This document shows positions 1 to 64,000 of a DNA stretch of 64,000 nt, in pieces; the first letter of the stretch is position 1; each line of letters begins with the position of its first letter. The DNA comes from Candidatus Palauibacter ramosifaciens (lineage in GTDB: Bacteria; Gemmatimonadota; Gemmatimonadetes; Palauibacterales; Palauibacteraceae), in contig VXYT01000105.1 of assembly GCA_009845855.1 (NCBI GenBank), positions 944 to 64,943 on the forward strand. Reading direction: 5' to 3'. The notes under the pieces are model-generated. The model searched no databases, had not been told where the DNA came from, and worked only from the letters and a program-made list of their open reading frames with translations. The position numbers and the translations under genes were made by a program.

Positions 1-230
1 CGCGCCCCGCCGCGGGGCTGCGAGCGCGACAATCTAGAGGAAAGGCCCGCCCCTTGCGAGTCGCCCGCCAGCGGGTCGCGCGCGCGGGCGATTCCGGCAG
101 CCCGCGGCAACGTGAGGTTTTGCGGCGGGCCGGCAGGGTGCGGCGATGCGGTCTCCGTTGTAACGTGCCTCCCTGTAGCCGGCAGCCCGTGCAAGACCCC
201 GCGTCAGCGCCACCCGGCGGGGCTTTCGCC

Positions 231-881
231 ATGGGCTGCCAGGAAACATCCGGAGTGACCGGCGCGTACGAGCGAGCGATGACCGAACAGCCCAACGAAC
301 CCGGCCGCGGCGGCCCCGAGGGCCCGGCGCCTCCGTACGCGGTCGTGCCGCTCGTCGCGGCTCCGCCGCAACCGCCGGCGGAACAGACGTCCGACACCGG
401 CGACCGCTACTCGAACGGGGTCGGCTTCGCCCTCTGGTGTTGCCTGTTCGTCGGAGCGGCCGGGATCCACCGCTTCTATCTCGGCATGTATGCGACGGGC
501 ATCATTTGGCTGCTCACATTCGGTCTCTTCGGAATCGGGCAGTTCCTCGACCTCTTCCGCATGAAGCGCCTCGTGCGGACGGCGAACATCCGCGACGGAT
601 ACCTGCCGCACCCCCGTCTCGCCGCAGCCGGCGAGCCTTCCGCCCCGTCGCGGCAGCTCGCCAAGGCGGATACCCGACAGCAGATCCTGCTGAAGGCCGC
701 GCAGGCGAACGGCGGACTGCTGACGGTGACACAGGGCGTCCTGGCCACGGGTCTCAGCTTCGAGGAGGTGGAGGAAGCGCTGCGCGAGATGGTGGTGAAG
801 GGGCACGTGGACGTGGACAACGCGGCGGACAGCGGCGTAATCGTGTACCGTTTCCCGGGCTTGGCCGGCCCGTTCAAGTGA
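231..881 (+). CDS. TM2 domain-containing membrane protein
   Basis: Two hydrophobic helices with the motif GIHRFYLGMYATGIIWLLTFGLFGIGQFLDLFRM typical of TM2 domains. The ORF-track entry 54..881 starts too early; first plausible ATG is at 231. Confidence 0.5.
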   Translation: MGCQETSGVTGAYERAMTEQPNEPGRGGPEGPAPPYAVVPLVAAPPQPPAEQTSDTGDRYSNGVGFALWCCLFVGAAGIHRFYLGMYATGIIWLLTFGLFGIGQFLDLFRMKRLVRTANIRDGYLPHPRLAAAGEPSAPSRQLAKADTRQQILLKAAQANGGLLTVTQGVLATGLSFEEVEEALREMVVKGHVDVDNAADSGVIVYRFPGLAGPFK

Positions 882-1723
882 CGAGCCGTCCGCGCCCCCA
901 TGCCTCCGAACTCCCGCCCGCCTCCCTCGAGGGGTGGTATGTCCTCCATCAGTCGATCGAACTCGACTGGACCGGCCTCCAGCGTACGGATCCGGGGGAA
1001 GCCGGGGAGGCGCTGAGGCGCTTCGCCGCGCTGGCGGAGAGGTGGTCCGCCGGGGCGGAGCGCGGCTGGTCCGGCGTCTACCGCGTGGCGGGGAGCGGGA
1101 TCGATTTCCTCATCCTTCATTTCCGGGACACGTTCGACCGCCTCATCGAAGCGGACGGTGAAATGAAGCTCTCCGCCTGGGGCGATCACGTCCTCGTCCG
1201 CGAAGAGTACCTGTCCGTGGTGGAGCTGGGTCTCTACTCCCTGACGCGGGAACTCTCCGGACGGACGGACCCTGAGGACCGCGAGGCCTGGGACGCAGCC
1301 GTGGCCGACGCCCTGGCGGAGGAGCGGAGGAAGGGCTACGTGCGGCGCCGGCTCGCGCCGAGACAGCCGGAGCACATGCCGTACGTCTGCACCTATCCGA
1401 TGAACAAGCGGCGCAACCCGGGACAGAACTGGTACACGCTTTCGCTGGAGGAGCGTGCCGAGCTGATGGCGGCGCATGGGAGGCTGGGACGGCGCTTCGC
1501 AGGCCGGATCGTTCAGGTGATCAGCGGGTCGATGGGCCTGGATGACTGGGAGTGGGCCGTGACGCTGTGGGCAGCAGATCCGCTCGAGTTCAAGGCGATC
1601 ATCAGCGAGATGCGCTACGACGGGGCGAGTGCGGAGTACGCGGACTTCGGCCCCTTCGTGGTCGGCAAACGGATGGTCGGGGAGGAGATCGAGGGCCTGC
1701 TCCCGTCGGTGCCGGCGCGATGA
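878..1723 (+). CDS. hemQ: chlorite dismutase-family protein, probable coproheme decarboxylase (HemQ/ChdC)
   Basis: Frame of ORF 437..1723. The C-terminal 280 aa (WYVLHQ...YVCTYPMNKRRNPGQNWYTLSLEERAELMAAHG...WAVTLWAADPLEFKAIISEMRYD) resemble the Cld/HemQ family. GTG at 878 overlaps the upstream TGA. Confidence 0.6.
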   Translation: MTSRPRPHASELPPASLEGWYVLHQSIELDWTGLQRTDPGEAGEALRRFAALAERWSAGAERGWSGVYRVAGSGIDFLILHFRDTFDRLIEADGEMKLSAWGDHVLVREEYLSVVELGLYSLTRELSGRTDPEDREAWDAAVADALAEERRKGYVRRRLAPRQPEHMPYVCTYPMNKRRNPGQNWYTLSLEERAELMAAHGRLGRRFAGRIVQVISGSMGLDDWEWAVTLWAADPLEFKAIISEMRYDGASAEYADFGPFVVGKRMVGEEIEGLLPSVPAR

Positions 1724-3339
1724 ACGCGACAGCCGTAGCGCTCTCCCGGAAGCTCACGATTCCCGACGTCGTCGCCGTGGCGCGCGGGGGCTCACGGGTC
1801 GGGGAACTCCGCGGGCACGCGCGCGAGCGCGTGGAGGCGAGCCGGCACACCGTGGGAGAAGCACTGGCTCGGCCCGGGGCCCGGATCTACGGGATCACGA
1901 CCGGCTACGGGTCGCTCGCCGGAACCCGCATCGCGGCGGCGGACGCGGCCCGGCTGTCGTGGAACCTGATCCTCAAGTGTGCGACGGGGACGGGTCCCCC
2001 GCTGCCGGAAGACTGGGTGCGGGCGATGCTGCTCGTGCGAGCGAACTCCCTCGCTCTCGGCGGCTCGGGTGTGCGCCCGGTGATCATCGACACGCTGGTC
2101 CGGATGCTGAACCGGGGGGTCACGCCCGTGGTGCCGGGCAAAGGTTCGCTCGGGGCGAGCGGCGATCTCGCGCCCCTCGCGCACATGGCGGCGGTCGCGA
2201 CCCGTTCACCCGGCCCGGAACCCCGCGTGAGCAAGGGCGAGGATCCTGCGGAGTTCAGCGGCGAGGCCTGGTTCGAGGGGCGCCGCATGGACGGGGCGAG
2301 CGCGATGGCCGCGGCCGGGATCGCCCGTCCGGGCCTGGAGGCGAAGGAGGGGCTGGCGCTGACGAACGGGACGACGATGATGGTCGCTGGCGCCGCGCTG
2401 CAACTCGACGACGCGCGATGCCTCCTTCTGCACGCGGAACTCGCGGCGGCGCTGAGCTTCGAGGCGTTGCTGGCCCGTTCGGCCGCGCTGAACCCGGCGC
2501 TGCACACGGCGAACAACCAGCCTGGCCAGATCGGAACCGCGGCGCGGCTCCGGTCGCTCCTCTCCGGGAGCGCGCTCGTCGATGCCGACGCGGACCGGGT
2601 ACAGGATGCTTACAGTCTGCGCTGCACGCCCCAGGTCTTCGGTCCGGTTCACGACATGGTGGGATTCCTGTGGGGGCGGGTAGAAGCATCGCTCAACGCG
2701 GTGTCGGACAACCCGCTGGTCTTCCCCGCCGCCGGACAGGATCGGGGCGAGGTCGTCTCGGGCGGGAATTTTCACGGCGCCGGGCCGGCGCTGTGGCTCG
2801 ACACGCTGGGGATCGCGCTGGCGGACATCGCGAGCCTGTCCGACCGCCGGATGTTCCGCATGCTGACGCCGGAACTCTCTTCGGGGCTTCCCGCCATGCT
2901 CGTGGAGTCTCCGGGGCTGTACGGGGGTCTGATGTCGCTCCAGTATACGGGGGCGGCGCTCGTCTCCGACAACAAGACGCTCGCGCATCCGGACTCCGTC
3001 GACTCGATCCCGACGAGCGCGAACCAGGAGGACCACGTGAGCATGGGGGCCAACGCGGCCCGGCACGCGCGTGAGATCCTCGACAACACGCGTACCGTGC
3101 TCGCGATCGAACTGTTGGGCGCGGCGCAGGCGATCTACCTCCGTCCCGGGGGCCCGGACCGGCTTGGGGTGGGCACGGGGGCCGTCTACGAGGCCCTACG
3201 CGAGTGCGTACCTCCCGTCATCGAGGACCGGTCGCTGGCGGCGGACGTCGCCCGCCTGGAGGCGGCCATCGACGATGGGACGTTGAAACGGGCAGCCGCC
3301 GACGCCCTGGGCGACCTCTGGCCACCCGCCCCGCTCTGA
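1720..3339 (+). CDS. hutH: histidine ammonia-lyase
   Basis: MIO-forming motif GSLGASGDLAPLAHM, GITTGYGSLA and SDNPLVF motifs. ATG at 1720 overlaps the hemQ stop (ATGA). Confidence 0.9.
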   Translation: MNATAVALSRKLTIPDVVAVARGGSRVGELRGHARERVEASRHTVGEALARPGARIYGITTGYGSLAGTRIAAADAARLSWNLILKCATGTGPPLPEDWVRAMLLVRANSLALGGSGVRPVIIDTLVRMLNRGVTPVVPGKGSLGASGDLAPLAHMAAVATRSPGPEPRVSKGEDPAEFSGEAWFEGRRMDGASAMAAAGIARPGLEAKEGLALTNGTTMMVAGAALQLDDARCLLLHAELAAALSFEALLARSAALNPALHTANNQPGQIGTAARLRSLLSGSALVDADADRVQDAYSLRCTPQVFGPVHDMVGFLWGRVEASLNAVSDNPLVFPAAGQDRGEVVSGGNFHGAGPALWLDTLGIALADIASLSDRRMFRMLTPELSSGLPAMLVESPGLYGGLMSLQYTGAALVSDNKTLAHPDSVDSIPTSANQEDHVSMGANAARHAREILDNTRTVLAIELLGAAQAIYLRPGGPDRLGVGTGAVYEALRECVPPVIEDRSLAADVARLEAAIDDGTLKRAAADALGDLWPPAPL

Positions 3340-4253
3340 GCCCGGGTTGGCTCCTCTGCGAGCCCAACGTGAGCGAGGGACGCAACCCGCACAGGATGGC
3401 CCGCTTCACGGCCGCGGTCGAGGGAAGCCGCGGCGTCGAACTCCTTCACGCGTCGGCCGACCCGGACCACCATCGCATGGTGCTCGCCTATCGGGGGGGC
3501 CGGGCGGATGTCGTCCGCGCGACGATCGCCCTCGCGTCGGCCGTGTACGCGGAGGTGGATCTGCGGCGGCACCGGGGCCGGCACCCCCGGATCGGCGCGC
3601 TGGATGTCGTTCCCTTCGTCCCTGGCCCCGGATGCCCCGAGGTCGATGCGCTCGCGGCGTCCCGGTCCTTCGGCGGGTGGGCGGCGCGGCGCGGCGTCCC
3701 GGTCTTCTTCTACGAACGGGCGGCGACGATGGCCGAGCGGATTTCCCTTCCCCGCATCCGGTCCGGGCAGTTCGAGGCGCTGGCCGAGAGACTGTCGAGC
3801 CCCGAATGGAGGCCGGATCTCGGTCCGCCGGCGCCCCATCCGTCGCTGGGCGCCGTCGCCGTCGGCGTGCGGGAACCGCTCGTACGTTTCAACGTGAACC
3901 TCGACACGGCGGATCCGGGACCGGCCCGGCGCATCGCGGCGGCGATTCGGGAGTCGGGTGGCGGGCTCCGGCATGTCCGGGCGCTCGGAATCTCGCTCCG
4001 GCGACGGGGGTTGACGCAGGTGTCCATGAACCTGACTCGCTACGCGGCAACCGGGATCGAACCGGTGTACGAGCGGGTCGCCGAGCGCGCGCGGGCGGAG
4101 GGCGTGGCCCTCGCGGGATGCGAGTTCATCGGCCCGGTGCCCGCGGGGGCGATCCGTGGCCTCGATCCCGCGCGGCTGGACGCGGATCTCGCGCCTGGAC
4201 AGATATTGGAGCTGCCTGGGACTGTCGGCGGCGAAGAGGGAGGTGAGGCATGA
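3336..4253 (+). CDS. ftcD: glutamate formiminotransferase (transferase domain only)
   Basis: N-terminal [12 protein letters not shown] matches the conserved formiminotransferase N-terminus (C-x-P-N-x-S-E-G-R). No ATG/GTG/TTG lies in frame between hutH and this motif. Start is unresolved: CTG at 3336, or ATG at 3204 with a 136-nt overlap. Confidence 0.65.
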
Positions 4254-5908
4254 AACCGGCCGGACCGATTCGCGCGCCGAGGGGAAGGACGCTCTCCTGC
4301 AGGGGATGGCACCAGGAGGCGGCCCTCCGGATGCTCATGAACAACCTAGACCCGGACGTGGCGGAACGTCCGGCGGATCTCGTCGTGTACGGGGGCGCAG
4401 GCAAGGCGGCGCGCGACTGGACCGCATACGCGAAGATCGTGGAGACGCTCCGCCGGCTCGAGAACGACGAGACCCTCCTCGTCCAGAGCGGAAAGCCGGT
4501 CGGCGTGTTCCGCACCCACGACGAGGCGCCGCGCGTCCTCATCGCGAACGCCCACCTCGTGCCCCGCTGGGGAGACATCGACGAGTTCCGGCGTCTCGAT
4601 GCGATGGGCCTCACGATGTACGGGCAGATGACCGCGGGTTCGTGGATCTACATTGGCACCCAGGGGATCCTCCAGGGGACGTACGAGACGTTCGCGGAAC
4701 TCGCCCGGCAGCACTTCGGGGGCTCCCTCGCGGGACGGCTCGTGGTGACCGCCGGGCTGGGCGGGATGGGGGGTGCCCAGCCCCTCGCCGCGACGATGAA
4801 CGGGGGGGCTTTCCTGGGAGTCGAGGTCCGGGAGGACCGCATTCGCCGCCGGCTCGACACGGGCTACTGCGACCGCATGGCGACGGACCTCGACGAGGCG
4901 CTGGAGTGGCTCGCCGCCGCCATGGACCGCAGGGAGGCGCTTTCCGTGGCCCTGCTCGGGAACATCGCCGATGTCCTGCCGGCGCTCGCCGAGCGGGGCG
5001 TGGTGCCCGACGTGCTCACGGATCAGACTTCGGCGCACGACCTCCGGCTCGGCTACATCCCCGCCGGCCTTTCCGTGGAGGAGGCCGAGGCCATGAGCGC
5101 CTCGAACCCGGACCGCTACGTCGAGCGTGTCCTCGATTCGATGGTGGCGCACGTGTCGGCCATGCTCGCGCTCAGGGCGAGAGGGGCGGTCGCGTTCGAC
5201 TACGGGAACAACCTCCGCGGCCAAGTCGCCGACCTGCGCGGGATGTCGGAGGCCTTCGACATTCCCGGCTTCGTGCCTGCCTTCATTCGGCCCCTCTTCT
5301 GTCGGGGCGCGGGCCCCTTCCGCTGGGCCGCCCTCTCCGGCGACCCCGAAGACATCGCGGCGACGGACGCTGCCGTCCTCGAGACGTTCCCCGAGAAGGA
5401 GGCGCTGGGCCGCTGGATCCGGCAGGCGCGCGAGCGGGTGCGCTTCCAGGGCCTCCCCTCCCGCATCTGCTGGCTCGAATACGGCGAGAGGGCGGAGATG
5501 GGCGAGCGCTTCAACTGGCTCGTGAAGACGGGCCGCGTGCGGGCGCCCATCGTGATCGGACGCGACCACCTCGACACCGGCTCCGTGGCTTCGCCGAATC
5601 GGGAGACGGAGGGGATGCGGGACGGCTCAGACGCGATCGCCGACTGGCCGCTGCTCAACGCGATGCTCAACACCGCCTGCGGGGCGAGTTGGGTCTCGAT
5701 CCACAACGGGGGCGGGGTGGGCATCGGGTATTCCACGCACGCGGGCATGGTGTGCGTCGCCGACGGGACCGAATCCGGCAGCCGGCGGCTGGAGCGCGTG
5801 CTCACCGCGGATCCGGGGACCGGGGTCATGCGCCACGCCGACGCCGGGTACCCGGAGGCGATTCGCACGGCGCGCGAGCGCGGCGTCGACCTCCCCATGC
5901 TCGAGTAA
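4250..5908 (+). CDS. hutU: urocanate hydratase
   Basis: 552 aa with [10 protein letters not shown] and a typical urocanase N-terminus ([14 protein letters not shown]). ATGA overlap with ftcD. Confidence 0.9.
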
Positions 5909-5924
5909 CGGCCCGCCCTCCGCC

Positions 5925-7157
5925 ATGCCGCGCCTCGCGAACATCGGCTGCCTCGCCACCTGCGCGAACCCTGCCGGGCAGGACGACATCGGGCTCATCC
6001 GGGACGCCGCGCTCGTGTGGCGCGATGGGACCGTACGCTGGGCCGGGCCGGCCACGGCGCTGCCGGCGGAGTTCGAAGCGGAGCCCGCCCTGGACGCCGG
6101 TGGGCGGCTCGTCATTCCCGGACTCGTGGACGCGCACACGCATCTCGCCTTCGGCGGCTGGCGGGCGGATGAGTTCGCCGATCGGCTGCGGGGCCGCGCT
6201 TACCTGGAGATCGCCGCGGCGGGCGGCGGGATCGCCTCCACGGTGCGGGCGACGCGCGCTCTCGAAGAGGAGGCGCTGCTCGCCCGGGCGCGGCAGTTCC
6301 TGTCCGACATGGTGTCCCTCGGGATCACGACCGTAGAGGCGAAGAGCGGGTACGGGCTGGACATGGAGACGGAACTCCGACTCCTGCGGGTGTACCGGCG
6401 ACTCGACGAAATGGGAGCGGCGCGGATCGTCGCGACGTGCCTCGCCGCGCACGTCGTCCCTCCGGAATGGGCGGCCGACCGGGCGGGCTATGTGAGGCTC
6501 ATCACGGAGCGGATCCTGCCCGCCGTGGCCGAGGAGGGGCTGGCCGAGTTCTGCGACGTGTTCGTCGAGGACTCGGCCTTCTCCGCCGGCGAGGCGCGGC
6601 GGATCTGCGAACGGGGATCCGAACTGGGGTTACGGCCGAAGCTCCATGTGGACCAGCTCTCCGAGGGTGGCGGGGCCGAACTCGCCGCGTCGCTCGGCGC
6701 CGTGTCGGCGGACCACCTGGAGTACGTGTCGGAGGCCGGGATCGAGGCGCTCGCGGCGGGCGGCGTCGTCGGGGTTACGCTTCCCCTCGCCACCCTCTAC
6801 CTGAACCAGGCGCCGCCCCCGGCCCGGGCGCTCATCGAGGGCGGTGTCGCGGTGGCGGTGGCCACCGATTTCAACCCCGGCACCGCCCCGTCCTATCACC
6901 TTCCGTTCGCCATGACGCTGGCCTGCATGCGACAACGGATGACGCCCGCCGAAGTGCTCAAGGGCGCAACGCGCTACGCGGCCCGCGCCCTCGACCTCGA
7001 AGGCGAAGTGGGGTCGCTGGAGCCGGGAGCCGCAGCGGATTTTGCGGTCATCGATGCCCCCGACGTGGAGCACTGGCTCTACCACCTGCGGCCCAATGCG
7101 TGCGTCGCCGTGGCGAGCCGCGGCGAGATCTGCCGCGGAGTGCTTCGGAGAGCCTAG
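5925..7157 (+). CDS. hutI: imidazolonepropionase
   Basis: 410 aa, amidohydrolase motif GLVDAHTHL; follows hutU. Confidence 0.9.
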   Translation: MPRLANIGCLATCANPAGQDDIGLIRDAALVWRDGTVRWAGPATALPAEFEAEPALDAGGRLVIPGLVDAHTHLAFGGWRADEFADRLRGRAYLEIAAAGGGIASTVRATRALEEEALLARARQFLSDMVSLGITTVEAKSGYGLDMETELRLLRVYRRLDEMGAARIVATCLAAHVVPPEWAADRAGYVRLITERILPAVAEEGLAEFCDVFVEDSAFSAGEARRICERGSELGLRPKLHVDQLSEGGGAELAASLGAVSADHLEYVSEAGIEALAAGGVVGVTLPLATLYLNQAPPPARALIEGGVAVAVATDFNPGTAPSYHLPFAMTLACMRQRMTPAEVLKGATRYAARALDLEGEVGSLEPGAAADFAVIDAPDVEHWLYHLRPNACVAVASRGEICRGVLRRA

Positions 7158-7202
7158 CGGCAGGAGCCGCGCCGCGTTCGAGCGGGGGTGCGGCGCCCGA
7201 CG

Positions 7203-8498
7203 TCAGACCCCGGGATTCGCTGCCGAATTGAGCGTGACCGTGCCCCCGTCCAGTCTGATGACCGTACGGTTCCAGCCGCCGTCCCGTCGGCGAACGAGGC
7301 GAAGCATCTCCACTGCGGCGTCGAGCAGGTCCGCAGCGATGAGCTTGCCGCCGTAGCTCTCCCGGATCGTGCGCACGGGGGTATGTCCGACGACGTGAAT
7401 GCGGGCCCCGTAGCGCTCCAGGACAGCATCGAGGTGGCCTCCGAGCGTGTCGGTAAGCACCAGGTCCCGGTACCAGAGCACGCTCTCCGGTCCGAAGAAG
7501 AAGTCGTATCGGCGATAGATCCGGGCGGGATCGCGCCGGGTTTCGCGCACATATTCGCGGAGGAACGCTTCGTCCCGCCATCTCGTGAACAGCGGTTCCT
7601 CGATGAAGGTCACCAGGGTGTCCTGGTACTCACCGAGCGAAGAGTCGACATAGGCCGGACTCACGCCCCCGTGCGCGAACAGCAGATCCCCAAGTCTGAC
7701 GAGCCCCGGCTTGGCCGCGATCCAGTCGCCGAGGACGGATCTCTCCGGATCGAACAGCGTCTCATAGGCCATGCCGTGCAGTTCGCCGATCGTCTGCTCC
7801 TTCGGCGCCACGTAGCGGAGATCGCCGGTCAGGACCATCGCTTCATGATTGCCGAGGAGTGTGATGACCCGGCCCCCCGCCGCCGTGGCCTCCCGTTCCA
7901 GGCCGTAGACGAACCAGAGGAGGCGCGTCACGTCGTTCCCCCGGTCGAACAGGTCTCCCAGGAAGGCGACCGCGGCGTCGCCGCCCGTCCAGCGCCCTTC
8001 CGCGTCGATCAGCCCGGCCCGGCCGAGCAGCGATACGACGCGGTCGAACTCGCCGTGCACGTCTCCGAACACGAACACGGAGTCGTGGCCGGTGAGATCG
8101 ACTTCCGGGGGCGGGGGCTCGGCCCAGATCCGGGTTCGGTGCAACGGCGCGGCGCCGCCGGCGCCCTCCGGAGGCCCGGCCCCGTATTCGAGCGTGACTT
8201 CGGGCGCCCGTACCCGCAGGCGAGCCGCGTGCGCGTACCCCGACTCCGTCTTCTGCTCGTCGGCCACCCGCCCATCGACAATCGCCCGCACCAGGCCGGG
8301 CCGCTCCTCTTCGGTCAGCCAGCGCACTTCGAGACCGGCGCCGGTGAACGCGACGTAGAGTCCGTACTCCCCCGCGACATGCCAACCGGACTGCCCCGTT
8401 CGCGCAACGGACCCGGCCAGCGGCGTCGCGCCGCCAACAGCGACCGTCGAGGCGCCGGTCCACCCCGCCCCCGCAGCGGCGACGGCACAGCCCAGCAC
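7203..8498 (-). CDS. calcineurin-like metallophosphoesterase
   Basis: GDVHGEF...GDLFDRG...GNHE motifs; N-terminal hydrophobic/Ala-rich signal-like region. Confidence 0.6.
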   Translation of the reverse strand: MLGCAVAAAGAGWTGASTVAVGGATPLAGSVARTGQSGWHVAGEYGLYVAFTGAGLEVRWLTEEERPGLVRAIVDGRVADEQKTESGYAHAARLRVRAPEVTLEYGAGPPEGAGGAAPLHRTRIWAEPPPPEVDLTGHDSVFVFGDVHGEFDRVVSLLGRAGLIDAEGRWTGGDAAVAFLGDLFDRGNDVTRLLWFVYGLEREATAAGGRVITLLGNHEAMVLTGDLRYVAPKEQTIGELHGMAYETLFDPERSVLGDWIAAKPGLVRLGDLLFAHGGVSPAYVDSSLGEYQDTLVTFIEEPLFTRWRDEAFLREYVRETRRDPARIYRRYDFFFGPESVLWYRDLVLTDTLGGHLDAVLERYGARIHVVGHTPVRTIRESYGGKLIAADLLDAAVEMLRLVRRRDGGWNRTVIRLDGGTVTLNSAANPGV

Positions 8499-8521
8499 AC
8501 CGGACAGCCGACGCGGAAGCC

Positions 8522-9520
8522 TCAGGGGATCAACTCGTAGCGGCCGTCATCGACCCGCTCCAGCAAGCGGACGATGCGCCTGTGCATCGCCCGGATTTCC
8601 GACTCCGTGAGGCCGAGCTGGATCCGGTCCGCCTCGCGTCGGACGCCGCGGCCGGGGTCGAGATTCTCCGTCGGCTCCACCTCCACGAAGTTCCCGGCCC
8701 GCAGTTCAAGCTCGACGAGGACCCCGAGTCGCGCCTGCAGATCTTCGAGCGAGAGGCCGCGCAGTCGGTCGATGGCGGAGGCCGCGTAGCGGTCGAGGCG
8801 CAGATTGCGCCACTGCGTGCCGCGGCTGCTCTCCTCGCTCGCGAACGCCACGCCGTTGTCGACGCTGAACATGCGGGGCCACGCGGGATCCAACGACTGC
8901 ACGAAGTTCCCCTCGTTCGAGTCGCTGTGGCGGATGATGTAGGTGAGGAGGTTGAAGTTTCCGAGCAGACGCTCGTAGACCTCGTCTTCCTCGATTCGGT
9001 CGTCGTCGGGAAGGTCGTCGGGGAGGTCGACGTTGAACATCCAGTACTGGAGCGCGACGAGGGTCATCGGCCACTCGTCGAACGTCGGTTCCGGAGGGGG
9101 GGCCGCGTCTCCCGTCCGGGCGACCGTCGCCCGCACGACATCGACGGGGAACGCGCGGATCGCGGTCGGAGGCACGACCATCTCCCGCTCGTCGAGGAAG
9201 AGGGCCTGGACGTCGTAAGCCGCCAGCTCGTAGCGGGGCCGGTTGTTGAACTCGTCTGCGCCCTCGCCGGCCGGGGCGTACTTGACCTGGAGCACATGGT
9301 CGCCGGACTGCAGCGTGACGCGATACGTGCGCTCGCCCGGAAGGCCGCGGGACGGATGTACGTCGAGGACCTGCAATTCGCCCTCGCGGAGGATCCGTTC
9401 GATCTCGGCGATGGGGAGAAGAAAATTGGCGTCCTGGGCCGCCGCCGGGGCCGCCGCCGCAACGGCGGCCACTGCAACGACGAAGACGGGGGCCCGAAGC
9501 CGATTCGCGCAGCGCATCAT
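8522..9520 (-). CDS. secreted hypothetical protein
   Basis: True start MMRCANRLRAPVFVVAVAAVAAAAPAAAQ (signal peptide) preceded by GGAGGGAGG; ATGATGA overlap with the histidine kinase stop. No recognisable domain. Confidence 0.5.
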   Translation of the reverse strand: MMRCANRLRAPVFVVAVAAVAAAAPAAAQDANFLLPIAEIERILREGELQVLDVHPSRGLPGERTYRVTLQSGDHVLQVKYAPAGEGADEFNNRPRYELAAYDVQALFLDEREMVVPPTAIRAFPVDVVRATVARTGDAAPPPEPTFDEWPMTLVALQYWMFNVDLPDDLPDDDRIEEDEVYERLLGNFNLLTYIIRHSDSNEGNFVQSLDPAWPRMFSVDNGVAFASEESSRGTQWRNLRLDRYAASAIDRLRGLSLEDLQARLGVLVELELRAGNFVEVEPTENLDPGRGVRREADRIQLGLTESEIRAMHRRIVRLLERVDDGRYELIP

Positions 9521-10314
9521 TCCGCAGCCTCCCTCCGGGCGGGAGCCGTGGGCTGCCGGAGCGGGAGGTACACGTCGAACGTCGTCCCACGTCCCGGCTC
9601 GCTCTCGACCGAGATGTCTCCTCCGTGCTGGTGTACGATCTGGAGCGTGATCGCGAGACCCAGCCCCATCCCGATCCGCTCGCCCTTGGTCGTGAAGCCG
9701 GGCTCGAAGATCTCCTCGATGACGTCGGGCGGGATGCCACGGCCCGTGTCGGCGACGCGGACGTGCGCGTGATCCCCTTCCACCCGCGTCCGGACGGTGA
9801 GTGCGCCGCCGTCGCGCATGGCCTGGGCCGCGTTGTGCACGAGGTTCATGAACACCTGGTTGATCCGGTTCGGATGGCACACTACGAGCGGCAGATCCCC
9901 GAAGTCGCGGACGACGTCGATCTCCCTCAGCTCGTGTCCCAGCAGCGCCAGCGTGCCCTCGATGCCCTCGTGAAGGTCCGCGGGGCGAGGCTCGGAGGTC
10001 GTGGGCCGGCCGAAGTTCCGCAGGTTCCGCACGAGGCTCACCATGCGTTCCACCGCGATGCCGTTCGTCCGCAGCACCGACTCCGTGGCCCGGACGACCC
10101 TCCGAACCTCGTCGAGTTCGTCCGGCGTGACGACCTCGTCCTCGAGGATCTCCCCCAGTTTGAGGAGGGCGCGCTCGATGACGTGGTGGTTGCTGTTCAG
10201 CGCGCCCAGCGGGGTGTTGAGTTCGTGCGCGATCCCGGCGACCAGCATGCCGAGCGTCGCCAGTCGGGCCTGCGTGATCTCCCGTGCCGTCGGCCCGAGC
10301 CCCGGCTCGCTCAC
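9517..10314 (-). CDS. sensor histidine kinase (cytoplasmic, HisKA + HATPase_c)
   Basis: H-box GIAHELNTPL; N, G1 and G2 boxes (NLVHNAAQA, DTGRGIP, GMGLGL). GTG start overlaps the response-regulator TGA (GTGA). Confidence 0.75.
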   Translation of the reverse strand: MSEPGLGPTAREITQARLATLGMLVAGIAHELNTPLGALNSNHHVIERALLKLGEILEDEVVTPDELDEVRRVVRATESVLRTNGIAVERMVSLVRNLRNFGRPTTSEPRPADLHEGIEGTLALLGHELREIDVVRDFGDLPLVVCHPNRINQVFMNLVHNAAQAMRDGGALTVRTRVEGDHAHVRVADTGRGIPPDVIEEIFEPGFTTKGERIGMGLGLAITLQIVHQHGGDISVESEPGRGTTFDVYLPLRQPTAPARREAAE

Positions 10315-10796
10315 AGGAAGGCCTGTATCCAGCGCTGCCGGAGTCCGGCGAGTTCGTCGTTGGCGGCTTCGAGTTCGGCCATGCGTTCGGTCAACGCTCG
10401 AAAAAGGAGGCTCCGCTCGACGCCGTTGCGGATGGCGAAGGCGAGCGCGTCGTTGTTCCACGGCTTCTCAAGATACTGGTAGAGCCCGGCTTCGTTGATG
10501 GCGAGGATGGCGTTCTCCTTGTCGGCGTAGCCCGTGAGCAGAATCCGGGTCGCCTCCGGCCTCACCCCGCGGGCTCGCGTCAGGAACTGCACGCCGTCGA
10601 GTTCGGGCATCATGAGGTCGGCCACGATCGCGTGGACCGGTTCCTCCTCCAGGTGGGCAAGCGCGTCGCGCGCGGAGGTGAAGGGGAGCACGTGGTGGTC
10701 CGTTTCCAACTCCAGGAACCCCTGGATGGCGTCCACGACCATGTCCTCGTCGTCGACGACCATCACGGTGCCGCCGTCCGGCTTGATCTCATCCAT
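10311..10796 (-). CDS. response regulator (receiver domain with C-terminal coiled coil)
   Basis: VMVVDDE...D...MP..DG...K receiver motifs; 161 aa. Confidence 0.8.
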   Translation of the reverse strand: MDEIKPDGGTVMVVDDEDMVVDAIQGFLELETDHHVLPFTSARDALAHLEEEPVHAIVADLMMPELDGVQFLTRARGVRPEATRILLTGYADKENAILAINEAGLYQYLEKPWNNDALAFAIRNGVERSLLFRALTERMAELEAANDELAGLRQRWIQAFL

Positions 10797-10802
10797 GTCG
10801 GA

Positions 10803-13800
10803 TCATGTCATCGCCAGGCCGCGAACGCGACTCGCAAGCCCGCGGAGCAGATCGAGGCCGAGTTCCGGGTGGTCGATGAGAAGGTCTCGAAAGTCCTCCC
10901 GCGTGATGCGCAGCACGCGGGTGGGCGCGACGGCGCGCGCCTCGACGAGACTCGGGTGTTCGTCGATCAGCGCCCACGTCCCGAACGCCTCTCCGTCCGT
11001 GATGGAGATCGACCCCTCCCCCTCACCCTCGAGCGAAACTTCACCGTGGATCACGAGATAGAGGGCATCCGTCGGCTCCCCCCTCCGGATGAAGATGGCA
11101 TCCGGCCGCACCTCCACCTCCCTTGCGATCGAGGCGAGGAGCGCGAGTTGCCGGCTCTTCACGCCCGAGAGGAGATCCACGCTCTGCAGGCGGAACACCT
11201 TTTCGATCAGTTCCATCTCTTCCTCGTCTCGTTCGTCCCCCGGCTCCCGCTCGGGGGTCTCCGCTCGCCGTGCAAGCCGGCCAGCCACCAGCGCCAGCGC
11301 CGGTTCCGCCGGCGTGAAACCGCGGAGGGCCTCTTCCGTTGCGCCGCGGTCGGTTTCGAAGGATGTCCAGAGCGCGCACCTCGCGATCCAGGCGTCCTCA
11401 TCGTCCCACAGCTCCCGCAGAACCTCTCCCGTCTCATGACGGGGACCGTGCGGGGCCTCCTCCGCGAGCACCGGCCTGAGGTCGGAGAACGTACGGTGCC
11501 CGACCGTGGTCTCGATCCATTCCAGCGCGTTCGCGCGGCGGCGCGGTCCGCTCTCCAGGGCCAGGTAGCTGCGCCGCATCGGCTGTTCGGGATATACGAG
11601 CCCGAGCCACCGGAAGACACTCGCCCGCCGGTCCCTCCGCGCCTCGGCGAGCGCCCGGAGGAGCAGCGTTCGGGGCATCGACGCCGGCAGGCCCTCGAGT
11701 GCGGTGGCGGCGCGTGCGTAGCGCCGGGACGCCTCGACCTCCCGCTCGACGGCTTCCAGCACCCTCTCCGCCGGAAACGTGAGGTGATCGTGCCGCGTGC
11801 GCAGCCGGTGCAGCGACACGAGCGCCTGGTCGTCGAGCGCCTGTTCGGTTTCCGGCAGCAGATAGGACGTGACGAGGGCGTCGATCGTGGCGGGCGTCGC
11901 GATCTCCCCGAGCACGCTCGCCACGCCCCGGCGGACCCAGGGGTCGCCGCCCGGGTCGGCCAGCGCCGCAAGCAGAGGCTTCACGATCTCCTCTCCCCGC
12001 CCCGCGAGGCCTTCGCGAGCCGCGCTCCGGGTCCGGGGGATCGCCAGCGACGCGATGGCCGCCTGCACGAGGGCCGGCTGCGGCAGCCGGGATGCGCTGC
12101 GCGCGGCCGCCGCCGCAACCTCCCCGCGGGGATCGGAGATCAGTCCGAGGAGGACGCGCTCCACCGCGGGATGACCCGGGACGAGCCCCGCCGCCGTCGC
12201 CAACTCGCGGGCGTCGGCTCCGCTTAGCGCCCCCCGCTCATGGTCTCGCAGCAGGTGATCGAAGCGGGGGGTCGCGATGCGTTCGGCGCGCTCGGCGCCG
12301 AAGTCGCCGAACAGGCAGTCGAGCGCAGCCGAGCGGGCGTTCGCCGACTCCGAGTCGAGGAGCGGGATGAGGACATCCCGGGCGCGCGGCGCCGCTTTCA
12401 GGGCGAGGAGCCGGGCCGCGGCGCGCCGCACGGCGGCGTCCGGATCCTCGAGCCGGGCCCGGACGGCCCCCTCGTTCGAGAGGCCGGGGGCGCGCGCCAG
12501 CGATCGCAGCGCCCTCGCCCGAAGGCCGGGGCTCTCGTGCTCGAGGAGGCGGTACAGCTCCGGGGAAAGCGCCTCGATGTCCTCCGGCGTGGCGCCGCCC
12601 AGGAGGTCGAAGGCGAACGCGATCTTCAGCGGCCGCTCGTCCTCGAGCGCGTCCCGTGCGAGAGCCAGCGCCCCCACGTCCGCCATCGACACGAAGGTTC
12701 CGCGCAAGCTCGCGAAGCGCCCCTCGAAGGATTGCGCGAGACTCGTCACGTACGACTTTCGCACCCTGAGGAAGGCGAGCAGCAGGACGCCTGCCAGCGC
12801 TACGCCGACGACCCCGAGAATGATGAGCCGACCCATGATCGAAACGCCGGCGAGAGCGAGCGAGGGGATCGCGATGAGCACGCCGGATAGCGCTTTCCCC
12901 AACCCCTTTTCCACCGCCACGTCGATGTACGACTTCGCCTTGAGCTTGATGTCCTCCGGGACGGGCACATAGAGGATCTCGCGGCCCGTGCGCTCGGCGG
13001 AATAGCGGAACGTCTTCTCCGTCGTCCGGGCCCCCACGGCGACGGCGAGCGCGGCGGTGGACAGCCACACGGCGGCGGCGAGCGCCCCGGTAGCGAGGAT
13101 CACGGCCACGGGGAAGATGATGACGGCCACCGCGGCTCCCCAGCGGCGCAGGATCGGACGCAGCGCGAGGAGGACGACGATCGGGAGCCACTGCGTGAGT
13201 ACATCGACGAAGGCCAGGAAGCCGGCGATCGCGCCCAGATCGGTGAAGACCTCGCGCGTCAGCGTGTTGTACTGGTAGTCGATGAACTGCTTGACGACGA
13301 TCGTCAGCAGCACGGTGGCCGCGATGAGCCGCACCTGCGGGTGCGCGGCCATGCGGCGCAGATCGCTGCGCTCGAGCTCCGGGTCTTCCGCGTGCGCGTA
13401 CTCCGACGGCGGCTCCGGCGGCTCCCGCGACCATACGAGAGCGAGCCCGCCAGCCAGCAGGAGGAGCGCGGCGCCCGCCACGAGGAGCAGATTCTCGGAC
13501 GGCCCGCCGCCGGAGGTGAAGACGGTCGTGAGAAGCGCTCCGAGCGTGGCCCCGGCCGACCCCGAGGCGATGACGACCGGATAGGCGCGCTTCGCGTCGC
13601 GCGCGTTATAGAAGACCTGCGTCGCAATGTAGAAGTGCGTGACGAGCGAGGCCGCCAGCACGTCGTACCACCCGTAGAAGACAAGCCCGAACCAGGCCTC
13701 TCCCGGCCGGTAGAGAAGGCGAAAGGCAACCATGCTGAGGGCGAAGAACGCTGCCGTCAGGGGGATGAGGCGGCGCCACGAGATGCGATCCGAGAGGAAG

Positions 13801-13949
13801 TTGTAGAGGGGGGCGACGACCACCACCGCCGCGCTGATGAAGTACACCTGGTAGAAATCGCCCGCGGCGAGTCCCGAGAGGGCGAAGGCGCTGCGCAGGG
13901 GACGCAGGATCCCGATTACGAAGAGGACGAGCGCCGCCAGCCCCATCAT
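10803..13949 (-). CDS. TLC/NTT-family (ATP:ADP antiporter-like, MFS-type) transporter fused to HEAT repeats and a C-terminal cyclic-nucleotide-binding domain
   Basis: N-terminal ~450 aa polytopic, with LFAMMGLAALVLFVIGILRPLRSAF resembling the TLC N-terminus. Middle ~400 aa is Ala/Leu/Arg-rich HEAT-like repeats (DPDAAVRRAAARLLALKAAP...). C-terminus is cNMP-binding (GEAFGTWALID...RAVAPTRVLRI). Start chosen at MMGLAAL; the ORF extends to 14048. Confidence 0.7.
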   Translation of the reverse strand: MMGLAALVLFVIGILRPLRSAFALSGLAAGDFYQVYFISAAVVVVAPLYNFLSDRISWRRLIPLTAAFFALSMVAFRLLYRPGEAWFGLVFYGWYDVLAASLVTHFYIATQVFYNARDAKRAYPVVIASGSAGATLGALLTTVFTSGGGPSENLLLVAGAALLLLAGGLALVWSREPPEPPSEYAHAEDPELERSDLRRMAAHPQVRLIAATVLLTIVVKQFIDYQYNTLTREVFTDLGAIAGFLAFVDVLTQWLPIVVLLALRPILRRWGAAVAVIIFPVAVILATGALAAAVWLSTAALAVAVGARTTEKTFRYSAERTGREILYVPVPEDIKLKAKSYIDVAVEKGLGKALSGVLIAIPSLALAGVSIMGRLIILGVVGVALAGVLLLAFLRVRKSYVTSLAQSFEGRFASLRGTFVSMADVGALALARDALEDERPLKIAFAFDLLGGATPEDIEALSPELYRLLEHESPGLRARALRSLARAPGLSNEGAVRARLEDPDAAVRRAAARLLALKAAPRARDVLIPLLDSESANARSAALDCLFGDFGAERAERIATPRFDHLLRDHERGALSGADARELATAAGLVPGHPAVERVLLGLISDPRGEVAAAAARSASRLPQPALVQAAIASLAIPRTRSAAREGLAGRGEEIVKPLLAALADPGGDPWVRRGVASVLGEIATPATIDALVTSYLLPETEQALDDQALVSLHRLRTRHDHLTFPAERVLEAVEREVEASRRYARAATALEGLPASMPRTLLLRALAEARRDRRASVFRWLGLVYPEQPMRRSYLALESGPRRRANALEWIETTVGHRTFSDLRPVLAEEAPHGPRHETGEVLRELWDDEDAWIARCALWTSFETDRGATEEALRGFTPAEPALALVAGRLARRAETPEREPGDERDEEEMELIEKVFRLQSVDLLSGVKSRQLALLASIAREVEVRPDAIFIRRGEPTDALYLVIHGEVSLEGEGEGSISITDGEAFGTWALIDEHPSLVEARAVAPTRVLRITREDFRDLLIDHPELGLDLLRGLASRVRGLAMT

Positions 13950-14059
13950 GGCGAACAGCTTCCCCGCCCCGGCCCTCCGCGCGAAGACCCCGCGGAACTT
14001 CACGTGCCCTCCGGCGCCGGGGTGGCTTCGACCTCCCGGGCGGTCCATCTTTCCGGACT

Positions 14060-14133
14060 TCGGGGCGTGGCGCAGTCCGGTAGCGCACCTGCTTTGGGAG
14101 CAGGGGGTCGCCGGTTCAAATCCGGCCGCCCCG
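14060..14133 (+). tRNA. tRNA-Pro (anticodon UGG)
   Basis: Cloverleaf: acceptor CGGGGCG/CGCCCCG, D-arm GCGC-AGTCCGGTA-GCGC, anticodon stem CCTGC/GCAGG with loop TTTGGGA (UGG), T-arm GCCGG-TTCAAAT-CCGGC, discriminator A. CCA not encoded. Confidence 0.85.
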
Positions 14134-14193
14134 ATTCAACCGGGCAGCCCGCCGCAGGGGCCCCACGCCCGGCGGGCGGCCGGACTCGAGGCT

Positions 14194-14820
14194 TCACGGC
14201 TCCATGCCCCGGTCCCGCAGGACTTCCCTTTCGATCCACCCCCTGGCCCGCCGGATCGCCTGCGCACGATGGCTCGTCGCCGTTTTCGCCGCAGCAGGCA
14301 GTTCGGCGTAAGTGCGGTCATGGCCCTCCGGCACGAAGAGCGGGTCGTAGCCGAAGCCTCCCGAACCGCTCGGCCGGCGCGCGATCCGGCCTTGCACGAT
14401 GCCCTCCACGACTTCGTGGCGCAGATCGTCCGTGAGCGCGACCGCGCAACGGTAGTGCGCCCCGCGGCGCTCCGCGTCCACGTCTTCCAGCTGCTCGAGC
14501 AGCCAGCGGTTGTTCGCTTCGTCCCGTCCCCAGCGCGCGACGCGGTCGGGAGGGGCAAAGCGCCGGGTCCGCACGCCGGGACCGCCCTGGAGGGCGTCCA
14601 CGCAAAGCCCGGAATCGTCCGCGAGCACGGGGAGACCGGACCGGCGGTGAAAGTACTTCGCCTTGGACAGCGCGTTGCGTGCGAAGGTGTCGAAGGGTTC
14701 GAGGTGGTCCTCTTCCTCCTGCTCGGGAAGGCCGAGGTCCTCCGGCCCGAGCAACCGGACGGGAAGATCGGCGAGGAGGCCGCGGATTTCGCGGAGTTTG
14801 TGGGCGCTGCGCGTGGCCAC
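14194..14820 (-). CDS. rdgB: dITP/XTP pyrophosphatase (RdgB/HAM1 family)
   Basis: LVATRSAHKLREI...FGYDPLF...HRA motifs. GTG start at 14820 lies just downstream of the stop of the upstream membrane protein. Confidence 0.75.
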   Translation of the reverse strand: MATRSAHKLREIRGLLADLPVRLLGPEDLGLPEQEEEDHLEPFDTFARNALSKAKYFHRRSGLPVLADDSGLCVDALQGGPGVRTRRFAPPDRVARWGRDEANNRWLLEQLEDVDAERRGAHYRCAVALTDDLRHEVVEGIVQGRIARRPSGSGGFGYDPLFVPEGHDRTYAELPAAAKTATSHRAQAIRRARGWIEREVLRDRGMEP

Positions 14821-14837
14821 GAGGACCGGGGGCCGGT

Positions 14838-15800
14838 TCAGTCCGCCCAAAGACTCTCCGCCGTGAGACTCTCCGCGAACGCCGGGTAGACCTTCCACAG
14901 ATATCCGCCCATGACGAGCGCCGCGAGGATGTTCCCGACCAGGACCGACCACCAGGCGAGTTCCTCGAGGATCCAGCCCCCCAGCATCGCGACCATGGCG
15001 ACGAAGAAGACCTCGAAGACGACGAACAGCACGATGATGCCGAGGGCCAGCGGCGGGAATCTGGACACCTGTCTCGCAAGGCCGGAGACCGCAACGCCGA
15101 ACAGCACGAAGAAGGCGAAATGGGCCAGCGTGTAGCCGAGGACCGGCGCGAAAGAGATCTCGACCGCGGCCGGCGTCGGGGCGCCTCGGAACAGAACCGT
15201 CGCCAGCGCTGCCGGCGTGTAGAGCGGCTGTCGCAGGATGGTGTCGATGATGAGAAACCAGAACGCGACGACCACCGCGCCGAGGACCCCGGCGTAGATC
15301 CCGTGCCGCGTGACGCGGTGCGTCTGCAGGAAGTTCATCATCCCCACGATGCCGGGTTCGGAACTCACCCAGTGCATATGCGTGAACATCACGACCCCGG
15401 CGAGCGCGTTCCCGAAGAAGACGGCCGGCCATCCCGGCGCGGACATGACGATCCCGGAAGGCGCCCGGATGAGTCCGAGGTAGAACGCGAGCGAGCACAC
15501 GAAAAGCCCGTAAAGCGCGCCGATGAACACGTTGCGCGGGACGCCCGCCCACTGCACGAGCGCCGCGGCCAGCATCCCGAGCCCGGCCCACGCGGTGAAG
15601 TGGATGAGGGTGAAGCCCACGATGATCCCCGCCGACACCTCGACCTCGGCGCGGCTGATGATCGCCCCCCAGAGGAAGGCGGGGGTCTGAAGCGGGGTCC
15701 CCTGCCCGAGGTCGTAGAAGTAGAAGAGCACCGCGAGGACGAAGCCGCCCAGCAACCCTCCGACGAGCCCGGCCCGGATCCTGCGCCTGAGCGTCAGCAT
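14838..15800 (-). CDS. polytopic membrane protein with internal two-fold repeat (unknown function)
   Basis: About 8 TM helices. Two homologous halves each carry (A/E)VE(V/I)S...G(F/Y)TL(I/A)HF, plus a HMHW motif. Sits between ctaB and rdgB. Confidence 0.5.
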   Translation of the reverse strand: MLTLRRRIRAGLVGGLLGGFVLAVLFYFYDLGQGTPLQTPAFLWGAIISRAEVEVSAGIIVGFTLIHFTAWAGLGMLAAALVQWAGVPRNVFIGALYGLFVCSLAFYLGLIRAPSGIVMSAPGWPAVFFGNALAGVVMFTHMHWVSSEPGIVGMMNFLQTHRVTRHGIYAGVLGAVVVAFWFLIIDTILRQPLYTPAALATVLFRGAPTPAAVEISFAPVLGYTLAHFAFFVLFGVAVSGLARQVSRFPPLALGIIVLFVVFEVFFVAMVAMLGGWILEELAWWSVLVGNILAALVMGGYLWKVYPAFAESLTAESLWAD

Positions 15801-15804
15801 GGCG

Positions 15805-16008
15805 TCAGCGCGCGGAGTCCGGGTCGACGGCGTGGGCCGCCTCCCATTTGCGCTGTTCCTCCAGGGCTTCCTCGACCTCCCGCTGGCGTTGCCGGCGGCG
15901 CGCCCGGAAAATCCCGCCCCCGATCACGACGAGCAGCAGGTAGGGCATCGCCGCCATAAACACGAACATGAGGACGTATCCCGCCTGTTCGTCGGGCGTA
16001 TGCTGCAT
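15805..16008 (-). CDS. small single-TM membrane protein
   Basis: 67 aa (MQHTPDEQAGYVLMFVFMAAMPYLLLVVIGGGIF + charged tail), 45 nt downstream of ctaB. Only the C-terminal part of ORF 15805..16602 is credible. Confidence 0.35.
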   Translation of the reverse strand: MQHTPDEQAGYVLMFVFMAAMPYLLLVVIGGGIFRARRRQRQREVEEALEEQRKWEAAHAVDPDSAR

Positions 16009-16052
16009 CTGCGGGGCCGCCGCGAGGACGGCGAAAGGTTTCGGCACGGCCA

Positions 16053-16973
16053 CTACAGCTTGTCGAGGACGAGTACCGCCATGAGCAGTGGAAGATACAG
16101 GATCGAGGCCCGGAACAAACCCCGGGCGTTCGCCGGCGTCGCGGCGCGGGCGAAGCGGAGCGCGGTCCACAGGAAGAACCCGCCGAGACCGAGCGCCACC
16201 GTGAAGTAGGCGAGGCCTGTGAGGCCGAGGACGCTCGGTAGCAGACTCACCGGAATCAGCGTGAGCGCGTAGAGCAGCGCCTGGTGGCGCGTCCGCCGGC
16301 CCTCGAAATCGCCGACGGAGAGCATGCGAAGCCCCGCCGCCCCGTAATCGTCGCGGAGCAGCCACGCCAGGGCGAGAAAGTGCGGCAACTGCCAGACGAA
16401 GAGGATCGCGAACAGCGCCCAGCCGCCCGGACCGAACTGCCCGGTGGCGGCGGTCCAGCCACCGAGGATCGGCAGCGCCCCGGGCACCGCGCCCACGACG
16501 GTGGAGAGCGAGTGCACGCGCTTGAGCGGCGTGTAGACGAAGTCGTAGGAGATGAAGGTGGCGAGCGCGAGGCCCGCGGTCACCGGATTGACCGCGATCC
16601 ACAGCCAGACGATGCCCGCCGCGGCCAGGACGCCGGAGAAGGCCGCAGCCGGGGGTGTCGCGATCCGGCCCGCCGGCAGAGGCCGCGCGCGCGTGCGCCC
16701 CATGAGCGCGTCCACATCCCGCTCCAGCACCTGGTTCATCGCGCTCGTTCCCGATGCCACGAGGGCCACGCCGGCCATGGCCTGCGCGAAGAGGGCGAAG
16801 TCGAAGCTCGCCGCGCCGAGGAGGAATCCGGCGGCCGCGCTCGCGACGACGAGCGCCGTGATGCGCGGCTTGGTGAGTTCCAGGTATGCGGGAAGCGTCC
16901 CGCGAATCGAGTGGACCCGCCTCGACATCCCGCCGAGCGGGATGGGGGCCTTCAGCAGGCTGCCGGCCTCCAC
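16053..16973 (-). CDS. ctaB: protoheme IX farnesyltransferase (heme O synthase)
   Basis: UbiA-family polyprenyltransferase with the typical CtaB/CyoE N-terminus YLELTKPRI. Start may be the internal ATG at 16928. Confidence 0.85.
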   Translation of the reverse strand: MEAGSLLKAPIPLGGMSRRVHSIRGTLPAYLELTKPRITALVVASAAAGFLLGAASFDFALFAQAMAGVALVASGTSAMNQVLERDVDALMGRTRARPLPAGRIATPPAAAFSGVLAAAGIVWLWIAVNPVTAGLALATFISYDFVYTPLKRVHSLSTVVGAVPGALPILGGWTAATGQFGPGGWALFAILFVWQLPHFLALAWLLRDDYGAAGLRMLSVGDFEGRRTRHQALLYALTLIPVSLLPSVLGLTGLAYFTVALGLGGFFLWTALRFARAATPANARGLFRASILYLPLLMAVLVLDKL

Positions 16974-16986
16974 GACGGCGTCGCGC

Positions 16987-17295
16987 CTACACGTACTCCA
17001 TCATGATCGCGATGATCATGATGGCCACGGCCGGAAGGGGCGCCAGCGCCACCAGCCGCAGGCGGTTGGGTTCGAATTTCAGGTGCATGTAGTAGAGCGC
17101 GACGAGCAACGCCTTCCAACCCGCCATGATGAGCAGTGACGTGATGATCAACCACTGTGCGATGTCCAGGTAGACCACCCCGACCTCGAGGGCCGTGAGG
17201 ATGGCCAGGTACAGCCAGATGAGCATGTACTTCGGGTGCTCGTGCCCGTGATCGTCGGCGCCGCCCGCCGCGTGTCCTCCGGCTGCTTCACTCAT
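16987..17295 (-). CDS. cytochrome c oxidase subunit IV (prokaryotic type)
   Basis: 102 aa, two TM helices, His-rich N-terminus; directly downstream of coxC. Confidence 0.6.
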   Translation of the reverse strand: MSEAAGGHAAGGADDHGHEHPKYMLIWLYLAILTALEVGVVYLDIAQWLIITSLLIMAGWKALLVALYYMHLKFEPNRLRLVALAPLPAVAIMIIAIMMEYV

Positions 17296-17350
17296 TCGTT
17301 CGCTCCATGTCTCCCGGCGCCGACCGGCCCGGCGCGGCCAGGTGTCGACG

Positions 17351-17965
17351 CTAGATCAGGTATACGATCGTGAACAGGATGATCCACACGAGGTCGACGA
17401 AGTGCCAGTAGAGGCCGAGCACCTCGATCCCGTGCGTGTTGTCCGCCCCCCAGTGCCCGCGCCAGGCGCGGATCGTGGCCCACGCAAGGCAGATGACGCC
17501 GAGCAGGACGTGGAAGCCGTGGAAGCCCGTCATGGTGAAGAACGTCGCCCCGTACAGTCCCGCGGCCGGCGTGAACCCGTGGCTCCCCTGCCAGGACTGG
17601 TGAAGCACGAGTTCGACGTACTCGTACACCTGCACGCCGAGGAAGGTCGCCCCCAGGAGCGTCGTCCCCAGGAGATAGACCTTGATCCCCCGCTGATCCC
17701 CCGCCTGCGCGGCCGCGAACGCCTTCACCATCGTCACCGAGCTGCAGATGAGGAGGAAGGTGTTGAACGCGGTGATCGGGACGTTGAGCACCTCGTTGGG
17801 TACCGCCCACGTGTCGGCGGCCCCGAACCGGAGCACGACGTACGAGCCGATGAGGCCCGCGAAGAACATCACCTCCGAGCACAGAAACACCCACATTCCC
17901 ACCTTCTGGGTGTAGACGTCGAGTCCTCGCTCGGGGACCCGGCCTGCGGTCGCGGCGTGCGCCAT
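17351..17965 (-). CDS. coxC: cytochrome c oxidase subunit III
   Basis: 204 aa with 5-6 TM helices; GFHGFHVLLGV and WHFVDLVWI motifs. Confidence 0.85.
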   Translation of the reverse strand: MAHAATAGRVPERGLDVYTQKVGMWVFLCSEVMFFAGLIGSYVVLRFGAADTWAVPNEVLNVPITAFNTFLLICSSVTMVKAFAAAQAGDQRGIKVYLLGTTLLGATFLGVQVYEYVELVLHQSWQGSHGFTPAAGLYGATFFTMTGFHGFHVLLGVICLAWATIRAWRGHWGADNTHGIEVLGLYWHFVDLVWIILFTIVYLI

Positions 17966-18008
17966 TATCGTCTCTTCCCTTCCCCTGCGCTGCTGGTTCG
18001 ATCGATGG

Positions 18009-19775
18009 TCAATGGCTGCCCGCGGCCGGGCTCACGACGTCCGGCCGTTCGTTCTGGGCCAGCCAGTCCTTGTCCTCCACATCCGGGTGGCTGTACTCGT
18101 GCGGACCGTGATAGACGACCGGGACTTCCTCCCAGTTGCCGTGCTTGGGCGGCGAGGGCGTCTGCCATTCCAGCGTCGTCGCGTTCCACGGATTCGCCCC
18201 GGCCTTCCTCCCCTTCTTCAGGCTCCAGAAGAAGTTGAAGGCGAACAGGAAGCCGGACGCGAAGAGTCCGAACGCCGCCCACGTGATGATCGCGTTCGTG
18301 TCCTCGATGCCCTGCAGGTGCGCGTAGCCGGTGGAGTCGTAGATGCGGCGCATCATCCCCACCATCCCCACGCCGTGCATCGGGAAGAAGACCAGGTTGA
18401 AGAAGACGAAGGTGAGCCAGAAGTGGATCTTGCCCATCGTCTCGTTCATCATCCGGCCGAACATCTTCGGATACCAGAAGTAGATCGCCCCGAAGAGCGC
18501 GAACAGGCTGCCTCCGAAGAGTACGTAGTGGATATGCGCCACGATGAAGTACGTGTCGTGGATGTAGATGTCCACCGGCGTCGAGGCCATGAAGACGCCC
18601 GACAGGCCTCCGATCGCGAACATCGCCACGAACCCGATCGCGAACAGCATGGCCGAGTGGAGCTGGAGGTTCCCGCGCCACATCGTGCCCATCCAGTTGA
18701 ACGTCTTGATCGCCGAGGGCACGGCGATGAAGAGCGTCGAGACGGTGAAGGTGAGCCCCAGCATCGGGTTCATCCCGCTCTGGAACATGTGGTGGCCCCA
18801 CACGATGAAGCCCAGGAAGGCGATCGAGACGAGCGCCAGGACCATCGCCTTGTAGCCGAACACCGGCTTCCGCGACCCCACGGAGAGGATCTCGGAGGTG
18901 AAGCCCATGGCCGGGAGGATGAGGATGTAGACCTCCGGGTGGCCGAAGAACCAGAACAGGTGCTGCCAGAGGAGCGGCTGTCCCCCGCCCTCCGGGAGGA
19001 AGAAGCTCGTTCCGATCGTCTGGTCGAAGATGAGCATGATCCCGGCGGCCGACAGGACGGGCATCGCGAGCAGCGCGAGGATGGCCGTGATGAACAGCGA
19101 CCAGATCGTCAGCGGCATGCGCATCCAGGTCATGCCGGGGGCGCGCATGTTGATCGTCGTCGTGATGTAGTTCACCGATCCCAGAATCGATGAGAGCCCG
19201 ATGAAGACGAGCGCTACCAGCCACAGGATCTGCCCCAGCCCGACGCCGGTAAGGTCGGGACGCGCGCTGAGCGGCGCGTAGAGCGTCCAGCCGGCCCCGG
19301 CCGCGCCTCCGACGACGAAGAAGCTGGCAAGGGTGAGGATGCCCGCCGGCACCATGGCCCAGAATGAGAGCATGTTGAGCCGCGGGAACGCCATGTCGTG
19401 CGTGCCCAGCTGGAGCGGGATGAGGTAGTTCGCCCACACGCCCACGAGCATCGGCATGATGGCGAGGAAGACCATCACCGAGCCGTGCATCGTGACGAGC
19501 GCGTTGTAGAACTCCGGCAGTATGTACCCGCTCGCGACCATGCTCTCGGGGAAGATCCCGCCCAGCGGCAGCTCGCCCCGCGCCGGCCACGCGATCTGGT
19601 ATCGCATGAGCATCGCGAGCAGTCCGCCGATCATGAGGAAGAACAGGGTGTAGATCAGGAACTGGATCGCGATGACCTTGTGGTCGGTCGAGAAGATGTA
19701 CTTGCGCAGGAAGGACTGCTCGTGCTCCTCGTGCAGGATCGCCTGCCCGGTCGCCTCCGCTACGATCGTCGCCAT
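18009..19775 (-). CDS. coxA: cytochrome c oxidase subunit I (A-family heme-copper oxidase)
   Basis: 588 aa; WFFGHPEVYILILP and HDTYFIVAHIHYVL motifs. Confidence 0.95.
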   Translation of the reverse strand: MATIVAEATGQAILHEEHEQSFLRKYIFSTDHKVIAIQFLIYTLFFLMIGGLLAMLMRYQIAWPARGELPLGGIFPESMVASGYILPEFYNALVTMHGSVMVFLAIMPMLVGVWANYLIPLQLGTHDMAFPRLNMLSFWAMVPAGILTLASFFVVGGAAGAGWTLYAPLSARPDLTGVGLGQILWLVALVFIGLSSILGSVNYITTTINMRAPGMTWMRMPLTIWSLFITAILALLAMPVLSAAGIMLIFDQTIGTSFFLPEGGGQPLLWQHLFWFFGHPEVYILILPAMGFTSEILSVGSRKPVFGYKAMVLALVSIAFLGFIVWGHHMFQSGMNPMLGLTFTVSTLFIAVPSAIKTFNWMGTMWRGNLQLHSAMLFAIGFVAMFAIGGLSGVFMASTPVDIYIHDTYFIVAHIHYVLFGGSLFALFGAIYFWYPKMFGRMMNETMGKIHFWLTFVFFNLVFFPMHGVGMVGMMRRIYDSTGYAHLQGIEDTNAIITWAAFGLFASGFLFAFNFFWSLKKGRKAGANPWNATTLEWQTPSPPKHGNWEEVPVVYHGPHEYSHPDVEDKDWLAQNERPDVVSPAAGSH

Positions 19776-19790
19776 ATCAGCCTTTCTCGA

Positions 19791-20462
19791 TCACTGGGCG
19801 GCAGCCGGCGCCTGGCTGGCCTGCCAGGCGTCGAAGTCCGCCGCGCTGTGCACGGTCACGCTCGCCATCATGTAGTAGTGGCCGAGGCCACACAGTTCGG
19901 CGCACGCGATCTCGAAGTTCCCGGTCTGGGTCGCGTCGAACCACACCGGGATGGTCATGCCCGGCACCGCATCCTGCTTCACGCGCAGTTCGGGGATGAA
20001 GAAGGAATGGATCACGTCTTCGGACTCGAGCAGGATCGTGATGTCCTCGTTCACCGGGAAGTGGAACTGGTTCCGGACGGTGAAGTCGTCCGCCGTTCCC
20101 AGCGTCTCGTCGACTCCGGGATAAGTGATGTTCCACTCGAACTGCTTGCCGACGACGAGGAACTCGAGCGCGTCCGCGGGGCGGTTGGAGCTTCCCTTGA
20201 TGTCGTCCCAGACGAGGGCCGAGTAGGCGCCGAGGACCGCGATGATGATCGCGGGGATCACCGTCCAGATGATCTCCAGCCGGTTCGATCCATGGGTGTA
20301 GTGCGCCTTCGCTCCTTCACGCCCGCGATACTTGAGGCAGAACCAGAGAATCCCGCCCTCCACGAGGAGGAAGGCAATGCCGGTGATGACGAGAATGATC
20401 CAGAACAGCTGGTCGATCACGACGCCGAATGTCGAGTAGTTCGGGGGCAGCGCCCAATCCAC
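19791..20462 (-). CDS. coxB: cytochrome c oxidase subunit II (CuA, no cytochrome c domain)
   Basis: Two N-terminal TM helices; CuA motif CAELCGLGHYYM; no CxxCH present. Confidence 0.9.
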   Translation of the reverse strand: MDWALPPNYSTFGVVIDQLFWIILVITGIAFLLVEGGILWFCLKYRGREGAKAHYTHGSNRLEIIWTVIPAIIIAVLGAYSALVWDDIKGSSNRPADALEFLVVGKQFEWNITYPGVDETLGTADDFTVRNQFHFPVNEDITILLESEDVIHSFFIPELRVKQDAVPGMTIPVWFDATQTGNFEIACAELCGLGHYYMMASVTVHSAADFDAWQASQAPAAAQ

Positions 20463-20552
20463 GAGCGATCTCCTTCCAGGTGAGCCCTTCGGGTGAACGG
20501 GAACGCGAGCGGGACCGGGCGGCCGCTCCGGCCGCCCGGTCCCGCCCCGGAG

Positions 20553-21413
20553 TTACTGGGTGCGCTCCACCCGAATGCGGTTCGTGCCGTGCTCGAGGAC
20601 GAGCGCGTCGCCCATGGGGACGTCGGCGCCCATCATCTCGCCGCTGTAGTCGAACGAGGCCATGGCCGTCCCGCCCGCAGTGACGGTCACGCTCGCCGTC
20701 ATGGTGCCGAACTCCTCGTGCCACGCCGTCATCGTGTAATCGCCGGCCGGCACGTTGGCGATCGAGTAGCTCCCGTCGGCGCCCGTCACCGCGAAGTACG
20801 GGTGGTCGACGACACCGATGTACGCCTGCATCCAGCCGTGCACGTCGCAGCGCACCGGCACCATCACCTCTGCCACCTGGAAGCGCTGCGTGCTCGTGAT
20901 CCCCGCCCGCGGCTGGCTGATGTTGAAGCCACGGTTCTCGGTCGGGGTGGCGTTGATGTTGTGGAGCAGGTTGTCGCTGTTCGAGATCTCGATGTCCTGA
21001 CCACTCTGCACGCCGAGCACGTGCGGCGTGTAGCGGCAGTTCACCTGGTCGAGTTCCGCGGCGCCGGACGCCGCCGGCGCGCCGGAGACGCCCTCGCTCA
21101 GGTAGACGAACACGTTGGCGAGGCCGCCGTTGGACACGAGGACGTTCTGGGCCATGGGCCCGTCCGCGCCGTAGCCGGCGGCGCAATCCGCCTCGGCCGA
21201 CATGTCGATGGCCTCCATCGTCGGGACCATCCCGCCGAAGTTGGCCATACCCGAGATCGTCCCCACCGTGGACGGATCCACCGCAGCGGCAGCCGGCGCC
21301 GCCTCGCCGGCGTCGTCCGCCGCACCTTCGGACGATCCGCCACCGCCGCCACAGGCGGCCATCGCCACGACGGCCAGCAGGGCGGCCGAGCGGTTCCAGA
21401 AATGCGATCGCAT
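20553..21413 (-). CDS. cupredoxin-like lipoprotein with C-terminal carboxypeptidase-regulatory-like beta-sandwich
   Basis: Lipobox AMAAC. Type-1 copper-like ligand pattern H(TPHVLG)...C-D-V-H-G-W-M (C-x2-H-x2-M, amicyanin spacing). C-terminal GADGSYSIANVPAGDYTMTA motif. Only the last 286 aa of ORF 20553..22922 are credible. Confidence 0.55.
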   Translation of the reverse strand: MRSHFWNRSAALLAVVAMAACGGGGGSSEGAADDAGEAAPAAAAVDPSTVGTISGMANFGGMVPTMEAIDMSAEADCAAGYGADGPMAQNVLVSNGGLANVFVYLSEGVSGAPAASGAAELDQVNCRYTPHVLGVQSGQDIEISNSDNLLHNINATPTENRGFNISQPRAGITSTQRFQVAEVMVPVRCDVHGWMQAYIGVVDHPYFAVTGADGSYSIANVPAGDYTMTAWHEEFGTMTASVTVTAGGTAMASFDYSGEMMGADVPMGDALVLEHGTNRIRVERTQ

Positions 21414-21475
21414 TGACTTACCTCCGTACCAGAAGCTGTTGCGCAAATGGCTGTTGAGAGCCCTTCCCCGTTGCT

Positions 21476-23038
21476 TCATCCATCCCTCCGACGGTCCTGG
21501 GCCCGGCGCACGAGAACGAGACCGAAGGCCCCCGTCAAGAGCATGGCCAGCAGGGGCGTCACGACGACCGTGCTGGATGCCGGAGGTTCGAGCAGAATGT
21601 AGTACCACGTGCTTACGGAACTGCGCTTTCCGACCTCGGCGCTGGACCCGTCCCACGCCTGGAACGCGATGGGCGTCGGGGTGCCCTCGGCGAAGTCCAG
21701 GCCGTCGCTTTCGATTTCGATCGAGCGGCGGAGGTAGAGCGTCCAGCGCCCCTCCTCCCACGTCGCCTCTCCGGCTACCGGGTCCTCCGCGAGCGGTTCG
21801 ACGGAGTCGAGGCCGCGGCCGCGCCCCGCTCCGACGCCGGTCTCCGAATCCCACGTCCACAGGTAGACCGGCTCGCGGGCGTCGCCCATCAGGAAGTACG
21901 GCCTGTCCGTGCCCTCCGGCGGTTCGAAGGGGAACTGCAGGAGCACCGCGTCCGGGGGCCGCGAGGTCGGCGCGCCGACGCTGTCGAGCGCGATGGGTTC
22001 CGCGCCGTCCAGGTCGAGCGCGGTCGTGATCTTGTTCTGCCACTCGTCCCAGTTCGGGTCCGGGCTGTTCGATGGGTCGTTCCACTGCACGCGCAGGGCG
22101 ATGTCGTTTCCATCGTGGAGCCCCTGCACCCAGAGCCCGTCGACCGCCGGCGCGAAGTTGCGCGGCAGCTGCACGACCTGGCCGGACAGCGGGAAGTAGA
22201 AGGCCTCGACGCCCGCCCAGGCCTCCTCGCCGCCGTCGGCCGGGAGCCCGCCCTCGGCGCGTCCCACGCGGATCACGTCGCGTAGCGGCGGCATCTCGCG
22301 CGGCCCCAGCGAGGCGAGGTAGTGCGCCAGTTGCCAGACCTCGTCGGGCGAGACGACGCCCGAGTTCATGGCGTCGATGGCCGACGGCATCGGCGTGCCG
22401 TCCAGTCCGGTCAGCATGCGGGTATGCATGTCCTCGACGCTGCTGCCGCCGTTCAGGACCCATGCCTCCGTGAGGTCGGCGGCGCGAATGGGGAGGCCGC
22501 GCCAGTCCTCCAGCGTCGGCGCCGAAGTCCCGTCGCCGCGCCCCGAGAGGCCGTGGCACTCCTCGCACAGCATCGTCAGGTACGCCGCCGCCCCTGCCTC
22601 GACCGCGGCGGGACCGCCGCCGGGATCGGAGCCGAAGTCCAGCGGCTCCGGGGCCGGACCCTGGCCGAAGAACCTCGAGAAGCTCTTCAGGTAGACGATG
22701 AGGTCGTCGATCTCCCCGTCCGTGAGGTTGGGCCAGCCCGGCATCGTCGTACCCGGGAGCCCGTTCTCGATCGCGAACCGGATGTCCGCGTCCGTGGGGA
22801 GCTGCCCGCTCCCGGTCGTCCGGATCTGGTAGAGCGCCTGCGTGAAATCGCGCGGCCGCGGCAGCATCGACGCGGCGGCCGAGCCATCCCCCTGCCCGGT
22901 TTCGCCGTGACACTCCGCGCACCAGCGATCGTACACGACCTTGCCCGCGGCGGCCGCGTCTTCCTGTCCCGCGAGTGCGGACGGCGTGCCCGCGAAGAGG
23001 ACGAGGAGCACGATTCCCGTTCCGCGCGGCGCCCTCAT
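21476..23038 (-). CDS. dihaem c-type cytochrome with large C-terminal domain and C-terminal TM anchor
   Basis: Signal peptide, CAECH and CEECH, then a ~250-aa W/D-rich domain and a TM helix at the extreme C-terminus. Confidence 0.65.
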   Translation of the reverse strand: MRAPRGTGIVLLVLFAGTPSALAGQEDAAAAGKVVYDRWCAECHGETGQGDGSAAASMLPRPRDFTQALYQIRTTGSGQLPTDADIRFAIENGLPGTTMPGWPNLTDGEIDDLIVYLKSFSRFFGQGPAPEPLDFGSDPGGGPAAVEAGAAAYLTMLCEECHGLSGRGDGTSAPTLEDWRGLPIRAADLTEAWVLNGGSSVEDMHTRMLTGLDGTPMPSAIDAMNSGVVSPDEVWQLAHYLASLGPREMPPLRDVIRVGRAEGGLPADGGEEAWAGVEAFYFPLSGQVVQLPRNFAPAVDGLWVQGLHDGNDIALRVQWNDPSNSPDPNWDEWQNKITTALDLDGAEPIALDSVGAPTSRPPDAVLLQFPFEPPEGTDRPYFLMGDAREPVYLWTWDSETGVGAGRGRGLDSVEPLAEDPVAGEATWEEGRWTLYLRRSIEIESDGLDFAEGTPTPIAFQAWDGSSAEVGKRSSVSTWYYILLEPPASSTVVVTPLLAMLLTGAFGLVLVRRAQDRRRDG

Positions 23039-23826
23039 TCGTGCCCCCCTTCCTCTTCCCAGGTGCGCGGCGGGAACCCCGTCTGGTCGTAGAGATAGAG
23101 GATCACCGCCCAGATCTCGTCCTGTTCGAGGATCGTCTCCCAGGCCGGCATCGCCGAGTCCCACGGCGTCCCTTCGCGCGGAAGGCCGGGGCCGCCCTTG
23201 ACGATGCGCCAGAACACGTAGCTCTCCGTGAGCTGGGGCAGGTTGCCCGAACTCGTGAAGTCGGCGGGGACCGGGTTGAAGGCCGGCGCGTAGTGGCCCT
23301 GGCCGTCGAGCAGATCGCCGTGGCAGGGCACGCAGTTTCGCACGTAGATCCGTTTCCCGACCGCCAGGTGCTCCTCCATGGAGCCTTCCTCGCGCAGCGG
23401 ATTCTCGAGCCCCGTCAGCTCGATCGTCTCCCCGCGGAAGGTGAGCTGGTTCGGCGGCGCCGGGTGTACGGCCCGCAGCGTGGCCGGTGCGGCGTAGCTC
23501 GGCTTCACGCGCTCGTAGGCGAGCCAGCCGATGAGGACCGGGAAGGCGACCATGAGGATGCCGCGCACCGTCCGCCGGTCAGGCTGCACCATCGTCGCGC
23601 GGATCGGCTCGCGGAAGCGCTGCCACCGGTCCTCGTCCGCGCTCATGTAGAGGAGGACGCCGACGAGCACGATCAGCATGTACTCCACGATGACCGAACT
23701 CGGGACCGGCGCGCTCGCCACGCCGATCACCGGGAGGACGTAGCCGATCACGTACTCGAACGCGACGTAGGACGCCACGACGACGATCGCGCCCTGCCAG
23801 AACGGGTGGGACAGGTAACGTTTCAT
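23035..23826 (-). CDS. membrane-anchored monohaem cytochrome c
   Basis: Two N-terminal TM helices followed by a class I cytochrome c domain (CVPCH). ATGA overlap with the downstream gene. Confidence 0.65.
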   Translation of the reverse strand: MKRYLSHPFWQGAIVVVASYVAFEYVIGYVLPVIGVASAPVPSSVIVEYMLIVLVGVLLYMSADEDRWQRFREPIRATMVQPDRRTVRGILMVAFPVLIGWLAYERVKPSYAAPATLRAVHPAPPNQLTFRGETIELTGLENPLREEGSMEEHLAVGKRIYVRNCVPCHGDLLDGQGHYAPAFNPVPADFTSSGNLPQLTESYVFWRIVKGGPGLPREGTPWDSAMPAWETILEQDEIWAVILYLYDQTGFPPRTWEEEGGHE

Positions 23827-24659
23827 CGGCTACCTCCCACGCTGTCGGGCGGGACTTCCGCCGCATCGCCGGGAGCCTCCGCGCCGCCTCCCGCGCCTCC
23901 CACGAAGAAGTCCACCAGCACGTCGAGTTCCACCGGTGACATGAGATCGCCGAAGATCGTCGGCATCGTTCCGGCGAAGGTCGAGTATTCCTCGTTGATC
24001 GTCGCCATCGGATCCACGATCCCCTCGAGGACGAAAGCGGGATCCTGTCCCCGCAGTTCCTCGAAGGGGGGGGCGACCATGCCGCCCTCTCCGCCGAGCG
24101 CGTGGCAGGCGAGGCAACCCTGGGCCGTAATCAGCGCAACGGCGTCGACCTGGCTCAGGTCGGTGACGGCGACGGGCGGCGGTGCGGACGCGGCCGCGTC
24201 GTCGGCCGCCAGCGCCGCGGCGAAGTCGTCCGCGTTCACCGTGATCTCACCGCCTTGCGATTGCAGGAAGGCGACGAGCGTCCACAGCTCGGCCTGCGAT
24301 GAAACGATGCTCTGATCGATCATGATGGGGTCGAAGCCCTCCACGATGTAGGCCGTCGGGTTGACCAGAGATTCCCACAGATAGTCCTTGCAGCTTTGCC
24401 CCGGGACGCGCGTCGCGCACACGCCGCCCACCACCCCGAGGAGGTCCGGAGCGCGCGTTCCGAGCCCGTGGCACGCCGTGCAGCCGCCCGCCCCCGCGTA
24501 GATCTCCTCGCCGATCGCCGCCAGCTCCTCGGGCGGCATGTCCGCGTTGAGCACGATCTCCCGAGGGACCGCCGACTGCACCTGCGGAATCACGTTGGCC
24601 ACGAAGGTGAACACCGCCAGCGTCGCCACGACCGTGAACAGGATCTTCAGGTTCGTCAT
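23823..24659 (-). CDS. membrane-anchored dihaem cytochrome c (CcoP-like architecture)
   Basis: N-terminal TM, CTACH and CLACH haem sites separated by an Ala/Asp-rich linker. Confidence 0.7.
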   Translation of the reverse strand: MTNLKILFTVVATLAVFTFVANVIPQVQSAVPREIVLNADMPPEELAAIGEEIYAGAGGCTACHGLGTRAPDLLGVVGGVCATRVPGQSCKDYLWESLVNPTAYIVEGFDPIMIDQSIVSSQAELWTLVAFLQSQGGEITVNADDFAAALAADDAAASAPPPVAVTDLSQVDAVALITAQGCLACHALGGEGGMVAPPFEELRGQDPAFVLEGIVDPMATINEEYSTFAGTMPTIFGDLMSPVELDVLVDFFVGGAGGGAEAPGDAAEVPPDSVGGSR

Positions 24660-24738
24660 CTACTCTTCCCGTCCTCGCACCACGGTCCTCGAATCCCCGC
24701 TCCGGGCCATCGTCCGTCCCCGCTCCCGGTCATCGCCC

Positions 24739-26559
24739 CTAGTCCACGTCGCCCAGGGAGGGCGCCGGCATGGGGTCCCCGAGCGCGGCGCGCCCCTCCT
24801 GTCCAGCCTTCACCTTCGCCTCGGCTTCCTGGTACACGGAGCGTTCGGCCAGGCCACCGAGCCAGAAGATGAGGCCGACGAGCCCGAAGAAGATGAGCAC
24901 GCAGATGCTGATGATCGTCGCCGCCGGCCCGAGTGCCGGGGTGAACGCCTGCTCGCTCGTGTCCCGGATCACCTCATAGACGTGCCAGTGCTGCCGGATC
25001 CCGCTGCGCGCGAAGCCCATCAGCCCCATGAGCCACGTAAACGTGACCGCGAGGATGAGGAGCGCGTACTGGGACCGGTCCGGCATCCGCCCCCACCGGA
25101 TCTCGCCTCGGGATCTGGCGCCCCGCAGCATCGCCATGTCGATGCCGATGACGAACAGGATCGTCGCCAGGACCGCGAGCACCTGGTAGACGGAGAAGCC
25201 GATCCGCACGATCGCCGTCACGAAATAGCCGTACACGCCGTAGAACACGACGATGACGGCGCACAGCGCGAAGGCCGCCCCCTGCAGCATGGTCCCCGCG
25301 CGCGCCCACGGCACCACGGGATCCTTGTTCGCCCTCCGGTACATGAGGAAGGAGAGGAACGTCGTCAGGATCATCAGGTTGACGGCCGTGTTCTTCGCGC
25401 TCATCACGCCGAGCACCTGCAGGAACGGGTGCCGGATCCCTCCCATGGCCGCGATCTCGTCCCGGTCCGCAATCATCGTATTCGGCGTGGCCCACACGAT
25501 GACCCCGAGCACGAGCACGAGCAGCATCCACTTGATGTAGGGCTGAAACCGTTCCGCCCCGGGAATCCGCCCCATCCCGATCCAAAGATAGTAGTTGCCC
25601 GCGAGGAAGAGGATGCCGATGAGGAAGGCCTGGATGATCCAGAGCCAACTCATGAAGCCGCCCATCATCGTGATGCCCATCTGCTGGCTGAACTCGTAGA
25701 TCTCCCGTCCGAGCCAGTAGCCGGCGAAGGGGAGGACGATGAGCGCGCCGATCGCGATCAGGTTGCCGGTGTAGCCCATCCAGTCGTAGTGGGCGCGTTC
25801 CTCATCCGTCTTGCTCGTGAGGAAGCGGTACGCCGCGTAGGCGCCGACGATGGCGCCGCCGAACACCACGTTCGCCAGCAGCCGGTGGATGTTGATCGGC
25901 ATCCAGGTCGCGTTGTTGATGGCGCTCCACAGCTGGACGGTCTGCGGGGCCGTATCCGCCGTGAGTCCCTCCGGCGGGCTCATCATGTAGGTGAGCCAGC
26001 CGTTCGCGATGAACATGACGATCGTGCCCCAGACGTTGAGCATGATCCCCAGGCACCAGTGGGCCTTCTTCGCCGCGCCCTTCTTCCACGCGTCCCACCC
26101 GTAGTAGTAGAGGTAGAGCGTGAAGGATTCGAGGAAGAAGAGGCCCGCGTACACCCACATCGACGGAGCGAAGATCGCCGTAAGATACGCCCAGAAGCGC
26201 GGGTAGAGCGTCGAGAGGAAGAAGACGAGGATCGCGCCCCAGATCGCGGTCGCGCTGTAGGCCACGAGGAGGAGGCGGGTGAATTCCTTCGCGAGCTTGT
26301 CGTACTTCTCGTCCCCCCCGAACATCCCGATCGCCTCGATGACGACGGCGAACATGGGCACGCCGAGCACGAAGGCGGCAAACAGCAGGTGGAGCTGGGC
26401 CGCGATCCAGACCGCGCCGCGGCGGTCGAGCCCGAGGAAGTTGAACTCTCCGTAGTCGGGTCCCGGCGCTTGCGCGAGGAGCGGGAGGGCGACCGCCAGG
26501 ACGAGGACGGCGAGCAGTACGCCGCGGGTCGCGACGCCACGGGTAATCCAGCGCTTCAT
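24739..26559 (-). CDS. cytochrome bd-type oxidase subunit I (CydA) homologue, stand-alone (no CydB)
   Basis: Helix-1 motif RGAVWIAAQLHLLF. GLFFLESFTLYLYYYGWD and KAHWCLGIMLNVWGTIVMFIANGW closely match the CydA FFLES...GWD...ANGW region. 606 aa with an extra N-terminal helix. Only the last 606 aa of ORF 24739..27192 are credible. Confidence 0.75.
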   Translation of the reverse strand: MKRWITRGVATRGVLLAVLVLAVALPLLAQAPGPDYGEFNFLGLDRRGAVWIAAQLHLLFAAFVLGVPMFAVVIEAIGMFGGDEKYDKLAKEFTRLLLVAYSATAIWGAILVFFLSTLYPRFWAYLTAIFAPSMWVYAGLFFLESFTLYLYYYGWDAWKKGAAKKAHWCLGIMLNVWGTIVMFIANGWLTYMMSPPEGLTADTAPQTVQLWSAINNATWMPINIHRLLANVVFGGAIVGAYAAYRFLTSKTDEERAHYDWMGYTGNLIAIGALIVLPFAGYWLGREIYEFSQQMGITMMGGFMSWLWIIQAFLIGILFLAGNYYLWIGMGRIPGAERFQPYIKWMLLVLVLGVIVWATPNTMIADRDEIAAMGGIRHPFLQVLGVMSAKNTAVNLMILTTFLSFLMYRRANKDPVVPWARAGTMLQGAAFALCAVIVVFYGVYGYFVTAIVRIGFSVYQVLAVLATILFVIGIDMAMLRGARSRGEIRWGRMPDRSQYALLILAVTFTWLMGLMGFARSGIRQHWHVYEVIRDTSEQAFTPALGPAATIISICVLIFFGLVGLIFWLGGLAERSVYQEAEAKVKAGQEGRAALGDPMPAPSLGDVD

Positions 26560-27968
26560 CGCTTTTCCCCCCGTCCCGCGCTCCGCCGACTGCGGGCGAA
26601 GAAGGGTATCCGTTTCGAGAAGTCCACCGGCATGGCCCGGCGGACCTCGGTCATCACGTCGACCGTCACCTCTGCGTGCCCGCGCTCGCGCGCGAACTTC
26701 TCCACACGTTCCGAAACCACGCCGCGCACGAAGCTGGGAATGGCGTTCAGCCGGGTGGCGGCCTCGGCGCTCCACGGCAGCTCCCGCTCGACCGCCGAGC
26801 CGTAGGTGACCGGCTGCCGCGGCTCGATCGCGGGCGCGATGCCGGGTGCCGGCTCGTAGGCGCAGGAAGAATCGGGACCGAGCAGGTCTCCGTCCACCGC
26901 GTAGGCGCGGGCGCGGCAGCCGCCGCACAGGGCGCGGTACTCGCAGCGCCCGCACTTGCCGCCCGGTTCGCCCTCGCGCAGCAGGCGGAAGACGGTCGCC
27001 TCGCGCCAGATCTCGCCGAAGGACGCCTCGGCGAGGTCGCCGGCCACCTCCGGCATGTACGGGCACGGCGTCACCTTGCCCTCGGGCGTGATGCGGCAGT
27101 ACTGGACGCCGCAGGGGCAGCGCGTCCGGTAGTTCAGGAGCGGCGAGTCCGGGTCCCGTTCGTACACGTGCCGCATGAGTTGCGGCTGGCACTTGGAGCG
27201 GATCATCAGCCGCCCGCGGTAGTCTCGCTGGAGTTCGGCCAGCCGGGCCACGATCTCGTCGTTCTCCTCGGGGGCGAGTCCGCGCATTCCCTCTCCCCTG
27301 CCCGTCTCGACGAGGAAGTAGACGTTGAGGCAGACCGCGCCCTTCGCGTCCGCCCAGGCGGCGATCGCATCGAGTTCGTCCCGGTTCCCGCGCGTGACGG
27401 TGAACTGGATGAGGAAGTCGAGCCGGTGCTCGGCCAGCCGATCGACCGCGGCGAGTGTGTCCTCGAGCGCGCCCTCGCCGTGCCGGAAGCGGTCGTGATA
27501 GCGCGAGTCGAGGGAGTCGACGCTGAGGGCAACGCCCTGCACGCCGGCCGCCTTGAGCGAGGCGATGCGTTCATCGGTGAGCCCGGTGCCGTTCGTGCCC
27601 ACGGTCACTGTGGCGCCGCGCTCGGCGGCGTAGGCGGCGATCTCCTCGAGGTCGGAGCGCACGAGCGGCTCCCCCCCGCTGAGGATGAGGAGCGGCGACG
27701 GACTCGTTTCGAGGATCTGGTCGATGACGCGGAAGCAGGCCGCGGTATCGAGTTCGTCCCCGTCCGCGTGCCACGATCCGGCGGAGATGTAGCAGTGCGC
27801 GCAGGCGAGGTTGCAGCGGCGCGTAAGGTTCCAGGCGACCACGTGCGGGATCGCGACATCGGGTTCGGCCCGCGGAGACCCGGCGGCGGAGGCGCCGTCC
27901 CAGAGCGAACCGGGCACGGCCGGGCTCCGGTTCGCGACGGCTTCCGCGGCCAGCGGGGCCCCGGTCAC
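26556..27968 (-). CDS. radical SAM/SPASM-domain enzyme with C-terminal PCP_red-like module
   Basis: CNLACAHCY radical-SAM cluster motif; Cys-rich SPASM/twitch region (CPCG...CGRCEYRALCGGC). C-terminal LPWSAEAATRLNAIPSFVRGVVSERVEKFARERGHAEVTVDVMTEVRRA. GTG start overlaps the upstream TGA; stop overlaps the cydA-like ATG. Confidence 0.75.
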   Translation of the reverse strand: MTGAPLAAEAVANRSPAVPGSLWDGASAAGSPRAEPDVAIPHVVAWNLTRRCNLACAHCYISAGSWHADGDELDTAACFRVIDQILETSPSPLLILSGGEPLVRSDLEEIAAYAAERGATVTVGTNGTGLTDERIASLKAAGVQGVALSVDSLDSRYHDRFRHGEGALEDTLAAVDRLAEHRLDFLIQFTVTRGNRDELDAIAAWADAKGAVCLNVYFLVETGRGEGMRGLAPEENDEIVARLAELQRDYRGRLMIRSKCQPQLMRHVYERDPDSPLLNYRTRCPCGVQYCRITPEGKVTPCPYMPEVAGDLAEASFGEIWREATVFRLLREGEPGGKCGRCEYRALCGGCRARAYAVDGDLLGPDSSCAYEPAPGIAPAIEPRQPVTYGSAVERELPWSAEAATRLNAIPSFVRGVVSERVEKFARERGHAEVTVDVMTEVRRAMPVDFSKRIPFFARSRRSAGRGEKR

Positions 27969-30262
27969 TTCGCGCGTGACCCCTGCTCCGAAGCGGGACG
28001 GACGTCCGCTCCCGACTCTTCGCCCAGTTCGGTGCGCGCGAACTTCTCGACCGCCGCGCGGGCATCGTCGGGCGACACCATCTTGAAGTCGACGGGACAG
28101 TCCGCCGCCTGCTGCTCGATGTCGCGGATCGGACAGCGCGTTACGCCGGAAGCCTTCGCTTCCTCGATGAAGCGCTTCATCTCCTCGCTCATGCCGTCGA
28201 CGCCGGCAGCTTCGGCCCGCGCCTGCTTCGCCTTCAACTCGTTGAACATCACGAGCATCGTGTCGAGGTCGAACTCGTCGGCCGCGATCATCGCGTCCTT
28301 GTTCTCGTCCATCACGACGGTCGTCACGCGCCACATGCCCTGGTCGCGGGCGAAGCGCTCCACCGTGTTCCGAGCGAGGGGGCGGGCGATCAGCGGCACG
28401 CGCCCCAGCCGCTCGAACGCCTCGTGCGTCCACACGATCGGGTCGGCGTCCGTGCGGTCGCGGGGGATCTGGTTGTCCGTGACCGGACACTTCGCCATCA
28501 CGGGGAGGGGGGCCTCGAAGGCGTCCGCGTCGCTCGTCTCCACGACGGTGCGCTTCATCGCCTCACCCGCCTTCACCTCCGCGAGGGCGAGCTCCTCGGC
28601 GTCACCGATCCCCATCACGAGCTGCATGTGGGTCGGAAGGAGCTTCTTGATCGCCTCGTCCAGGCGCTCGTTCGTCACCACGGGCAACTGGTCGCGGTTC
28701 CAGAGTTCCGTCTTCTCCGCCTTCCCCCGCCCGTTGGCGGCCTGTCCGACCTCGGCGATCGACGGGGCCGCGCCGGTCTCCAGCGCGTCGCGCGCCACCT
28801 TCGCGGTGCCGCTCGCCCCATTGCCGGCCGCGGCGTTTCCATCGGCCGGCGGCGACGCCGCCCGGTACTGCTTCTCGTCCTTCGGGTTCGGGACGAAGGC
28901 GGCCGCGTAACGGCTCCCGGGGCCATAGTGTTCGAGGACGAACTCCTCGACGGCCTTGCGGGCGATCCCCAGGGCGAAGGGCGGCACGCGCAGGATCCTC
29001 ACCTCCGCCTCGGGTGCCCACTCGAGCCCGGCCTCGCCGTCCTCCTCGATCCAGGGGATCTCCTCCGGCCGGACGTTCCCGGTCCCGAGGAGGAGGATGT
29101 TCGTATCCGCGAGCGAGACGAGGTTGTCGGCCTGCGAGCCGATGTCCGTGCCCTCGATGCGGTGCGAGCCGTGGCGGGCCACGACGATGAGGGACGGATC
29201 GATCTCCTCGGCCCACTTGAGGAGCACGTCGAACGGCTTCCCGACCAGCACCTGGGTCTCGATGTCGACCTCGGGATACTCGCTCGCCATCACCTCGGCC
29301 CGCTTGATGTTCGCCTTGCAGAGGCGGAGGAGGCCCTTGTCGATGATGTTGTTGTGGAGCTCTTCCTGCTCCTCGAACTTGAACACCTTCGAGGCCTGGA
29401 CGGAGAGCACGTCCTTGATGTTGTGGAAGACGACGTGGTGGTACTGCACGTCGAAGGCGCTTGCGATGTAGACCGTGGCGCCGTATTCGCGCGCCATTTC
29501 GAGCGCGATCCTCAGGCCCTTGTAGGCGTAGGCCGACCCGTCCACGCCGACGAGCCACTTGCCGCCCTCCAGCGGCCGGTCGTCGCGAACGATGAGCGCG
29601 TCCTTTTCGATCCCGCGGAGCGCGCGCGCCACGACGCCGCCGAGGCGGCTCCGTTCCTGCCTCCCGAGACCGTGGGCGCCGATGGTGACGAGGTCGTAGT
29701 CGCGGCCGGAGGTACCCGCGAGCTTGTCCTCCTGCTCTTCGTCCTCGGCCACGAGCCGGCCGTTCTCGCCCAGCTTGACGTCCGCCCGCTGCTTTTCGCT
29801 GCCGTCGTAGTTGTGGGCGATGTTGGGGTCGAAGCCGATGAGGCTCGGGAGACGTCCGCCGCCGCGGTTCGCCTCGTTGATGATCTCCTCGTAGTTGATG
29901 CCCTCGAGGAGCTGCCGCGTGAGGGTCACCCCGGCTTCGGAGCAGCGGCGGTGGAGCTGGTCCAGGAAGCTGTCCGAGATGAGTTGCAGCCCCTTCTCGA
30001 TCAGCTTGTCGTGGATCTTGCGCTGCCTGCGGATCTCCGCCGGCTCCTGGAACTGGGCCGGGAGCCCGATCTCGAGCTGGCGGAACCGGATGTCGTGGAG
30101 GCGCGCGGCGTAGACGTGAGAGCCGGTGATGCGGCCCCCGGAGCGAGCGCAGAGTTCGATGGCTCGGTCCACGGCCCAGTCCGACTCGCGCGAGTTATCG
30201 ACCGGGACGAATACCTCTCGATACATGGCGCTCCGTTGGACGGCATGCTGCGGCCGGTTCAC
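27965..30262 (-). CDS. multidomain protein: tandem universal-stress-protein (UspA) domains plus PCP_red-like repeats
   Basis: UspA-like segments (VFVPVDNS...; YDLVTIGAHGLG; LIVVARHGSHRIEGTDIGS). Two C-terminal copies of the W-x-x-EA-x-x-RL-x-x-P-x-x-x-R-x-x-x-x-x-x-E-x-FAR-x-xG motif. Confidence 0.55.
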   Translation of the reverse strand: MNRPQHAVQRSAMYREVFVPVDNSRESDWAVDRAIELCARSGGRITGSHVYAARLHDIRFRQLEIGLPAQFQEPAEIRRQRKIHDKLIEKGLQLISDSFLDQLHRRCSEAGVTLTRQLLEGINYEEIINEANRGGGRLPSLIGFDPNIAHNYDGSEKQRADVKLGENGRLVAEDEEQEDKLAGTSGRDYDLVTIGAHGLGRQERSRLGGVVARALRGIEKDALIVRDDRPLEGGKWLVGVDGSAYAYKGLRIALEMAREYGATVYIASAFDVQYHHVVFHNIKDVLSVQASKVFKFEEQEELHNNIIDKGLLRLCKANIKRAEVMASEYPEVDIETQVLVGKPFDVLLKWAEEIDPSLIVVARHGSHRIEGTDIGSQADNLVSLADTNILLLGTGNVRPEEIPWIEEDGEAGLEWAPEAEVRILRVPPFALGIARKAVEEFVLEHYGPGSRYAAAFVPNPKDEKQYRAASPPADGNAAAGNGASGTAKVARDALETGAAPSIAEVGQAANGRGKAEKTELWNRDQLPVVTNERLDEAIKKLLPTHMQLVMGIGDAEELALAEVKAGEAMKRTVVETSDADAFEAPLPVMAKCPVTDNQIPRDRTDADPIVWTHEAFERLGRVPLIARPLARNTVERFARDQGMWRVTTVVMDENKDAMIAADEFDLDTMLVMFNELKAKQARAEAAGVDGMSEEMKRFIEEAKASGVTRCPIRDIEQQAADCPVDFKMVSPDDARAAVEKFARTELGEESGADVRPASEQGSRAK

Positions 30263-30439
30263 GCTGCTCGCACCAGCCTCGCCCGGGTGCGAAGCCCGGA
30301 TGTACGCAGCTCGCGAAAGTCGGCCACGGACGAGGAATTCGGCGATGCTGGTTCAAGGCCTTCGGGGTCGCCCGGAGGTCCGGACCCCCGCTTATGGGCC
30401 AAGAAGTTGCGGTTGACCACGGGGAAAGTCAAACGCGGT

Positions 30440-31147
30440 CTAGGGAGTTCGCGGCCAGCGGAGGCGGCGGCTCCAATCCGAGGCGAAAACGGCGGCCCCG
30501 AAGGTCGCGCCGGCCGCAACGAGAAGGCTTGGCAGCCAGACGGAAGCCTCCATGGGCATCCCGCTGGTGCCGGCCGTGAGCGCGGCCCGCAGCGGCGTGT
30601 ACGGATTCCACTCGGCGACGAGGGAGGTCCAGCCGGGAACGGGGGTCCGGAAGAAGCCGGCGAGGTGAAGGAGGAGAAGGGAAAGCGCCGCGGAAGCGAG
30701 GGCCGCTTCGGCGAGCGAGCGCACCGCGGCCGCCACGAGGGGACCCAGCAGGTTCGCGAACCACAGCGTCGCGAGGACCGACAGGAGGACAACGGGACCC
30801 GCGCCTGCTCCGCCGGCCGACCACAGGAGGACGAGGGCGGCGGGCGCAAGCTGGAGCGCGTCGATCGTCGTGCCGGCGAGCGTGCGCTCGAGGAACCAGC
30901 GGGGCGCGGAGTAGCCGGTGCGGAGGATCTCATCGAGCCAGCCGTCTCGGGCGTCGCGCACAGCCGGAATGGCTGAACCGAAAGCTCCGAAAAAGACGAT
31001 GAACACGCCGAAGACTGCGACCCGGTGCGGCGCCGCGGCTGCGCTGAGGGCGACAGGCGTGAGGAGGAGGAGCGGGACCGCGACGTTCCACAGAAACAAC
31101 CGCCGCCGCCGGAGGGCGGTGCGCCACGCCAGACGCCAGATCGTCAC
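30440..31147 (-). CDS. ABC-2 type transporter permease
   Basis: 235 aa, six hydrophobic helices, downstream of the ABC ATPase with a 4-nt overlap. Confidence 0.5.
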   Translation of the reverse strand: MTIWRLAWRTALRRRRLFLWNVAVPLLLLTPVALSAAAAPHRVAVFGVFIVFFGAFGSAIPAVRDARDGWLDEILRTGYSAPRWFLERTLAGTTIDALQLAPAALVLLWSAGGAGAGPVVLLSVLATLWFANLLGPLVAAAVRSLAEAALASAALSLLLLHLAGFFRTPVPGWTSLVAEWNPYTPLRAALTAGTSGMPMEASVWLPSLLVAAGATFGAAVFASDWSRRLRWPRTP

Positions 31148-32091
31148 CGGGCGCGCCCTTCCAGACGCCGGCCCGTGAGCGTCGCGAACGCGTCCGCAAG
31201 ATCGGGTTCCCGGACATCGACGGAGGCGACGGAGGCGCCGCCGCGCAGGACCCAGGCCAGCGTCTCCGGGAGGGCCCGGCTCGGGTCCTCGACCCTAAGG
31301 ATCACCGCGCTCTCGTCCCAGGCCGACGCGCGCACCGCCGGCGGCGCGGGGCCGAGTGTGTCGGGATCGGGACTCTTCCCGGCGGCAAACCGGATCTCGA
31401 CGCGCGGACGGGCGCCGACGCGCTCCAGGAGCCGGGCCGGGGTATCCGCCACCGCGCAGCGGCCATCGACGATGAACGCGACGCGGTCGCAGTGCGCCGC
31501 GGCGAAGGCGGGATCATGGGCGGACAGCACGGAGGTCTTCCTGGCCGCGCGGTGGTCGGCGAGGGCTTCGGCGAAGGCCTCCCGCCCGCCGGGGTCGAGC
31601 CCGGCCAGCGGTTCGTCGAGGAGGAGGAGGGGGGCCGCGGTACCGAACGCGGTCGCGAGGGCAAGCCGTCTCCGCATACCGCTCGAGTAGGTGCCGGCGG
31701 GGCGGTCCGCGTCGGCCTCGAGCCCGAAGCGCGCGAGCCAGGCGTTGGCCGTAGCACGCGCCTCGCCGGACCCCGCGCCGTGGAGTTCGAGCAGGATGGC
31801 CGCGTTTTCACGCCCGCTGAGCCACGTGCGGAGGGCGGGCCGGTCGGTGGCGAGCCAGCGCTTTCGGGCATCGTCGACGCCGGCGGTCCGTCGCATCCCC
31901 GGAACGCCGTCGCCGCCGAGGAGGCGGAGGAAGGTCGATTTTCCGGATCCGTTCGGGCCGAGGAGCGCGAGGCACTCTCCCTCGCGGACTTCGAGCGAGA
32001 GGTCCTTGAGGGCGGGACTCCCATCGGGGTAGCGGTAGGCGACCGCCTCCGCCGTCACCAGCAGCGGCTTCGCCCCTGCGCCGGGGCTCAC
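31144..32091 (-). CDS. ABC transporter ATP-binding protein
   Basis: Walker A GPNGSGKST; signature SSGMRRRLALA; Walker B LLLDEP. GTG start overlaps the ferredoxin TGA. Confidence 0.8.
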   Translation of the reverse strand: MSPGAGAKPLLVTAEAVAYRYPDGSPALKDLSLEVREGECLALLGPNGSGKSTFLRLLGGDGVPGMRRTAGVDDARKRWLATDRPALRTWLSGRENAAILLELHGAGSGEARATANAWLARFGLEADADRPAGTYSSGMRRRLALATAFGTAAPLLLLDEPLAGLDPGGREAFAEALADHRAARKTSVLSAHDPAFAAAHCDRVAFIVDGRCAVADTPARLLERVGARPRVEIRFAAGKSPDPDTLGPAPPAVRASAWDESAVILRVEDPSRALPETLAWVLRGGASVASVDVREPDLADAFATLTGRRLEGRAR

Positions 32092-32381
32092 GGAACGATC
32101 TCGATCCCGTCTTCCAGGACGGTGATCGCGTCGACCGGGCAGGACGCGCACGCCTCGATGAAACGCTGCCGCGAGGCGTGTTCGGGTCCGGTGAAGACCG
32201 CCACTCCATCCTCATCGAGATCGAAGGCCTCCGGCGCCTCCTCAATACAGTCCCCGAAGCCGACGCACAGGTCACGGTCGATGACGGCGCGAACCCCGTG
32301 GACCTCCCGCTCCACGGACGGGTCCGGCGTCCCCGTCCCCTCACCCGCATCTCCCACGCCTGCGCCGCCGTCCGTCACCAC
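32088..32381 (-). CDS. small ferredoxin-like protein (single [4Fe-4S]/[3Fe-4S] type)
   Basis: C-x-G-x-G-x-C...C-x-x-CP pattern (DLCVGFGDCIE...ACASCPVDAI). Confidence 0.5.
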   Translation of the reverse strand: MVTDGGAGVGDAGEGTGTPDPSVEREVHGVRAVIDRDLCVGFGDCIEEAPEAFDLDEDGVAVFTGPEHASRQRFIEACASCPVDAITVLEDGIEIVP

Positions 32382-32384
32382 CGG

Positions 32385-32828
32385 CTACATGCCTTCCAGC
32401 CCGAGATCGGAGCGGGCACGATCCATGACGGCGGGCGTCATTTCCTCGATCCCGCGCTCCCGGGCGTATTCGTTGTAGATCTTCTTCACCATCCCCCGCA
32501 CGAAGGAGGGTACGTGGCCGAGCCGCTCGACCGCATCCACGTTCCAGCGCACGGGTCCGGGGTTCGTCAACGGCGCTGCGGGCAAGGCTTCGTCGCGCGG
32601 GTCCTCCACGCCGGCGCGAATGCCCTCGAAGTTCTCGTTCGGGACGGTCCGACCTCCCACCTTCACGCCGAGCGAACTCACGAGTTGCGTCTCCATGGGG
32701 TTGGCGAGCATCGCCGTCTTCCGCCCGCAGGCGGGGCACCTGAAGACGGCGGCCATTGTGCCGTCGCCGGGTACGGCCCGCTCGTCGAAGGCCATCTGCC
32801 GGTCGCACTCCACGCAGAGGAACTTCAT
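32385..32828 (-). CDS. zinc-ribbon protein with PCP_red-like module
   Basis: CVECDRQ...CPACGRK zinc ribbon, then VRWNVDAVERLGHVPSFVRGMVKKIYNEYARERGIEEMTPAVMDRAR. ATG at 32828. Confidence 0.5.
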   Translation of the reverse strand: MKFLCVECDRQMAFDERAVPGDGTMAAVFRCPACGRKTAMLANPMETQLVSSLGVKVGGRTVPNENFEGIRAGVEDPRDEALPAAPLTNPGPVRWNVDAVERLGHVPSFVRGMVKKIYNEYARERGIEEMTPAVMDRARSDLGLEGM

Positions 32829-33715
32829 CGCGTCGCGGGCGCCGCGCGGAGCACGTCGACCATCGTCCGGACGGCTTCCGCTGTGGGCCCTCCACCAGCC
32901 AGCCATTCCTCAAGCCGCCCCTCGTCCGCCGCGGCCCCCAACGCCGCGTCGAAGGGGAGTCGCGCGAGCAGCGGGGCCCGAAAGCGCTCCGCCAGCTCGG
33001 CCCCGGCGTTTCCGGCGTGCAGCGGCGCGAGCCCCCCGCAGGCGTCGCAGCGAACCCCCGACAGGTTCTCCACGAGTCCCGGCATGGGGAGGCCGCGTCT
33101 CCGGGCGAGATCGAGCGAGCGGGCCACGGCATCGCGGGAAGCCGCGCTCGGGATGGTGACCGCGATGATGCCCGCCAGTCCGGGGACGAGCGCGTGAAGC
33201 TCGGCGAGGCGCTGGGTGCCAGGTGGCAGGTCCACGAGCAGCACATCCAGCTCTCCCCACGCGACATCCGACAAAAATTCGCGCAGAGCCCCCCGCTCCT
33301 GGGCGCCGCGCCACACGAAACCGGCGTCGGCGGGCTCGCGCCACGTGAGGGCGCGGTCCGGCTCCATGAGAAACGCCATCGACATGACGCGGACCCCGGC
33401 GCGCGAGGAGGGCGGCGCGAATCCGTTCCGGGATTCGGCGAGGACTCCGGGCTCGATGCCGAGGAGGCGCGGCACGCTGGGGCCGTTCAGGTCGGCGTCG
33501 ACCAGGCCCACGCGATCCCCGCGGCGGGCGAGCGCGGTCGCGAGGAGGCCGGAGACGAGGCTCTTCCCCACGCCGCCCTTGCCGCTCATCACCGCGATGA
33601 CCCGGGCGACGGAAGCGAGCCGCACGGACACGCGCTCGTCCCCCGCCGCGATCTGGTCGGGGAGATCCGAACGCAGTTCGTCCACTTCGTGGTAGGTGCG
33701 AAATCCGGAACTCAT
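32825..33715 (-). CDS. apbC: Mrp/NBP35/ApbC-family Fe-S cluster carrier ATPase
   Basis: Deviant Walker A GKGGVGKS; CxxC (CDACGG) Fe-S bridging motif. Confidence 0.8.
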   Translation of the reverse strand: MSSGFRTYHEVDELRSDLPDQIAAGDERVSVRLASVARVIAVMSGKGGVGKSLVSGLLATALARRGDRVGLVDADLNGPSVPRLLGIEPGVLAESRNGFAPPSSRAGVRVMSMAFLMEPDRALTWREPADAGFVWRGAQERGALREFLSDVAWGELDVLLVDLPPGTQRLAELHALVPGLAGIIAVTIPSAASRDAVARSLDLARRRGLPMPGLVENLSGVRCDACGGLAPLHAGNAGAELAERFRAPLLARLPFDAALGAAADEGRLEEWLAGGGPTAEAVRTMVDVLRAAPATR

Positions 33716-33759
33716 GGGGAGTGGAAGCTCCAATCGGGCCGGCAGACGGTCAACAGTGG

Positions 33760-33947
33760 ATAGCAGCCCGTGGCAAAACCCCGCTGCGTTCGAGCGGCGC
33801 TGCAGGTCGCCATCCCCAGAGGGGGCCCCCCGGCGCTCTGCGTCGCTCCTCGATCACGTAGCGCTGCTATGCTCCCTCGTCGCTCCTTGTCAGGCGAACG
33901 TTTCACCGCTCTCGGCGATTGACGCGGGGTTTTGCCACGGACTGCCA
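33760..33947. repeat. ~190-bp MITE/REP-like element with ~22-bp terminal inverted repeats, copy 1
   Basis: Ends CAGCCCGTGGCAAAACCCC ... GGGGTTTTGCCACGGACTGCCAG. Same element recurs inverted at 40002..40191. Explains ORFs 33712..33906 and 39997..40182, which share the translation ALLCSLVAP...DAGFCHGLP. Confidence 0.7.
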
Positions 33948-33983
33948 GAGGCGAAGTTTCGGCTCGCGTCCCGCCTTCGTACG

Positions 33984-34256
33984 ATGTTCGAAAGACGGAT
34001 CGAAGTCCACCGTGAATCGGAACATCCCATGTCGATCATCGGGTTTCACCGTTTTCTCATCGCAACGGCCATCGTCTTCTGCGCCGTCTTCGCCGCGTGG
34101 GAGTTCCGGATCTTCGCGAGCGCCGGGAGTCTCGGGGCGCTCGCGATCGGTGTGATCTTCGCGCTCGCGGCGGCGGCGCTGGCCTACTATCTCGCCAACC
34201 TGGCCAGGTTCCTGGACGGAACGCGGCACGAGTCCCCGTGGCACCGGGGTCGGTGA
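33984..34256 (+). CDS. small two-TM membrane protein
   Basis: MSIIGFHRFLIATAIVFCAVFAAWEF...ALAIGVIFALAAAALAYYL; start at ATG 33984 or 34029. Confidence 0.35.
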   Translation: MFERRIEVHRESEHPMSIIGFHRFLIATAIVFCAVFAAWEFRIFASAGSLGALAIGVIFALAAAALAYYLANLARFLDGTRHESPWHRGR

Positions 34257-34882
34257 GGCGCGAGGACCGGGCGGACGGAGGCCGGCCGGTTGTACTCTAT
34301 TTCGCGGCCGCCGTGTTCCTGTTCATCCTCGTCGTCGTCGTTGCCGGCTCGTTCACGAGGCCCGACCCCGTCACCTTCGTTCCAACGCCCGTCGCCCTGC
34401 GCGCCCCCGTGGACCGGTTCGTCGTGGACACGGTCACCGTCGATGCCCGGGACGGCTCGCGATGGGTCTACTTCGATTTCGACCGGGGGAGCGCGGTCGC
34501 CGGCCCGCTCGCCGGCTGGGATCTCGCGCTCAACCGGTATCACGTCGTCGTGAACGGCGGCGCCGGATACCCCGGGGCCGGCGGAGCGATCGCCATCGGC
34601 GCGCCGTGGGAAACCGTGACCGAGGCCCCGGCGTCCGGTTACGCGACGACGGAGGGCGCGCTGGAGGATGGCCCGGCGACGCCCGGACTCGAGCGCTGGT
34701 ACCGGTACGGGTTCTTCTCCCACCTCCTCGAACCGAAGGACGAGACGTACGTGATCCGGACGGCGGAGGGTGGCTACGCGAAGCTGAGGATCCTGAGCTA
34801 TTACTGCCCGCAGGCGACGCCCGGATGCGTGACCCTCATGTACGGCTTTCAGGGAGACGGTTCGCGGCGCCTCACGGACTGA
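34253..34882 (+). CDS. membrane-anchored hypothetical protein
   Basis: GTG overlaps the upstream TGA; N-terminal TM (VVLYFAAAVFLFILVVVVAGSF) then ~180-aa soluble domain with no clear family. Confidence 0.4.
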   Translation: MRREDRADGGRPVVLYFAAAVFLFILVVVVAGSFTRPDPVTFVPTPVALRAPVDRFVVDTVTVDARDGSRWVYFDFDRGSAVAGPLAGWDLALNRYHVVVNGGAGYPGAGGAIAIGAPWETVTEAPASGYATTEGALEDGPATPGLERWYRYGFFSHLLEPKDETYVIRTAEGGYAKLRILSYYCPQATPGCVTLMYGFQGDGSRRLTD

Positions 34883-35849
34883 GCCGGCGTGCCCGCTCCA
34901 CGAGGCCGGACGCCCCCGCCTCGACCAACTGTTCCGCCAGCCGGCGGCCGAGTGCGCCGGGCGAAGCGCGAGACCCCGTACCGGCCGCTTCGACCGGGGG
35001 GCCACCGTCCACGTCGTAGACGGCCGCGCGGAGCAGGAGGTCCTCCGCCCGCAGTGACGCGCGGGCGGCGATGGGAACCCGGCATCCACCTTCGAGCGCC
35101 GCGAGCAGTGCCCGCTCGGCGGTCGTCTCCGCCCGGGCGGCCGGATCGTCGAGCGCCCCGATGCGCGCGGCCGCTCCGTCCGGCCCGTCGCGACACTGGA
35201 GCCCGAGCGCACCTTGACCGGGGGCCGGTAGCCAGTCCTCATCGAGGACGTGGGCGCCGGGGGGCCACACGCCGAGCCGCCGGAGCCCGGCCGCCGCCAG
35301 GACCAGCGCCTCGAAGCGGCCGTCCTCCAGCTTGTGGAGCCGCGTGTCGACATTCCCGCGGATCGGCCGCGGATCGAGGTCGGTCCGGGCGGCGCGCAAC
35401 TGAGCGGCGCGGCGCAACGACGACGTGCCGACGCGCGCGCCGGAGGGGAGGCGTCGCAGAAGGTCGCGTCCATCCGCGTCCCGGGGCGCGGAGTCCGGCG
35501 GATTCCGAACCGCGAGATTCCGAACCACGAGCACGTCCCGGGGATCTTCGCGGGTCGGGACGGCGCCCAGCATCAACCCGTCGGGGAGGTCCGCCGGCAG
35601 ATCCTTCAGGGAGTGCACCGCGACATCGATGTCTCCTTCCCGGAGCGAGCGTTCGAGGTCTTCGGTGAACAGCCCCTTCCCTCCGATCTCCGGAAGCGGC
35701 GTCGCGAGATCGCGGTCCCCGGCAGTGGTGATGAACCGGTATTCAACGGGCAGCTCGGGCCAGCGTTCGCGCAGCCGTTCGCCCACCCAGGCGGCCTGCG
35801 CCCGGGAGAGCGGTGACCGCCGCGCCCCGACCACGAGCGGCGCATTCAC
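34872..35849 (-). CDS. hemC: hydroxymethylbilane synthase (porphobilinogen deaminase)
   Basis: VGARRSPLSRAQA...GKGLFTEDLE...SLKDLP and GGCRVPIAA motifs. Confidence 0.85.
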   Translation of the reverse strand: MNAPLVVGARRSPLSRAQAAWVGERLRERWPELPVEYRFITTAGDRDLATPLPEIGGKGLFTEDLERSLREGDIDVAVHSLKDLPADLPDGLMLGAVPTREDPRDVLVVRNLAVRNPPDSAPRDADGRDLLRRLPSGARVGTSSLRRAAQLRAARTDLDPRPIRGNVDTRLHKLEDGRFEALVLAAAGLRRLGVWPPGAHVLDEDWLPAPGQGALGLQCRDGPDGAAARIGALDDPAARAETTAERALLAALEGGCRVPIAARASLRAEDLLLRAAVYDVDGGPPVEAAGTGSRASPGALGRRLAEQLVEAGASGLVERARRLSP

Positions 35850-37438
35850 CGCCGGCCGACGTGTCCCAGCACGCCGAGAATGGCCGCCCGGTCAACCTTC
35901 CCCACGCCGGTGAGCGGCATCTCCTCCACGAGCGCGATGCGCCGGGGGTGCGCGTACGCGGGTCCGCGCTCGAGCGTGTAGCGCTTGAGCGATTCGGCCG
36001 TGGCCCTCGCCTCCGGCCCGAGTCTGACCACCGCGGCCGGGACCGCGCCCTTGAGGGCGTGGGGCACGGGCACGACAGCCGCCTCGCGGACATCAGGATG
36101 GGACAGCAGCAGGTCCTCCACCTCCTTGGGATAGATGTTCTCGCCGCCCGAGTTGAACATGTCGTCGGTGCGGCCGCGGAAGTAGTAGAAGCCCTCCCCG
36201 TCGCGGAAGAAGAGGTCGCCCGTGGCGAGCCAGCCGTCCCGGATCCGGGCCGCGTTGACCGCGGGCAGGTTGTGATAGCCGGTCGTGACGCCGGGATTCC
36301 GAACCCACAGCTCACCGTACTCCGGATCTTCGCGGCCGTCGCGCACGAGCCTGATCTCTCCCTCGGGCCACGCCGTACCGCAGCTTCCCCTCGGAGTCGG
36401 ACGTCCGTCGCGCGCAGGCCCGATCATGACCGGTCCGCCCTCTGTGAGCCCGTAGCTCTCGCCGACTTCAACGCCGAACGCGCGCTCGACCGCGTGCATC
36501 AGTTCGGGCTGCACCGGGGCGGATCCCAGCGTGACCTTCCGGAGCGCCGAGAAATCCAGCTCCGCGATCAGGTCCATGCGATCCAGGATCATCGCGAACA
36601 CGGCGGGGACGGCCCCCACCTGCGTACACCGGTACTCGCTGAGGGCCCGCAGGAAGGATTCCGGGGAGAAGCCGGGAAGAACGACGACCGAAGCCCCGGC
36701 CTGCAGCAAGGGCTTGATGGCCCCGGCCATCGCGTTCTTGTGGTAGAGGGGCACGGCGACGAGCGCCCGGTCGCCCGGGGCGGCGGGCCAGTACTTCCGC
36801 AGGCACCGCACCCACCAGAGCTGCCCTTCGTGGGAGAGGACAACGCCCTTGGGCTTGCCCGTCGACCCCGACGTGTAGGGCTGGAAGGCCGGGTGGCCGG
36901 CGCCGAGCCTCGGAGGGTCGAACCGGGCCGGTGATCCCCCGAGCGCGCGCTCGTAGTCCAGCCACTCGGCGCTGCCTGGTTCGAGCCTCCGGCCGGCCCC
37001 GCCGACGTCCCACCTTGTCTCGATTCCCGACTGTTCGACGACCGCGGCCGAGCGCTCCGTGACGGCGGTCTCGACGAAGGCGGCCCGGCAGGCCGCGTCC
37101 CGCACGATGTGGGCGAGCGACGCCGCCGACAGCTTGAAGTTGAGGGGCACCGGGACAGCCCCGCAGCGCATCCCGCCGAAGAGGATTTCGACGAACTCGA
37201 AGCGGTTCCCGACACTCAGCGCAAACCGGTCGCCGGCTCCGATACCGGCATCCGAGAGCAGGTTGGCCACGCGATCCATCCGCTCGTTCAGTTCGGCGTA
37301 GGTGACCTCGCGGGGGACGGGACGTGAAAGGTCGATGAGCGCGACGCGGCCGGGGAAAGCCTCGGCCGCTTCGCGGAGCCAGTATCCGAGGTTGGCATCG
37401 CGGCCGCGGGAACCGTCGGCCCGCCCGGCGCCGCTCAC
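35846..37438 (-). CDS. AMP-dependent synthetase/ligase (acyl-CoA synthetase family)
   Basis: YTSGSTGKPKGV AMP-binding motif; GYG-TE...; GTGA-type start at 37438. Confidence 0.8.
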   Translation of the reverse strand: MSGAGRADGSRGRDANLGYWLREAAEAFPGRVALIDLSRPVPREVTYAELNERMDRVANLLSDAGIGAGDRFALSVGNRFEFVEILFGGMRCGAVPVPLNFKLSAASLAHIVRDAACRAAFVETAVTERSAAVVEQSGIETRWDVGGAGRRLEPGSAEWLDYERALGGSPARFDPPRLGAGHPAFQPYTSGSTGKPKGVVLSHEGQLWWVRCLRKYWPAAPGDRALVAVPLYHKNAMAGAIKPLLQAGASVVVLPGFSPESFLRALSEYRCTQVGAVPAVFAMILDRMDLIAELDFSALRKVTLGSAPVQPELMHAVERAFGVEVGESYGLTEGGPVMIGPARDGRPTPRGSCGTAWPEGEIRLVRDGREDPEYGELWVRNPGVTTGYHNLPAVNAARIRDGWLATGDLFFRDGEGFYYFRGRTDDMFNSGGENIYPKEVEDLLLSHPDVREAAVVPVPHALKGAVPAAVVRLGPEARATAESLKRYTLERGPAYAHPRRIALVEEMPLTGVGKVDRAAILGVLGHVGRR

Positions 37439-37656
37439 TCGTCGGACCGCGAGGGGCGCGCGAGCACGGCGATGCAGGCGACCGTGGCGCCGCAGCCGAC
37501 GACGACCCACGTCCAGCCGCCGCCCCCGCCCGTCCGCATGACCGACGAGACGCCCCACAGCGCCACCGCGTTCGCGACCAGGTTGAGAACGAGTCCCCAG
37601 ACCCGCCCCGACCAGGGTCCGACCCGTCGTGCGAGAAGCCGGTCCACGGCGCTCAT
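37435..37656 (-). CDS. small membrane protein
   Basis: 73 aa with two hydrophobic helices; start overlaps the mntH stop. Confidence 0.3.
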   Translation of the reverse strand: MSAVDRLLARRVGPWSGRVWGLVLNLVANAVALWGVSSVMRTGGGGGWTWVVVGCGATVACIAVLARPSRSDE

Positions 37657-38993
37657 CACCACCACCCCAGCCGATTGAAGACGTACGTGACGGCGATCGC
37701 GTTGAGGAGGGTCACTTGGAGCAGGATCCCGAGGTTCCACAGGTAGGACCGACAGCGGTCAGCGCCGAGGAGTTCCCGGTCGTTCAGCAGGAGGTACATC
37801 GACCATCCGACGACGTTGTTCGCCAGCGAGAGAAAGGCCGCGATCGCGATCACGAGCCACACCGGACGGGCATTCCAGGCGGCCAGGAAGGCGACCTGCG
37901 GCAGCAGCGCACTGACCCTCCAGCGCCACGACGACGTGTCGGGCTCCCAGCCGAAGGCCTCGTGGACGGCCATCGCCCCCGCCAGGCTCATCCCGACCGT
38001 CGTCGTGATCGGCACGGCCAGAAAACCCGCGTAGAAAAGGATCTGCGACCACGTGGGTCCGAGGAGCGGCATGAGGGCGGCCGCCAGTTCGGGCGCCGAG
38101 TCGGGGGTGACCCCCTGCGGAAACAGCGTCGCCGCGAACACGCCGATCATCAGAAAGTTGATGACGACGAACGGTACGAAAAGCCCGGCGATGAGGTCGA
38201 AGCGGGCCAGCGATTCGTGTTTCCGCCCCCAGCCCCGGCCGAGTCCCGCGTAGTGGAAGAAGACCCAGTCCATGACCCCGACGGCGGCGGCGGACGACGC
38301 GATGAAGAGGTCCAGACCCTCCCCGCCTCCGGGCAGCCACGGCACGAAGAAGCCGCGCGCCGCCGCGCCCCAGTCGACGCCCACCAGCAGCAGCACGGCT
38401 CCGAACGCGAGGATCATGACGGCGATGCCGCTCTTCATGACCGCCTCGACGAGCCGCGTCCCCCGGCCTCCCCGGCGCCCGTAGCTGAGGATGAGCGCGC
38501 TCGTGACCCCGCAGTAGAGGAGCCAGTTGTACTCGGCGGGGAACGTGAAGCCGGCAAACGGCGCCAGCGACTCGATGAGATGGGTGCCGAGCGCGACCTG
38601 GCCGAAGTTGAAGATCACGGCGACCGCGGCGGTGCCGACGAGGCCGGTCATCAGGGACCCGATGACCCATGAGTGGCGCCGGTTCTGTGTCGGAATGACG
38701 CGGAAGCCGCCCCGGCAGGTGAAACGGGCCATCGCGGCCATCATGAAGAGGCCCAGCCCCGCACTCAACCAGATGAGCCACAGGGTGCGGTAGCCGAAGG
38801 TGGCGCCCGACAGCATCGAAGCCGTGAGCGTGCCGGCACCGAGCGTGAGCGCCGCCCCCATGAACCCCGGCCCGGCCAGGCGGGCGTAGCCACCGAGCCT
38901 GCGGTGCCACGGCGCGTCGGCGAGCTGTGCCATCCGGTCGGCTTCGGCATCCAGGACCGCCCGCGGGATCTTGCGGGCGATCGGATAGTTCAC
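37656..38993 (-). CDS. mntH: NRAMP-family divalent metal (Mn2+/Fe2+) transporter
   Basis: About 11 TM helices; DPGN-like N-terminal region GPGFMGAALTLGAGTL and MPH-like region. GTG start overlaps the upstream TGA; an alternative ATG lies at 38933. Confidence 0.75.
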   Translation of the reverse strand: MNYPIARKIPRAVLDAEADRMAQLADAPWHRRLGGYARLAGPGFMGAALTLGAGTLTASMLSGATFGYRTLWLIWLSAGLGLFMMAAMARFTCRGGFRVIPTQNRRHSWVIGSLMTGLVGTAAVAVIFNFGQVALGTHLIESLAPFAGFTFPAEYNWLLYCGVTSALILSYGRRGGRGTRLVEAVMKSGIAVMILAFGAVLLLVGVDWGAAARGFFVPWLPGGGEGLDLFIASSAAAVGVMDWVFFHYAGLGRGWGRKHESLARFDLIAGLFVPFVVINFLMIGVFAATLFPQGVTPDSAPELAAALMPLLGPTWSQILFYAGFLAVPITTTVGMSLAGAMAVHEAFGWEPDTSSWRWRVSALLPQVAFLAAWNARPVWLVIAIAAFLSLANNVVGWSMYLLLNDRELLGADRCRSYLWNLGILLQVTLLNAIAVTYVFNRLGWW

Positions 38994-40000
38994 GGGGTCA
39001 GAATCGATTTTCCGAATACGGCGCGCTCCATGAGTTCGCGCATCGCCGCGCGGCTCTCGTCGATGGGCCTGACGGCGTGGATGACCGGGTCGAGTTCGCC
39101 GCCCGCCACCATGTCGAGCAGCCGCGCCAGCCCCTCGCGGCTCCAACCGTCCGATCCGATGATCGACTGCTCGAAGCTCCAGATGTAACGGATGTCCGTG
39201 CGCGGGTCGTAGCCGGCGGTGGCCCCGCAGGTAACCATGCGGCCCTGGAAGCGCAGCGCCTTCAGGCTGGCGGCCCACGTGGTCCCGCCGATGTAGTTGA
39301 TCACGGCGTCCACGCCTCCGGCGTCGGGATCGTGGTAGCGGGGCCGGCCCGCGATCGCCCGCACTTGGCGCACCAGTTCGGCGGAGTCGGAGGGCAGCAC
39401 GTGATCCGCCCCCAGCGCGCGGAGCCGTTCGAGCTTCCAGCGCGAGCCTCCGGTGGCGATGATCCGCGCCCCGGTTCGCTTGCAGAGCTGGACGCAGCCA
39501 CAGCCCACGCCGCCCGTCGCCCCCAGGATCAGCACCGTCTCGCCCGGTTGTATCCGGGCGCGGTCCTCGATCATGCGCAGGGCGGTCCCGTACGCGACGG
39601 GCAGGGCGGCGGCCTGCTCGAACGAAACGCCGTCGGGAACCGACAGCAGATTCCCGAGGGGGACGGCGAGGTACTCGGCGGCCGCGCCCGGAGCCTTCTC
39701 GCCCAGCATGCCGCGGCCCTCGATCAACGGGTCGATCAGCACGCGGTCCCCGACCCGCCGTCCGGCCGCGTCCGTCCCGGGTCCGAAGCCGGCGATCTCT
39801 CCCGCCGCGTCGCCACACGGCGTCATGGGGAGCGGGACTCGCAGCCCCGTCGTGCCGCCCAGCATCATCGGATCGAAACCGTTGAGCCCGCAGGCCCGGA
39901 TCCGGACCAGGGCTTCCCCGGGCGCGGGTTCCGGGTCGGGGACCTCGCCCACGTAGAGTTGGTCGGCGTCGCCGTGGGCGTCGTAGAGGACCGCCTTCAC
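38990..40000 (-). CDS. zinc-type alcohol dehydrogenase/quinone oxidoreductase (MDR family)
   Basis: VKAVLYDAHGD...EVP.P.PG.GE.LVRI.A.GLN and GATGGVGCG nucleotide-binding motifs. GTG start abuts the repeat element. Confidence 0.8.
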   Translation of the reverse strand: MKAVLYDAHGDADQLYVGEVPDPEPAPGEALVRIRACGLNGFDPMMLGGTTGLRVPLPMTPCGDAAGEIAGFGPGTDAAGRRVGDRVLIDPLIEGRGMLGEKAPGAAAEYLAVPLGNLLSVPDGVSFEQAAALPVAYGTALRMIEDRARIQPGETVLILGATGGVGCGCVQLCKRTGARIIATGGSRWKLERLRALGADHVLPSDSAELVRQVRAIAGRPRYHDPDAGGVDAVINYIGGTTWAASLKALRFQGRMVTCGATAGYDPRTDIRYIWSFEQSIIGSDGWSREGLARLLDMVAGGELDPVIHAVRPIDESRAAMRELMERAVFGKSILTP

Positions 40001-40001
40001 A

Positions 40002-40191
40002 CTGGCAGTCCGTGGCAAAACCCTGCGTCGGCGCCGAGAGCGGCGAGGCGCTCGGCGGGGACCCCTCTGGGGAGAGGCGCGACGAGGGAGCATAGCAGGG
40101 CTGTGTGACCGAGGAGCAACGCAGAGCGTAGCGTTTCAGGCGAGATGCATTCGCCGCTCGAACGCAGCAGGGGTTTTGCCACGGGCTGCTA
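40002..40191. repeat. ~190-bp MITE/REP-like element, copy 2 (inverted relative to copy 1)
   Basis: Ends CTGGCAGTCCGTGGCAAAACCC ... GGGGTTTTGCCACGGGCTGCTA. Internal blocks GCGACGAGGGAGCATAGCAG and CGCCGCTCGAACGCAGC are shared with copy 1, with partial internal rearrangement. Confidence 0.7.
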
Positions 40192-40632
40192 GCCCACCAG
40201 GGACGAGTAAGTCCCGCGTCCGACGGCGCACAAGCGACCCTGGTCGTCGTGCACGTCGATGTCCGACACCGAGATCGTGCGGCCGAAACGCCGCAGACGG
40301 GCCGTGGCGAGCAGATAGGGGCCGGTGCAGGGACGGAGGTAGTCGACGCGCAGCGAGATGGTCGGCACCCCGCCTCCCGCTCGCACGGCGACGACCATGT
40401 CTCCGGCGATGTCGATCAGCGACGCGACCGGACCGCCGTGATATATCGTGCCGTCACCGCGCGTCAGCTCCGGTTGTTTTGCCATCCGGAGGACCGCCGT
40501 GTCTTCGCCCAGCTCCTCGAGCGTGACGCCGAGTGCGACGATCGCCTCCGAGTCGGCGAGGATGGACTCGATGAGAGACCGTGCGTCCGCATCCCGAACC
40601 CCGCCGGTCCGCGCCGCGCGGGACCTCGTCAT
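40189..40632 (-). CDS. PaaI-type hotdog-fold thioesterase
   Basis: 147 aa with GTIYHGGPVASLID...A. Only the C-terminal 147 aa of ORF 40189..42141 are credible. ATGA overlap with the upstream mrp gene. Confidence 0.6.
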   Translation of the reverse strand: MTRSRAARTGGVRDADARSLIESILADSEAIVALGVTLEELGEDTAVLRMAKQPELTRGDGTIYHGGPVASLIDIAGDMVVAVRAGGGVPTISLRVDYLRPCTGPYLLATARLRRFGRTISVSDIDVHDDQGRLCAVGRGTYSSLVG

Positions 40633-42356
40633 GGCGGCGGGAGAGCGCTCGTGAGCGGGGTACTCGCGTAGTAGAGGAGCAGGAAGAGGAGGAGCAGGAT
40701 GGCGACCCAGATGACGGAGGTGCCGGTAGGCCAGGTGCGACCCAGCACCCCCGTCGGGCCCATGTAGCGCCGGGCCGATCCGATCACGCTGCCGGCCACG
40801 GTCACGGTGCGCGCCGCGACGGCATCCCTCAGCCGCGACGCAACGCCCCCGGCCGCGAACGCCAGTCCCCTGCCGAAGCGGCGATAGAACCAGTCCGCGT
40901 CCAGGTTCGTCGAGGGCAACTCGTGCGGCTCCCGGTCGGTGAGCCGAAGCCACACGAAGGCGAGCACGGCGAAGAAGAGCAGCTGCAACTGGCTGATCAC
41001 GTGCGCGGAGGTGAACGGTTCGTACGTCACCTCGTACGGCAGGTTCGGATACAGGAACAGCGTCGGCCACGTCCCGTTGAAGACGCAGAGGAAGGCCGCC
41101 ATCCCCATCGCGATGAGCATGCTCGTCGGCGCCTCCTTCGTGCAGATCCCGGAATCCGGGCCGAAGAAGCCGTAGAACGGGATCTTGATCCCCGCGTGGT
41201 GGAGCACGCCGGCGGAGGCGAAGAGGAGGAAGAGCCACACGACATCGAGGTTCTGCTCCAGCGCGGCAGCCATCACCATCGACTTGCTCACGAACCCGCT
41301 GAACAGCGGGAAGGCGGAGATGGAGGCGGCGCCGACGACGCAGAGCGCCGCCGTCTTCGGCATGCTCTTGTAGAGTCCGCCCAGTTCGCTGCACTTCGTC
41401 GTACCGGTGCGATAGAGCAGCGCGCCGGTCGACATGAAGAGGAGTCCCTTGAAGAGCACGTCGTTGAAGGCGTGCGCAACGGCACCGTTCATGGCCATCT
41501 CGGTGCCGATCCCGACGCCGCACACCATGAAGCCGATCTGGTTGATCATGCTGTAGCCGAGCACCCGGCGCAGATCGTTCTCGATCACGGCGTAGAAGAT
41601 CGGGAACATCGTCATCACGACGCCGACGTAGATCAGCAGCTCCTCGCCCTGGTATCCCCGCGCCAGGGCGTAGACGGCGACCTTGGTCGTGAACGCGCTC
41701 AGGAAGACGGCGCCGCTGTAGGTGGCCTCGGGATAAGCGTCCGTGAGCCAGTTGTGGAGCAGCGGAAAGGCCGCCTTGATCCCGATCCCGAGCAGGATGA
41801 GGTTCGTGCCGAGCGCCCCGGTCTCCATGGGTCCGAACGCGACGGAGCCGGTGGTCCGCGCGTGGGCGATGATCCCGGCCAGGAGGACGACGCCGGATCC
41901 GACCTGCACCAGGAGGTAGCGGATCCCCGCCCGGTAGGAACGCTCCGTGCCCCGCGCCCACACGAGGAAGACGGAACTCAGCGCCAGGAGCTCCCAGAAG
42001 ACGAAGAGCGTGATCAGGTCGCCGGCCTGCACGGCGCCCACCGCGGCGCCCGCGTAGACGAGCGCCGAGACGTCCTCCAGCGCGCTTCCTCCGCGCCGCG
42101 CGAAGATGAGCCCGATGAAGGCCGCGATGTGGAAGAGCCACCCGAAGATCCGGCTCAGCCCGTCGATCCGGACGAGCGTCAGTTCGTACGAGAAGATCGA
42201 GATCTGCCCGAACTCCCCTTCTCCCAACGCGAGAAGGGCGGCGAGGCTCGCGGCGGGGAGGAGGAGGACCCAGCCGGTACGCGCGCGGCCCCGAAGGAGA
42301 GGCACGAGCAGCGCCCCGAGGATCATGACGGCGGCCGGAGGAAGGCTACCGATCAT
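40629..42356 (-). CDS. NuoL/M/N-family proton-pumping antiporter subunit (MrpA/MrpD-like)
   Basis: 575 aa with ~14 TM helices; motifs LLLLG.GIKAAFPLH.WL.DA..E and YSMINQIGFM. Confidence 0.8.
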   Translation of the reverse strand: MIGSLPPAAVMILGALLVPLLRGRARTGWVLLLPAASLAALLALGEGEFGQISIFSYELTLVRIDGLSRIFGWLFHIAAFIGLIFARRGGSALEDVSALVYAGAAVGAVQAGDLITLFVFWELLALSSVFLVWARGTERSYRAGIRYLLVQVGSGVVLLAGIIAHARTTGSVAFGPMETGALGTNLILLGIGIKAAFPLLHNWLTDAYPEATYSGAVFLSAFTTKVAVYALARGYQGEELLIYVGVVMTMFPIFYAVIENDLRRVLGYSMINQIGFMVCGVGIGTEMAMNGAVAHAFNDVLFKGLLFMSTGALLYRTGTTKCSELGGLYKSMPKTAALCVVGAASISAFPLFSGFVSKSMVMAAALEQNLDVVWLFLLFASAGVLHHAGIKIPFYGFFGPDSGICTKEAPTSMLIAMGMAAFLCVFNGTWPTLFLYPNLPYEVTYEPFTSAHVISQLQLLFFAVLAFVWLRLTDREPHELPSTNLDADWFYRRFGRGLAFAAGGVASRLRDAVAARTVTVAGSVIGSARRYMGPTGVLGRTWPTGTSVIWVAILLLLFLLLYYASTPLTSALPPP

Positions 42357-42657
42357 AGTAGTCCTCGTCCCGCATCACGCCCTTCCGGAGCGCCTTGGCG
42401 GTGTAGACGATCACCGTGTAGGCGAGGAAGCCGTAGACGGCGTAGAAGGGCGGCAGACCCTCCCAGTCGCGCTCGGGGTGGCGCAACTCGTGCCACCCCA
42501 TTCGCTGCTGCAGGAAGTTCACGAAGTCGAGCGCAAACAGCACGCCGCACACCACGATCAGGATCGCGATGAGGCGCTTCCAGCGCTTGGGATCGTCGAA
42601 GTAGTGCCGGCCCCGGTCATTCACCTTGCCGCCCGTGTCGTGCGTGTCTGCGGCCAT
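42346..42657 (-). CDS. small two-TM membrane protein within the mrp cluster
   Basis: 103 aa; charged N-terminus, then LIAILIVVCGVLFALDFV and FYAVYGFLAYTVIVY. Confidence 0.35.
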   Translation of the reverse strand: MAADTHDTGGKVNDRGRHYFDDPKRWKRLIAILIVVCGVLFALDFVNFLQQRMGWHELRHPERDWEGLPPFYAVYGFLAYTVIVYTAKALRKGVMRDEDYYDR

Positions 42658-42660
42658 GGC

Positions 42661-44118
42661 TTACCCTCCGCCCAGGGGAACGAGCAGGCGATACACATCG
42701 TCCGCGAAGAAGAAGAGGACGATGCAGCCGAGCGCCGTGAACGAGAGCGCCGCGACGCAGAACGCCGGCGCCTCCCTGAAGCGCGGCGGGTCCGAACCAT
42801 CGGCGGGCTTCGAGAAGAACGCCCGGATGGGGATCGGGACGAGGTACGCGATGTTCAGCAGCGAACTGACCATGAGGACCGCGACGAGGAGGATCTGGCC
42901 GGCGTCCAGCGCCCCGAGCGCCAGGTACCACTTGCTCCAGCTTCCGCCGAGGGGCGGGACGCCGATGACGCTGAGTGCCCCAATGAGGAACGCCGCCATC
43001 GTGATCGGCATCGCGCGGCCCAGCCCGCGCATGTCGCTGATCTCCGTCTTGTGCGCCGCGACGTAGATCGCGCCGGCGCAGAAGAAGAGGGTGATCTTGC
43101 CGAAGGCGTGCATCAGGATGTGCATGCTGCCGCCGACCACGCCCCAGGCGTTCGCGAGCGCCGCCCCGAGGACGATATAGGAGAGCTGGCTCACCGTGGA
43201 GTAGGCGAGGCGCCGCTTGAGGTTGTCCTGCGCCATGGCGACGAGCGAGCCCGCGATGACGGTGAACCCCGCGGCGTACATGAGCCACACGCTGATCCCC
43301 GTCGAGGTCAGGAGATCGAGGCCAAAGATGTAAATGACGACCTTCATGATCGTGAACACGCCCGCCTTCACGACCGCGACCGCGTGCAGGAGCGCGCTCA
43401 CCGGCGTTGGCGCGACCATGGCGGCGGGGAGCCAGCGGTGGACCGGCATGAGGGCGGCCTTCCCCGTCCCGAAGACGAAGAGCGCGAGCAGAACGAGGAG
43501 GACGCCATCGCTCGCCCGGCCGGCCAGGATCCCTCCGACGCGGAAGTCGAGCGTGCCTGCGACGACCCAGGTCCACGCCACCGCGAGGAGGAGAAACGCG
43601 ACGGATGTGCTGACGAGGATCCCCAGATACGTGCGGGCGCCCCTCATCGCCTTCGGCGTCCCGTGGTGCGAGACGAGCGGATAGGTCGAGAGCGTCAGCA
43701 CCTCGTAGAACAGGAACAGCGTGAGCAGGTTGCCCGCGAGCGCCACGCCCATGGCGGCGCTGATGGAGACCGCGAAGCAGACGTAGAACCGCGTCTGGTG
43801 CGCCTCGGCGTGCCCCCGCATGTAGCCGATCGAGTACAGCGAAGTGACGATCCAGAGCCCGGACGCCACCAGGGCGAAGAGCATGCCGAGGGGCTCCAGC
43901 CGGAGCACGAGGGAGAGGCCGGCGGGGAGCAGCCGCACCATGAGCACCCCGGGCATCTCGCCGGCAAGGACGTGCGGCACGAGCGACGCGACGAACCAGA
44001 AGAGCGCCACGCCGGTGGCGAGCGTGACGGCTTCCCGGACGTTGGGCCACCGGCCGAGCAGCGCGATGAGCACGGCGCCGGCGAGCGGGATCGCCAGCGC
44101 CCAGTACAGCGGGACCAT
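42661..44118 (-). CDS. NuoL/M/N-family antiporter subunit (MrpD-like)
   Basis: True start MVPLYWALAIPLAG at 44118; WLPAAMVAPTPVSALLHAV and YSTVSQLSYI motifs. Confidence 0.8.
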   Translation of the reverse strand: MVPLYWALAIPLAGAVLIALLGRWPNVREAVTLATGVALFWFVASLVPHVLAGEMPGVLMVRLLPAGLSLVLRLEPLGMLFALVASGLWIVTSLYSIGYMRGHAEAHQTRFYVCFAVSISAAMGVALAGNLLTLFLFYEVLTLSTYPLVSHHGTPKAMRGARTYLGILVSTSVAFLLLAVAWTWVVAGTLDFRVGGILAGRASDGVLLVLLALFVFGTGKAALMPVHRWLPAAMVAPTPVSALLHAVAVVKAGVFTIMKVVIYIFGLDLLTSTGISVWLMYAAGFTVIAGSLVAMAQDNLKRRLAYSTVSQLSYIVLGAALANAWGVVGGSMHILMHAFGKITLFFCAGAIYVAAHKTEISDMRGLGRAMPITMAAFLIGALSVIGVPPLGGSWSKWYLALGALDAGQILLVAVLMVSSLLNIAYLVPIPIRAFFSKPADGSDPPRFREAPAFCVAALSFTALGCIVLFFFADDVYRLLVPLGGG

Positions 44119-44123
44119 GCCGC

Positions 44124-45614
44124 TCACCGGAGCCCTCCGAGCACGGCCTCGGCCGCCTGCTCCGCCACGCCCGCCGAATACGCCGTATAGATGCCGAAGA
44201 AGACGGTCGCCCCGAGGAGCACCCAGGTCGGGACCAGCATCGAGACCGGCGCCTCGCGCGCCTCGCGCGCCCGCTCGCTCGGTTCGTGGAAGAAGGCGGT
44301 CTCGACCACGCGCCACACGTAGACGAGGGCCAGCAGCGAACTGAGGAGCAGGAGGACCGCGACGAGGACGCTGCCCTGTTCCAGCGCCGCCTCGATCAGG
44401 TACCACTTGCTGATGAAGCCGGCCGTCGCCGGGACCCCGATCAGGCCGAGGCCGCCCAGCGCCCACGCGGCCATCGTCCACGGCATCGCCCGCCCGATCC
44501 CGGCCATGTCATCGAGGTCGACGGAGTGCAGCCGCAGCATGATGCACCCCATTGCCATGAAGAGGCCGCCCTTGATGAGCGCGTGATTGAACAGGTGGAC
44601 GATGCCGCCCGTGAGCCCCGTCGCGGTCGCGAAGCTGATGCCGAGCACCATGTAGCCGATCTGCGCCACCGACGAGTAGGCGAGCATGCGTTTAACGTTG
44701 CGCTGGAAGATCGCCGCCGTGGAGGCGACGAAGATTCCGGCGAGAGCCAGCGGCATGAGCGCCCGCCCAAGTCCGAGCTGCTCGAAGGAGAACTCGAGGC
44801 CGAACACGCTGAACATGAAGCGCAGCAGGATGTAGACGGAGACCTTCGTGGCCGTGGCCGCGATGAAGGCGCTCACGATCGATGGTGCGTACGCGTAGGC
44901 GTTCGGGAGCCAGACGTGGAGCGGAAAGAGCGCCATCTTGAGCGCGATCCCGACCGTGAGAAAGCCGAAGGCGACGAGCGCGGTCCGCACCCCCTCCGCG
45001 GCGGGAAGCCGCGCCGCCATGTCCGCCATGTTCAGCGTACCGGTCATCTGGTACATGAGACCGATGCCGATGAGGATGAACGTGGCCCCGATCGTGCCCA
45101 TCACCAGGTACTGGAAGGCCGCGGGCAGCGCCTGCCGGCGGCCCCCGAGCGCGATCAGCGCGTAGGAGGAGAGCGCCGAGACCTCGAGGAAGACGAAGAC
45201 GTTGAACAGGTCCCCGGTGATCGCGATACCGAGCAACCCCGTAAGACAGAGGAGATAGAGGGTGCAGAAGAGATAGTGCCGGCTGGCCGGAATCTCGTCG
45301 CTGAGGCTGCGCGGCGCGTAGGTCAGGACGAGCGCCGCGATCCCGGACACGAAGAGGAGGACGAAGGCCGCCAGCGCGTCGACCCTGTACTCGATCCCCC
45401 AGGGCGCCGCCCAGCCCCCGAGCGCGTAGCTGATGACGCCCGCCTCGAGCACGTCGCCGAGCAGGGAGACTGAGACCAGGAAGGTGAGCCAGCACACGCC
45501 CGTCGCGAACGGGAGCACCAGCGAGCGCCGCCGCAGGATGATGCAGAGGGGCGCCGCGAGCAGCGGGATGACGACTTGCAGGACCGGCAACTGGGCCTGG
45601 ATCGCCTCCATCAT
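44124..45614 (-). CDS. NuoL/M/N-family antiporter subunit (MrpD-like)
   Basis: 496 aa; LPNAYAYAPSIVSAFIAATATKV and YSSVAQIGYM motifs. Confidence 0.8.
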   Translation of the reverse strand: MMEAIQAQLPVLQVVIPLLAAPLCIILRRRSLVLPFATGVCWLTFLVSVSLLGDVLEAGVISYALGGWAAPWGIEYRVDALAAFVLLFVSGIAALVLTYAPRSLSDEIPASRHYLFCTLYLLCLTGLLGIAITGDLFNVFVFLEVSALSSYALIALGGRRQALPAAFQYLVMGTIGATFILIGIGLMYQMTGTLNMADMAARLPAAEGVRTALVAFGFLTVGIALKMALFPLHVWLPNAYAYAPSIVSAFIAATATKVSVYILLRFMFSVFGLEFSFEQLGLGRALMPLALAGIFVASTAAIFQRNVKRMLAYSSVAQIGYMVLGISFATATGLTGGIVHLFNHALIKGGLFMAMGCIMLRLHSVDLDDMAGIGRAMPWTMAAWALGGLGLIGVPATAGFISKWYLIEAALEQGSVLVAVLLLLSSLLALVYVWRVVETAFFHEPSERAREAREAPVSMLVPTWVLLGATVFFGIYTAYSAGVAEQAAEAVLGGLR

Positions 45615-45982
45615 CGAGTCTCGTCCTGCGCCTGGATCTCATCCTCCTCGATCGTCTCGTACGCCTCGCGGATGCGCACGACGAGCGAGAGCGCGACCGA
45701 GGTCGTCGCCACGCCCACGACGATCGCCGTGAGGATGAGTACGCTGGGCAGCGGGTTGCTGTAGACCTCCAACCCTTCGGCCACGATCGGCGCCGTGCCC
45801 CCGCTGACCTTCCCGACCGTGATGTAGAAGAGAAAGACCGAGGTCTGGAAGATGTTGAGCCCGATAACCTTCTTGATGAGGTTACCGCGCGAGATGACGA
45901 TGTAGAACCCCGTCATCATCAGGAAGATGACGACCCAGTAGTTGTAGAGGCCGAGGACGGAGTCGACGAGGGTCTCGGTCAT
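45611..45982 (-). CDS. mrpC: Mrp antiporter subunit C (NuoK-like)
   Basis: 123 aa with three TM helices. Confidence 0.7.
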   Translation of the reverse strand: MTETLVDSVLGLYNYWVVIFLMMTGFYIVISRGNLIKKVIGLNIFQTSVFLFYITVGKVSGGTAPIVAEGLEVYSNPLPSVLILTAIVVGVATTSVALSLVVRIREAYETIEEDEIQAQDETR

Positions 45983-46401
45983 GCGCGCCCTCGTCCCGCG
46001 AAGGTCGAATAGACCGCGATCATGACGGCGGCGACCGTCATCCCGACGCCGAGTTCGACGACGAGGATGCCGTAGTGCTGTCCCGTCGATGGATGCGCGG
46101 AGTTCAGGGCATCGTAGTCGAGGAAGTTCCCGCCCATGAGCATCGTCGCGACGCCGGTGCCCGCGTAGACGAGCACGCCGGTCGCGATGACCAGTTCGAT
46201 CATGCGGGCCGGGGCGACGCGGCGCACCGCGGTAAGCCCGAAGATGAGCCCGTAGAGAACGAAACCGGCCGCGAAGATCACGCCCGCCTGGAAGCCGCCC
46301 CCCGGTCCGTAGTCGCCGTGGAACTGCACGTAGAGGGCGAAGAGGAGGACGTACGGCAGCAGGAGCTTGCTGACCACGCGAAGAATCGTGTGATCGGTCA
46401 T
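45979..46401 (-). CDS. mrpB: Mrp antiporter subunit B (MnhB domain)
   Basis: 140 aa; true start MTDHTILRVVSKLLLPYVLLFALYV at 46401. Confidence 0.6.
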   Translation of the reverse strand: MTDHTILRVVSKLLLPYVLLFALYVQFHGDYGPGGGFQAGVIFAAGFVLYGLIFGLTAVRRVAPARMIELVIATGVLVYAGTGVATMLMGGNFLDYDALNSAHPSTGQHYGILVVELGVGMTVAAVMIAVYSTFAGRGRA

Positions 46402-46898
46402 CCCGCGTCCTCCCCTCCCCCGCCCGTGGGCCGGCGTTTGCGGCTCCCCCGCAGGAGAACCAGCACGGCGATGCCCGCCGTGAAGATCACGACCGTCTCG
46501 CCGAGCGTGTCGTAGCCCCGGTAGCTCGCCAGTACCGCCGTGACCACGTTCGGCACGTGGATGTCGTGCTCCGTGCGCTCGACGTAGGAGGGGTGCGGAT
46601 AGTTGCTGGCCGGAGCCTCCGGATCGCCGAAGTGCGGCATGTCCAGCGTCCCGTAGATCAGCGCCGCGCCGGTGACGGCGACGATGAGGAGCGGTAGCGC
46701 GGGCCGCCGGGCTGGGGCCTTCGCCTTGCGCGTCGTGAGCGCGAGCGTGGCGAGCGCGAGGATGGTAGAGATCCCGGCGCCGACCGAGGCCTCCGTGAAA
46801 GCGACGTCGGGGGCGTCGAGCAGGAGCATCCAGGAGGCGCCGAGGAAGCTGTAAATCCCCATCAGCATGACGGCGGCGAACAGGCCGCGCATGCGCAC
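46398..46898 (-). CDS. MrpA C-terminal-like / DUF4040-type membrane protein
   Basis: 166 aa; hydrophobic N-terminal helices then TAVLASYRGYDTLGETVVIFTAG, typical of the MnhB/MrpA C-terminal region. Confidence 0.5.
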   Translation of the reverse strand: MRMRGLFAAVMLMGIYSFLGASWMLLLDAPDVAFTEASVGAGISTILALATLALTTRKAKAPARRPALPLLIVAVTGAALIYGTLDMPHFGDPEAPASNYPHPSYVERTEHDIHVPNVVTAVLASYRGYDTLGETVVIFTAGIAVLVLLRGSRKRRPTGGGGEDAG

Positions 46899-46963
46899 GA
46901 CGGCGACCGCCGTCGCGCACAGGAGCGTGAGGAGCAGCGCCGTGACGACCTGGACCTCCAGGG

Positions 46964-47287
46964 CTACAAACTCGATGGCGCCTCCTCCGTCTCATCGACG
47001 TTCGGCTTGAGCCCCGCCTCGAGCGCGGCGTTGGCGAGGGCGTGCGTGGCCGTGGGGCTCGTGGTCCAGAGCAGGACGAGGATCGCGAGGAGCTTCACCG
47101 CCACGATCCAGTGAGGCGAGAGGAACATGAGCCCGGTCAGAATCAACCCCGCCCCCAGCGTGTCCGTGATCCCCGCCCCGTGGATGCGGCAGAAGAAATC
47201 GGGCAGACGGACGATTCCGATCCCACCGATGACCGCAAAGATCGCGCCGGCGATCACGAGTACCGAACTCACGATCTCGAGCGTCAT
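46964..47287 (-). CDS. mrpG: Mrp antiporter subunit G
   Basis: 107 aa; VIGGIGIVRLPDFFCRIHGAGITDTLGAGL is a MnhG signature. Confidence 0.7.
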   Translation of the reverse strand: MTLEIVSSVLVIAGAIFAVIGGIGIVRLPDFFCRIHGAGITDTLGAGLILTGLMFLSPHWIVAVKLLAILVLLWTTSPTATHALANAALEAGLKPNVDETEEAPSSL

Positions 47288-47565
47288 GACGTTCTCTCGC
47301 GGTCCGGGTCGGCGAAGTTCCCGTACTTGGAGAACCTCAGCACGGCGATGACGCCGATGAAGTTGATGAGGGCGTACACGAGTCCGAGATCGAGGAAGTC
47401 GGGCCGGTCGGTCACGAACCCGATCACGGCAATCAGGAGGACCGTTTTCGTGCCGAACATGTTCAGCGCGAGAATGCGGTCGAAGACGGTCGGCCCCTTC
47501 CCCGCCCGCACGAGCGCGAGCCCCATCGTGACGATGATCGCGGCGACGACGGCGGCGAGGATCAT
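47284..47565 (-). CDS. mrpF: Mrp antiporter subunit F
   Basis: 93 aa; start MILAAVV at 47565; GPTVFDRILALN is MnhF-like. Confidence 0.65.
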   Translation of the reverse strand: MILAAVVAAIIVTMGLALVRAGKGPTVFDRILALNMFGTKTVLLIAVIGFVTDRPDFLDLGLVYALINFIGVIAVLRFSKYGNFADPDRERTS

Positions 47566-48131
47566 CCGCGCCCCTCCACCCGCGCCACGCGGCGGTCCAT
47601 GTCGCCCGCGAGGACGCCCTCGGCCGCTTCCTCCGTGAGGGCGTGGACCGTGATGTGGTCGCCCTCCGTATCGATCGTCACGGTGCCAGGCGTGAGGGTG
47701 ATGGAGTTCGCGTATATGACCCGGCCGACGTCCGTGCGCTGGCCCGCCCGCACGCGGATCACGCGGGGACGGATCGGCAGGCCCGGCCTCACAATGCGCA
47801 GGGCGACATCGACGTTCGCCTTCACGATCTCGACGACGAGCCACGGCAGGTAGCGCGCCAGCCCCGCCGGGAGTTGGATCGGCAGCCCCTCGTCATCGAC
47901 GATCCGCATGCGGAGGGAAATGAAGACGACGAACGCCACCGACGCCGCACCCAGACCCAGGAGCAGCGGCTTGTCGAGATACCCCGACAGGAGGAGCCAC
48001 ACAGCCGCCAGGATGGTGACGAGACCGGCGGTGTACGTCACGGGTTCAGCGTGGCGGGTCGAGCGGCTGGCAGCATGTCGGCGCCCGGGCGTTGAGTGAA
48101 CGTTGTCGGCCCATGTGATCGAATCGACCAC
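47562..48131 (-). CDS. mrpE: Mrp antiporter subunit E
   Basis: MnhE-like motifs ...VDVALRIVRP...ITLTPGTV...; start probably internal (GTG/ATG downstream of 48131). Confidence 0.5.
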   Translation of the reverse strand: MVDSITWADNVHSTPGRRHAASRSTRHAEPVTYTAGLVTILAAVWLLLSGYLDKPLLLGLGAASVAFVVFISLRMRIVDDEGLPIQLPAGLARYLPWLVVEIVKANVDVALRIVRPGLPIRPRVIRVRAGQRTDVGRVIYANSITLTPGTVTIDTEGDHITVHALTEEAAEGVLAGDMDRRVARVEGRG

Positions 48132-48203
48132 AGAATGGCGAACGCGTCGCGCGGGCGCGAGGGGCTGCCGCAGGATCCGCCGCGGCGGTCGACGGCGGTC
48201 AGT

Positions 48204-48728
48204 CTACCACTGCGATTGCGCTCCGTCGACGATCTGCTGGACCAGGTTCTCGAGCGCGACGATCAGGGCCTGGTCTTCGGTTTCCGCTCCGGGTTCGTAC
48301 TCCCCCGTCCCGGTCAGGCTCTGATTGCCCCAGATGATAAGGTTCTCCGCCACATCGAGGATCTCCACGGAGACGCTGACGGTCACGCGACGCTGGAATA
48401 CATCCGCGCCCACCCCGCCGACGGCGTCGAAGTTGACGGCTTCATCGGCGTAGCGGCGGATCTGCGCCGTGATGACCGCGTCGGCTTCCCCTTCGGAGGC
48501 GAGTCGCAGACCCAGCCGCTGGCGCGCCGCCGTGAGGAGTTCGTCCATCAGGGACTCCGCGATGCCGAACTGCGTGCTCTCGTTCTCGATCGGGGCGACC
48601 CACACGGTGCGCATGTGGCTGGGCAACCCGCCGCCGCCGGAGAAGCCGTAGCACCCCGCCAGCACGGCGAGCATCGCGGTCGCGGCCATCGCTCCGGCGC
48701 GGAAGCGGCAGGACATAATGTTCCTCAT
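48204..48728 (-). CDS. LptE-like outer-membrane lipoprotein
   Basis: Lipobox LAGC; ~170 aa; weak resemblance to LptE/RlpB. Overlaps the upstream lipoprotein ORF in another frame. Confidence 0.4.
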   Translation of the reverse strand: MRNIMSCRFRAGAMAATAMLAVLAGCYGFSGGGGLPSHMRTVWVAPIENESTQFGIAESLMDELLTAARQRLGLRLASEGEADAVITAQIRRYADEAVNFDAVGGVGADVFQRRVTVSVSVEILDVAENLIIWGNQSLTGTGEYEPGAETEDQALIVALENLVQQIVDGAQSQW

Positions 48729-49380
48729 CGTATGGCTGTGATTGAGCTGTCGCGCTCACCAACTCCCAGAGTACCCCGCTCGAGTCGACGATGTCCCGAT
48801 ACCGGGCTTCCCGGGGCCACCGCCGATCGCTCCCCCATTCGAGTTCGATCCAGCGCTCGCGGCGGCCGGCCCGCCGCTCATCGAGTCGGGTGAGCCGTCC
48901 GTCGTCAAGATAATAGCTTCGCGTCGCGCCTCCTTCGACCGCGAACTCCAGGACGCGGGAGCCGGGGATCCCGTACCCCGCGGCGGGAGGCGTGTCGCCG
49001 GGTCGAAACACGCCCGCCATGGCGTACAGGAAGACGGTCGGGGGCAGCTCGACGTCCTCGAGGTCGCCCGATGTGGCCAGGACCCCGTCGACGAGGGTCG
49101 CCTGGAGGCTTCCCTCCCCCGTCGAGAAGAGGTCGAGACGAAAGCGGTCGGGAGGGTTCACCCGGGCCGCGCCATCGCCGCGGAAGCTTCCGCGCTCGCC
49201 GGCGTATTCCCACCGGAAGACGACGTGCATCGGTTGCTCCGCACCCGAGGTTGCGCGTGCCCGCCGCGCGACCTCCTCCGCATCCGGCATCGGAGCCCCG
49301 CGCTCGAAGCCGCCACCGCAGGCGGTAAGCGGCAGGAAGAGGAGGAGCCGCAGGACGCGGCGCGCGGGTGCGCGGTTCAT
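48442..49380 (-). CDS. LolB-like/DUF4292-like outer-membrane lipoprotein; C-terminus uncertain
   Basis: Lipobox LTAC after MNRAPARRVLRLLLFLPL. Credible sequence runs to about ...VLWELVSATAQSQP; the last ~95 codons overlap the LptE-like gene, so the 3' end is suspect. Confidence 0.4.
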   Translation of the reverse strand: MNRAPARRVLRLLLFLPLTACGGGFERGAPMPDAEEVARRARATSGAEQPMHVVFRWEYAGERGSFRGDGAARVNPPDRFRLDLFSTGEGSLQATLVDGVLATSGDLEDVELPPTVFLYAMAGVFRPGDTPPAAGYGIPGSRVLEFAVEGGATRSYYLDDGRLTRLDERRAGRRERWIELEWGSDRRWPREARYRDIVDSSGVLWELVSATAQSQPYDEEHYVLPLPRRSDGRDRDARRAGGVLRLLRRRRVAQPHAHRVGRPDREREHAVRHRGVPDGRTPHGGAPAAGSATRLRRGSRRGHHGADPPLRR

Positions 49381-49823
49381 CCGACGACCGGCGGGGCGGC
49401 GACGGCCGGGAGGGTCTCCAACTGCCGCTTCACGGCCTCCGGAAACCGGTGCGGACGGCCCCGCGCATCGGTACACACCAGGGCGGTGCGGGCGCGAGCG
49501 AGCGTCGCGTCGTCGGACGCGCGCGCGATCCGGTAGGCGAACACGATTTCCCGGCTCCGGACGCGTTCCACTCGGGTGTGAATCCGGATGAGTTCATCGT
49601 ACTCGACCGGGATCCGGTATTCGACTTCGACCCGGGACACCGGGAGCCAGAGGCCTCCGCGCTCGAGTTCCGCGTACGACACGCCGCGCTCGCGCATGAG
49701 CGTCGTGCGTCCGAGCTCGCACCACACGAGGTAGTGGCGGTGGTGCGCACGCCCCATCTGATCGGTCTCGGCATACCGTACGCGGACTTCCGTCGTTCCG
49801 ACTCCGCTTGCGCCTTCCATGCC
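49377..49823 (-). CDS. ybgC: 4HBT/YbgC-family acyl-CoA thioesterase
   Basis: VRVRYAETDQMGRAHHRHYLVWCE hotdog thioesterase motif. Confidence 0.65.
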   Translation of the reverse strand, partial: GMEGASGVGTTEVRVRYAETDQMGRAHHRHYLVWCELGRTTLMRERGVSYAELERGGLWLPVSRVEVEYRIPVEYDELIRIHTRVERVRSREIVFAYRIARASDDATLARARTALVCTDARGRPHRFPEAVKRQLETLPAVAAPPVVG

Positions 49824-49936
49824 CGCAATATGCTCCCGCGACGCACCGGGTGTCGAACTTTCTCCGGTCACGCGTTCGCCGCGGCCCGCCGTCGGGGGTT
49901 TGACGGGCCGCGCCCGGCGCGCCGAGCTTCGGCCTC

Positions 49937-50680
49937 ATGTCCGAACGCACCGTCGTCGTATCCGACATCCACCTTGGGGCCGTAGCCGAGCAGAACGCGC
50001 GCGCGTTCCTCGCCTTCCTCGAGGAGGCGGACCGCCGGGGCGACGAACTGCTCATCAACGGCGACCTGTTCGACTTCTGGTTCGAATACCGCCAGGTGAT
50101 CCCGCGGGGTCAACTCGACGTGCTCTCCCGCCTGCGGAGACTCGTGGAAGGCGGCATGCCGGTCCTCTTCATGGGGGGGAACCACGACGCGTGGGGGGGG
50201 AGTTTTCTCCGCGACGAGGTTGGAGTCGAGGTCCTCGAAGAGCCGGCGCTGCGACGCATCGCGGGTCGGCGCGCGTACATCGCGCATGGCGATGGACTCG
50301 GCCCCGCGGACCGGGGCTACCGGTTCCTGCGCCGGGCCGCCCGCAGTCCGGTGGGACGCGGACTCTTCAGGTGGGTCCACCCCGACCTCGGGCTCCCCCT
50401 CGCGCGGCTCGCCAGCGGCACGCGGCGGGCCCAGGAGGGCGGGGTCCGGAGCGAGTCGCCCCGGGCGTCGCTCCTCGCGCGGCACGCGGCTGAGGTGTTG
50501 GCCGACCGCGAAGATGTGGACCTCGTCGTGTTCGGACATTCGCACCGGCCGGAAGTCACCGAGCTCGCGCCGGGGAGGTTCTACCTCAACTCCGGGGACT
50601 GGCTCCATCACAACAGCTTCGCCGTCGTGACGCCGGAAGAGATCCGCCTGGAGTCGTACCCGGGGCCCGGCGAAGGCTGA
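49937..50680 (+). CDS. lpxH: UDP-2,3-diacylglucosamine hydrolase-like metallophosphoesterase
   Basis: VVSDIHLG...INGDLFDFWFE...GGNHD...HGD...FGHSH motifs. Confidence 0.6.
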   Translation: MSERTVVVSDIHLGAVAEQNARAFLAFLEEADRRGDELLINGDLFDFWFEYRQVIPRGQLDVLSRLRRLVEGGMPVLFMGGNHDAWGGSFLRDEVGVEVLEEPALRRIAGRRAYIAHGDGLGPADRGYRFLRRAARSPVGRGLFRWVHPDLGLPLARLASGTRRAQEGGVRSESPRASLLARHAAEVLADREDVDLVVFGHSHRPEVTELAPGRFYLNSGDWLHHNSFAVVTPEEIRLESYPGPGEG

Positions 50681-50710
50681 GTTCCGACGGCGGGAAGGTG
50701 TCGGCCCCCT

Positions 50711-51307
50711 TCAGGGGAAATCGACCTCGAAGCCGAGCGCCAGCCCGATGGAGCCATCTGCGGGCGGGCCGATCGACGGCTCGAAGTCCCAGAACTGCGT
50801 GGACACCCAGGCGTCGAGACCGCTCAGAAAGGCGAAAAAACCGGCGAGGACGATCCAGTTCTCCCTCTGCCCCGAGCGGTTGGAGATTCGCTCTTCGTTC
50901 AGCGGCAGCTCCTCCTTCGCCGCGGAGAGCCGGGCGTCCGATTTGAATACCATGAACAGGAAGACGGACTCCGCCGCGAAGTAGAAGGCGCCGCGAGCCG
51001 GGCGCCCGACCTCCAGTTGTCCCCAGCCCGGAAGGATCAGGGAGCGCCCGAAGGCACCGAGCGGGGAGATCGGCGGGCGCCGAATCGTCGTGTCGGCGAC
51101 AAGGCTCGTTTCGGCGACGGCGGAATCGGGCGCGGCCACGGGAAGCGGTGGATCCTGCGCCCGCAGCGGCGAGGGGCCCAGGGCCTGGCCGGCCAGAAGC
51201 ACGGTCACGAGCACGAAGGTGGCGGGAACGTGTGGGAATCGAACCCACCCGGGACGCGCGAACGCCCCGTAACGGTTTTGAAGACCGCAGGCGACACCAG
51301 TCACCAT
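50711..51307 (-). CDS. hypothetical secreted/membrane protein with PGWGQ motif
   Basis: N-terminal hydrophobic segment; LILPGWGQL motif and FFAFLSGLDAWV helix. Confidence 0.35.
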   Translation of the reverse strand: MVTGVACGLQNRYGAFARPGWVRFPHVPATFVLVTVLLAGQALGPSPLRAQDPPLPVAAPDSAVAETSLVADTTIRRPPISPLGAFGRSLILPGWGQLEVGRPARGAFYFAAESVFLFMVFKSDARLSAAKEELPLNEERISNRSGQRENWIVLAGFFAFLSGLDAWVSTQFWDFEPSIGPPADGSIGLALGFEVDFP

Positions 51308-51353
51308 CCGCTCCCGGTCATCCGCATCGTTCGTGGTTCATATCCGGCCGCCG

Positions 51354-51743
51354 TCACGCCGACCGGGCCCGCCCGATCACTTCGATCTCGACGCGGGCCC
51401 CCAGCGGAAGCGCGCGCACAGCGACCGTCGAGCGCGCGGGATACGGAGGCTCGAAGTGGCGGGCGTAGACCTCGTTCACCGCGCTGAAATCGCCCATGTC
51501 CGCGAGGAAGATCGTCGTCTTCACGACATCTCCGAAGGCGAGTCCGGCCTCGCCCAGCACGGCTGCGAGGTTCGTCATCACGCGCTCCGCCTGGGACACG
51601 ACATCCGGACCCACCAGCTCGCCGGTGGACGGGACCAACGCCACCTGCCCAGCGGAGTAGAACAACTCGCCGGCCCAGTAGCCCTGGGAGTACGGGCCGA
51701 CGGCGGCGGGTGCATGGTCGGTGTGGACCGGTCCGGTCTGCAT
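51354..51743 (-). CDS. ridA: RidA/YjgF-family enamine/imine deaminase
   Basis: 129 aa; APAAVGPYSQG...TTIFL.DM.DF..VNEVY...PARS.V.V..LP.GA.VEIE motifs. Confidence 0.8.
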   Translation of the reverse strand: MQTGPVHTDHAPAAVGPYSQGYWAGELFYSAGQVALVPSTGELVGPDVVSQAERVMTNLAAVLGEAGLAFGDVVKTTIFLADMGDFSAVNEVYARHFEPPYPARSTVAVRALPLGARVEIEVIGRARSA

Positions 51744-52010
51744 GCTGCAGGCTCCTTTCGAGGGCGGGCGATCAGCCGTCGCCACCGGGCATGACGCGGC
51801 GTATCCGCGGATCGCCGTTGCCTTGCATCGGATCGGTGGGAGCCGGTAACCTCGCCCATACGCCTCATCGCTGGAGGCGAGTCGTTGCGTTCGAACGCGT
51901 TCTGGCGGTCGGGCGAACATACTTCGATCCCCCGGAGAGCGCCAAAGATCGTGCCCGACGGCTCCGCCCGCCGTTCCGCCGCAAGACTCGCCCGCGATGC
52001 CATCTTTCGC

Positions 52011-52781
52011 ATGGCCTTCGCGGTCGAGTCGTATTTCAGGCTTTTTCTGCGCGTGGCGAGGGCCTGCCTGAGCCGGCCCTTCTACCGCGGCGACCTCGTA
52101 CAGCAGATGGACACGATCGGCGTCGCCTCGATCTTCATCGTCATGCTGACGGGCCTGTTCACAGGGATGGTGCTCGCCCTCCAGGCCGCCGTGGAGATGG
52201 AACGGTTCGGGGCGACGGTATACATCGGCCGCCTGGTGGGAGCTAGCACGATCCGCGAACTCGGCCCCGTGCTCACGGCGCTCATCGTCACGGGCCGCGC
52301 CGGGGCCGGCATGGCGGCGGCCCTGGGCGCGATGCGGGTCACGGAACAGGTAGACGCGCTCCGTACGATGGGCGTGGACCCGATCCGGAAACTCGTCGTG
52401 CCGCGTTTCCTGGCCGCGCTCGTGATGCTCCCCGTGGTTACGATCATCGGCGATGCCATCGCCATTCTGGGCGGCCTCCTCATCGCGGTGCTGACCCTGG
52501 ACTTCACGGCCCAGTTGTACATCAACTCCGTGTGGGAGACCCTCGCGCAGACCGGCTTCGTGCTCACGGTCATCCCCATCGACCTGATTCAGGGGCTGGC
52601 AAAGCCCTTCGCGTTCGGCGGGATCATCGCGCTCACGAGCTGCTTCCACGGCCTTCGGGCGGAGGGCGGCACGGAAGGCGTGGGACGCGCGACGACGCGA
52701 GCCGTGGTGACCTCGTCCATCCTCATCCTCGCGGTGGATTATTTCCTCACCCAGATCCTGCTCGTCATGTTCCAGTGGTGA
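52011..52781 (+). CDS. mlaE: phospholipid ABC transporter permease
   Basis: MlaE family: EQVDALRTMGVDPIRKLVVPRFLA motif and 5-6 TM helices. Confidence 0.8.
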   Translation: MAFAVESYFRLFLRVARACLSRPFYRGDLVQQMDTIGVASIFIVMLTGLFTGMVLALQAAVEMERFGATVYIGRLVGASTIRELGPVLTALIVTGRAGAGMAAALGAMRVTEQVDALRTMGVDPIRKLVVPRFLAALVMLPVVTIIGDAIAILGGLLIAVLTLDFTAQLYINSVWETLAQTGFVLTVIPIDLIQGLAKPFAFGGIIALTSCFHGLRAEGGTEGVGRATTRAVVTSSILILAVDYFLTQILLVMFQW

Positions 52782-52794
52782 GCGAGGATCCGAC

Positions 52795-53637
52795 GTGAAC
52801 GACCACGCGCCCCCCGGCGCGCCGGAGCCGGGAAGCGAGGCCTTCGAGGCGGAGCTGCGCGACGAGATTCGCCGCGAGCTGCAGACCCACGGAGACGGGT
52901 CCGCGCAATCCGAAATCGTCGAACTCCGGGATGTGTGGCTCTCGTTCGGAGATCACGAGGTGCTGCGCGGCGTCTCGCTCCGCGTCGCGCGGGGCGGGAC
53001 GTTGTGCATTCTCGGCGGATCCGGGGTCGGGAAGTCGACGATCCTGCGCCTCATGCTTCGGCTCCTCCTCCCCGACCGCGGCGAGGTTCTCATCGAGGGA
53101 CGCGACATCAGTGCGGTTTCGCGCCCGGAGGCTCTGGCCCTCCGGGAACGGATGGGGATGGTGTTCCAGGGATCGGCGCTCTTCGATTCCCTGAACGTGT
53201 TCGACAACGTGGCCTTCCCGCTCTACGAGCATACGAGGCTGGGAGATGGCGAAGTCCGGGACCGCGTCGAGGAGGTGCTGTCCTTCGTCGACCTCGACCC
53301 GACCATGGTTCTCCCCCTGCTCCCGTCCGCACTCTCCGGCGGCATGCGCAAACGCGTCGCCATCGCGCGGGCGATCGTGCACCGCCCCCCCATCCTCCTC
53401 TTCGACGAACCGACGAGCGGGCTCGACCCGATCACGACGCGGAGGATTGATGAGCTGATCCTGAAGCTGCGACGGGAACTTCATGTCTGCGTGGTCGTCG
53501 TGACCCACGATGTGCGGTCCGCGGCGAGAATCGCGACCGAGACCGCGCTCCTGAAGGACGGGAAGATTATCTTCAGCGGAACTCCGGAGGAGATGCACGC
53601 CACGGAAGACCGTTATGTTCGGGCCTTCCGGGGCTAA
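52795..53637 (+). CDS. mlaF: phospholipid ABC transporter ATP-binding protein
   Basis: Walker A GGSGVGKST; signature LSGGMRKRVAIARA; Walker B LLFDEPTSGLD. Confidence 0.85.
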   Translation: MNDHAPPGAPEPGSEAFEAELRDEIRRELQTHGDGSAQSEIVELRDVWLSFGDHEVLRGVSLRVARGGTLCILGGSGVGKSTILRLMLRLLLPDRGEVLIEGRDISAVSRPEALALRERMGMVFQGSALFDSLNVFDNVAFPLYEHTRLGDGEVRDRVEEVLSFVDLDPTMVLPLLPSALSGGMRKRVAIARAIVHRPPILLFDEPTSGLDPITTRRIDELILKLRRELHVCVVVVTHDVRSAARIATETALLKDGKIIFSGTPEEMHATEDRYVRAFRG

Positions 53638-53678
53638 CCGGGGGCTGCCAAACCGGTCAGACAGGGGACACAGGATAC

Positions 53679-54659
53679 ATGCGACGGTCGGAACCGATCA
53701 CCTGGGACCAGATGCGCGTGGGGTTCGTCCTCATCGTCTCTCTCGTCCTGCTCGCGTTGTGCGTGCTGCTCGTGGGCCGGATCGGGGACGTGTTCGGCGA
53801 GCGCTATCAGCTGGTGGCGTTGATGGAATCCGCTTCAGGGCTCCGTCCCGGCGCCCCCGTGCAGGTGGCCGGCCGGGGCGTCGGCCAGGTCGAGCGGGTG
53901 GAGTTCATTGCCCCGGAGGCGCGCGGCGACTCGGAGGCGGCGGTCGCGGTCTGGCTCGGGGTCAACGTGGACGTTCAAGAGCAGATCCGGCGTGGATCGA
54001 GAGCCCGCGTGCGGACGCAGGGACTGCTCGGCGACCGTCTCATCGACATCCAGCCAGGATCTCCCGACTCGGCAGTCCTTGTTCCGGGAGATACCATCGG
54101 CACGGCGCCAGCGCTGAGCTACGACGAACTCCTCGGCCAGGCGGCCGATGCCGTCCTCGGTCTCACGCAGCTCTCGAACGATCTGTCCGAGACGCTGGCC
54201 CGCGTCTCGAGCGGGGAGGGTTCGCTTGGGCGGCTCCTCGTCGATGAGGCGCTCTACGACGGCCTCGTCGACCTCAACGAGAATCTCGCCGCCGTGCTGG
54301 GACCGATCGCCGACGGAGAAGGCTCCTTCGCCCGCCTGCTCGAAGACCGGGAGTTTTACGACCGCCTCGTTTCCTCCACCGCCCGCTTCGACACGGTGAC
54401 GGCGGCGCTGGCGGCCGGTGAAGGGACGCTCGGACGTCTGTTGGCATCGGACTCCCTGTATCGTGCGGTCGCCTCATCCGCGACCCGGGCCAATGCCATC
54501 CTGGGCATCATCGAGAACGGCGAAGGGGCGGTCGGACAGCTCATCGGCGACGAGACGCTGTACGAGGAGTTTCTCAAGGTCGTGGTGGACCTGAACGCGT
54601 TCCTCGCCGAGGTGCGTGCCAACCCCGGCAAGTTCATTCCGTCGATCCGCGTCTTCTAG
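53679..54659 (+). CDS. mlaD: MCE-domain periplasmic substrate-binding component
   Basis: N-terminal TM anchor, MCE domain (GAPVQVAGRGVGQVERVE), then repeated LGRLL coiled-coil-like segments. Confidence 0.75.
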   Translation: MRRSEPITWDQMRVGFVLIVSLVLLALCVLLVGRIGDVFGERYQLVALMESASGLRPGAPVQVAGRGVGQVERVEFIAPEARGDSEAAVAVWLGVNVDVQEQIRRGSRARVRTQGLLGDRLIDIQPGSPDSAVLVPGDTIGTAPALSYDELLGQAADAVLGLTQLSNDLSETLARVSSGEGSLGRLLVDEALYDGLVDLNENLAAVLGPIADGEGSFARLLEDREFYDRLVSSTARFDTVTAALAAGEGTLGRLLASDSLYRAVASSATRANAILGIIENGEGAVGQLIGDETLYEEFLKVVVDLNAFLAEVRANPGKFIPSIRVF

Positions 54660-54664
54660 CCTTG

Positions 54665-55132
54665 CTAGAGGTCGTGCAGCGTCTCGAAATCGACGACCTC
54701 GAATTCGCGCGCGCCGGCGGGGAGCCTCACGCTCACGAGTTCGCCCTTCCTTCTCCCGAGGAGCGCCCGTCCGATGGGCGACTCCATCGAGATGTCGTTG
54801 TTCTCGATGTCGACGTCGTCGCCGATCGTGACGTTGAACGACTCGATCTCGTCGTCGTCCAGGTCGCGCACGGCAACTCTCGAGCCGAACCCGACCCGGT
54901 CCGTCGGGATGTTCTCGATATCGAGTTCTCCGAGCTGCGACATCCGGCGTGCCAGATAGTCGAGCCGCGCCCGTACGAAGCCCTGCCGTTCCAGGGCGGC
55001 CGTGTACTCGGAATTCTCCCGCAAATCGCCTTGGGCGACGGCCTTCTCGATCTCTTTCGGAAGGATGACGTTCAGCTCGTGGAGGAGCGTCTCCGCTTCG
55101 TCCCCGATCTTGCGCTGCAGTTCTTCGATCAT
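54665..55132 (-). CDS. greA: transcription elongation factor GreA
   Basis: GDLRENSEYTAA and GrfA C-terminal motifs; 155 aa; ATG at 55132. Confidence 0.85.
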   Translation of the reverse strand: MIEELQRKIGDEAETLLHELNVILPKEIEKAVAQGDLRENSEYTAALERQGFVRARLDYLARRMSQLGELDIENIPTDRVGFGSRVAVRDLDDDEIESFNVTIGDDVDIENNDISMESPIGRALLGRRKGELVSVRLPAGAREFEVVDFETLHDL

Positions 55133-55166
55133 CCGGAACCTCCTCGACCCGTCGACGGGTCGGCCG

Positions 55167-55206
55167 CAAAAAAAGCCGAGGCGCTCCCGGCAAGGGAGGC
55201 GCCCCG
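55167..55206 (-). terminator. intrinsic terminator downstream of tmRNA
   Basis: On the minus strand: GC-rich hairpin GGCGCCTCCC-TTGCC-GGGAGCGCC followed by CGGCTTTTTTTG. Confidence 0.5.
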
Positions 55207-55247
55207 GGCGGAGCACTGCCGGCGCGGGTCCGAGACCCTGCACCCGA

Positions 55248-55616
55248 TGGAGGCGGCGGGAATCGAACCCGCGTCCGCGAGCCCATCCGCCACGGCATCT
55301 ACGTGCGTAGTCCGTGATCGAGTCTCGTCCCGCAAGGGTTCACGAACAACCCCTTGCGAAACCAGCCGCGTACACGGCTCTCGCCATGCTCTCGCCACCC
55401 GCGGCTCACGGCACGCCGGGATGACCAGCCCGATTCATCGACGTCCATCGGGAGGTCCTCGGGCCCGGACCTCTCGGGGACGGGCTACGCGATTTTACGC
55501 AGCCAGAGCCAAACCATCGTTGGCACCTGAAGATTCCCCGGTGTTTAACGAGGCCCCGGGCACCTCGGCACGCTTCCGCGGCTTCCGGTTCACGCGTCGA
55601 AGCCGTGTCGCCCCCC
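55248..55616 (-). ncRNA. ssrA: tmRNA (ssrA)
   Basis: 5' end GGGGGCGACACGGCUUCGACGCGUG...GUGCCGAGG. 3' end has T-arm GGUUCGAUUCCCGCCGCCUCCA. Internal tag reading frame GCC AAC GAU GGU UUG GCU CUG GCU GCG UAA gives ANDGLALAA*. Confidence 0.8.
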
Positions 55617-55694
55617 TGATACTCGCAAAGGCTACCCCACACGGTCGTTTATCCCGTCGTGCGGCGCAAGTTCCGGGAGCGGCTCCGGAGATTC

Positions 55695-55724
55695 TTTGAC
55701 AGCCGGAAACCGGCACGGGTATAC
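55695..55724 (+). promoter_or_regulatory. sigma70-like promoter upstream of ptsN
   Basis: TTGACA (55695-55700), 18-nt spacer, TATACT (55719-55724); ~85 nt upstream of the ptsN ATG. Confidence 0.45.
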
Positions 55725-55807
55725 TCGGAGTTTGCCGGGTCCGGCAGCGCCGGCACCCGTTGATTCGATATGCGCCCCGCGCTCGCGGGGAGGAGACATA
55801 GATCCAA

Positions 55808-56260
55808 GTGCAGCTTCGAGAATTTTTCGTCCCGTCCGCCATCAAGCTCGACCTGGCGGCCGAGACGAAGGATGAGGCCCTGAAGGAACTCGTGTCGTGT
55901 ATGGGTCTCGACGGAAAGTCCGAAGGAATCCTCTACAAGATGTTGAAGCGGCGGGAGAATCTCGGTTCGACCGGGATCGGCCGCGGCATCGCGATCCCGC
56001 ACTGCCGTTCGCTCGTCGTGACCCGGTTGAGGGTCGCGTTCGGCCGCAAGCTCTCGGGTCTGGATTTCAAGGCGATCGACGAGAAACCCGTGCGGTACGT
56101 CTTCCTCATCGTCGCGCCGCCGCTGGAGGTCTCGAACCAGTATCTCCCCGTGCTGGGCAAGATTGCGCAATTCGGCAAGGAGGCCGACGTGCCGGAATTG
56201 CTCGCGGAGATATCGAGCCCCGAACAGTTCATCGAGTTGCTCGATGCGAAGGATCTCTAG
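55808..56260 (+). CDS. ptsN: PTS EIIA(Ntr)-type nitrogen regulatory protein
   Basis: Fructose/mannitol-type EIIA fold with the phosphorylatable His motif GIAIPHCRS. Confidence 0.75.
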   Translation: MQLREFFVPSAIKLDLAAETKDEALKELVSCMGLDGKSEGILYKMLKRRENLGSTGIGRGIAIPHCRSLVVTRLRVAFGRKLSGLDFKAIDEKPVRYVFLIVAPPLEVSNQYLPVLGKIAQFGKEADVPELLAEISSPEQFIELLDAKDL

Positions 56261-56616
56261 TGGACCAGCAACTCGAACTACTCCTTGAGATCCAGGACCT
56301 GCGGATGCAGCGTCGAGGTCTCACGGACGGCACGCTGACCGACCTCGAGGCGGAGGTCTTCGACATCAAGATCGAAGACGCGATCCAATCGCTCGACGAG
56401 AAAGTCGAGCAACTCGCGCAGAAGCTGACGCGTGGGGTCCGGGAGCGCTATCGCCGCATCGCCGACAAGGCGCCGCGCGTCGTCGCACCGGTCATCAACG
56501 GCATCTGCTACGGCTGCTTCGTGGCGGTTTCCACGGCCCGCGCCTCCGAGGCGGATCGAAATCTCCGCGTCGAATCGTGCGAGTACTGCGGCTGCTTCCT
56601 CTACCACGTCGGCTGA
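56260..56616 (+). CDS. coiled-coil zinc-ribbon protein
   Basis: GTG overlaps the ptsN TAG; coiled-coil N-terminus and C-terminal CYGCFVAV...CEYCGCF zinc ribbon. Confidence 0.5.
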   Translation: MDQQLELLLEIQDLRMQRRGLTDGTLTDLEAEVFDIKIEDAIQSLDEKVEQLAQKLTRGVRERYRRIADKAPRVVAPVINGICYGCFVAVSTARASEADRNLRVESCEYCGCFLYHVG

Positions 56617-56626
56617 ACCTGGACGG

Positions 56627-58546
56627 CTAGCCGGGGGGGCGGGCGAGGACCCTCCCTTCCACGGTTCGTCGGGTCACGCCTTCCCGGTCGAGGTATTCGA
56701 GGAGCGGAATCAGGTATTTGCGGGAGAGCCCGAACGCTTCCTTGAATCGCGCGGGAGGGGCCGGGACGCCGTCGGCGAGAAGCTCTCTCGCTCGCGCCTC
56801 CACCTTCTCCAGCGCCCCGACGGCGACGTGCAGCTCGGGCGTGACGGCCTTCGTCGCGCCGGCTTCCTGCAGCAGCCGGAGGAGGTCGTCGAGCACGGCG
56901 CGGTCCAGGCGCAACTTCTTTCCCAGTTCCGCGACGAGCGGCGGCTGCAGTCCGGCAGCTGCTATCGTCTCGGCGAGTTGCGCACGTCCCTCCTCCTCGC
57001 GCGGCGTGAGGCGGGGCGCGTGGCCCGGAAGGGCGAGTCGCGGCCCACTCTCGAGGAGGCGACCGTCGGCCAGGAGTCGGCCGACGGCGGTCTCCGCCAG
57101 TTCGAGGTCGCAGACGCGCACCATCGCCGAGCGCACGGCCTCTTTCGACACGCCCGGGGCGCGGCGGTCGGCGGCGTGTAGGCGGGCCATGCAGGCCTCC
57201 ACGGCCTCCATTGCCTCGGCTACCGCGTCGGCAGCGAACCAGCGGTCCCCAATGCGCACGCACTCCGCCTCCTCGGCGGCCGCCTCGAGCGTGGGGTCGC
57301 GCCGCCCGAGGATGATCGATGATGTCGCGACGGGGAGCCCGCGCAGTCCCTCAAGCGTCACGGCGGCCGCGAGCGCCTCCGCCGGGGCGCCGTCGAGAAT
57401 CCGCCGCCAGGCTGCCGTCCGCGCGGGCCAGTCGGGCGGCGGGTCCGGTTCCGCCACGCGGATCCCGCCGATCGTCGTCACCGGCGAGTAGAATCGAAGG
57501 ATGGCCCGATCGCGGGTCCGGGCGAGGAGCGGCGCCTCGAGGGCAAGCACCGCCCAGGCCGTCGCTCCAGGTGCGACGGGCTGGCGACCGGCCGTTTGAA
57601 GTCGGGCCATGACTTCACGGGTGCCGAGGTAGACTCTGAGACGCTGTCCATGGCGGAGGGGTCGGTCGCGGCTCCCGAGCGCTCGTACCCGGACGCCGAG
57701 ACGCTCGCTCGACCTCCACTCGGACGGGTCCACGAGCACGCTCCCCCGCTCCACCCCCGCCGGCGCGACGCCGACGAGCGCGACGGCGCACCGGCGGCCG
57801 GCGGTGACGCGACGACGAGGGTCTTCATGCACCTGAAGTGCGCGCACCCGGGCCGAGCCGCCATCGGGGAAGACGCGCACAGTGTCGCCCACGCTGACGG
57901 ACCCGCTCCACACGGTGCCGGTCACGACGGTCCCCGTGCCCCGGATCGAGAAGGATCGGTCGACCGGGAGCCGGAAGCGGTCGTCGATGCTGCGCGCGCG
58001 GATCCCCGCCGCCAACCTGCGGAGCGAAGCCCGCAGCGGTGCGATTCCGTCTCCCGTGACGGCGGAAACCGGCACGATCTCCCACGACGCCCGGGCGGGG
58101 TCCTCGTCCAGCAGTTCCCGGGTGGTCTCGCTCGCGAGGTCGAGCCAGTCCCCATCCACGCGGTCGCTCTTCGTGAGCGCGACAACCCCTCGCCGGATAT
58201 TCAGAAGCCGCGCGATCGCGAGGTGCTCGTGCGTCTGCGGCATCGGACCCTCGTCCGCCGCGACGACGAGGAGGAGGACATCGATGCCGGTGGCCCCGGC
58301 AAGCATGTTCTTGAGAAAGTCCTCGTGCCCAGGGACGTCCACAATCCCCGTCTCCAGGTCTGGATCGAGGTCGAGCCGGGCGAACCCCAGGTCTATCGTC
58401 AGCCCCCGCTTCCGCTCCTCCACCCAGCGGTCCGTCTCGACCCCAGTCAACGCCCGCACAAGGGCGGTCTTGCCGTGATCCACGTGGCCCGCCGTCCCGA
58501 TCACGATCCCGCGCCGATCTCTCGCGTCCCCCCTCACCGTAGGCAC
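56627..58546 (-). CDS. selB: selenocysteine-specific elongation factor
   Basis: GTAGHVDHGKT P-loop, EF-Tu-like domains, long winged-helix C-terminal extension; 639 aa. Confidence 0.85.
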   Translation of the reverse strand: MPTVRGDARDRRGIVIGTAGHVDHGKTALVRALTGVETDRWVEERKRGLTIDLGFARLDLDPDLETGIVDVPGHEDFLKNMLAGATGIDVLLLVVAADEGPMPQTHEHLAIARLLNIRRGVVALTKSDRVDGDWLDLASETTRELLDEDPARASWEIVPVSAVTGDGIAPLRASLRRLAAGIRARSIDDRFRLPVDRSFSIRGTGTVVTGTVWSGSVSVGDTVRVFPDGGSARVRALQVHEDPRRRVTAGRRCAVALVGVAPAGVERGSVLVDPSEWRSSERLGVRVRALGSRDRPLRHGQRLRVYLGTREVMARLQTAGRQPVAPGATAWAVLALEAPLLARTRDRAILRFYSPVTTIGGIRVAEPDPPPDWPARTAAWRRILDGAPAEALAAAVTLEGLRGLPVATSSIILGRRDPTLEAAAEEAECVRIGDRWFAADAVAEAMEAVEACMARLHAADRRAPGVSKEAVRSAMVRVCDLELAETAVGRLLADGRLLESGPRLALPGHAPRLTPREEEGRAQLAETIAAAGLQPPLVAELGKKLRLDRAVLDDLLRLLQEAGATKAVTPELHVAVGALEKVEARARELLADGVPAPPARFKEAFGLSRKYLIPLLEYLDREGVTRRTVEGRVLARPPG

Positions 58547-58567
58547 ACCCGGTCCTTCACGGGCCCT

Positions 58568-59290
58568 TCAGCCCAGCCGACTCAGAAAAGGCAGGGACTT
58601 CAACTGTGCCCCCTCCGCCACGTGGTGCCGGATGAACTCGGCCAGCCAGCGGCCTTGACGCCCGTTCCCACCGCTCCGTTCCGCTGCCCCGCCGGACACG
58701 AGGATCCGAAGGGCATCGAGCTCTTCCCGATCGAGTTCGGGCCCGATCGGACCGCAAGAGCCGCAGCGAAGCCCGCCTGCCTCGAAGTCGAAGCGCGCGC
58801 GCGTCGTCCCGATGGGGTTCCGGCAACCGACGCAACGTTCGATCTCCGGGCGGAACCCCAGAGCGTTGACCACGCCCCACACGTACTCGAGCCCGCCTGC
58901 CGACGCCCTCTCCCGGACGCGGCCGTGGAGCCCGTCGAGACCCTCCGTCAGCGTTCGGAACAGCTCCGCATCGCTGTGTTCCGGGGCGAGGCGCATGACG
59001 AGTTCGCAGAGGACGGAGGCGATCGTGAATAGCTCGATCGAACGGTCGAGTCCTCGCCGGTCCCGGATGAGTTCGAAGTTGGAGAGGGTATGCAGATCGC
59101 GTCCCTCTCGGCTGTAGAATGTCGCATCCCCTTCGACGAAGGGTTCCAGCAGTCCGCCGAAGCGGCTTCGAGGGCGCAGGGCCCCGCGGGCGACCGCGGA
59201 GCAGGGGCCGAGTTCCCACGTCATCAGGCGCAGGATCTTGCTGGTTTCGCTGTACCGGTACGTCTGGAGGACCACTGCCCGGGTCGTTAC
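58568..59290 (-). CDS. recO: DNA repair protein RecO
   Basis: OB-fold N-terminus and RecO zinc-binding motif CVGCRNP...CGSCGP. Start uncertain (GTG/CTG near 59290-59362). Confidence 0.7.
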   Translation of the reverse strand, partial: VTTRAVVLQTYRYSETSKILRLMTWELGPCSAVARGALRPRSRFGGLLEPFVEGDATFYSREGRDLHTLSNFELIRDRRGLDRSIELFTIASVLCELVMRLAPEHSDAELFRTLTEGLDGLHGRVRERASAGGLEYVWGVVNALGFRPEIERCVGCRNPIGTTRARFDFEAGGLRCGSCGPIGPELDREELDALRILVSGGAAERSGGNGRQGRWLAEFIRHHVAEGAQLKSLPFLSRLG

Positions 59291-59369
59291 GAGTCCCAAT
59301 CGCCCCCCTGGTGCCGTGGCAAGACCCTGCGTCCGCGCCGGGGGCGGTGAGGCGCTCGCCCGGACGCGG

Positions 59370-60509
59370 TCAGTTGGGATGACGAAGCAGGATATCGGTT
59401 GTTCCCGCACCGATCGGCGTCTCGTGGATGAACTCGCCCTCCGCCGAGAGGAGAACGAGACGTCCCGGGCCCGCGGTCACGTAGGTGGCGCAGAGGATCT
59501 GGCCATCGAGAAACCCGGCCGCGACCCGGCAGCTGAGGTTGGAGCCGTCGCGGTCTCGCGGCTGGATCGGGTTTTCCGGCCCGTTCACCCATTCGCGAAC
59601 CGCAAAGCTGAACCTCAGCACATCCGTTTCCGTCGCTCCGCCGCCCTTCGTCCGCACGACGTAGACGAGCCCGTCCCTCCCGCCTTCCATTGAGATTCCG
59701 TTTCCGCCGAGGGTGTTCACGTCCTGTATGCTCCGGGCCAACATGTCGATCTCGAGGAGATTCCCGCCCTCCAGCGAATCGGAGGTCACCGGATCGACTC
59801 CCCCGCCCGCCAGCAGGAGCATGTTGCCTTCGAGCACGATGGCCTCGGTGACGCCGATCATGCCTTCCGGGAGCCTCAGTTCGTCAAGGTAGTTGCCGGT
59901 GGCGAACTCGTGCAGGACGACGCGGGGCGGGCCGAGGGGTGCTCGTCCGCCGTCCTCGTCGTCGAGGTTGCCATCGACGGAGACGAGGAGCTGCCCCGCC
60001 GGGATTACCCTCTCCACGAAGGTGCCGACAGCCTCGACGGCGAGCTGCGCCATGGGAGTGCCCGGGAAGGCCGCGTACACCGCGTCCACGGCCCGGGCGG
60101 GAATGAGCGCGCCCACCGCACCGCCGACATCGAAGACCACGGTGGGTTTACCGGGGTCCACGATGGCGTTGTTCGGGAAAACGGCCGTCGTCCGTTCGTC
60201 CGTGGAGAAGGACCCGAACAGGACCTTGCTTCCCTCCGGAGCGTCCCACGCCGTCACCCAGAGATCATGGATGAAATCCGCCGTCTGTCCCCTGAAATCC
60301 GCCCCCAACTGGATATCGCGACCGAATGGGACGATCTCGCCATCGATCCGGTTGAATTGCTGCAGGGTCCCGGAGATCGAGTTGAGAACGGCGAATTCCG
60401 AGCGGTCGGGACGCGCCACGCCGGGGCCATCCGGTCCCATCCCGTTCGAACCGCCACACCCGGCGAGGACCGCCAGCGCCCCAATCCGTATCCAGCTATG
60501 TGTCCGCAT
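59370..60509 (-). CDS. lipoprotein of unknown function
   Basis: Lipobox LAGC after MRTHSWIRIGALAV; Gly/Asp-rich, beta-rich sequence. Confidence 0.45.
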   Translation of the reverse strand: MRTHSWIRIGALAVLAGCGGSNGMGPDGPGVARPDRSEFAVLNSISGTLQQFNRIDGEIVPFGRDIQLGADFRGQTADFIHDLWVTAWDAPEGSKVLFGSFSTDERTTAVFPNNAIVDPGKPTVVFDVGGAVGALIPARAVDAVYAAFPGTPMAQLAVEAVGTFVERVIPAGQLLVSVDGNLDDEDGGRAPLGPPRVVLHEFATGNYLDELRLPEGMIGVTEAIVLEGNMLLLAGGGVDPVTSDSLEGGNLLEIDMLARSIQDVNTLGGNGISMEGGRDGLVYVVRTKGGGATETDVLRFSFAVREWVNGPENPIQPRDRDGSNLSCRVAAGFLDGQILCATYVTAGPGRLVLLSAEGEFIHETPIGAGTTDILLRHPN

Positions 60510-60761
60510 GTTCCGCTCCTCTGATGCCCAACCCTGTGCGGCCCGCGACCGGTCGCCGACCGGGAGCCACCAGCGTCCCGGCGGTGGGTGCGTCACGGCA
60601 AGGTCCGCCTGCAGGTCGTGACCGGCAAGCGGATGCCACCCCACCCCTTCGGATCCCGTGAGCTTCCGCCAGAATAACGTTTAGATGGCAACGATCGGCG
60701 ACGCCGCGCCCCTCGCCGCCTCCGGCCGACAGGCAGGAAACGGCCCTCTGTGTCGCATCCG

Positions 60762-61301
60762 TCAGGGCTCGAAGCGGCCGAAATCCTCCGGGTCCAATCC
60801 TTTGAGGTAGTCGCTCAGCGGCTCCTCGAGGGCCCGGGATGGCCCGGTCCCGGGAGACGGTGCTTCCCCATCGGCCACTCCCGTCTCCTCGACCTCGAAC
60901 GCGCTCGCATCGAGTAGACTCTCGGCCGCATGAATCGGAACGCCCGCTCGCAGCGCCAGCGCGATGCTGTCGCTGGGACGGGCGTCGATGGATATGAACT
61001 CGTCCTCTCGCTGGAACACGAGCGACGCGTAGTAGGTGTTGTCGACGACCTTCGTGATAAGTACGCGAACGAAGGTGCTGTCGAGTCCGCGCACCACGGC
61101 GTTGAAGAGATCGTGCGTGAGGGGACGCGTGAACTGGACTCCGGCAAGTTCCATCGCGATGGCCGAGGCCTCGCCGGGTCCGATCCAGATCGGGAGGAAG
61201 CGCTCGCCGTCCTTCTCCTTGAGTATGACGACGGGAGCGCCCGTCGTCTTGTCGAGTCCGAGGCTGGCCACCGCGACCTCCCGCATCCGGGACTCCGTCA
61301 T
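60762..61301 (-). CDS. bifunctional nuclease (BFN/DUF151) family protein
   Basis: PVVILKEKDGERFLPIWIGPGEASAIA...RPLTHDL matches the BFN domain. Confidence 0.6.
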   Translation of the reverse strand: MTESRMREVAVASLGLDKTTGAPVVILKEKDGERFLPIWIGPGEASAIAMELAGVQFTRPLTHDLFNAVVRGLDSTFVRVLITKVVDNTYYASLVFQREDEFISIDARPSDSIALALRAGVPIHAAESLLDASAFEVEETGVADGEAPSPGTGPSRALEEPLSDYLKGLDPEDFGRFEP

Positions 61302-61337
61302 TCCAGCTCCCTCCCGGCGCTGCTCCAACGTCGACGG

Positions 61338-62480
61338 CTATCCGGCGAGGGCATCGGTCCGATCGGTTCTCTCCCACGTGAACGCGTCGCCTTCGGGCTC
61401 GCGGCCGAAATGCCCGTAGGCGGCGGTCCGGCGGTAGATCGGTTTCCGGAGCCCGAGCCGCTCGATGATCGCTCGCGGGCGAAGGTCGAAGACCTCCGTC
61501 ACCCGGCGGGCGAGTGCGTCATCCGGCCGGCGCCCGGTGCCGAAGGTGTCGACCATCACGCTGACCGGCTCGTCGACCCCGATGGCGTAGGCGAGCTGAA
61601 CCTCGGCCCGCCGCGCGAGTTCCGCCGCGACGAGGTTCTTGGCGATCCAGCGCGCCGCATACGCCGCCGAGCGGTCGACCTTCGACGGGTCCTTCCCGGA
61701 GAAGGCGCCGCCCCCGTGCCGGCCCACGCCCCCGTACGTGTCCACAATGATTTTCCGCCCGGTGAGGCCCGCATCGCCCTGCGGGCCGCCGATCTCGAAG
61801 CGACCCGTCGGGTTGATGTGGCACTGCGCCCGGTCTTCATCATAGAGCCGGTCGGGCAACACGGGACCGATGACCTCTTCGCGGATCGCCGCTTCGATCT
61901 CATCCTGCGCGATGTCGCCGTCGTGTTGGGCCGAGACGACCACCGTCGTGATCCGGGCCGGTTCGCCGTCCCGGTATTCGACCGATACCTGCGCCTTCCC
62001 GTCCGGCCGCAGCCAGGCGAGGCCGCCGGACCGCCGCACGTCGGCCAGGCGCTTCGCCAGCGCGTGCGCCAGCATGATGGGGAGCGGCATCAGCTCCGGC
62101 GTCTCATCGGTCGCGTATCCGAACATCATCCCCTGATCTCCGGCGCCGCCGACATCCACGCCCTGGGCGATGTTCTCCGACTGCTCGTCGATCGCTGTGA
62201 GCACGCTGCACGTGTCCCACCGGATTCCGTGCTCCGCACGCGTGTAACCGATGTCGCGCAGTACTCCCCGGGCGACGGCGGCGATGTCGATCCCGGCGAC
62301 CGTGGTGATTTCGCCGGTCACGAGGACGAGGCCCGTCGTCACGAGCGTCTCGCATGCGACGCGGCCCCCCTCGTCCTCCGCGAGGATGCGGTCGAGCACG
62401 GCGTCCGAGATCTGGTCCGCAATCTTGTCGGGGTGCCCCTCGGTCACGGATTCCGAGGAAAACGGTTGTATCCCCTTCAC
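61338..62480 (-). CDS. metK: S-adenosylmethionine synthetase
   Basis: [25 protein letters not shown] and [19 protein letters not shown] motifs. GTG start with GGAGA 9 nt upstream. Confidence 0.9.
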
Positions 62481-62586
62481 GAGGCTGATTCTCCCACTTG
62501 GAGGTTCGCGGCGGAGCGCCGCAGGAGGCGTAGCGGCCAAGATAGTGGCCGCCCCGCCGGGCGGAGGCAACGTCGCCCCCGCAGGA

Positions 62587-64000
62587 TCAGGACATATACA
62601 GCGGCGACGGCTCGAGCGGAATCGCATCCTCCAGCCGCGCGAGGAGCTCCCCGGGCATCCCGGAGAGGGAGCCATGGCGGCCGACGCGGCTCCAGAGTTC
62701 CGACAGTTCCGCCACGGACAGGAGTCCCACGAGTTCCCTCACTTCAGGGATCGACGCGGGCGCGAGACTGAAATCGCGATAGCCGAGTGCGAGCAGGACG
62801 GCGAGCCCCAACGGTTCGGCGGCCAGGTCTCCGCAAACGCCGATGTCGAGGTCGAGCGCGCTGGCCGTGTTGAAGATCCGCTCATAGCTGCGGAGGAGCG
62901 CGGGGTGCATGGGGTTCGAGAGGTGTTGCAGCCGGGCGTTGCCGCGGTCCACGGCCAGGGAGTACTGCGTCAGGTCGTTGGTGCCGAGACTGACGAAGTC
63001 CAGGTGCCGCCCCACCAGATCGAGCGTGTCCGCCAGCGCGGGCGTCTCCACCATCACGCCGAAGGAGACCGGTTTCGTCTGACCCAGCTCGCGGCCGACC
63101 TCCGCCACGATTTCCTTCGTGCGCAGGATCTCGGTCTCGGAAATGACGAAGGGGACGAGGATCCGCATGCGGGCCTCCGGTCCGCCGGCCCGGATCGCGG
63201 CGCGCAACTGGTTGCGGAAGAGCTGCGGCCGGTCGAGGCAAACGCGGATGGCGCGCCAGCCCAGGTAAGGATTGTCCTCCGGAGGAACGTCGAGAAAGAG
63301 CGGGAACTTGTCGCCGCCGATGTCGAACGTCCGGAGCGTCACGGGCTGGTTCGGGAAGCCGTCCACGACCTCGCGGTAGGCTTCGTACTGCTCCTCCTCG
63401 CTTGGAATCACCCTCCGTCCGATGACGAGGAACTCGGACCGGAAGAGCCCGACTCCCTCGGCGCCCACGCGCCGAGCCGCCGGCACATCGTGCGGCTGAT
63501 CTATGTTCGCGCGAAGATGGACTCTCACCCCGTCCGCCGTGAGCAGAGGCGCGGGTTCGCTCGCAAGGTGCCCGGCGGGACTTGCGGACAGGCGGCGGAC
63601 CATCCGCAGGTGCGCGGCCTTCTCCGCCTCCGTAGGCTCGATCAGGACGCGACCGTTGCCCCCGTCGAGGAGAACGGTGGTTCCGTCCTCGATCTTCTCG
63701 AGGTCGGCGCCGAGTCCGACCACGGCCGGAATGCCCAGCGAGCGGGCGACCAGCGTGCTGTGCGAGGTCCGGGATCCGGATCCGCTCGCCACCCCGAGAA
63801 CGAGCTCCGGGTCGAGGCGCACCGCGAAGCTGGGCGTGAGGTCGTCGACGGCGATGAGCCCGGGCTCCCCGGGAAGCGCGAGCGGATCCTCCTCGCGCCC
63901 GGTGAGCCGCGCGAGGACGCGCGACCGGATGTCCCGCAGGTCGGCCAGCCGGTCGACGACCATGAAATGCCCCGCATCGATGATCGCCGTCCGAAGTTCG
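62587..64000 (-). CDS. ptsI: phosphoenolpyruvate-protein phosphotransferase (PTS enzyme I), 5'-truncated by window end
   Basis: PEP-utilising enzyme motifs [21 protein letters not shown] and C-terminal TIM-barrel motifs; the N-terminal ~110 aa lie beyond 64000. Confidence 0.8.

Follow-up and report, generated by a model that had tools for sequence, protein, structure and literature searches.

Two inverted copies of a noncoding, palindromic MITE-type element inserted independently in a Candidatus Palauibacter ramosifaciens contig

What are the two similar sequences of about 190 nt that stand in opposite orientation on either side of a block of genes in Candidatus Palauibacter ramosifaciens, and have they acted on the genes between them? 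The question is raised by a 64-kb stretch of contig VXYT01000105.1 (the window), in which a sequence-only reading had picked out the pair as MITE-like and had suggested that it could invert the block or supply promoters. We conclude that the copies belong to a noncoding, palindromic and mobile MITE-type family, a reading to which we assign a probability of roughly 0.8 when its observed and inferred parts are taken together. The family is undescribed and of an ordinary kind, that of bacterial MITEs. The original label was apt, as the copies are noncoding and lie below the length of about 500 bp that bounds bacterial MITEs, carry terminal inverted repeats (TIRs), fold strongly and occupy sites that differ between relatives.

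The complete element of copy 1 spans 189 nt on the plus strand (33760..33948, nhmmer E = 1e-48), and that of copy 2 spans 191 nt on the minus strand (40002..40192, E = 1e-47). They lie 6.05 kb apart and align from end to end with 83% column identity, which bears out the inverted arrangement originally described. In copy 1 the element proper, GCAG...CTGC, runs from 33763 to 33945 and is flanked by TA (33761-33762) and CA (33946-33947); in copy 2 it runs from 40005 to 40189 between TG (40003-40004) and TA (40190-40191). Both copies have TIRs of 22-25 nt (CTAGCAGYCCGTGGCAAAACCCCGC), with a complementarity, over the 22 nt first proposed, of 95% for copy 1 and 91% for copy 2. The TIR core CCGTGGCAAAACCCC was found four times with at most one mismatch, where shuffles would give 0.06. 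TIR half-sites at up to two mismatches are at noise level in the window (44 matches versus 41 expected). The likeness extends beyond the terminal motif, since an internal block of 54 nt is common to the two copies with 89% of its positions matched. The family consensus is an imperfect, noncoding palindrome of about 176 nt with TIRs of 22-25 nt.

The interiors of the copies had appeared partially shuffled, an impression that is explained by a small GC-rich hairpin module in opposite arms of an element that is itself an imperfect palindrome. By alignments and motif search, the module is nested in the left arm of copy 1 (33811..33831, plus strand), where ATCCCCAGAGGGGGCCCCCCG stands in place of TGAAACGCT of the family consensus, and in the right arm of copy 2 (approximately 40055..40075, minus strand), where it begins CTCCCCAGAGGGG. 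The module (TCCCCAGAGGGG...) is 13-21 nt long and differs in internal position between the copies but faces the same way with respect to the element core. As an observation in its own right, it appears to be a second, tiny hairpin unit whose insertions into the element have a fixed orientation and sequence-specific sites.

The genes flanking both copies, as named from the sequence, were confirmed by Pfam. Copy 1 lies upstream of apbC (32825-33715, minus strand), within the divergent spacer (33716-34028) that separates apbC from a gene for 75 amino acids (34029-34256, plus strand). Copy 2 fills the entire gap between the genes of a 4HBT thioesterase (40189-40632, minus strand) and a Zn-ADH/quinone oxidoreductase (38990-40000, minus strand; GTG start at 40000-39998), so that it does abut the start of one and the stop of the other. 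The thioesterase stop, read as CTA at 40189-40191, sits in the terminal CTGCTAG of copy 2, with its TAG composed of the flanking TA and the first G of the element. Copy 2 also forms the edge of a four-gene block made up of the ligase, a gene for 73 amino acids, the Nramp gene and the oxidoreductase.

Mobility is observed directly by comparison with relatives. At least nine related Palauibacter-like contigs carry the same flanking genes, and all that cover a given site are empty there. The site of copy 1 is empty in eight to nine contigs (L013, L014-L017, L022, L023, L025 and L026), in which the spacer between apbC and the small gene measures 119-127 nt as compared with 313 nt here. The gene pair around copy 2 is covered by L013 and L022 only; both lack the element and have a spacer of 4 nt in place of 188 nt. 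The boundaries of the insertions coincide with the ends of the TIRs, and nhmmer detected no copy over 166.7 kb of orthologous regions in the relatives. Each copy is thus a discrete insertion into a gene-free spacer, the genes between the two have not been rearranged, and the element is mobile.

The same comparison bears on the idea that the inverted pair acts jointly. The copies might bound a composite transposon that introduced the 6-kb block, or they might be the substrates on which a recombination switch acts to invert it. The inverted placement at 6.05 kb would suit such a role, as would the position of copy 2 exactly at the edge of a four-gene block that is missing in some relatives. However, three contigs agree with the window in gene order between apbC and the thioesterase. 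Two of them, L013 and L022, have neither element and contain the entire region, the four-gene block included, with order and orientation unchanged; the third, L010, was assembled independently from the same population and has both copies in a collinear arrangement. This agreement indicates that the two copies are independent insertions and that neither an inversion nor a composite transposon is involved. Moreover, the other edge of the variable block, at the junction of hemC and the ligase, carries no element, and the copies differ by indels, with 28 nt as their longest near-perfect stretch in common. A joint action of the pair is therefore very improbable, and the proposed inversion of the block finds no counterpart in the gene-order check.

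The window holds two full and two to three degraded members in all. A mini derivative of 64 nt (179..242, minus strand) has kept both TIRs and lost its interior (CTGGCAGCCCATGGCGAAAGCCCCGC...GCGGGGTCTTGCACGGGCTGCCGG). Nearby, a more degenerate sequence recognized by eye and missed by nhmmer (CCGGCAGCCCGCGGCAA...GGTTTTGCGGCGGGCCGGCAGG; 95..138, plus strand) may be a second micro-derivative, though the assignment is weak. A truncated remnant, of which the right arm and the right TIR are left (59308..59363, minus strand, nhmmer E = 1e-8), occupies part of the spacer immediately upstream of recO (58568-59299, minus strand). About 50 nt are missing at the orthologous spacer of L029, L030 and L032, and this remnant is lineage-specific.

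Outside the window, full copies are found among Gemmatimonadota and Acidobacteriota in at least nine further metagenome-assembled genomes or contigs, and eight loci lie in genomes of these two phyla. The family includes full-length (166-205 nt), internally deleted and truncated forms, with full, partial and mini copies on the metagenome contigs L018-L021 and mini copies on L030, and copies from different genomes are 91-97% identical. One locus, L007, has four co-oriented copies within 8 kb, spaced 1.2-1.9 kb apart. The exact-match scan gave one to two copies per complete genome of 3.6-4.9 Mb (two exact matches in OZ242312.1), which is a lower bound, as the scan missed three of the four copies in L007. 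Two short-read contigs stop 48 nt into the element. The suggestion of a genome-wide dispersed repeat therefore holds insofar as degraded members occur elsewhere in the window, copies occur in other genomes and short-read contigs break inside the element. A TIR scan of viral contigs returned two chance matches at a gene start reading GTG GCA AAA CCC, with no element by nhmmer, and blastn of the consensus against a plasmid collection returned only chance matches of 28 nt. The searched literature on the TIR sequence gave only chance primer matches, and that on Palauibacter and sponge-symbiont MITEs holds no description of the element.

Several tests address what the element encodes or signals. 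The longest open reading frames vary in frame and strand from copy to copy, so that no reading frame is conserved, and the GTG of the TIR and the terminal TAG fall in different frames in the 176-nt consensus. A small protein starting VAKP... from that GTG was considered and rejected, as its frame is unconserved and is interrupted by in-frame stops in most Gemmatimonadota copies. Consensus scans found no sigma-70-type promoter or intrinsic terminator in or beside copies 1 and 2 and lend no support to the proposal that the element supplies promoters. No Rfam family covers the element, either at the gathering score in the window or at E <= 1 in L001-L008. Folding, which had been recommended as a check, is strong (z = -4.7 to -7.8). 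The element folds back over its whole length, with 95.5% of cells paired as compared with 35-48% when the partners are slid; changes on both sides occur in 15 of 51 pairs, and none of 500 shuffles attains the observed values. In each of the 15 full copies, Watson-Crick complementarity holds at 17-24 of 24 terminal positions, and in 14 of these copies at 20-24. A central AT-rich stem-loop keeps its shape while its sequence changes (TAGC/GCTA, ATAC/GTAT, TATT/AATA), and the arms co-vary inside individual copies. Such covariation within copies, together with conservation in two phyla, also fits selection on a folded RNA or on single-stranded DNA.

The ends of the element point to a target site. 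Of 30 ends, 18 are flanked by the dinucleotide TA and 11 more by TG or CA, one transition away, and the next base outward makes CTAG at about 80% of ends. The resulting pattern CTA|GCAG...CTGC|TAG is consistent with TA insertion of the IS630 type. Duplication of TA is established for IS630/Tc1-mariner elements (PMC2170065), and a preference of IS630 for CTAG is stated in the same source where it cites Tenzen and Ohtsubo 1991. CTAG is itself a palindrome, so the TA/CTAG at the ends may belong to the TIR instead of being a target-site duplication, and the empty sites of relatives, with a TGA stop and a different or diverged spacer, give no clean pre-insertion TA. For copy 2, the site before insertion can plausibly be reconstructed from the sequence as GGC-TAG-T-GTG. 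In five of 13 copies the terminal CTAG overlaps exactly with the TAG stop of the upstream gene. Scans for single TIRs in metagenome and viral contigs, with patterns spanning at most 600 nt, gave only short elements or chance matches, and neither an autonomous element nor a transposase flanked by matching TIRs was among them.

Taking these features together, we propose that a cut-and-paste DDE transposase, most likely of the IS630/Tc1-mariner type, recognizes the TIRs and moves the element in trans. Insertion would occur at the TA of CTAG with duplication of the TA. In a genome of 69% G+C, a CTAG-type target would often be a TAG stop codon, and the terminal G of the element would rebuild the stop. 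Copy 2 should be co-transcribed within the thioesterase-oxidoreductase unit and place a long hairpin in the mRNA. Such a hairpin could uncouple or dampen the downstream gene, although its effect is probably close to neutral.

Whether the hairpin is instead the reason for the family's existence must be weighed against this mechanism. The element could be chiefly a cis-acting structured RNA under selection, a role that has also been suggested for ERIC. It might insulate genes of an operon from one another, offer a site for processing by RNase III or RNase E, or act on stability, and both its spread and its conservation would reflect function and not selfish transposition. The strong folding and the whole-length hairpin with compensatory changes that include the central stem-loop all suit this account, as do conservation in two phyla and frequent placement between co-directional genes (all four L007 copies are in sense orientation between housekeeping genes). 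Yet orientation relative to transcription is mixed, with seven sense copies, three antisense copies and several in divergent spacers, and a comparison of G.U with A.C mismatches gives conflicting signals as to which strand folds better. In addition, close relatives with the same operons have empty sites, many copies are mini or truncated forms typical of neutral decay, and no Rfam match was obtained. The structured-RNA account is also compatible with mobility. On balance we regard it as unlikely. Somewhat more doubtful still is a fold-back element that is kept and exchanged between phyla, Gemmatimonadota and Acidobacteriota, among co-resident marine or sponge-associated bacteria, and whose hairpin is under selection over its whole length. 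Arm covariation, the shape-keeping stem-loop and the oriented module would lead in that direction, toward mobilization as a folded single strand or an RNA function at the host level.

Recognition as a folded single strand is also the essence of a further possibility, that the copies are attC-like integron cassette sites or a cluster of attC sites lacking an integrase. An imperfect palindrome with structure more conserved than sequence recalls attC, as does the co-oriented L007 array with its 1.2-1.9-kb spacing, and one L007 copy ends in GTTTAAC...GTTAGCG, like R''/R' core sites. Sites of that kind separate mobile cassettes in a co-oriented array, usually with intI nearby. The genes that intervene in L007, however, are core housekeeping genes (nadD-like, rsfS, lapB-like TPR, comF-like and an ECF sigma factor), and the genes flanking the copies in the window are syntenic with those of element-free relatives. 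All Gemmatimonadota-type copies end in CTAGCAG/CTGCTAG and not in RYYYAAC/GTTRRRY (the phylum of L018 and L021 is not known), elements of 176-205 nt exceed the usual attC size, and orientation is mixed. Gene content and core sites largely refute this interpretation, leaving it a negligible chance.

Identification of the copies as a mobile MITE-type family has practical consequences for annotation and assembly. The element accounts for two otherwise odd intergenic regions, for an oxidoreductase start called inside the repeat (367 amino acids versus a 336-amino-acid call) and for contig breaks in short-read assemblies of the Palauibacter-type group. Its presence is a sign of recent mobile-element activity among uncultured Gemmatimonadota of the Palauibacterales type, and strains could be marked by which sites are filled and which are empty. 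Near-identical TIRs in Acidobacteriota hint at exchange of the presumed transposase between phyla of a common habitat. The understanding of MITEs in general is unchanged by this family.

Among the known systems close to the element are IS630/Tc1-mariner MITEs, such as those related to cyanobacterial ISY100: the element is short and noncoding, has TIRs of about 22-25 nt with TA-flanked ends in the CTAG context that IS630 prefers, shows insertion polymorphism resembling cut-and-paste movement and has given rise to internal-deletion derivatives. It differs from them in that a cognate transposase was not found here and a TA duplication is indistinguishable from a CTAG-ending TIR; its TIR sequence is without a match in the plasmid collection, Rfam or the searched literature. 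The attC sites resemble it in being imperfect palindromes conserved in structure over sequence, with one co-oriented cluster (L007) to compare, and are set apart by the core-site mismatch, syntenic housekeeping flanks, mixed orientation, larger elements here and the lack of any integrase seen. REPIN/REP sequences are short palindromes in inverted doublets that go with a RAYT (IS200/IS605-like) transposase gene. By eye, the TIRs do not look like palindromes of the REP type, except that GCAGC and GCTGC can form a short pairing of 5 bp in one arm of the consensus, the left. Correia elements of Neisseria (CREE/NEMIS) are about 100-155 nt long, have TIRs of about 26 nt and TA flanks, exist in long and short internal-deletion forms, and lie beside or between genes with which they are co-transcribed as hairpins. 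The element here behaves similarly in its TIRs, TA flanks, internal-deletion forms and placement by genes, whereas its sequence and host phylum are unrelated and no outward promoter consensus was found in it. ERIC/IRU and YPAL sequences are imperfect palindromes of about 127-170 nt found in transcribed intergenic regions in either orientation, with internal-deletion variants and variants that carry extra small insertions at particular internal sites. Those small insertions resemble the nested hairpin modules described above, and the overall behavior is similar; the sequence and the hosts are different, and in the present family insertion polymorphism between close relatives is seen directly.

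The two inverted copies of the MITE-like element are both complete. Copy 1 (33760-33948, + strand) and reverse-complemented copy 2 (40002-40192, - strand) align end to end with 83% column identity, which agrees with the positions and opposite orientation proposed by the sequence-only reading. As also claimed there, the terminal inverted repeats (TIRs) are 22 nt long in each copy (91-95% complementary). Four matches to the TIR core CCGTGGCAAAACCCC at no more than one mismatch are present, versus 0.06 expected from shuffles. A 54-nt interior block, 89% matched, rules out a similarity limited to the terminal motif. Folding, proposed earlier as a check, is pronounced on all four single strands of the copies (-89 to -115 kcal/mol), which are far more stable than shuffles (z = -4.7 to -7.8). 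The interiors had been described as partially shuffled, an appearance explained in part by a small GC-rich hairpin module, TCCCCAGAGGGG..., that sets both window copies apart from the consensus. It occupies the left arm of copy 1 (~33811-33831) and the right arm of copy 2 (~40055-40075) and faces the same way with respect to the core in both. At L007, a locus from the genome scan for the TIR pattern, the copies carry another module, CCAGTTCTCCCGGTGGGGGC, in the left arm of two copies and the right arm of one (L007 ~1700-1720, ~3458-3477, and ~6599-6618), always 5′ of (C)TCGG. The position of the module within the element varies and its orientation relative to the core is constant; the Gemmatimonadota and Acidobacteriota module sequences are unrelated.

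Pfam assignments agree with the earlier gene calls around the copies. Copy 1 lies in a 313-nt divergent spacer between the gene for an Mrp/ApbC-type P-loop ATPase (apbC, 32825-33715, - strand) and a 75-aa gene (34029-34256, + strand). An HmuY-like gene (34238-34882, + strand), hemC (34872-35849, - strand), an AMP-dependent ligase gene (35846-37558, - strand), an Nramp transporter gene, and a zinc-ADH/quinone oxidoreductase gene with a GTG start (38990-40000, - strand) follow. Copy 2 fills the entire gap between this last gene and a 4HBT thioesterase gene (40189-40632, - strand), and the abutment reported for it is indeed seen: the thioesterase stop (CTA on the + strand, 40189-40191) falls inside the terminal CTGCTAG of the element and the oxidoreductase GTG sits one base past the other end.

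Comparison with other genomes identifies what was inserted. A second assembly of the same population from another sample (L010) is collinear with the window and contains both copies. Orthologous regions of relatives were reached via HmuY homologs (L013-L017 and L022-L026, 74-93% amino-acid identity), and the element profile found no copies in these 166.7 kb. The spacer between apbC and the small gene measures 119-127 nt in the relatives in which the pair was called versus 313 nt in the window, and the oxidoreductase-thioesterase distance is 4 nt in L013 and L022, the only relatives with both genes adjacent, versus 188 nt. At site 1, L013 reads CAACAG-GCGAAG and the window reads CAACAGTGGA-[TAGCAG...CTGCCA]-GAGGCGAAG; at site 2, L013 reads CTCAC-CGCA-TCA-GCCC and the window reads TTCAC-A-[CTGGCAG...CTGCTA]-GCCC. 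By this comparison, the extra window DNA is bounded exactly by the TIR ends at both sites. A profile search also located a truncated element remnant (59308-59363) in the window, and the recO spacer is only 27 nt, without the remnant, in three relatives (RecO identity 88-91%). Judged from these empty orthologous sites and TIR-end boundaries, both copies and the recO remnant are lineage-specific insertions of a discrete unit, in keeping with the MITE-like character first proposed. The spacer occupied by copy 1 holds a ~45-nt TIR-like remnant at another position in L025 (~9720-9765, GGCAGTCCGTGGCGAAGCGGCCGCGGGCCACCGGGCCGC), which suggests that this permissive spacer was hit a second time, independently. 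In the window, recO is directly downstream of its remnant, and genes for tRNA-Sec (51224-51315), tmRNA (55245-55615), and the SelB elongation factor (56627-58546) lie within a few kb of one another.

The pairing of the copies around a 6-kb block had raised the possibility that they invert it. Between apbC and the thioesterase gene, the window, L010, and the element-free L013 and L022 all have the same genes in identical order and orientation; no inversion was seen among these four, and the same identity with and without elements rules out a composite transposon. A part of the block is polymorphic. The segment 35846-40000, which comprises the genes for the AMP-ligase, a 73-aa ORF, Nramp, and the quinone oxidoreductase, is missing in L016 and L017, where the thioesterase gene directly follows hemC, and in L023, where a 411-nt non-matching gap separates them. 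The four genes are present without any MITE in L013 and L022; this presence/absence polymorphism is older than the elements and independent of them, and the bracketing by the two copies is incidental. In L024, an ~8-kb island (10773-18541) between HmuY and hemC encodes PhoD, an ankyrin-repeat protein, a mechanosensitive channel, and an LRR/Big_2 protein; sponge symbionts typically encode repeat proteins of this eukaryote-like kind.

A gapped TIR pattern, searched in one genome per species, returned eight loci: six in Gemmatimonadota, including Candidatus Palauibacter denitrificans, and two in Acidobacteriota (one Vicinamibacterales bacterium and one Candidatus Marinacidobacterium), with phyla as in the record titles. 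The copies give a 176-nt consensus; identity is 91-97% among Gemmatimonadota copies of different genomes and 65-72% between Acidobacteriota and Gemmatimonadota copies. JGI metagenome contigs, scanned for a single TIR, yielded a further two full copies, a partial copy, a mini copy, and a remnant of 40 nt. The window itself holds a 64-nt derivative consisting of TIRs only (179-242) and a weaker micro-derivative (~95-138). The dispersed repeat that had been envisaged is supported in part, by the degraded members in the window and the copies in other genomes. Several mini- and micro-derivatives occur in the relative L030, including a ~35-nt micro-hairpin of outer TIR halves only (14110-14156, CAGCCCGTGGCGGGGCCTTGCCACGGGCTG) that directly follows a putative tmRNA 3′ end (...GGTTCGATTCCCGCCGCCTCCA) and precedes a T-rich terminator. 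No copy from the window or the eight loci matches Rfam, and neither the plasmid collection nor the viral contigs contained an element match. Two short-read contigs break off inside the element, 48 nt from its end.

For 15 full copies, the RNAalifold prediction is a single long, imperfect hairpin, left arm paired with right arm, and a central stem-loop. Standard pairs fill 95.5% of cells versus 35-48% with slid partners, and both-side changes occur in 15 of 51 pairs, values reached by none of 500 shuffles; the 15 copies tested are also the source of the structure. TIRs bound by one protein are expected to co-vary. For both reasons, the pairing data are read as a conserved, predicted fold-back architecture and not as RNA function. 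Signals for the folding strand conflict: mismatches in the TIR stem favor G.U on the reverse strand (21 versus 6), the inner stems have 69 G.U cells versus 20 A.C cells on the forward strand, and minimum free energy is lower on the G-rich reverse strand in every copy.

L007 contains four copies inside 8 kb by profile search, and this co-oriented cluster was the reason to consider integron attC sites. The genes between its copies (nadD-like, rsfS, LapB-like TPR protein, ComF-like, ECF sigma factor, and STAS protein) are core housekeeping genes, which rejects an integron array. Mixed orientation relative to transcription across loci (sense in 7, antisense in 3, and divergent spacers for the others) also counts against an array, and the termini of Gemmatimonadota copies do not fit the attC core sites RYYYAAC/GTTRRRY. 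The flanks fit an IS630/Tc1-mariner-type element. Just outside GCAG...CTGC, 18 of 30 ends have the dinucleotide TA and 11 more have TG or CA, and the next base outward makes CTAG at ~80% of ends. The IS630/Tc1-mariner family inserts at TA with TA duplication (PMC2170065), and a passage of that paper citing Tenzen and Ohtsubo 1991 gives a preference of IS630 for TA within CTAG. We infer this assignment from sequence context: the palindromic CTAG may belong to the TIR, and no transposase with the TIRs of the element was found in single-TIR scans of JGI metagenome and viral contigs. In 5 of 13 copies, the element and the TAG stop of the gene upstream overlap by exactly the terminal CTAG. With a genome G+C of 69%, TAG stop codons would be among the few TA sites on offer, and the first G of an element inserted there would rebuild the stop codon. 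Across all loci, the terminal CTAG (alignment columns 1-4 and 249-252) decays almost only to CCAG, CTGG, CTAC, and CCAC, all through transitions (T>C or A>G). This pattern resembles the classical CTAG depletion ascribed to very-short-patch repair, or else plain GC-biased mutation.

For the host, copy 2 would have widened a 4-nt junction, across which translation was probably coupled, to a gap of 188 nt able to form a hairpin with a 22-bp stem. The oxidoreductase start codon is one base from the stem and lacks an obvious Shine-Dalgarno sequence. The NCBI call for this protein (367 aa) starts in frame at an ATG in the copy 2 core (40093, - strand); the GTG at 40000 is the start in the call of another assembly (336 aa) and in every relative, and the longer start is probably an annotation artifact of the insertion. 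Copy 1 would interrupt a conserved divergent spacer. Promoters supplied by the element, as once suggested, were not borne out, as neither copy has a sigma-70-type promoter or intrinsic-terminator consensus in or beside it. The element represents a real MITE-type family that had not been described before, recently active in Palauibacterales-like Gemmatimonadota and with relatives in Acidobacteriota. It adds a further member to the known bacterial MITE-type elements and is analogous to the Correia and ERIC elements.
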